DNA of 20,000 bases, from IMG/VR virus record IMGVR_UViG_3300042257_000233; one strand, 5' to 3'. The notes under the pieces are model-generated. The model did not search any database. It was not told the DNA's origin and worked only from the letters and a program-made list of their open reading frames with translations. Source of the stretch: an uncultured virus (IMG/VR IMGVR_UViG_3300042257_000233) (lineage: Duplodnaviria; Heunggongvirae; Uroviricota; Caudoviricetes). Position numbers and translations under genes: made by a program. Below, in pieces: positions 1 to 20,000 of this stretch (its first letter is position 1; each line of letters begins with the position of its first letter).

Positions 1-1
1 C

Positions 2-1234
2 AGCTACGCAAGCGACGCTTACGGCGTGTGCTATGATCTCGACACCGGTGAGTTTACCCGACTGGGCACACTTGCGGCTATCTCTGCCACGTACGATACA
101 AGCTACAAGCCGCTCAGCAATGTACCCGATTTGCTGTTGCCGATACAGCGCAACATGCGCCGGTGCCTGCTGAAAGATGACCGGACGGTAAACTACTATT
201 GCAGCGCTACGGACACAACCAAAAAGGCAAACGGAGAAGCTGCTGTGCTTGATGGCACCGATGGGCAAGTGATGGTGGAAATTCCTGCGCACTGGTGGAA
301 ATTCGAGCGTATAGGCAACAAGCTGTACTGGTGGGTCGCTCCAACAGAAAAGACGGGTTATGGATGGAACTACTTTCCCAAAAATTATTATGGTACATAC
401 GAAGGGCAGTTGTATGACCATAGCGCTGGCAGTATTGTAGGCGGCCAAGGTGGAGCCGATACAGCCAACGACAAGCTCTGCTCGGTAAGCGGAGTAGAAG
501 CGCATACTGATGAGACAATCGTAGAATATCGTGACATAGCAACGAATCGTGGCACCGGTTGGTATCAGCAAGCAAATCACATTGACGCCGCAGTTGCACG
601 ACTCTATCTCATTGAGTATGCCAGCTTTGACACGCAAAGCAAAATATCGGAAGGTTTAACGAATGCGAGTAGTGGAGATTGGGGCGCATATAATGGCTAT
701 TGCCCGCTGCATGCCGCAGGCATTACTAACAGTTTAGGTAACACCTCCGGTGAAGTAGCGCTGAACATCGAAAATTTCGTCGATGGAACGGGGACGTTGA
801 GCACACAGGCAATGAGTTATCGCGGAATAGAGAATTGGTATGGGCATCTTTGGAAGTGGCTGGACGGAGCGAACGTACACAACAGCCTTGCCAGTGGCAG
901 CAGATTGTATTTGTGTAGCGATCCTGCAAATTTCGCAAGCGACACCTCAACCAATTATGAGTTAGTCGGGACATTGCCGCAAACCGCGAACTATTACGAC
1001 GTATTACCTCTGGATAACGGGTTTTACCCATCAACAACAGTAAAAGGCTCTACCACAGGGTTGTGCGATTACTTTTACACGGCTTACCCGGCTGAGGGGT
1101 GGCGTGTCGTGGCTGTTGGTGGTGCCGCGTCTTACGGTGTGCTAGCGGGCGCTTTCTGCGTTCTTTCGCTTAGCGCTTCCTCGTATGACCATTCGTACTT
1201 TGGCGGTCGTCTCTGCGCGGCTGCTGGAGAGTAA
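2..1234 (+). CDS. DGR target protein with C-terminal C-type lectin (CLec/Mtd-like, FGE-type) fold; probable phage receptor-binding/tail protein; 5'-truncated by the window edge
   Basis: The frame is open from base 2 (SYASDAYGVCYD...), so the GTG at 26 is probably not the true start. It has the CLec/FGE-like motif GIENWYGHLWKWLDG (824-868) and a terminal GGRLC, and its 3' end contains the VR matching the TR. Confidence 0.88.
   Translation, partial: SYASDAYGVCYDLDTGEFTRLGTLAAISATYDTSYKPLSNVPDLLLPIQRNMRRCLLKDDRTVNYYCSATDTTKKANGEAAVLDGTDGQVMVEIPAHWWKFERIGNKLYWWVAPTEKTGYGWNYFPKNYYGTYEGQLYDHSAGSIVGGQGGADTANDKLCSVSGVEAHTDETIVEYRDIATNRGTGWYQQANHIDAAVARLYLIEYASFDTQSKISEGLTNASSGDWGAYNGYCPLHAAGITNSLGNTSGEVALNIENFVDGTGTLSTQAMSYRGIENWYGHLWKWLDGANVHNSLASGSRLYLCSDPANFASDTSTNYELVGTLPQTANYYDVLPLDNGFYPSTTVKGSTTGLCDYFYTAYPAEGWRVVAVGGAASYGVLAGAFCVLSLSASSYDHSYFGGRLCAAAGE
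1104..1216 (+). repeat. DGR variable repeat (VR)
   Basis: 113-bp ungapped match to 1261-1373 (offset 157). All 22 mismatches are at positions that are A in the downstream copy. It lies in the last ~45 codons of the target gene. One more A>C pair at 1260/1103 may extend the repeat by one base. Confidence 0.97.
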
Positions 1235-1260
1235 CAGTATGAGAACAAGCATCTCTGGTA

Positions 1261-1373
1261 GTGTCGTGGCTGTTGGTGGTAACGCGAATAACAGTGTGAA
1301 AGCAGGCGCTTTCTACGTTAATTCGAATAACGATTCCTCGAATGACAATTCGAACATTGGCAGTCGTCTCAGC
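1261..1373 (+). ncRNA. DGR template repeat (TR)
   Basis: Copy of the VR rich in AAC/AAT codons (29 adenines), lying between the target gene and the RT gene. Examples of TR>VR changes: aac>gcc, aat>tct, aaa>cta, aat>ctt. No non-A base differs. Confidence 0.96.
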
Positions 1374-1395
1374 TTATCTAAACCTTATGCCAGAG

Positions 1396-1426
1396 TTGCT
1401 TTGCCTCTTGGCAGAACACAAAGCAA
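1396..1426 (+). other. Stem-loops in the TR 3' spacer (probable structured part of the DGR RNA)
   Basis: TTGCTTTG (1396-1403) is the exact reverse complement of CAAAGCAA (1419-1426). A partly overlapping inner hairpin TGCC-TCTT-GGCA lies at 1402-1413. Confidence 0.6.
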
Positions 1427-1484
1427 TGCCTCATTACGTTTTGGTACCATTGAGAATGGGAAGAATCGGAGGTGAAATAAGCAG

Positions 1485-2540
1485 ATGAAACGATATAACA
1501 ACTTATATCAAAAAGTGTATGAAATGGAAAATCTGTTGATGGCCCATAAAAACGCTCGCAAAGGTAAGGCACACTACAAAGAGGTTAGGGAGATAGACCA
1601 GGATACTGAGAAGTCTTTGCTTAGCCTTCAGCAATTGCTTATGAACAAAACGTTTGAAAATTCGGCATACACGCACATAACACGCACTATGAAAAGCGGC
1701 AAGGTGCGTAAGATTGCCAAGTTGCCATACTACCCAGACCGAATAGTGCATCATGCGATCATACAAGTTGTTGGAGATATTTGGAAAAAAAGATTCATTA
1801 ACAACACGTATGCCTGCATAAAGGGGCGGGGTATCCATAAGTGTGTGAGGAAAATAAAGCAAGACTTGATAAACAGAGAAGCAACACGGTATTGTCTTAA
1901 AATGGATGTTAAGCAGTTCTATCCATCGGTTAATCATGACGTATTGAAGATGATTATTCGAAAGAAGATAAAAGACAAAGATTTGCTTTGGTTGTTAGAT
2001 TTAATCATTGATTCTGAAGAAGGGCTTCCTATCGGGAATTATTTAAGCCAATTCTTGGGGAATCTATATTTATCAGAGATTGATCATTACATTAAAGAGC
2101 AATTGCACTGTCATTACTATTACCGCTATTGTGACGACATGGTGATATTAAGCGATAACAAGCGTTGGCTACACGATATACGCATAATCTTGGAATCTCA
2201 GCTGAGTACTATACGTCTTGAATTAAAGTCTAACTGGCAGGTGTTCCCCGTTGCTTCCAGAGGCATAGATTTTCTTGGCTATCGTTTTTTCCACGGGTAT
2301 ACATTGCTTCGTAAAACTATTGCTAATGGCATAAAAGAGAGCATGAAAGAAGTCAAGCAAAAGTGGGAAAGAATACCTGCTCAGACTGTTATATCGCGAG
2401 TCATGAGCTATTATGGATGGATGCAATACAGCAATTGTCGTAACCTAAAAAACAAACATATTGATGATGAAATCTTCTGGATAGTGAAGCAGAAGGCGAA
2501 AGAGCTCGGCATTGCAAATCCCCTCCAGGGGGCAGCATGA
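1485..2540 (+). CDS. DGR reverse transcriptase (351 aa)
   Basis: RT motifs PDRIVHHA, YCLKMDVKQFYPSV, GLPIGNYLSQ (2022-2051, with the SQ typical of DGR RTs), catalytic YCDD (2127-2138) and GIDFLGY. No intron maturase/endonuclease extension. RBS GGAGGTG upstream. Confidence 0.96.
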   Translation: MKRYNNLYQKVYEMENLLMAHKNARKGKAHYKEVREIDQDTEKSLLSLQQLLMNKTFENSAYTHITRTMKSGKVRKIAKLPYYPDRIVHHAIIQVVGDIWKKRFINNTYACIKGRGIHKCVRKIKQDLINREATRYCLKMDVKQFYPSVNHDVLKMIIRKKIKDKDLLWLLDLIIDSEEGLPIGNYLSQFLGNLYLSEIDHYIKEQLHCHYYYRYCDDMVILSDNKRWLHDIRIILESQLSTIRLELKSNWQVFPVASRGIDFLGYRFFHGYTLLRKTIANGIKESMKEVKQKWERIPAQTVISRVMSYYGWMQYSNCRNLKNKHIDDEIFWIVKQKAKELGIANPLQGAA

Positions 2541-2827
2541 AAAAGTTTAGTGACTTTGCCAAAGAGAAAGTGCTTGATGGAGAGAAGATGCGTATTGACG
2601 ACGTGCTGAACGAAGACATAAAAGTGGTTAACTTCACGATTAAAACGTCAAAATATCCAAAGAATAACAGCGGCAAGTATCTTACTTTGCAAATAGAGCG
2701 AAATAGCCGGAAATATGTTGTTTTTACCGGTTCTGATGTTTTGATAGAACAAATGGAAAAGTATGGAGATGAGGTTCCATTTGAGGCGACAATCAGAAAA
2801 ATCAATCGATACTACAGTTTAACTTAG
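2537..2827 (+). CDS. Small protein (96 aa) coupled to the RT; candidate DGR accessory factor
   Basis: ATGA overlap with the RT stop. Lys-rich with alternating hydrophobic strand-like segments, unlike the helical Avd. Confidence 0.7.
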   Translation: MKKFSDFAKEKVLDGEKMRIDDVLNEDIKVVNFTIKTSKYPKNNSGKYLTLQIERNSRKYVVFTGSDVLIEQMEKYGDEVPFEATIRKINRYYSLT

Positions 2828-2836
2828 GAGGATAGG

Positions 2837-3172
2837 ATGAGGATGAGCGAAAGCAAGCTACGGCAGCCTGATGTGATACCGCAAGGGCAGGCCAAGCTAA
2901 TTAACTTCAATCATGAGCAGGTTACCCGAACAGGTGAGGATGGACTGACTGAAGCCTTTTGGAGATGTGAGCAGGTGCGGGTTCATGCCTACGCATCTCG
3001 CGGTGCGATAATTTCAGCCATAATCCGTAACAAATATGATGAGCCGGGGCAGGAAGCTGCACTTATTAACAATGCTATTGCAAACCCAGAAGAGGCTACA
3101 GCACAGGCAGAATACGCAGAATACCAGCAGCGCCGGCAGATGGCAAAAGCCGTAGCAGATAGCATCCAGTAA
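2837..3172 (+). CDS. Hypothetical phage protein (111 aa); possibly a tail-fibre assembly/chaperone-type protein
   Basis: RBS AGGAGG upstream. Helical C-terminus IIRNKY...EYAEYQQRRQMAK resembles small proteins found next to phage tail-fibre genes; function is inference. Confidence 0.6.
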   Translation: MRMSESKLRQPDVIPQGQAKLINFNHEQVTRTGEDGLTEAFWRCEQVRVHAYASRGAIISAIIRNKYDEPGQEAALINNAIANPEEATAQAEYAEYQQRRQMAKAVADSIQ

Positions 3173-3181
3173 AGGACGAAC

Positions 3182-3565
3182 ATGAGTGAAGCAGACGTTA
3201 GAATCGCAAAACTCGAACAGAGACAGGAGAGCTGCGAGTCTCGATTGTCCGCTGTAGAAGACACACAGAAACAGATCACGGAGATCAGAGACCTTCTGCT
3301 GGTTATACAGTCTGATTTGCAACATGAGATCAAGGACTTCGATGATAAGCGTCTGCGCTGCATGAAGGAATTCGACGCACGCTACGTGCAGCATTCGCAA
3401 CTGAACAGCTGTGTGCAGAAGCAGATCGATAGTGACCGCGAGAAGCGGAGTGAAACCACCAGCCGCAGCACGCTGATATTTGGCAGAGTTTTGGATATCG
3501 CCTTTAAGCTCTGCGTGGTACTGGCGGCAGGATACGCAGTGTACAGCGCTGCGATGGGAGGATAG
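3182..3565 (+). CDS. Coiled-coil protein with C-terminal transmembrane helix (127 aa; holin/XhlA-like architecture)
   Basis: Heptad pattern RIAKLEQRQESCESRLSAVE, hydrophobic C-terminus IAFKLCVVLAAGYAVYSAA, and position directly before a holin gene. Confidence 0.6.
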   Translation: MSEADVRIAKLEQRQESCESRLSAVEDTQKQITEIRDLLLVIQSDLQHEIKDFDDKRLRCMKEFDARYVQHSQLNSCVQKQIDSDREKRSETTSRSTLIFGRVLDIAFKLCVVLAAGYAVYSAAMGG

Positions 3566-3566
3566 G

Positions 3567-4010
3567 GTGATAAAAGAGATAATCGGCGCAGTGGCAGGAG
3601 CAATAAAACCAGCTACAGACTTGGTGGATAATCTCACCACCACCACCGAAGAAAAAATGCAACTGCGCAATGCGCTGGAACAATTACAGAACCAAGTAAC
3701 CACCAAGCTGATAGACTATGATACCGAAGTGGCAAAGGCAAAAGCTGAGATCATGAAAGCAGAATTGCAGCAGGATGACAAATTTACCAAGCGAGCACGT
3801 CCATGGATTATTTATGGCGGATTGATTGCGCTGGGGCTTAACCACATCATGCTACCATGGGCGGCATGGATAATGACAGCGGTAGGCGCAACCACCGAAG
3901 CATTACCAGCAATTAACCTGCCAGGTGAATTTTGGCTTGCATGGGGTGGGGCGGCTGGTGTTTACGCTTTTCGCCGGACTTCTGAGAAGCTAACCAAGGC
4001 AAAGGGGTAG
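3567..4010 (+). CDS. Holin, GTA/3TM-type (147 aa)
   Basis: Start reassigned to GTG 3567, after a GGAGG RBS and just past the upstream stop. Pattern LVDNLTTTTEEK...DDKFTKRARPWIIY plus hydrophobic helices and terminal RRTSEK fits the 3TM holin family. Confidence 0.75.
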   Translation: MIKEIIGAVAGAIKPATDLVDNLTTTTEEKMQLRNALEQLQNQVTTKLIDYDTEVAKAKAEIMKAELQQDDKFTKRARPWIIYGGLIALGLNHIMLPWAAWIMTAVGATTEALPAINLPGEFWLAWGGAAGVYAFRRTSEKLTKAKG

Positions 4011-4013
4011 GAT

Positions 4014-4235
4014 ATGGATAAGCTCTATCATTTCTGCGGCTGTGCCGTAGTGGCCTTTGGTGCCGGGGTGCTGTGGAAGAACCCGGCGGCAGGCTACGGT
4101 GTGGCGGTAACGGCAGGCATCCTGAAGGAAGAAGCAGACGATCGGCCCGGCGGCAGCGGCTACGACAAACTGGATATCCGGGCTGATGTAATGGGCGCGC
4201 TGGTAGGGAGCTGCGCTGCAATGCTGGTGTTGTGA
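4014..4235 (+). CDS. Small membrane protein, YfiM/VanZ-like (73 aa)
   Basis: Motif order DKxxHF ... GxxKExxD ... DxxADxxG on hydrophobic helices. Confidence 0.6.
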   Translation: MDKLYHFCGCAVVAFGAGVLWKNPAAGYGVAVTAGILKEEADDRPGGSGYDKLDIRADVMGALVGSCAAMLVL

Positions 4236-4678
4236 TGGCGCAGGAAGTTTTTGTTTTTGATGCCCGTCGTAACGCGGTGACGGGAAAATTCGGCAACATG
4301 GATATTGTGCGGGGGCAGCCGCTTACCGGGGGTAAATGGTTGAAGAACGTGGTTGTGTTCCAAAACACTGACGGTGATCTGAAAGAGTACCCATCCAGCA
4401 GCAACACATCAGAGACGGCGACCGTGCGCACAGCACGGTATGCATTAGATGAAGCGGGAGAAGAGCGGATAGGCAAGATAAAAGTGGTGTATGAAGGCAC
4501 TGCTACAGTGATGGTGTACAGTTACAACCACCGTTACGAGACTACCCCGTACCGGGTGATTACCTGCACCGGAATAAGCAGTGACACATGGTTTGTGTTA
4601 CCGCTGAACGTGAAATCTTCGTTTATAGAGATACAAGTGAGTGGGTTTACCACTTTGAAGGCAATTTTCATACAGTAG
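4232..4678 (+). CDS. Hypothetical beta-rich phage protein (148 aa), possibly structural
   Basis: Overlaps the upstream stop, is strand-rich, and sits just before the putative ejection protein genes. Confidence 0.55.
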   Translation: MMAQEVFVFDARRNAVTGKFGNMDIVRGQPLTGGKWLKNVVVFQNTDGDLKEYPSSSNTSETATVRTARYALDEAGEERIGKIKVVYEGTATVMVYSYNHRYETTPYRVITCTGISSDTWFVLPLNVKSSFIEIQVSGFTTLKAIFIQ

Positions 4679-4687
4679 GAGGCAGGG

Positions 4688-6271
4688 ATGGCATGGTATT
4701 CTGCACCGTTAGTGCTAGGAGCGATTGACAGCGCGAGACATTATTTTAACAAGCCCAAGCAGCAGCAGCCGGACACGGGCTGGATGCAGAGATTTATAAA
4801 CAATTGGAAGGGTGAAGTGAGTTCTAACACCACCCAGAATCGCATTATGCGGGATGCGCAGCGCACCATAGGCGCGAATGCCACCAGAGCGAACCAGCAG
4901 ATAGGGTATGATTTGGCACGTACCGGAAATGAAGGATTAGCCGCCAGTGCAATACTGCAAACGCAGAAGAACAGCAACGCAGCGGGGCAAAACGCATTGC
5001 AGTATGCCAGCAGGCAGCAGGAGCAGGACAACACCCGCTACCAGAATAAAATAGAGAATCTGGAGATGATGCGGGAGCGGATAGAGGCAGAGGCGCGGCA
5101 GCGGCACAACGTGGCAATGGATGAATGGAAGCAGGGCTGGGGCGATGTGGCCATGAATACCGCTGGTCGATTGGCAACCGCCGGGATGAACGAGATGGCA
5201 CGCAATGCAGCAGAGCTGAAACAGCAGGGCACCAGGGAAGAGAGCGCAGGCATCCTGAACAAACTGATGGACGGGAGCCTGAACGATGCTGACCTGCAGG
5301 AAGCAGTACGCAGCGGCGCAATGACGGTGAACGAAGCATGGCGCTACGCACAGACCATGGACAGCCAGGGTGATGACCAAGCCTATTTTGATGCAGTGAA
5401 AAAGCTGGCAGGTGGCACGCACGAATGGAACCCTGAATTTGATACCGGGCAGAACATGAAGCTGCTGCAACTGAGTATACCGGATGAAACCAACTCTGGA
5501 GAAGCGTATTACAACGAGCTGGCAGGGATATTGAAAAGTGACCGGGCATTTGATCCGAAGATGACGACACAGCAGAACGTGAATATACTGCGTAGCAGCC
5601 AGACGGCAGACACCGGGGAAGAGCAGAACAAAGTGTATTATGGCATGAGTACCAACCCAGACCTTACCCCGGAGCAGGTAGATGCAGCGGTAAATGCCGG
5701 AGCAATAACGCCACAGATGGGTTTGAACCTGCAAAAACGCTTTGCCACGGAAGATATTGAGACCGACTGGTACAAAGGCGAAGATGGGCTGGAGCACCAG
5801 CAGGCAAACATTAATGGACAATGGGTGGACACTGGCATCACACGCAAGGCAAACTACAATGCCAGCGCAGACAAACGACAGCAAAAAGCACAGCAGGATT
5901 TGGTTACCTTTGGCAATGAACTGGAGGTATACTCGAAGTTTACTAATAATGCCGCAGCTGAGGATATGCGAGACCTGGTAAGTAACATTACCACCATCCC
6001 GCTGGATGAGGCGCAGGACAGGCTGTATAATTATGTTAACGGAATGGACTTGCCTATCAAAGGTGGAAATAGCATTGAATACCCTGGACCAAAAGGGGAA
6101 AAGATAAAAATAACTTTGGCCGGTGACAGCGACGAGGCGAAGTTATTTGATGCACGGATGAAGATTTACACCCGGCTCACTAAAGCGTTGAACAACATAC
6201 GGCTGAATATGGGCGAGCAGACGACGCCTGATAATTTTAATGATGACTTTAATCAGTTTGATTGGGACTAA
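4688..6271 (+). CDS. Probable internal virion / DNA ejection protein (527 aa)
   Basis: RBS AGGAGG. Q/N/A-rich helical N-terminus with no cysteines, located immediately before the giant polyvalent protein. Function inferred from composition and gene order. Confidence 0.55.
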   Translation: MAWYSAPLVLGAIDSARHYFNKPKQQQPDTGWMQRFINNWKGEVSSNTTQNRIMRDAQRTIGANATRANQQIGYDLARTGNEGLAASAILQTQKNSNAAGQNALQYASRQQEQDNTRYQNKIENLEMMRERIEAEARQRHNVAMDEWKQGWGDVAMNTAGRLATAGMNEMARNAAELKQQGTREESAGILNKLMDGSLNDADLQEAVRSGAMTVNEAWRYAQTMDSQGDDQAYFDAVKKLAGGTHEWNPEFDTGQNMKLLQLSIPDETNSGEAYYNELAGILKSDRAFDPKMTTQQNVNILRSSQTADTGEEQNKVYYGMSTNPDLTPEQVDAAVNAGAITPQMGLNLQKRFATEDIETDWYKGEDGLEHQQANINGQWVDTGITRKANYNASADKRQQKAQQDLVTFGNELEVYSKFTNNAAAEDMRDLVSNITTIPLDEAQDRLYNYVNGMDLPIKGGNSIEYPGPKGEKIKITLAGDSDEAKLFDARMKIYTRLTKALNNIRLNMGEQTTPDNFNDDFNQFDWD

Positions 6272-6274
6272 GCA

Positions 6275-9200
6275 ATGGCACAATATAACAGAGACCAATA
6301 CCTCTTTGCACAGAAGATGACAAGTAAGTACAGCGTGCCTGCATACCGGGCAATGCTGCAACCAGAGCAGCGAGATAAGCTGCAAAAGATGCAGAACTAC
6401 TTGAATACCTATCAGCAGAATTTTGAGGCTGAGGAGCGGCAAATGGCGTTTAATACGCTGCCGCTGGACGAACGAACGGGGCAGGGATTACCACAACCAC
6501 GCAGGGAGCGCATTGAATCTTTCTCTCAGATGCCGCTTGATGAGAGAACAGGGGAGACTTTGCCTGAGCGTCCACTGGAGAAAAAACCGGGGGTATTTCA
6601 GCAGATGGTTGATGTGTTCAGGAAGAAACCGGAGCCGGCAGCAGGGCCTACCGTAGACCTGGCAGACCCACAGTCAGAAGAAGATGAACAGCTACAGGAC
6701 TATATAGCACAGAGGGAATACGCTGTGCATCGTATATCTCCGGCAAAAGCATATGAGATGATGCAGCTGAAGCCGATGTACAACCCTAATGATTACTTGA
6801 AAATGCTTGATCTTGAAGAAGAAAAATATTACCAGAAGAAATACCAACAGATGGATGATACTGCGCGTAATGCTTTTGCTGAAGAATGGGGAATACCAGC
6901 AGAGAAAGTGTTCAGCGAATATGCACCGATAAAAGGGCCGGTTTCTGTTCCTGAAGATTACACTGGACGCGCGGGATTTGAGCCGGTGATGGATGCTGCC
7001 ACACCGACGCTCAGAGCTGAAGCGGAAGAACGCAAGCAAAGGATCGCCGACACAACCATTATGCTTGATGCATTAGCTGCACCATTTGCCGAATTGCCGG
7101 TAAAGAAGATTGAAGGGTTAGTTGATGTAACTAATGCAGCGCTTAGTAAGATTACAGGCATCAACGTACCGGATGACAGAGGTGGCGCACTGGCTGAAGT
7201 GCGTAAAGTGCTGGATGAAGTAGGCGGAGCAGCAGCGGAAAAATACACAACCGCTGCCAAGGTTGGTGGCGCCGGAGCTGGTTTAGCAGAATTTATCGTT
7301 GATCTGGCTGTACTGAAGGGAGCGACCGGGATAACGAGCACCCCTGTTCTTTTTGCCATGAACTCAATGGTAAACAATGCGCCTGAAGTGGTTACTGGGC
7401 AGATAAGCAGAGAGGACTATCTGAAGTCAATTGGAGTGAGTGGGTTAACCGGTTTAATGTTTAATGCGACAACCGCCGCAGCACGGAGCATTGGGGCAGA
7501 GAAGGCAATAGCTGGCAAATTGGTAAAATGGATGCCGGAAAGCATGAGCGTGGGCGAAGCCGCAGCGTTGTCCGGCAAACTTGGTCGAGTATTAGGAGCC
7601 CCCATCCCAGCAGCAGGGGCAGCGGCAGCAGGAGCAGGCAGCCAAGTGATGCAGAACGTGCTTAACCACGAAGACGATATACTGAAGGGAGTGCCAGAGA
7701 GTGCAACCCAATTAGCGCTCTACAGTTTTATTACCTCAGTAGCGCCCATGGTGGTGGGGCCAAACCGCATACGTGGTGCAGAGCTGAAGACCGGGATGAA
7801 AGCTGCACAGAAGATGTTCGATGAGACGCTGTTCAGGCAGCAGGTAATTGACCACAAAGTTCCTGACCACGTGATATTGAGTGCGCGACAGCTACGCGAT
7901 ATATGGCAGACCGGCAAGCTGACAACTGCAGAAGAAAAGAGCCTGGTGCAAGAGCTGATGGGTAAAAACGATGCCACGATAAAAGATTTGATACGCAGCA
8001 AGCATGGGCTTGATATCGAGATAGGGGCAGGCAAGATTGTGCGGCTGGTGGATAAACCATATTGGAGCAAGATCAAAGGCATTTTCCGGCTTGATCCGTA
8101 CATGAAGACGGTGAAGCGTACAACCGGCGAGATGAAAGCGTACCGCACCAGCTATGGCAAGCGGCTGGGTGAGCAGCTGAATGAGGCTGAGCAGGCGATA
8201 TTGGCTGGAGATACAGCAGCAGCGCAGCGCACCATGGGGCTGATAGATGCGAACCGCAAAACCATATTGAAGAATGCAGAAGGTGATGCGCCGGTGATAA
8301 AGAAGCGCATTGCTGCCATAGAAACACAATTGGCAGGAGGAGCCGTTGAAACGCAGGAACCGCTGGAAGTGCCCGCACAACCCACCAAAACAGAAATACG
8401 CGAACAAGCCGAAGACACTACAAAGCCAAAGGTAAAGAGCAGGAAGCCGAAAGCAAAAAGTAAGAAGCCAAAGGCAGAGCGCAAGAAGCAGAAGACCTAT
8501 GTACGTACCAGCAAGGGAGTATTTGAAGTAGAGCGAGAAACTGATAAAAGCTGGATACTTACCAATGGTACCATTGCGCGCAAAAGTGCCAAAGGCAACA
8601 GCATATCTACCGAGATGGCATATAAGCGAAGTCTTGCCCGGCGCAAAGCACCCAGTAAACGCAAAGTAACCGACGAGGTGAACCTGCGCACCAGCAATAT
8701 CACGCCAGAGCGCACACCATTTCTTGACCATTTTAAAAGCACCGGGATGCAAACCAGTGATGTTGATTTGAAGAACTACCGCATCGGGATAAAGCCATTA
8801 TTCAGCAAAGACGGTGTTGAGCTGGACAGAGTAATGGAGACCCTGAGTGACGACCACCCATTATGGGCTATGACTCAGGGTGATACCGAAGCGTACAAAC
8901 AAGGACTGCTGGGCGAGATAGACAAACTGTATAATCTTGGTGATGGGAGCTGGGATGAAGCAGATATGGAGCAGCAGGAAGCACTTGCAAATCAGCGCCA
9001 GGCAGAAGAAGAAGCTGCACAGCTTTTGAAGAAAGCTGAGAAGATACCGGCCATGGATCTAAACTTGAATGACAAAGTAAAGTGGGTAGACCCGGAAACC
9101 GGGCTGGTGCATGAAGGAGTGGTGGTAGATGAAATGCCATGGTCAAAGGTGATTCAGAATAACGTGACAATGGAACTTGATGACTTTGAATCTTTGTATG

Positions 9201-12200
9201 TGCTGGATGTGCAGAAAGCTACCCCAGCTGAGGTGGCAGAAAAAAAAGAGGAGTTTGAGGAGAGTACGCAGCCTACTGAGGAGCAGCTGGAACACGGGGT
9301 GATACCAGAACTGGACAACCAAATGGCACAGTTTGGCCGCAGGGCAAATGAAAAGGCAGAGCAGGGTGAACTCTTTGGCGAAGCAGAGACCCCGGCAAAA
9401 GGTAAGAAACGACAATTGCCCAAAGATGAGCTGAAGAAGCTGGAAGAGAAGAAGCTGGCAGCAATCCAGACCGGCGGCAAAACCGGAGGCGAGATTAAGG
9501 CATTGCAGGCCAAAGCCAGAGATGAAGCCCGCCGGGAGCTGGAAGAGAAGTACTATGGCAGAGAGATTGACTTTGGTGAAGGGGTGACCGATGCCAAAAA
9601 AATTACAGAGAAACCAGCACCGGAACTTGCACCTCAACAATCAGATATTGAAAAGCAAGCACTAAACTATAAAACACCAGAAGAATTTATCGATTCGTTT
9701 AGCCTTTATCATGGCACACCAGCAAAAATACAGGGTGGAGTATTGAAGTTTGGTGCAGGTGAGCAGTTAAAGAAAGGCGGCTATATGGGCGGACATTTTT
9801 TAACTGATGAAAAGCAGGCCGCCGAATCATTCCGTATGGGCGGGGAGATATATCGTGCTCACGGTGATATAAAAAATAAAGTGTTTGATGTTAACAAAAA
9901 CAAACGCTTATTTAGGAACTTTATTGGTAAAAAGTTTAAAAATGAAGATGGCAACATGGAAACCTTTACCAAGTCACATTACGAATTTATGTTCCCAGAT
10001 AATGAGGATGCTGATTGGGCTACGGTTTACACTGATGTAGTAGAGTATATTGCAAAACCAAAGGGATATTGGGGCATGATGATCGACGAATATGCTGGCG
10101 GGGTTGATGCAAATACATATCAGTTGTGGCAGGACGAAATACCCATTTACACGGAACAACAGCTCACTGACATCTGGAACAAAGCTAACCAGCAGCCAGC
10201 CGACCAATTACCCGACGCCAAGAAAAAGGTGGAGAAGCCGGAGGCTGCACCTGCTATTGACTTAGTCAAAGAAGCAAAGAAGTATAAGACTGCTGAGGAG
10301 TTTGTAAAGAGTCAAATTGGAAGAAACATATTTGAATATAATGGGGAAAAACTTACCATAGATGCTGTAAAAGATAAGGAAGTGGCTTTATTTTGTGAAG
10401 ACACAAATGTAACTTCCTTTTATTCTGTTGATGAGGTTAAATCTCTTTTATTAAAACAATCAGATATAAATAAAGAAATTGAGTATAAAAGAGATCAAGA
10501 AGCTTTAATTGCTAAAGAATTAGAAAGAAAGAAATCAATCGAAGAACAGAAAAGGAATCTCTATGGCTATGAGAATACATTAGACGCAAAGGGCAAAGTT
10601 AGAGTTGCTAATATCTTAGATAATAAAATAAGAACAAATGATATTGGAATTGTCTCCAAAAGGGATTTTATACTAAAAAGAATTTTGGAAGATGGAAATG
10701 AAGTTGCTAATGGGATTATGGGGAAAAGGAATAAGAATGGTAATCTCATAGGAAGCAAATTAAATAAAACTGAGAGTAAATTTGCAGAGTGGGTTCAATC
10801 AAACAAACAACAGCTCACCGACATCTGGAACAAAGCTAACCAGCGGCCAGCAGACCAATTACCTGACGCCACGGAAAAGGTGGAAAAGCAGGTTGCTGTA
10901 CCACAGCTCCCATCGATAAAAGCCGACATTGACCGCCACAACAAACAGCTGAAGCGTGGCCAGATGCCCGGCGTAAGCGGAGCACAGCTTGAACAAAACC
11001 TGATAGCGGCATACAAAGCCGACGGGGTGACACCAACCACTCAGGAATACTACAAGTTGCTCAACAAGATATACGCACAGCAGTTGCCGTTAAAGGAGCG
11101 TAAGGCACGGTACAACGCCGCATTTGGCGAGGCGAAGTATAGGACATATAATGAAATTGAGGATTTTTATCAGGACTTTCTTGAAATTGAAAATGAATTT
11201 TTGTCAACAGTCGTTAATGACTTTAATAACAACACGTCTTCGCAGAAATGGATAAAACTAAAGCCACAAAGAATAAAAAAGATATTGAGGGATTTTGCAA
11301 TAAGTGGAGTTGTGCGAGATGAGAAGGGGGTTGATCAAGTTTCAGGGCATTTAATACGTAATATTTTAAAATTGCGGGTAAACAACATCATTGCTGGACA
11401 CACTGATTTTGACCCAATAGAATATATCCAAGAACACCATGAAGACTTTAATCCAACAGAAAAAGACTTCGATGATTTTGTCTTTGACTATTTGTATGAT
11501 GAAAAATCAAAACAGATGAGGATCAGCGATTATGGTTCTCCTAAGCTGGAAAAACTTGCCAAGGATTTATATCTATCAACAGATTATAATGCTAAAGTTA
11601 GAATTATAGACCAAATATTGAATGTGGTACACCAAAGAAGTGATCTTGCTGAATTATTTGTTGAGGGTGGTTCCTCTATTCTCGAAGACATATCAGAGCA
11701 AAGATTCCGCACAGCCTTAGATTCTCCCGCATCCCAAACCACCAAAACAGACCTGATGCGTGAAGCTGGCAAAATCCTTGGCACCGATAATGCCGAGAAG
11801 ATACTGCGCTTTGTGGAGAAGATAACAACACCAGACGGCAGAGAGGCACTTGGTAAATATGAGGGCGGACTGATAGACATTGTTATGGGTCGTGGCAATC
11901 CATCAGACACATTCCTTCATGAATGCGTTCACTGGGCGGAAGATTTACTGGAAGAAGATGAGCTCTCAGCACTCGAAAAAGCCATGCCTGACGCCGAGGA
12001 TAGAGCAGAGGGTGTCATTGCATATCGCAACGGAACAAAGACGCTCAGCGGCAAGATTAAGCGCATTGTAGACAAATTACTGCGAACTATCCGTCGGCTA
12101 TTTGGCAAACAGCGCAAGATTGACGTGCTTTACGATTTCTACGACAAACTCATGGCCGGGTATTATGCGCAACAGGGGGCTATCACCGACAACATGTTTA

Positions 12201-15200
12201 CTAATTTAGCAAACGCATTCCGCACCAGCGCAGATGAAGCACGTAAACAATACGAAGCTGTGAAGCTGGTGAAGGATAAAAATGGCAACCTGCTTGCACC
12301 AAATGGTAAGAAGTCAAACCTGAATGAACACCAATGGCGACAGGTGCGCACTCAATTCTTCAAAGACTGGTTCGGGGACTGGGAGAATGACCCAGATAAT
12401 GCAAGTAAGGTTGTAGATGAGAACGGTGAGCCGATGGTGGTTTATCATGGGACGCCTAATGCTATGTGGCTCCCTTATTATTATGCTAAAAAAATAGCAA
12501 TTAGGTTGATCAAAAAAAATGAATCAGAAAAATTAAAAGAAATATACAAAAAAATTAATTCTAAGCTGAAAGAAAGAAATGCCGCTAAGAGAGTGGAGAA
12601 CATTGATGACGTAAGATTCATGGTTAATGCAATTGGATTTAACAAGATGCTTGGTGTTACTGAATCTGAATTAAATGAACTGGCTTCTTGGACAAACCCA
12701 AATCCTTTTGATTATATTGAAGAACACAAAGAACAATTATCAGAACAAGAGTTAACTAAACTTAAATCTGATACATTTGTTGAATTTTCTCAAAAAATGG
12801 TAGGAACAAACACTAAATCTCCAGACGCTAAAGCAGGATTTTTCTTTACTGATGATTCAGAATTTGCGCGCAGGTTTACTTATCAGAAAAATATTGATCC
12901 AATCACTAATACGGTGACAATAGAGCAACCAAGACCTAAAATGTATTCGGTATATTTGTCTATTAAAAATCCAGTTCAAGCATATAAAATGAGTAAACAA
13001 CAAGCAAAAGAATTGTCGGCAATAGATGGCATTCCGTTTACTGATAGCGAATTATTGTCATTTTCCAAAACAATAGATGGGTCTAAAGGCACACAAAAAT
13101 GGTTGGCACCTCATATTAATTTACTAATAAAGAATGGTTATGACGGAATTGTAAACAAAGTTAAGTTTGAAAATAAAGGAAGAATTGAATACATCGCCTT
13201 CTCCCCTACCCAAATCAAATCAGCTACCGCCAACGTAGGCACATTCTCAGCAGACACCGCAGACATCCGGTACAGGGAATATAAACCGGGTGCGCTTAGT
13301 GAAGCACTAAAAAAGGTAAAACCAGAGATTAAACAGTCAATCACCCAGAAGGTTAATGAAACGCCGCTTTCTCTCAATTACGAAACATTCTTGCAAAAGG
13401 CGCAGCGGAAATTACAGGATTCTTTGAGCAGGTCAGGGCAGGTTGTAGAAGAAGCCAAAAAGGTAGCTAAGGTGTCAGACGAAATAGACTTTCGCGAGAG
13501 AGCAGAGCTTTTCATTGGCAAGGCATCAAGAGTAATAGAGAAAAAACAAGATCAATTCAATATAAGCAAAGATGATTCTTTTACGAAGCGACTTATTGAT
13601 GCTGGATACGACATAGAACAACTTGACAAATACCTCATGGCATCATTTGCACCAACGGTAAACCAGCAGGTTCTTGAAAAATTCGGTAAAGAAAACGGTT
13701 CCGGGATGACAGATGCACAGGCGGAAGAAATAATGCAGAAATACGAAGGTTCTGACATTAAATCCTTTGCCGAAGAGTACAGGAAAGAGGTTACCCAAAA
13801 ATCGCTACAGATGATGTATGATAGCGGGTTAATATCAAAAGAGCTTTATGATAAGTTTAGCGCCCAGAAAGACCTCTATGTTCCATTAAAAAGGGATAAG
13901 GACACAACCCGCAAGGGTCGAGGGACAGGTCAGGGGTATTCAGTAACAGGCAGGGGCATAAAAGCGAGAAAGGGGAGAACCACACTTGCTGCAAGCCCGT
14001 TCGTTAATGGACTGCTTGATTTCCAAGATACTGTTGTAAGATCAGAAAAAAACAAAGTTGGTCAATCAGTATTGAAGTTTGCAGAGGCGTTCCCAGATTA
14101 TAAGGCCCCGAACGGAAAACCACTCTTTGAAGTGCGAAGCCAGCAATACATCCCGGTATATGACAAAAACGGTGAGATAGATTTTTTCAATCGCAGATAT
14201 AAAATAGAGGACAACGAGCTGTCTGTTTGGGTCGATGGTAAGCAAAAGATAATTACGATTAATGATGACTCACTTGCCCGTGGCTTAAAGAACCTTGGGC
14301 TGGAGCGTGGTGTTAAATTCTTGAATGCGGCGAACACATTTCTGCGATCTGTTATTACGATGCTGAGTCCTGAGTTTATGATAACAAACTTTGAACGAGA
14401 CATACAAACAGCGATGATAAACATTACAACACAGCAAAAGAAGAACATACAGAAAGAGATGGTTAAAAACGTAATTCCGGCGATACGTGGCGGGTTTAGT
14501 GCTATCCGTGGGGGATCTGGAAGTAAATGGGCCAATGTATTCAATGATTATGCAGACAATGGAGGCAAGACAGGATGGTTTGAGAACAAAAACTTTGATG
14601 AAGTTTTGAGCGGTTTTGAGAAAAACATTAAGAGATACAAGGCAAACAATAAACCAATTAAGGCGGCACGAGAAACAATAAACTTTATAATGGACATGAA
14701 TGAAGCGGTAGAAAATGGGATAAGAATAGCGGCTTACGAGGCTCTTGTGCGCCGTGGTGTTTCTAAGCAAAAGGCTGCTGTTGCGGCAAAAAATCTTACC
14801 GTTAACTTTAACAAAAAGGGCGAATGGGGCGCAGTGATAAATAGCCTTTATCTGTTCTCTAATGCAAGTATACAGGGCACTGCTATTATTGCAAAATCAT
14901 TAAAGAACAAAAAAGTGCAACGTGTTGTTATTGGGCTAATTGCAATGGCCGTGTTGCAAAATGTTATAAATAGGCATATAGATGATGATGAGTATGAAAA
15001 ACTTGACCCATACATAAAGGATAACAACTGGATTTACATGTTGCCAAATGGCAAACACATAAAGATAAGGGTACCGTTTGGATACAGTATCTTTAATGTT
15101 CTTGGGAATGTTATAGCTGACGCAGCCTATGGTGACATTGACATGGGGGAAGCAATATCTCGGTTGTTTTCTGGTGCATTGGATGCGTTTAACCCATTCG

Positions 15201-15820
15201 GATCAACACCAACTGTTGCGCAGTTAATCTCACCAACGGTTGTTGACCCAATTGTTCAAATATCGGAAAATAAAAATTTCTTTGGTGGCCCCATCCGCCC
15301 AGATCAGCCACCATATCAACCGAAAGTTCCAGAAAGTGAGCTTTATTTTAAATCGGTTCGTCCGCAAACAAAAGCAATAACAGATTGGGTTTATAAAATT
15401 ACAGGAGGGGAAGATGGCAAAGACTGGTATACCATAGACATCAGCCCGGAAAACATCGATCACATCATTGACTTCCTTGGGGGGGGTCTTGGAAAGTTTG
15501 TGAGCAATACAATTGCAACTGGGACTTCATTGGCAAAAGATGGTGAGTTTCCAGCGTTAAATAAAATCCCAATATTACGAACAACCTATGGTGAGTCTTC
15601 TGATTACCATAATTTAAGAGTTGTTTATGATATGTTGCAGGAAAGTGGCAGAACAAAATTTAGTGTGCGAAAAAGAACACAGTTTTATGATGCCCTGCGC
15701 GGAGCTGTGTCTGATGGTAAAATAACAAACGACACGATGGTTAAGATGAAAAATCGATTCGATAAAGCCCAAGGGCTTAGTGTTGAAAGGACTAATAGGA
15801 AAAGAAGGAGTAGAAGATGA
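6275..15820 (+). CDS. Large polyvalent protein (3181 aa): Ala/Gly-rich hydrophobic N-terminal region, two ADP-ribosyltransferase-like domains, HExxH metallopeptidase-like domain, LPD38-like C-terminus; probable injected virion protein
   Basis: Uninterrupted 9.5-kb ORF. Motifs: LYHGT...GHFLT (from 9704); TFLHECVHW...EDRAE (HExxH 11918-11932); FKDWFGDW...VVDENGEPMVVYHGT...GFFFT...YLSIKNP...GYDGI...FSPTQIKSA (about 12290-13276); AKNLTVNFNKKG...RVPFGY...NKNFFGGPI...SPENIDH in the C-terminal region. Confidence 0.85.
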   Translation: MAQYNRDQYLFAQKMTSKYSVPAYRAMLQPEQRDKLQKMQNYLNTYQQNFEAEERQMAFNTLPLDERTGQGLPQPRRERIESFSQMPLDERTGETLPERPLEKKPGVFQQMVDVFRKKPEPAAGPTVDLADPQSEEDEQLQDYIAQREYAVHRISPAKAYEMMQLKPMYNPNDYLKMLDLEEEKYYQKKYQQMDDTARNAFAEEWGIPAEKVFSEYAPIKGPVSVPEDYTGRAGFEPVMDAATPTLRAEAEERKQRIADTTIMLDALAAPFAELPVKKIEGLVDVTNAALSKITGINVPDDRGGALAEVRKVLDEVGGAAAEKYTTAAKVGGAGAGLAEFIVDLAVLKGATGITSTPVLFAMNSMVNNAPEVVTGQISREDYLKSIGVSGLTGLMFNATTAAARSIGAEKAIAGKLVKWMPESMSVGEAAALSGKLGRVLGAPIPAAGAAAAGAGSQVMQNVLNHEDDILKGVPESATQLALYSFITSVAPMVVGPNRIRGAELKTGMKAAQKMFDETLFRQQVIDHKVPDHVILSARQLRDIWQTGKLTTAEEKSLVQELMGKNDATIKDLIRSKHGLDIEIGAGKIVRLVDKPYWSKIKGIFRLDPYMKTVKRTTGEMKAYRTSYGKRLGEQLNEAEQAILAGDTAAAQRTMGLIDANRKTILKNAEGDAPVIKKRIAAIETQLAGGAVETQEPLEVPAQPTKTEIREQAEDTTKPKVKSRKPKAKSKKPKAERKKQKTYVRTSKGVFEVERETDKSWILTNGTIARKSAKGNSISTEMAYKRSLARRKAPSKRKVTDEVNLRTSNITPERTPFLDHFKSTGMQTSDVDLKNYRIGIKPLFSKDGVELDRVMETLSDDHPLWAMTQGDTEAYKQGLLGEIDKLYNLGDGSWDEADMEQQEALANQRQAEEEAAQLLKKAEKIPAMDLNLNDKVKWVDPETGLVHEGVVVDEMPWSKVIQNNVTMELDDFESLYVLDVQKATPAEVAEKKEEFEESTQPTEEQLEHGVIPELDNQMAQFGRRANEKAEQGELFGEAETPAKGKKRQLPKDELKKLEEKKLAAIQTGGKTGGEIKALQAKARDEARRELEEKYYGREIDFGEGVTDAKKITEKPAPELAPQQSDIEKQALNYKTPEEFIDSFSLYHGTPAKIQGGVLKFGAGEQLKKGGYMGGHFLTDEKQAAESFRMGGEIYRAHGDIKNKVFDVNKNKRLFRNFIGKKFKNEDGNMETFTKSHYEFMFPDNEDADWATVYTDVVEYIAKPKGYWGMMIDEYAGGVDANTYQLWQDEIPIYTEQQLTDIWNKANQQPADQLPDAKKKVEKPEAAPAIDLVKEAKKYKTAEEFVKSQIGRNIFEYNGEKLTIDAVKDKEVALFCEDTNVTSFYSVDEVKSLLLKQSDINKEIEYKRDQEALIAKELERKKSIEEQKRNLYGYENTLDAKGKVRVANILDNKIRTNDIGIVSKRDFILKRILEDGNEVANGIMGKRNKNGNLIGSKLNKTESKFAEWVQSNKQQLTDIWNKANQRPADQLPDATEKVEKQVAVPQLPSIKADIDRHNKQLKRGQMPGVSGAQLEQNLIAAYKADGVTPTTQEYYKLLNKIYAQQLPLKERKARYNAAFGEAKYRTYNEIEDFYQDFLEIENEFLSTVVNDFNNNTSSQKWIKLKPQRIKKILRDFAISGVVRDEKGVDQVSGHLIRNILKLRVNNIIAGHTDFDPIEYIQEHHEDFNPTEKDFDDFVFDYLYDEKSKQMRISDYGSPKLEKLAKDLYLSTDYNAKVRIIDQILNVVHQRSDLAELFVEGGSSILEDISEQRFRTALDSPASQTTKTDLMREAGKILGTDNAEKILRFVEKITTPDGREALGKYEGGLIDIVMGRGNPSDTFLHECVHWAEDLLEEDELSALEKAMPDAEDRAEGVIAYRNGTKTLSGKIKRIVDKLLRTIRRLFGKQRKIDVLYDFYDKLMAGYYAQQGAITDNMFTNLANAFRTSADEARKQYEAVKLVKDKNGNLLAPNGKKSNLNEHQWRQVRTQFFKDWFGDWENDPDNASKVVDENGEPMVVYHGTPNAMWLPYYYAKKIAIRLIKKNESEKLKEIYKKINSKLKERNAAKRVENIDDVRFMVNAIGFNKMLGVTESELNELASWTNPNPFDYIEEHKEQLSEQELTKLKSDTFVEFSQKMVGTNTKSPDAKAGFFFTDDSEFARRFTYQKNIDPITNTVTIEQPRPKMYSVYLSIKNPVQAYKMSKQQAKELSAIDGIPFTDSELLSFSKTIDGSKGTQKWLAPHINLLIKNGYDGIVNKVKFENKGRIEYIAFSPTQIKSATANVGTFSADTADIRYREYKPGALSEALKKVKPEIKQSITQKVNETPLSLNYETFLQKAQRKLQDSLSRSGQVVEEAKKVAKVSDEIDFRERAELFIGKASRVIEKKQDQFNISKDDSFTKRLIDAGYDIEQLDKYLMASFAPTVNQQVLEKFGKENGSGMTDAQAEEIMQKYEGSDIKSFAEEYRKEVTQKSLQMMYDSGLISKELYDKFSAQKDLYVPLKRDKDTTRKGRGTGQGYSVTGRGIKARKGRTTLAASPFVNGLLDFQDTVVRSEKNKVGQSVLKFAEAFPDYKAPNGKPLFEVRSQQYIPVYDKNGEIDFFNRRYKIEDNELSVWVDGKQKIITINDDSLARGLKNLGLERGVKFLNAANTFLRSVITMLSPEFMITNFERDIQTAMINITTQQKKNIQKEMVKNVIPAIRGGFSAIRGGSGSKWANVFNDYADNGGKTGWFENKNFDEVLSGFEKNIKRYKANNKPIKAARETINFIMDMNEAVENGIRIAAYEALVRRGVSKQKAAVAAKNLTVNFNKKGEWGAVINSLYLFSNASIQGTAIIAKSLKNKKVQRVVIGLIAMAVLQNVINRHIDDDEYEKLDPYIKDNNWIYMLPNGKHIKIRVPFGYSIFNVLGNVIADAAYGDIDMGEAISRLFSGALDAFNPFGSTPTVAQLISPTVVDPIVQISENKNFFGGPIRPDQPPYQPKVPESELYFKSVRPQTKAITDWVYKITGGEDGKDWYTIDISPENIDHIIDFLGGGLGKFVSNTIATGTSLAKDGEFPALNKIPILRTTYGESSDYHNLRVVYDMLQESGRTKFSVRKRTQFYDALRGAVSDGKITNDTMVKMKNRFDKAQGLSVERTNRKRRSRR
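10155..10889 (+). repeat. 84-bp direct repeat pair inside the giant ORF (10155-10238 and 10806-10889)
   Basis: 7 mismatches in 84 nt, offset 651 nt (in frame). The copies encode QQLTDIWNKANQQPADQLPDAKKKVEK and QQLTDIWNKANQRPADQLPDATEKVEK. Confidence 0.95.
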
Positions 15821-16371
15821 AAAAGATTTATATTGCGATAATTCTCATTGTGGCGGTCTCATTGTTTGCCGCACAACGGGCAACAGAGCCGTGGGAATTT
15901 ACGGAAAAAGAGTTAACCCATAAAAACGTAACAATTGGTGATTATGATTCCACGTTACGTGAAAATTACCAAACCGTTACTGTTGTTACGTCTGACACAC
16001 TGGCATATGTAGACACAAACGAACATGCGTTTACGCTTGATAATGCTCTCGGATATTATGAGGTAAACCTATATTCAGCTTATGTGGTAGAGGTGCAAAT
16101 AATTTATCGTGGCAATCCAAATGACGTAAATCTCGTTATATCTACTGCATCTTCTGGTCAGGAGCTTTCTGCGGCAAATGCCATTTCACAGCTTGATGAT
16201 GATTATTGGGCTTCAAAGACTATTGATCTTAACACATCCGGTGGAACTGGGACAGAATACTATCTTTTGCCAGATGCTTTATTCAACGGTGAGCATATTT
16301 ATTTCAAGTATTCATATAGCGGAGACCCCGGTAACGACGTTAAGGTTGCAATTTTTGTAACCAGAATTTAA
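15817..16371 (+). CDS. Hypothetical protein with N-terminal signal peptide (184 aa)
   Basis: ATGA overlap with the giant ORF and AAGGAG RBS. MKKIYIAIILIVAVSLFA is a Sec-type signal; the mature part is beta-rich. Confidence 0.75.
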   Translation: MKKIYIAIILIVAVSLFAAQRATEPWEFTEKELTHKNVTIGDYDSTLRENYQTVTVVTSDTLAYVDTNEHAFTLDNALGYYEVNLYSAYVVEVQIIYRGNPNDVNLVISTASSGQELSAANAISQLDDDYWASKTIDLNTSGGTGTEYYLLPDALFNGEHIYFKYSYSGDPGNDVKVAIFVTRI

Positions 16372-16380
16372 GGAGTATAG

Positions 16381-17109
16381 ATGAAAAAGCTATTTACAAT
16401 TCTGCTTATCGTATGCCTTGTTGCATCTGTTCACGGCATATCTCGCAACAGGGGATTTCGTGAGTGGATATATAAACTCAAAGTAGACTTTTTAACTGTC
16501 GTTAATGATGTAACGGCTGATATTTTATATGTTTCCGAGATAGGTGATACATCCAAAAATTCAATCGCTACATACAACGAAGAATACTTTGCACAGGCTG
16601 ACCACAATTTCATATTCCCGATTGAATTTTACTACAATGACGGCATCGGCTTCAACTTCGTAGACTCAACCGCCACAGCTGGTGACATTGTTTACTTCAA
16701 CGTCGCTGCCGCTGGCAATAATGGTGTACTACAGGGTAGGGCGATTGCATCAGGAAATGGAACAGTTTTTGCAGATTATGTGTGGGCGAATATACCGGGT
16801 GGCTACGGCACAACGCCAACACGGGTTGGTACCAGTGCTACACCATACACAATGAAGCTGACAGACAACACACTATACGTTGACAGCTCGGGAGGTGCAA
16901 TCACAATCATCATCCCTTCTGACATTATAGCGTTAGATGGAATTGAGTTTACCGTCATGGACATTGGATACAGCGCAAACACAAACAACATTACCGTTCA
17001 AACTGAGGGAACAGAAAAGATTTACAACAGCGCAAGTGACTATGTAATATCTGGAGCCGGTGATTCTGTCACATTCAAAACTGACGGCTCAAACGTTCAC
17101 ATAAAATGA
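16381..17109 (+). CDS. Signal-peptide protein (242 aa) with a C-terminal beta domain resembling phage tail-fibre/baseplate modules
   Basis: AAGGAG RBS and MKKLFTILLIVCLVASVHG signal. The C-terminal pattern VDSSGGAITIIIP...TNNITV...KI...SVTFKTDGSN recalls phage fibre proteins; this part is inference. Confidence 0.65.
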   Translation: MKKLFTILLIVCLVASVHGISRNRGFREWIYKLKVDFLTVVNDVTADILYVSEIGDTSKNSIATYNEEYFAQADHNFIFPIEFYYNDGIGFNFVDSTATAGDIVYFNVAAAGNNGVLQGRAIASGNGTVFADYVWANIPGGYGTTPTRVGTSATPYTMKLTDNTLYVDSSGGAITIIIPSDIIALDGIEFTVMDIGYSANTNNITVQTEGTEKIYNSASDYVISGAGDSVTFKTDGSNVHIK

Positions 17110-17195
17110 AACGGCTAATCCTATTCATTGGCATCCACAATTTTAACAATATCAGACTTCAATCTGGTATTCACAACATAAAGGAGTTGATATGA
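17106..17195 (+). pseudogene. 29-codon mini-ORF / gene remnant, ATGA-coupled at both ends
   Basis: ATG 17106 overlaps the upstream TGA. It reads MKRLILFIGIHNFNNIRLQSGIHNIKELI* and its TGA overlaps ATG 17192. Confidence 0.4.
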
Positions 17196-18325
17196 AAAGA
17201 CTTACGATACTTTTAGCATTGCTTGTGCTGCTTGCGGCTGGCTTTGCCGATGATGCGTTTGGCAAAATCATTGCACGGGCATCGACTGGCGATTTTGTCT
17301 CAACGTGGAAAACGGACAACCCTGGCACGTCTGAGGATAATCAGATTACTTTGCCGCTGGAATCGACAGGTACTTACGATTTTGTCGCTTATTGGGGCGA
17401 TGGCACATTTGACGAGATTACGGCTTATAATGACGCAGCCGTAAAGCATACTTATCCTACTGCTGGAACGTATACCGTGCGAATTATCGGCGAAATTAAC
17501 GGCTGGCGATTCAATAATACTGGTGACAAATCTAAAATTACCGACATCTCCCAGTGGGGTGATTTGCTTATTGGCAATTCTGGTGGCTATTTTTATGGCT
17601 GCAATAATCTTAATGTTACCGCTACAGACGTGCTTGACGTATCATCTGTAACGTCATTCTATTTTGCATTCCGAGACTGCTCATCGCTTACAACCTTAGA
17701 CGTTTCGAGCTGGGATGTCTCATCTGTAACAACATTCGGTTATGCATTCTATAACTGCTCATCGCTTACGACGTTAGACGTCTCGAACTGGGATGTCTCA
17801 TCTGTAACGTCATTCTCTGTTGCATTCTATAACTGCTCATCGCTTACAACCTTAGACGTTTCTGGCTGGAATGTCTCATCTGTAACGACATTCTCTTATG
17901 CATTCGATGGCTGCTCATCGCTTACAACCTTAGACGTTTCGAGCTGGGATGTCTCATCTGTAACGACATTCGCTGTTGCATTCCGTGGCTGCTCATCGCT
18001 TACGACGTTAGACGTCTCGAACTGGGATGTCTCATCTGTAACGTCATTCGCTGTTGCATTCTATGGCTGCTCATCGCTTACCGCCTTAGATGTATCGAGC
18101 TGGCAAATACCTCTTGTGGCAGACATGAACAATATGCTTACTGGCACAACAATCGACAATTATTCAACCGTACTTATCAACTTTGCCGCACAATCACCAG
18201 CATTGCAAGATAGTGTTGTGTGGGGGGCTGGGAGTGCAAACAAGTTTGATTCAACAGCTGTAGCGGCAAAAGCCGTGCTGACGGATACACATTACTGGAC
18301 AATAACTGATGGGGGACTTGAATAA
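17192..18325 (+). CDS. BspA/DUF285-type leucine-rich-repeat surface protein with signal peptide and PKD-like domain (377 aa)
   Basis: Signal MKRLTILLALLVLLAAGFA, PKD-like YWGDG...HTYPTAGTYTVRI, ISQWG cap, and 26-aa repeats WDVSSVT(T/S)FxxAFxxCSSLTTLDVSx ending in WTITDGG. Confidence 0.9.
   Translation: MKRLTILLALLVLLAAGFADDAFGKIIARASTGDFVSTWKTDNPGTSEDNQITLPLESTGTYDFVAYWGDGTFDEITAYNDAAVKHTYPTAGTYTVRIIGEINGWRFNNTGDKSKITDISQWGDLLIGNSGGYFYGCNNLNVTATDVLDVSSVTSFYFAFRDCSSLTTLDVSSWDVSSVTTFGYAFYNCSSLTTLDVSNWDVSSVTSFSVAFYNCSSLTTLDVSGWNVSSVTTFSYAFDGCSSLTTLDVSSWDVSSVTTFAVAFRGCSSLTTLDVSNWDVSSVTSFAVAFYGCSSLTALDVSSWQIPLVADMNNMLTGTTIDNYSTVLINFAAQSPALQDSVVWGAGSANKFDSTAVAAKAVLTDTHYWTITDGGLE
17636..18103 (+). 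repeat. Six tandem 78-nt coding repeats (LRR units)
   Basis: Units start at 17636, 17714, 17792, 17870, 17948 and 18026. Framework blocks tcatctgtaac, gcattc and tgctcatcgcttac are invariant. Confidence 0.97.
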
Positions 18326-18516
18326 TGAAACAGGTAGACAGACGCAATAAAAGCCCAAAATGGGTTGTAGTACACAACGGAGTTGATTATTATCGTCTTA
18401 TTTATGTAGATGCGATGCTGCAAACAGGGCAGCCGTTCGCAGATGAATTTGACACGTTGGATGAAGTGCGCGCCGCATTCGGTGACAAGGTTGAGTATCC
18501 AGATGAACAAGATTGA
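18325..18516 (+). CDS. Hypothetical protein (63 aa)
   Basis: TAATG overlap with the LRR gene stop; acidic C-terminus. Confidence 0.65.
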   Translation: MKQVDRRNKSPKWVVVHNGVDYYRLIYVDAMLQTGQPFADEFDTLDEVRAAFGDKVEYPDEQD

Positions 18517-18775
18517 CCGCAACTTCTGGCTGCACCTGTTCGGTAGCATGGTGCTTGCTGTATTTTTCGGCTTCTGGGCTGTTCTATTCGGGCTGGCACG
18601 GGAATTAATCACTGGTTTTGTGGTTGGCAAGCTCCCTGATAAATGGCAGCAGATAATGTGCAAGCTAACCTTTTGCAATACTGGCTTCAGCTGGTTTGAC
18701 ATGTGGACAAATGGATTCGGCGTCCTGCTTGGTGTAGGGCTTCGCAACGTAATGATAGCGATTTTGTGCGGGTAA
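18503..18775 (+). CDS. Small membrane protein, YfiM/VanZ-like (90 aa)
   Basis: Start reassigned to ATG 18503 (short overlap with the upstream gene). Motif order H...GLARE...GFSWFDMWTNGFG on hydrophobic helices. Confidence 0.6.
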   Translation: MNKIDRNFWLHLFGSMVLAVFFGFWAVLFGLARELITGFVVGKLPDKWQQIMCKLTFCNTGFSWFDMWTNGFGVLLGVGLRNVMIAILCG

Positions 18776-18787
18776 TACTCCCCCGCC

Positions 18788-18812
18788 GGGGCGGCTCGCC
18801 GCCCCTACTTTT
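18788..18812 (+). terminator. Probable intrinsic terminator
   Basis: 7-bp all-GC stem GGGGCGG/CCGCCCC with a CTCG loop, followed by an imperfect U-tract TACTTTT, just after the stop at 18775. Confidence 0.55.
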
Positions 18813-18821
18813 GGGGAATGT

Positions 18822-19133
18822 ATGGAAAATAAAGTTGATGAGGTAGATGTGTTTAACAAATGGCTTAGAATAATTGTATCTATATTTGTAATAGGTTCTG
18901 GATGGGGGGCGTTTGCTATCACCCAGTCTAACAACTCGAATTTAATTAACGGTAACAGTGCTCGCATTAAAGAAAATGTAACGAAAATACAGACGCTTGA
19001 AGACGCCTTGCAGAAATACCTTGCTCAACAGGTAACAAAAGAAGAAATGAAGGAAATCGTTGAAGATGCCATAAGAAACGCTTTAACCGAGTGGGAGCTG
19101 GAAGCTGTTCGTGACGGGAGATTAAATAAATAA
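18822..19133 (+). CDS. Single-pass membrane protein with coiled coil (103 aa)
   Basis: Hydrophobic WLRIIVSIFVIGSGWGAFAI followed by the heptad-like RIKENVTKIQTLEDALQKYL. Confidence 0.65.
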   Translation: MENKVDEVDVFNKWLRIIVSIFVIGSGWGAFAITQSNNSNLINGNSARIKENVTKIQTLEDALQKYLAQQVTKEEMKEIVEDAIRNALTEWELEAVRDGRLNK

Positions 19134-19183
19134 AAAAAGTGCTTGACACGGTTTTTGGTAAACTTGATTTTACACGGTATAGA
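19124..19183 (+). promoter_or_regulatory. Sigma70-like promoter region upstream of the tRNA
   Basis: An A-rich tract precedes TTGACA (19143-19148). An extended -10-like TGGTAAACT lies at 19156-19164. TTGGTA-17nt-TATAGA (19155-19183) ends 6 nt before the tRNA. Which elements are used is unclear. Confidence 0.5.
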
Positions 19184-19189
19184 GTGTGT

Positions 19190-19275
19190 GGCGGGATGGC
19201 AGAGTGGTTTATTGCGCAGAGCTTGAAACTCTGTGTGCGAGAGCACCGCTGGTTCGAATCCAGCTCCCGCTTCCA
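19190..19275 (+). tRNA. tRNA-Ser, anticodon UGA, long variable arm, encoded CCA
   Basis: Acceptor GGCGGGA/TCCCGCT; D arm GCAG...TTGC; anticodon stem CAGAG/CTCTG with loop CT-TGA-AA; variable arm GTGC-GAGA-GCAC; T arm GCTGG-TTCGAAT-CCAGC; 3' end TCCA. Confidence 0.93.
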
Positions 19276-19276
19276 T

Positions 19277-19629
19277 TTTAAAGGAGTGGTGATGAAGTTT
19301 AAGCTATGGATAGCGACTAACGCAGACGGGCGGCAACGTGGTTTTATTGGTATGCCTGTCAGAATAGCGGTAATAAAAGAGTGGTTTACAGAAGGCCCAG
19401 ACTTTCGCACTATAGACTTTGACTTTTATCGTGTTTTACCACAACAAACATGGAGAGATGACCCTGTATTAGTAGAGGTTGACATAAACGTACTACCGGA
19501 AGATACGACTGTGTCACGAGATACATTGTAACAAAAAGCTATAATCATATTAAAATGAACCACATTAAAAAATCATTTGAGTTTAACCCAATTTAAAGGA
19601 GTGGTGATGAAGTTTAAGCTATGGATAGC
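19277..19629 (+). repeat. 38-bp perfect direct repeat (19277-19314 and 19592-19629) covering the RBS and first codons of the two paralogs
   Basis: tttaaaggagtggtgatgaagtttaagctatggatagc occurs twice, offset 315. Confidence 0.95.
19292..19531 (+). CDS. Small hypothetical phage protein, paralog A (79 aa)
   Basis: AAGGAG RBS and ATG 19292; the longer ORF call runs through the tRNA. Reads MKFKLWIATNADG...PQQTWRDDPVLVE. Confidence 0.8.
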   Translation: MKFKLWIATNADGRQRGFIGMPVRIAVIKEWFTEGPDFRTIDFDFYRVLPQQTWRDDPVLVEVDINVLPEDTTVSRDTL

Positions 19630-19822
19630 CACAAATGGTGATGGTGAACAATTAGGATTTATTTATCTACCAATCAGAAATGTATGTTGTAAATTTTGGA
19701 CGTTAGATGAACCTGGAGACTGGTTTAATTCTGCAATAGTTCTGTCTCAGTTTAACCTTCTTCCAGATCAAACGTGGGAAGATGAACCGGTATTGGTGGA
19801 GTTTAGTATAGGCAGCGAATAA
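19607..19822 (+). CDS. Small hypothetical phage protein, paralog B (71 aa)
   Basis: Same RBS and start as paralog A. Reads MKFKLWIATNGDG...PDQTWEDEPVLVE. Confidence 0.8.
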   Translation: MKFKLWIATNGDGEQLGFIYLPIRNVCCKFWTLDEPGDWFNSAIVLSQFNLLPDQTWEDEPVLVEFSIGSE

Positions 19823-19837
19823 ACAAAGGAGGTTTCT

Positions 19838-20000
19838 GTGAAACTTAGCGAAAAAGAAATCGTGGACGAACTTGACAAACGTATTGCAGAGCAGTACGAA
19901 ATAATCGGGCACGGCCATACAGACGGAACGGCAGAAGAAAATGTACGCCGCCGCCTTGCAAAAATCAACGGGCTTGAATATGCGAAATCAAGCCTGCTTG
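19838..20000 (+). CDS. Hypothetical protein, 3'-truncated by the window edge
   Basis: AGGAGG RBS, GTG start, open to the end of the window (MKLSEKEIVDELDKRIAEQYE...). Confidence 0.7.
   Translation, partial: MKLSEKEIVDELDKRIAEQYEIIGHGHTDGTAEENVRRRLAKINGLEYAKSSLL

Follow-up and report, generated by a model that had tools for sequence, protein, structure and literature searches.

Recurrent two-sided border peptides flank unrelated payload modules in giant phage proteins and may serve as joints for their in-frame exchange

Exchange of payload domains at a conserved joint is a familiar property of polymorphic toxin loci, in which a conserved motif (VENN in CdiA, the end of the core in Rhs) precedes a hypervariable payload and recombination at that place swaps one payload for another. 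In these loci only one side of the payload is marked by such a joint; the payload itself is invariably C-terminal, an immunity gene follows it, and orphan cassettes are found. Polymorphic toxin loci are mentioned in passing in the account of phage polyvalent proteins given by Iyer, Burroughs, Anand, de Souza and Aravind in 2017 (PMC5512222). According to that account, polyvalent proteins display extensive domain mosaicism, cassette-like recombination is raised for one kinase locus, and a processing metallopeptidase (MPTase) domain is frequent although not obligatory; it mentions neither border peptides conserved on both sides of a module nor border DNA with fixed codons, and the words 'linker' and 'boundaries' do not occur in it. 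A further precedent is the capsid-targeting sequence of phage T4, which is N-terminal and removed by the prohead protease, and which a review suggests may have evolved as a means of bringing various proteins into the head (PMC9026906).

The locus described here lies in a 20,000-nt stretch of DNA from an uncultured member of the Caudoviricetes (IMG/VR IMGVR_UViG_3300042257_000233), hereafter the window, and all the features given below are on the plus strand. A giant gene (6275..15820), open for 3181 amino acids, encodes LPD38 at residues 2904-3092 (E 1.7e-40, Pfam), ART-PolyVal at residues 2168-2324 (E 7.7e-19, Pfam) and a second module of ART fold, hence at least two effector or enzymatic domains. 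Its neighbourhood is a late/virion region, with a DGR tail protein, a holin and a baseplate-like protein close by; the nearest phage, record G001, is syntenic and has genes for terminase, portal, head, tail protein, DGR reverse transcriptase, the giant protein and endolysin. As in known polyvalent proteins (PMC5512222), effector-type domains, ART-PolyVal and LPD38 included, are thus strung in one giant polypeptide beside virion genes. The gene product is best explained as a phage polyvalent cargo protein with portable modules strung along its middle part, and by analogy with other polyvalent proteins it would travel in the virion and be passed on to the host, an assumption drawn from the gene's context. 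The downstream cargo contains an HExxH motif (HECVH, 11918..11932), possibly that of a metallopeptidase, and Pfam gives a weak hint of Tox-MPTase3 in the giant protein (E 0.13, below any threshold). The upstream DGR, whose template and variable repeats lie at 1095-1397, was ruled out as acting on the borders discussed below.

In the middle of the giant protein, two adjacent modules each have a KYK(S/T)AEEF-type peptide (L) at the start and QLTDIWNKAN (R) at the end. A reading made from the sequence alone had proposed that they share both borders but not their interiors; this holds, except that the left borders are alike as peptides only. L2 (10259..10315, DLVKEAKKYKTAEEFVKSQ) is canonical; L1 (9644..9697, DIEKQALNYKTPEEFIDS) is degenerate, whereas R1 (10154..10192, EQQLTDIWNKANQ) is perfect. 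The YKT codons at 9668 and 10283 are both in frame, as had been noted. Since L1 and L2 are identical at only 29 of 60 nucleotides, the window has no left DNA arm, and repetition at the DNA level is confined to the right border and the linker behind it. A repeat search, which together with inspection of the sequence defined R1 and R2 (10805..10843, KQQLTDIWNKANQ), yields a 97-nt direct repeat (copy 1, 10155..10251, R1 plus linker 1; copy 2, 10806..10902, R2 plus linker 2), the copies being 89% identical and 651 nt, that is 217 codons, apart, in frame. The earlier figure of 77/84 identities is correct for the 84-nt window starting at 10155; over the first 66 nt the copies differ at four positions, three of them synonymous. 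Linker 0 (9590..9634, DAKKITEKPAPELAP), a degenerate copy of the linker found after each R, includes the DAKKITEKP copy previously seen ahead of module 1, at 9590-9616.

This arrangement resembles polymorphic toxin loci in that a short conserved peptide, with its DNA, stands at the joint to a variable payload, and differs from them in that the L/R modules are two-sided, internal and in series, with no immunity genes involved. Orphan cassettes and immunity genes of the polymorphic-toxin type are absent from the window, and among the catalogued ORF segments there is a single free-standing module ORF (L077, 202 aa, with both L and R). The T4 sequence is likewise a short portable peptide ahead of very diverse virion-packed payloads (PMC9026906), but its N-terminal position is not that of L, which is internal in 140 of 143 cases. 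L/R modules moreover have a second, C-terminal motif, and targeting and cleavage are only putative functions for L.

The module 1 interior (9698..10153) was assigned an ADP-ribosyltransferase fold from a sub-threshold Pfam match and a structure match. The earlier label 'ART-like' stands by fold; since ART-PolyVal (PF18760) scores 23.3 bits (E 1.2e-4), under the curated cut-off of 31.2, module 1 is filed as ART-fold and related to the family, and not as a curated member. With a longer, 225-aa slice of the region Pfam gave no ART match. In a structure search with the predicted model (VIA-align), the top 46 rows were nearly all ART-fold proteins, and the best, 7k7b_A (Z 7.2, a middling value; rmsd 3.9; 110 aligned), covers model residues 27..181, most of the predicted domain. 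Foldseek gave no match at E <=0.001, and its top rows were likewise ARTs. Of the catalytic triad, the His of YHGT is present in module 1 and nearly invariant in the alignment of ART interiors; aligned against PDB sequences, this family gave nothing meaningful. By BLASTP the interior clusters with 21 others. Both borders lie outside the ART core of the model, where L1 forms two short helices (residues 10-26, block pLDDT 93-94) and R1 a helix at 180-191 (block pLDDT 90-93), while VIA ranges are mostly 27..181. A link to the cyanophage A4 ejectosome (9k3a_B, Z 5.2) was dropped, the A4 paper making no mention of ART.

The module 2 interior (10316..10804) is modelled by AF2 as a small beta-barrel, a 42-residue helix and an alpha/beta subdomain (mean pLDDT 85, pTM 0.54), with L2 as helices 4-8 and 14-19 and R2 as helix 185-196 (block pLDDT 92-97). 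It is low in GC: the counts given earlier, 12/60 at 10441-10500 against 37/60 at 10921-10980, are exact, and in 200-nt windows GC is 0.275-0.295 across 10300-10800 and about 0.5 on both sides. Pfam, PHROGs, PDB (by sequence) and Atlas returned no match and no name, Foldseek no match at E <=0.001, and VIA weak SH3/Tudor-like matches only (Z <=5.3), which barely cover the C-terminal subdomain. The barrel matches begin at residues 13-16 and thus include the second L helix. Homologues at 29-38% identity occur in six proteins of 587-1816 aa (P0003-P0007, P0010) and in stand-alone proteins of 112-201 aa; members of the family carry both L and R, one, or neither. The two interiors are unlike each other: BLASTP gives E 0.46, profile-profile comparison aligns the left border only, and the predicted folds differ.

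L and R recur widely. The R pattern is found in 101 stretches of viral contigs and the L pattern in at least 122, while a strict R pattern with ANQ is restricted to 4 viral contigs; cataloguing of L...R pairs, as the sequence-only reading had proposed, gave 143 L, 104 R and 68 consecutive pairs 22-238 aa apart in 158 non-nested ORF segments. An L follows within 60 aa for only 13 of the 104 R, and six complete stop-to-stop segments with a motif are shorter than 400 aa. The consensus of L is (D/E)P-L-x-x-E-A-(K/R)-K-Y-K-(S/T)-A-E-E-F-V, two short helices, and that of R is (I)-K-T-K-S-Q-L-T-D-I-W-N-K-A, one helix. Conservation extends to positions outside the search patterns, both in L (Leu at L-6, 0.89; Glu at L-3, 0.94; Ala at L-2, 0.99) and in R (Thr at R-3, 0.70; Lys at R-2, 0.74; Ser at R-1, 0.71). 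The 68 interiors, the window's two included, fall into 32 BLASTP clusters; among 66 viral modules compared with Pfam, 18 are ART-PolyVal, one is GNAT and 46 are without match at E <=1e-3. In the genome collection the R pattern occurs in 32 stretches, and about 24 of 34 matches look genuine by context. These all lie on MAG contigs whose labels span many phyla, so that a host cannot be named; the sole match in an isolate, in Ruminiclostridium, looks like chance. The L and R strings were not found in the literature searched, in keeping with the previous statement that no named system has these borders.

Conservation of the borders is also visible in their codons. For Ser, R uses TCC in 48/52 cases (background 9%) and L uses AGT in 77/86 (background 23%). 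GAG encodes the first Glu of AEEF in 107/112 cases and the second in 106/112 (background 31%), while the Glu at L-3 is GAA in 91/107. The codons of Ala L-2 and Leu L-6 are randomised. This signature is still present when one module per interior cluster is kept (n=31). A constraint on the peptide alone would give nucleotide identities of 0.79 for R and 0.805 for L; the observed values are 0.885 and 0.853. The similarity of border copies is only slightly higher within ORFs (0.79) than between them (0.71-0.72). In many phages, numerous payloads unrelated to one another are flanked by the same L and R, alike also in their codons position by position. Inheritance, rather than selection, could account for the codon signature. 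Interior identity is 21-28% (55% in one row), against nearly invariant border peptides; this conservation, far above that of the payloads and beyond what DNA arms need, implies that a protein-level role must exist, and it may be the main one.

Where phage genes are otherwise unrelated, the DNA or protein homology that they share is delimited by L and R. Islands bounded by L and R were found in 5-6 kb loci that are otherwise unmatched, namely L190/L272 (89.3% over 413 bp), L089/L242 (80.8% over 588 bp) and L043, L063, L083 and L243 (83-94% over 413-520 bp), and a 119-bp R-linker-L junction recurs in L242 and L243 at 99.2%. Of 34 island ends, 26 are no more than 15 nt from a motif, against 2.7% for random positions, a count that comes from about three independent module families and one junction pair, with each pair counted in both directions; the island pair L048/L085 is remote from all motifs. 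The window itself matches the catalogued loci by blastn at L1 (one locus), L2, R1 and R2 and in one weak interior match, and nowhere else; L2 matches more than 100 loci at 85-95% nt identity over 37-64 nt. The earlier suggestion that the borders are recombination arms gains comparative support across loci, where islands end at L/R and the border DNA is more conserved than the peptide requires, and is weaker for the window itself, in which only R plus linker is repeated and the break with G001 falls in linkers.

That break deserves description. Window positions 1-9582 correspond to G001 14848-24429 at 99.24% nt identity, and the N-terminal carrier part (6275..9582, residues 1-1103) is 98.7% identical; in viral contigs, relatives of this part are limited to G001 and one contig-end fragment. 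Identity stops just past 'REIDF' (about 9575-9582), some 65 nt upstream of L1, where G001 continues with a different, 374-aa module that has neither L nor R. The sole G001 match downstream of 9582 is a 30-nt island (10192..10221, identical to G001 25552-25581) in the QPADQLPDA linker after R1. The degenerate PADQLPDA pattern occurs in 34 stretches of viral contigs, and among the matches listed it is a linker in a giant ORF only for G001. With break and island both in linkers, and a G001 module without L or R, the joints in this lineage are marked by linkers and not by L/R.

Other relatives differ from the window in content or order, so the cassette picture holds, and the earlier proviso that homologues might always carry the same interiors in the same order does not apply. 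The closest homologue of module 1, at 55% identity, is alone in an otherwise unrelated 1406-aa protein of locus L176, which has in common with the window giant only residues 1121-1304, from L1 to R1; P0003 has a module-2-like domain ahead of ART; and the giants of G002, G005 and G006 share only the module region with that of the window. No match to 9000-11500 was found by blastn in the phage GenBank collection, and none of 10 loci from a metagenome scan was closely related to either interior. In an independent run, X3, one contig matches the window as far as 10310, just past L2, and again from 10799, just before R2, with a different linker after R2; what joins 10310 and 10799 is recorded as 'between: not known'. 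The 651-nt deletion joint for which the sequence-only reading had suggested a search was not seen in clean form in the contigs of four runs, of which X3, X5 and X6 cover the region partly.

I consider it fairly probable that L and R cap the two ends of portable cargo modules, which are gained and swapped in frame via border and linker DNA, the 97-nt repeat being an insertion scar. Each module would consist of a payload domain with a left cap, L, and a right cap, R, and modules would be joined by variable Pro/Lys/Glu-rich linkers. Conserved border and linker DNA may be the site of homologous recombination during co-infection, and in-frame joining would allow payloads to be gained, lost or swapped while the carrier stays intact. 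In the window, the low-GC module 2 may have been spliced in behind the ART module through R plus linker, leaving the 97-nt duplication. L and R probably act at the protein level as well, most simply as N- and C-terminal helices capping each module. A bolder proposal, possible though on balance doubtful, is that L and R are nucleotide-level standard adapters whose codons are kept as in-frame joints, so that any payload could be plugged into unrelated carriers. Two further accounts start from the locus itself or from the pairing of the borders. That a single module was duplicated in tandem and the copies later diverged, or that the assembly joined two phages at the repeat, is very improbable. 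A 97-nt direct repeat with an in-frame period would fit either origin, X1 contigs do break near 9340-9369 and 10687-10714, and the window resembles a recombinant, its left half G001-like and its right half unmatched; yet sequence, profile and predicted fold all show the interiors to be unrelated, GC differs by some 20 points, X1 contigs span 9340-10714 and 10687-13000 without differences from the window, a contig of another study (X6, 9874-10358) bridges R1 and L2, and P0002, a database protein that may stem from the same sample, has the same module order at 99% identity. It is somewhat less remote, but still improbable, that L and R are two halves of one scaffold domain, a helical clasp that brings the module ends together and accepts any payload. 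Their co-occurrence at domain-size spacing in the 68 pairs and their confident helices outside the ART core of module 1 agree with a clasp. The module 2 model (pTM 0.54) speaks against it, with L by the N-terminal barrel, R by the C-terminal subdomain and 42 residues of helix between them, as do the inclusion of an L helix in the barrel matches, the fact that L and R can stand alone (module 2 relatives with both, one or neither; a degenerate L1 beside a perfect R1) and the lack of L-R covariation over 40 column pairs (lowest p 0.024). The split scaffold offered earlier as an alternative to recombination arms is accordingly not supported.

A different view, which I regard as unlikely, takes L and/or R to be protein-level signals, either recognition marks for a protease that would release the effectors as separate units or docking tags for the capsid interior, with DNA exchange as a by-product. 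Near-invariant peptides beside payloads drifted to 21-28% identity would be natural for such signals. Processing of polyvalent proteins into functional units by metallopeptidase domains has been proposed (Iyer et al. 2017, PMC5512222), and in T4 a variety of proteins are brought into the head by a 10-residue N-terminal peptide, which is afterwards removed (PMC9026906). HExxH occurs in the window giant and also in the printed sequences of the G001 giant and P0010, although the metallopeptidase assignment is under any threshold. The letters of the T4 sequence seem similar to the K(S/T)xEEF(V/I) core of L. Signals of this kind fit less well with the models, in which L and R are confident packed helices (block pLDDT 76-97), protease sites being usually extended loops. 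A cleavage mark would have nothing to release where R sits 1-18 residues before the stop codon, as 15 of 104 do, and a T4-type N-terminal tag is hard to reconcile with only 3 of 143 L near an ORF start (<=70 aa from the upstream stop). A docking partner or protease would, besides, need conservation across carriers, and BLASTP shows no relationship between the carriers of different phages. Signals and portable end-caps are compatible with each other.

Mosaicism of polyvalent proteins was already known; what is new here is a two-sided border that shows in the peptide as well as in the codons. Polyvalent proteins are regarded as tool kits injected against host defences, and the fast reshuffling of their domains has so far been unexplained. 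The two-sided border offers a concrete, searchable joint and a way to list payload families, 46 of 66 modules being without a Pfam name, and it could supply a natural rule for in-frame cargo fusions in phage engineering. If L and R did prove to be standard adapters, they would constitute a natural domain-shuffling system selected for the evolvability of the injected tool kit.

The window comes from an uncultured tailed phage and lies in its late region, and the runs matching it in a run search come from wastewater and aquatic metagenomes. Its giant polyvalent-protein gene (6275-15820, + strand) is a single ORF of 3181 aa whose C-terminal half matches Pfam LPD38 (E 1.7e-40) and ART-PolyVal (E 7.7e-19), both marks of phage 'polyvalent proteins' as Iyer et al. 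2017 (PMC5512222) define them. Two consecutive modules, each framed by a left and a right border peptide (L and R), lie within this gene, all parts being on the + strand. Behind linker 0 (9590-9634, DAKKITEKPAPELAP), module 1 comprises L1 (9644-9697, DIEKQALNYKTPEEFIDS), interior 1 (9698-10153), which has an ADP-ribosyltransferase (ART) fold, and R1 (10154-10192, EQQLTDIWNKANQ); linker 1 (10193-10258) leads to L2 (10259-10315, DLVKEAKKYKTAEEFVKSQ), interior 2 (10316-10804; beta-barrel, long helix and alpha/beta part), R2 (10805-10843, KQQLTDIWNKANQ) and linker 2 (10844-10903). Taken together, R and its linker are repeated directly over 97 nt (89% identity, period 651 nt), and a recount bears out the 77/84 identity given for these repeats by the sequence-only reading. 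L1 and L2 are identical at 29 of 60 nt and are alike at the peptide level only. The GC content is 0.275-0.295 within interior 2 and about 0.5 in both flanks. Two more low-GC islands (0.30-0.36) occur in the giant gene, one at 11100-11700 with an L-like peptide at its start (GEAKYRTYNEIEDFY, 11126-11170), the other at 12400-13200 with the Pfam-positive ART-PolyVal domain inside it. The cargo region also carries an HExxH motif (HECVH, 11918-11932, + strand) with a weak Tox-MPTase3 match (E 0.13); HExxH is present as well in the sequences of the giant protein of G001, the nearest phage record, and of P0010, a database protein matching module 2. Elsewhere, a diversity-generating retroelement occupies 1095-2540: a variable repeat (~1095-1216) at the 3' end of a tail-protein ORF (2..1234), a template repeat (~1252-1375), mismatches between the two falling essentially all at template A positions, and a reverse transcriptase (1485-2540; RVT_1 E 1.3e-17; phrog_1423 in the G001 copy). 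A 377-aa protein (17192-18325) with BspA-type leucine-rich repeats, DUF285 (E 1.1e-38) and a weak PKD match is probably a receptor-binding or surface protein.

The two interiors had been claimed to be unrelated, and they are indeed not homologous: BLASTP gives E 0.46, the predicted folds differ, and a profile-profile alignment of the two families covers the left border alone. When the AlphaFold2 model of module 1 (22-sequence alignment; mean pLDDT 76, pTM 0.70) was compared with 48,161 chains using VIA-align, ART folds made up almost all of the best 46 rows, headed by 7k7b_A (Z 7.2, rmsd 3.9, 110 aligned, model range 27..181). Foldseek returned nothing at E 0.001 or better for module 1; its best rows nevertheless have the ART fold. 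Pfam ART-PolyVal scores 23.3 bits, under the 31.2 cut-off, and a longer slice around the module gave no Pfam ART match. The ART-fold VIA-align rows include the cyanophage A4 pre-ejectosome chain 9k3a_B (residues 1418-1603; Z 5.2, rmsd 5.7, 134 aligned; model of window 9617-10216), and the text of the pre-ejectosome paper makes no mention of ART. The model of module 2 (10-sequence alignment; mean pLDDT 85, pTM 0.54) consists of a small beta-barrel, a 42-residue helix and an alpha/beta subdomain, with weak, SH3/Tudor-like VIA-align matches (Z at most 5.3) and no name in Pfam, PHROGs, PDB or Atlas. A search of 1.84 billion representatives yielded 21 matches at E 0.001 or better; the six proteins P0003-P0007 and P0010 (587-1816 aa) are 29-38% identical over the interior, other relatives are stand-alone proteins of 112-201 aa, and the relatives have L and R, one of them, or neither. 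Judged by these sequences, module 2 is a real family. In contigs of X3, an independent sequencing run, the module 2 match extends up to 10494, followed by in-frame stop codons and an apparent new gene start, while in another X3 contig it starts at 10686; in some other phage, the N-terminal barrel may form the end of a different gene.

Degenerate DNA patterns for QLTDIWNxA (R) and KYKxAEEF (L) were found in 101 and at least 122 IMG/VR stretches, respectively, a few matches only being expected by chance for R (a rough estimate from the information content of the pattern). Conserved residues outside the search patterns extend L to (D/E)P-L-x-x-E-A-(K/R)-K-Y-K-(S/T)-A-E-E-F-V and R to (I)-K-T-K-S-Q-L-T-D-I-W-N-K-A. 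Among the matches listed, 158 non-nested ORF segments hold 143 L and 104 R motifs, including 68 consecutive L-to-R pairs spaced by 22-238 aa. Since an L follows within 60 aa of just 13 of these 104 R, the unit is L-payload-R and not R-linker-L. R lies 1-18 residues ahead of the stop codon in 15/104 cases, L near the ORF start in only 3/143 of those listed, and one L-ART-R gene is free-standing (L077, 202 aa). Giants of 1564, 1791 and 2957 aa have one or two L/R modules behind 250-750 N-terminal residues, and by BLASTP the module region is all they share with the window's protein; the carriers differ between phages. Genuine R motifs also occur in a genome collection, in large ORFs on small MAG contigs (L250-L281) labelled Saccharibacteria, Peribacteria, Dojkabacteria, Pacearchaeota, Micrarchaeota, Stahlbacteria, Gammaproteobacteria and others, which probably belong to phages and were binned with many hosts. 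Together with the window's two, 66 viral interiors form 32 BLASTP clusters, an upper bound on payload kinds because remote ARTs probably make up a few more of the small clusters. The largest (n=22) contains module 1, and module 2 is a singleton; of the 66, 18 match Pfam ART-PolyVal, 1 matches GNAT and 46 match no Pfam family. A payload family of 10 modules, the second in size (L053, L062, L082, L084, L094, L131, L134, L166, L181, L190), always lies between L and R, shares the pattern 'TIYR...GD(W/F)VT' without a Pfam match and is, on this sequence evidence, an unnamed effector family.

Among otherwise unmatched 5-6 kb loci of different contigs, the modules stand out as islands of DNA similarity. 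The island of L190/L272 (89.3% over 413 bp) spans 468-880, with R at 467-493 and L at 845-868; L and R are likewise the limits for L089/L242 (80.8% over 588 bp) and L043/L063/L083/L243 (83-94% over 413-520 bp), and L242/L243 share an R-linker-L junction (99.2% over 119 bp). In 26/34 informative cases a motif is no more than 15 nt from the island end, versus 2.7% of random positions, a count drawn from about three independent module families with pairs entered in both directions; one island pair is far from any motif. By blastn, the window matches the catalogue loci at L1 (one match), L2 (more than 100 loci, 85-95% over 37-64 nt), R1, R2 and, weakly, once in an interior, and nowhere else. The window's protein has aa 1121-1304 (L1 to R1) alone in common with the 1406-aa L176 protein (55% identity), where the ART module is solitary, and in P0003 the order is reversed, a module-2-like domain preceding the ART. 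The evidence shows that module-sized homology starts and stops at L and R, and that they delimit portable modules.

G001, a 45-kb phage record that has terminal repeats, matches window 1-9582 at 99.24% identity; from there to 20000 the sole blastn match is an island of 30 identical nt within the linker behind R1. Its giant continues with a different 374-aa module lacking L and R, then QPADQLPDA, unrelated cargo and LPD38 again. Relative to G001, the stretch from 9575-9582 to 20000 forms one large recombinant block, with the giant gene's C-terminal LPD38 part and the downstream genes inside it. One record among the X3 contigs matches up to 10310 and again from 10799, the content between not being given by the record, and 10850-10918 is replaced in it by 27 other letters; contigs of four runs, X3 included, showed no clean 651-nt deletion. 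The proposal that the borders serve as recombination arms draws support from islands elsewhere that end at L or R, and is limited for the window, where the joints visible in this lineage, the break at 9575-9582 and the island of 30 nt, are linkers rather than L or R themselves.

Codon choice in the borders is position-specific, contrary to the background of the same ORFs, which is AT-rich (GC 39%). Ser is TCC in R (48/52; background 9%) and AGT in L (77/86; 23%), the first and second Glu of AEEF are GAG (107/112 and 106/112; 31%), and Glu three residues before KYK is GAA (91/107; 69%), while all codons are in use for Ala at L-2 and Leu at L-6 (residues counted back from KYK). The pattern persists with one module per payload cluster (n=31); its binomial p-values overstate independence because the border sequences are mutually related. 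Mean nucleotide identity reaches 0.885 in R and 0.853 in L, versus 0.79 and 0.805 expected with the peptide alone fixed. This signature may reflect DNA-level selection, or common descent kept alive by repeated exchange.

The border peptides must also matter as protein, since they are conserved far more than the payloads. In both models L is confidently predicted as two short helices and R as one. Because L and R lie outside the ART core in the model of module 1 and are separated by the long helix in that of module 2, the models would favour separate end-caps over a joint L-R clasp, and do not support the split scaffold proposed earlier. Possibly, L and R are cleavage or packaging signals: the HExxH motif and weak Tox-MPTase3 match of the same protein would suit cleavage, and a short, portable peptide that targets proteins in T4 (PMC9026906) is a precedent for packaging.

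Mosaic polyvalent proteins are already known from Iyer et al. 2017 (PMC5512222), in whose available text conserved two-sided, codon-fixed borders do not appear ('linker' and 'boundaries' each occur 0 times). The L/R motif strings are absent from all of the 8.4 million searchable papers, in keeping with the view of the sequence-only reading that no named system is known to have such borders. The mark of the portable L-payload-R modules is a pair of unlike caps common to unrelated carriers. Conserved border and linker DNA would provide the homology for in-frame recombination in mixed infections, and module 2 would have come in behind the ART module via R plus linker, leaving the 97-nt repeat.
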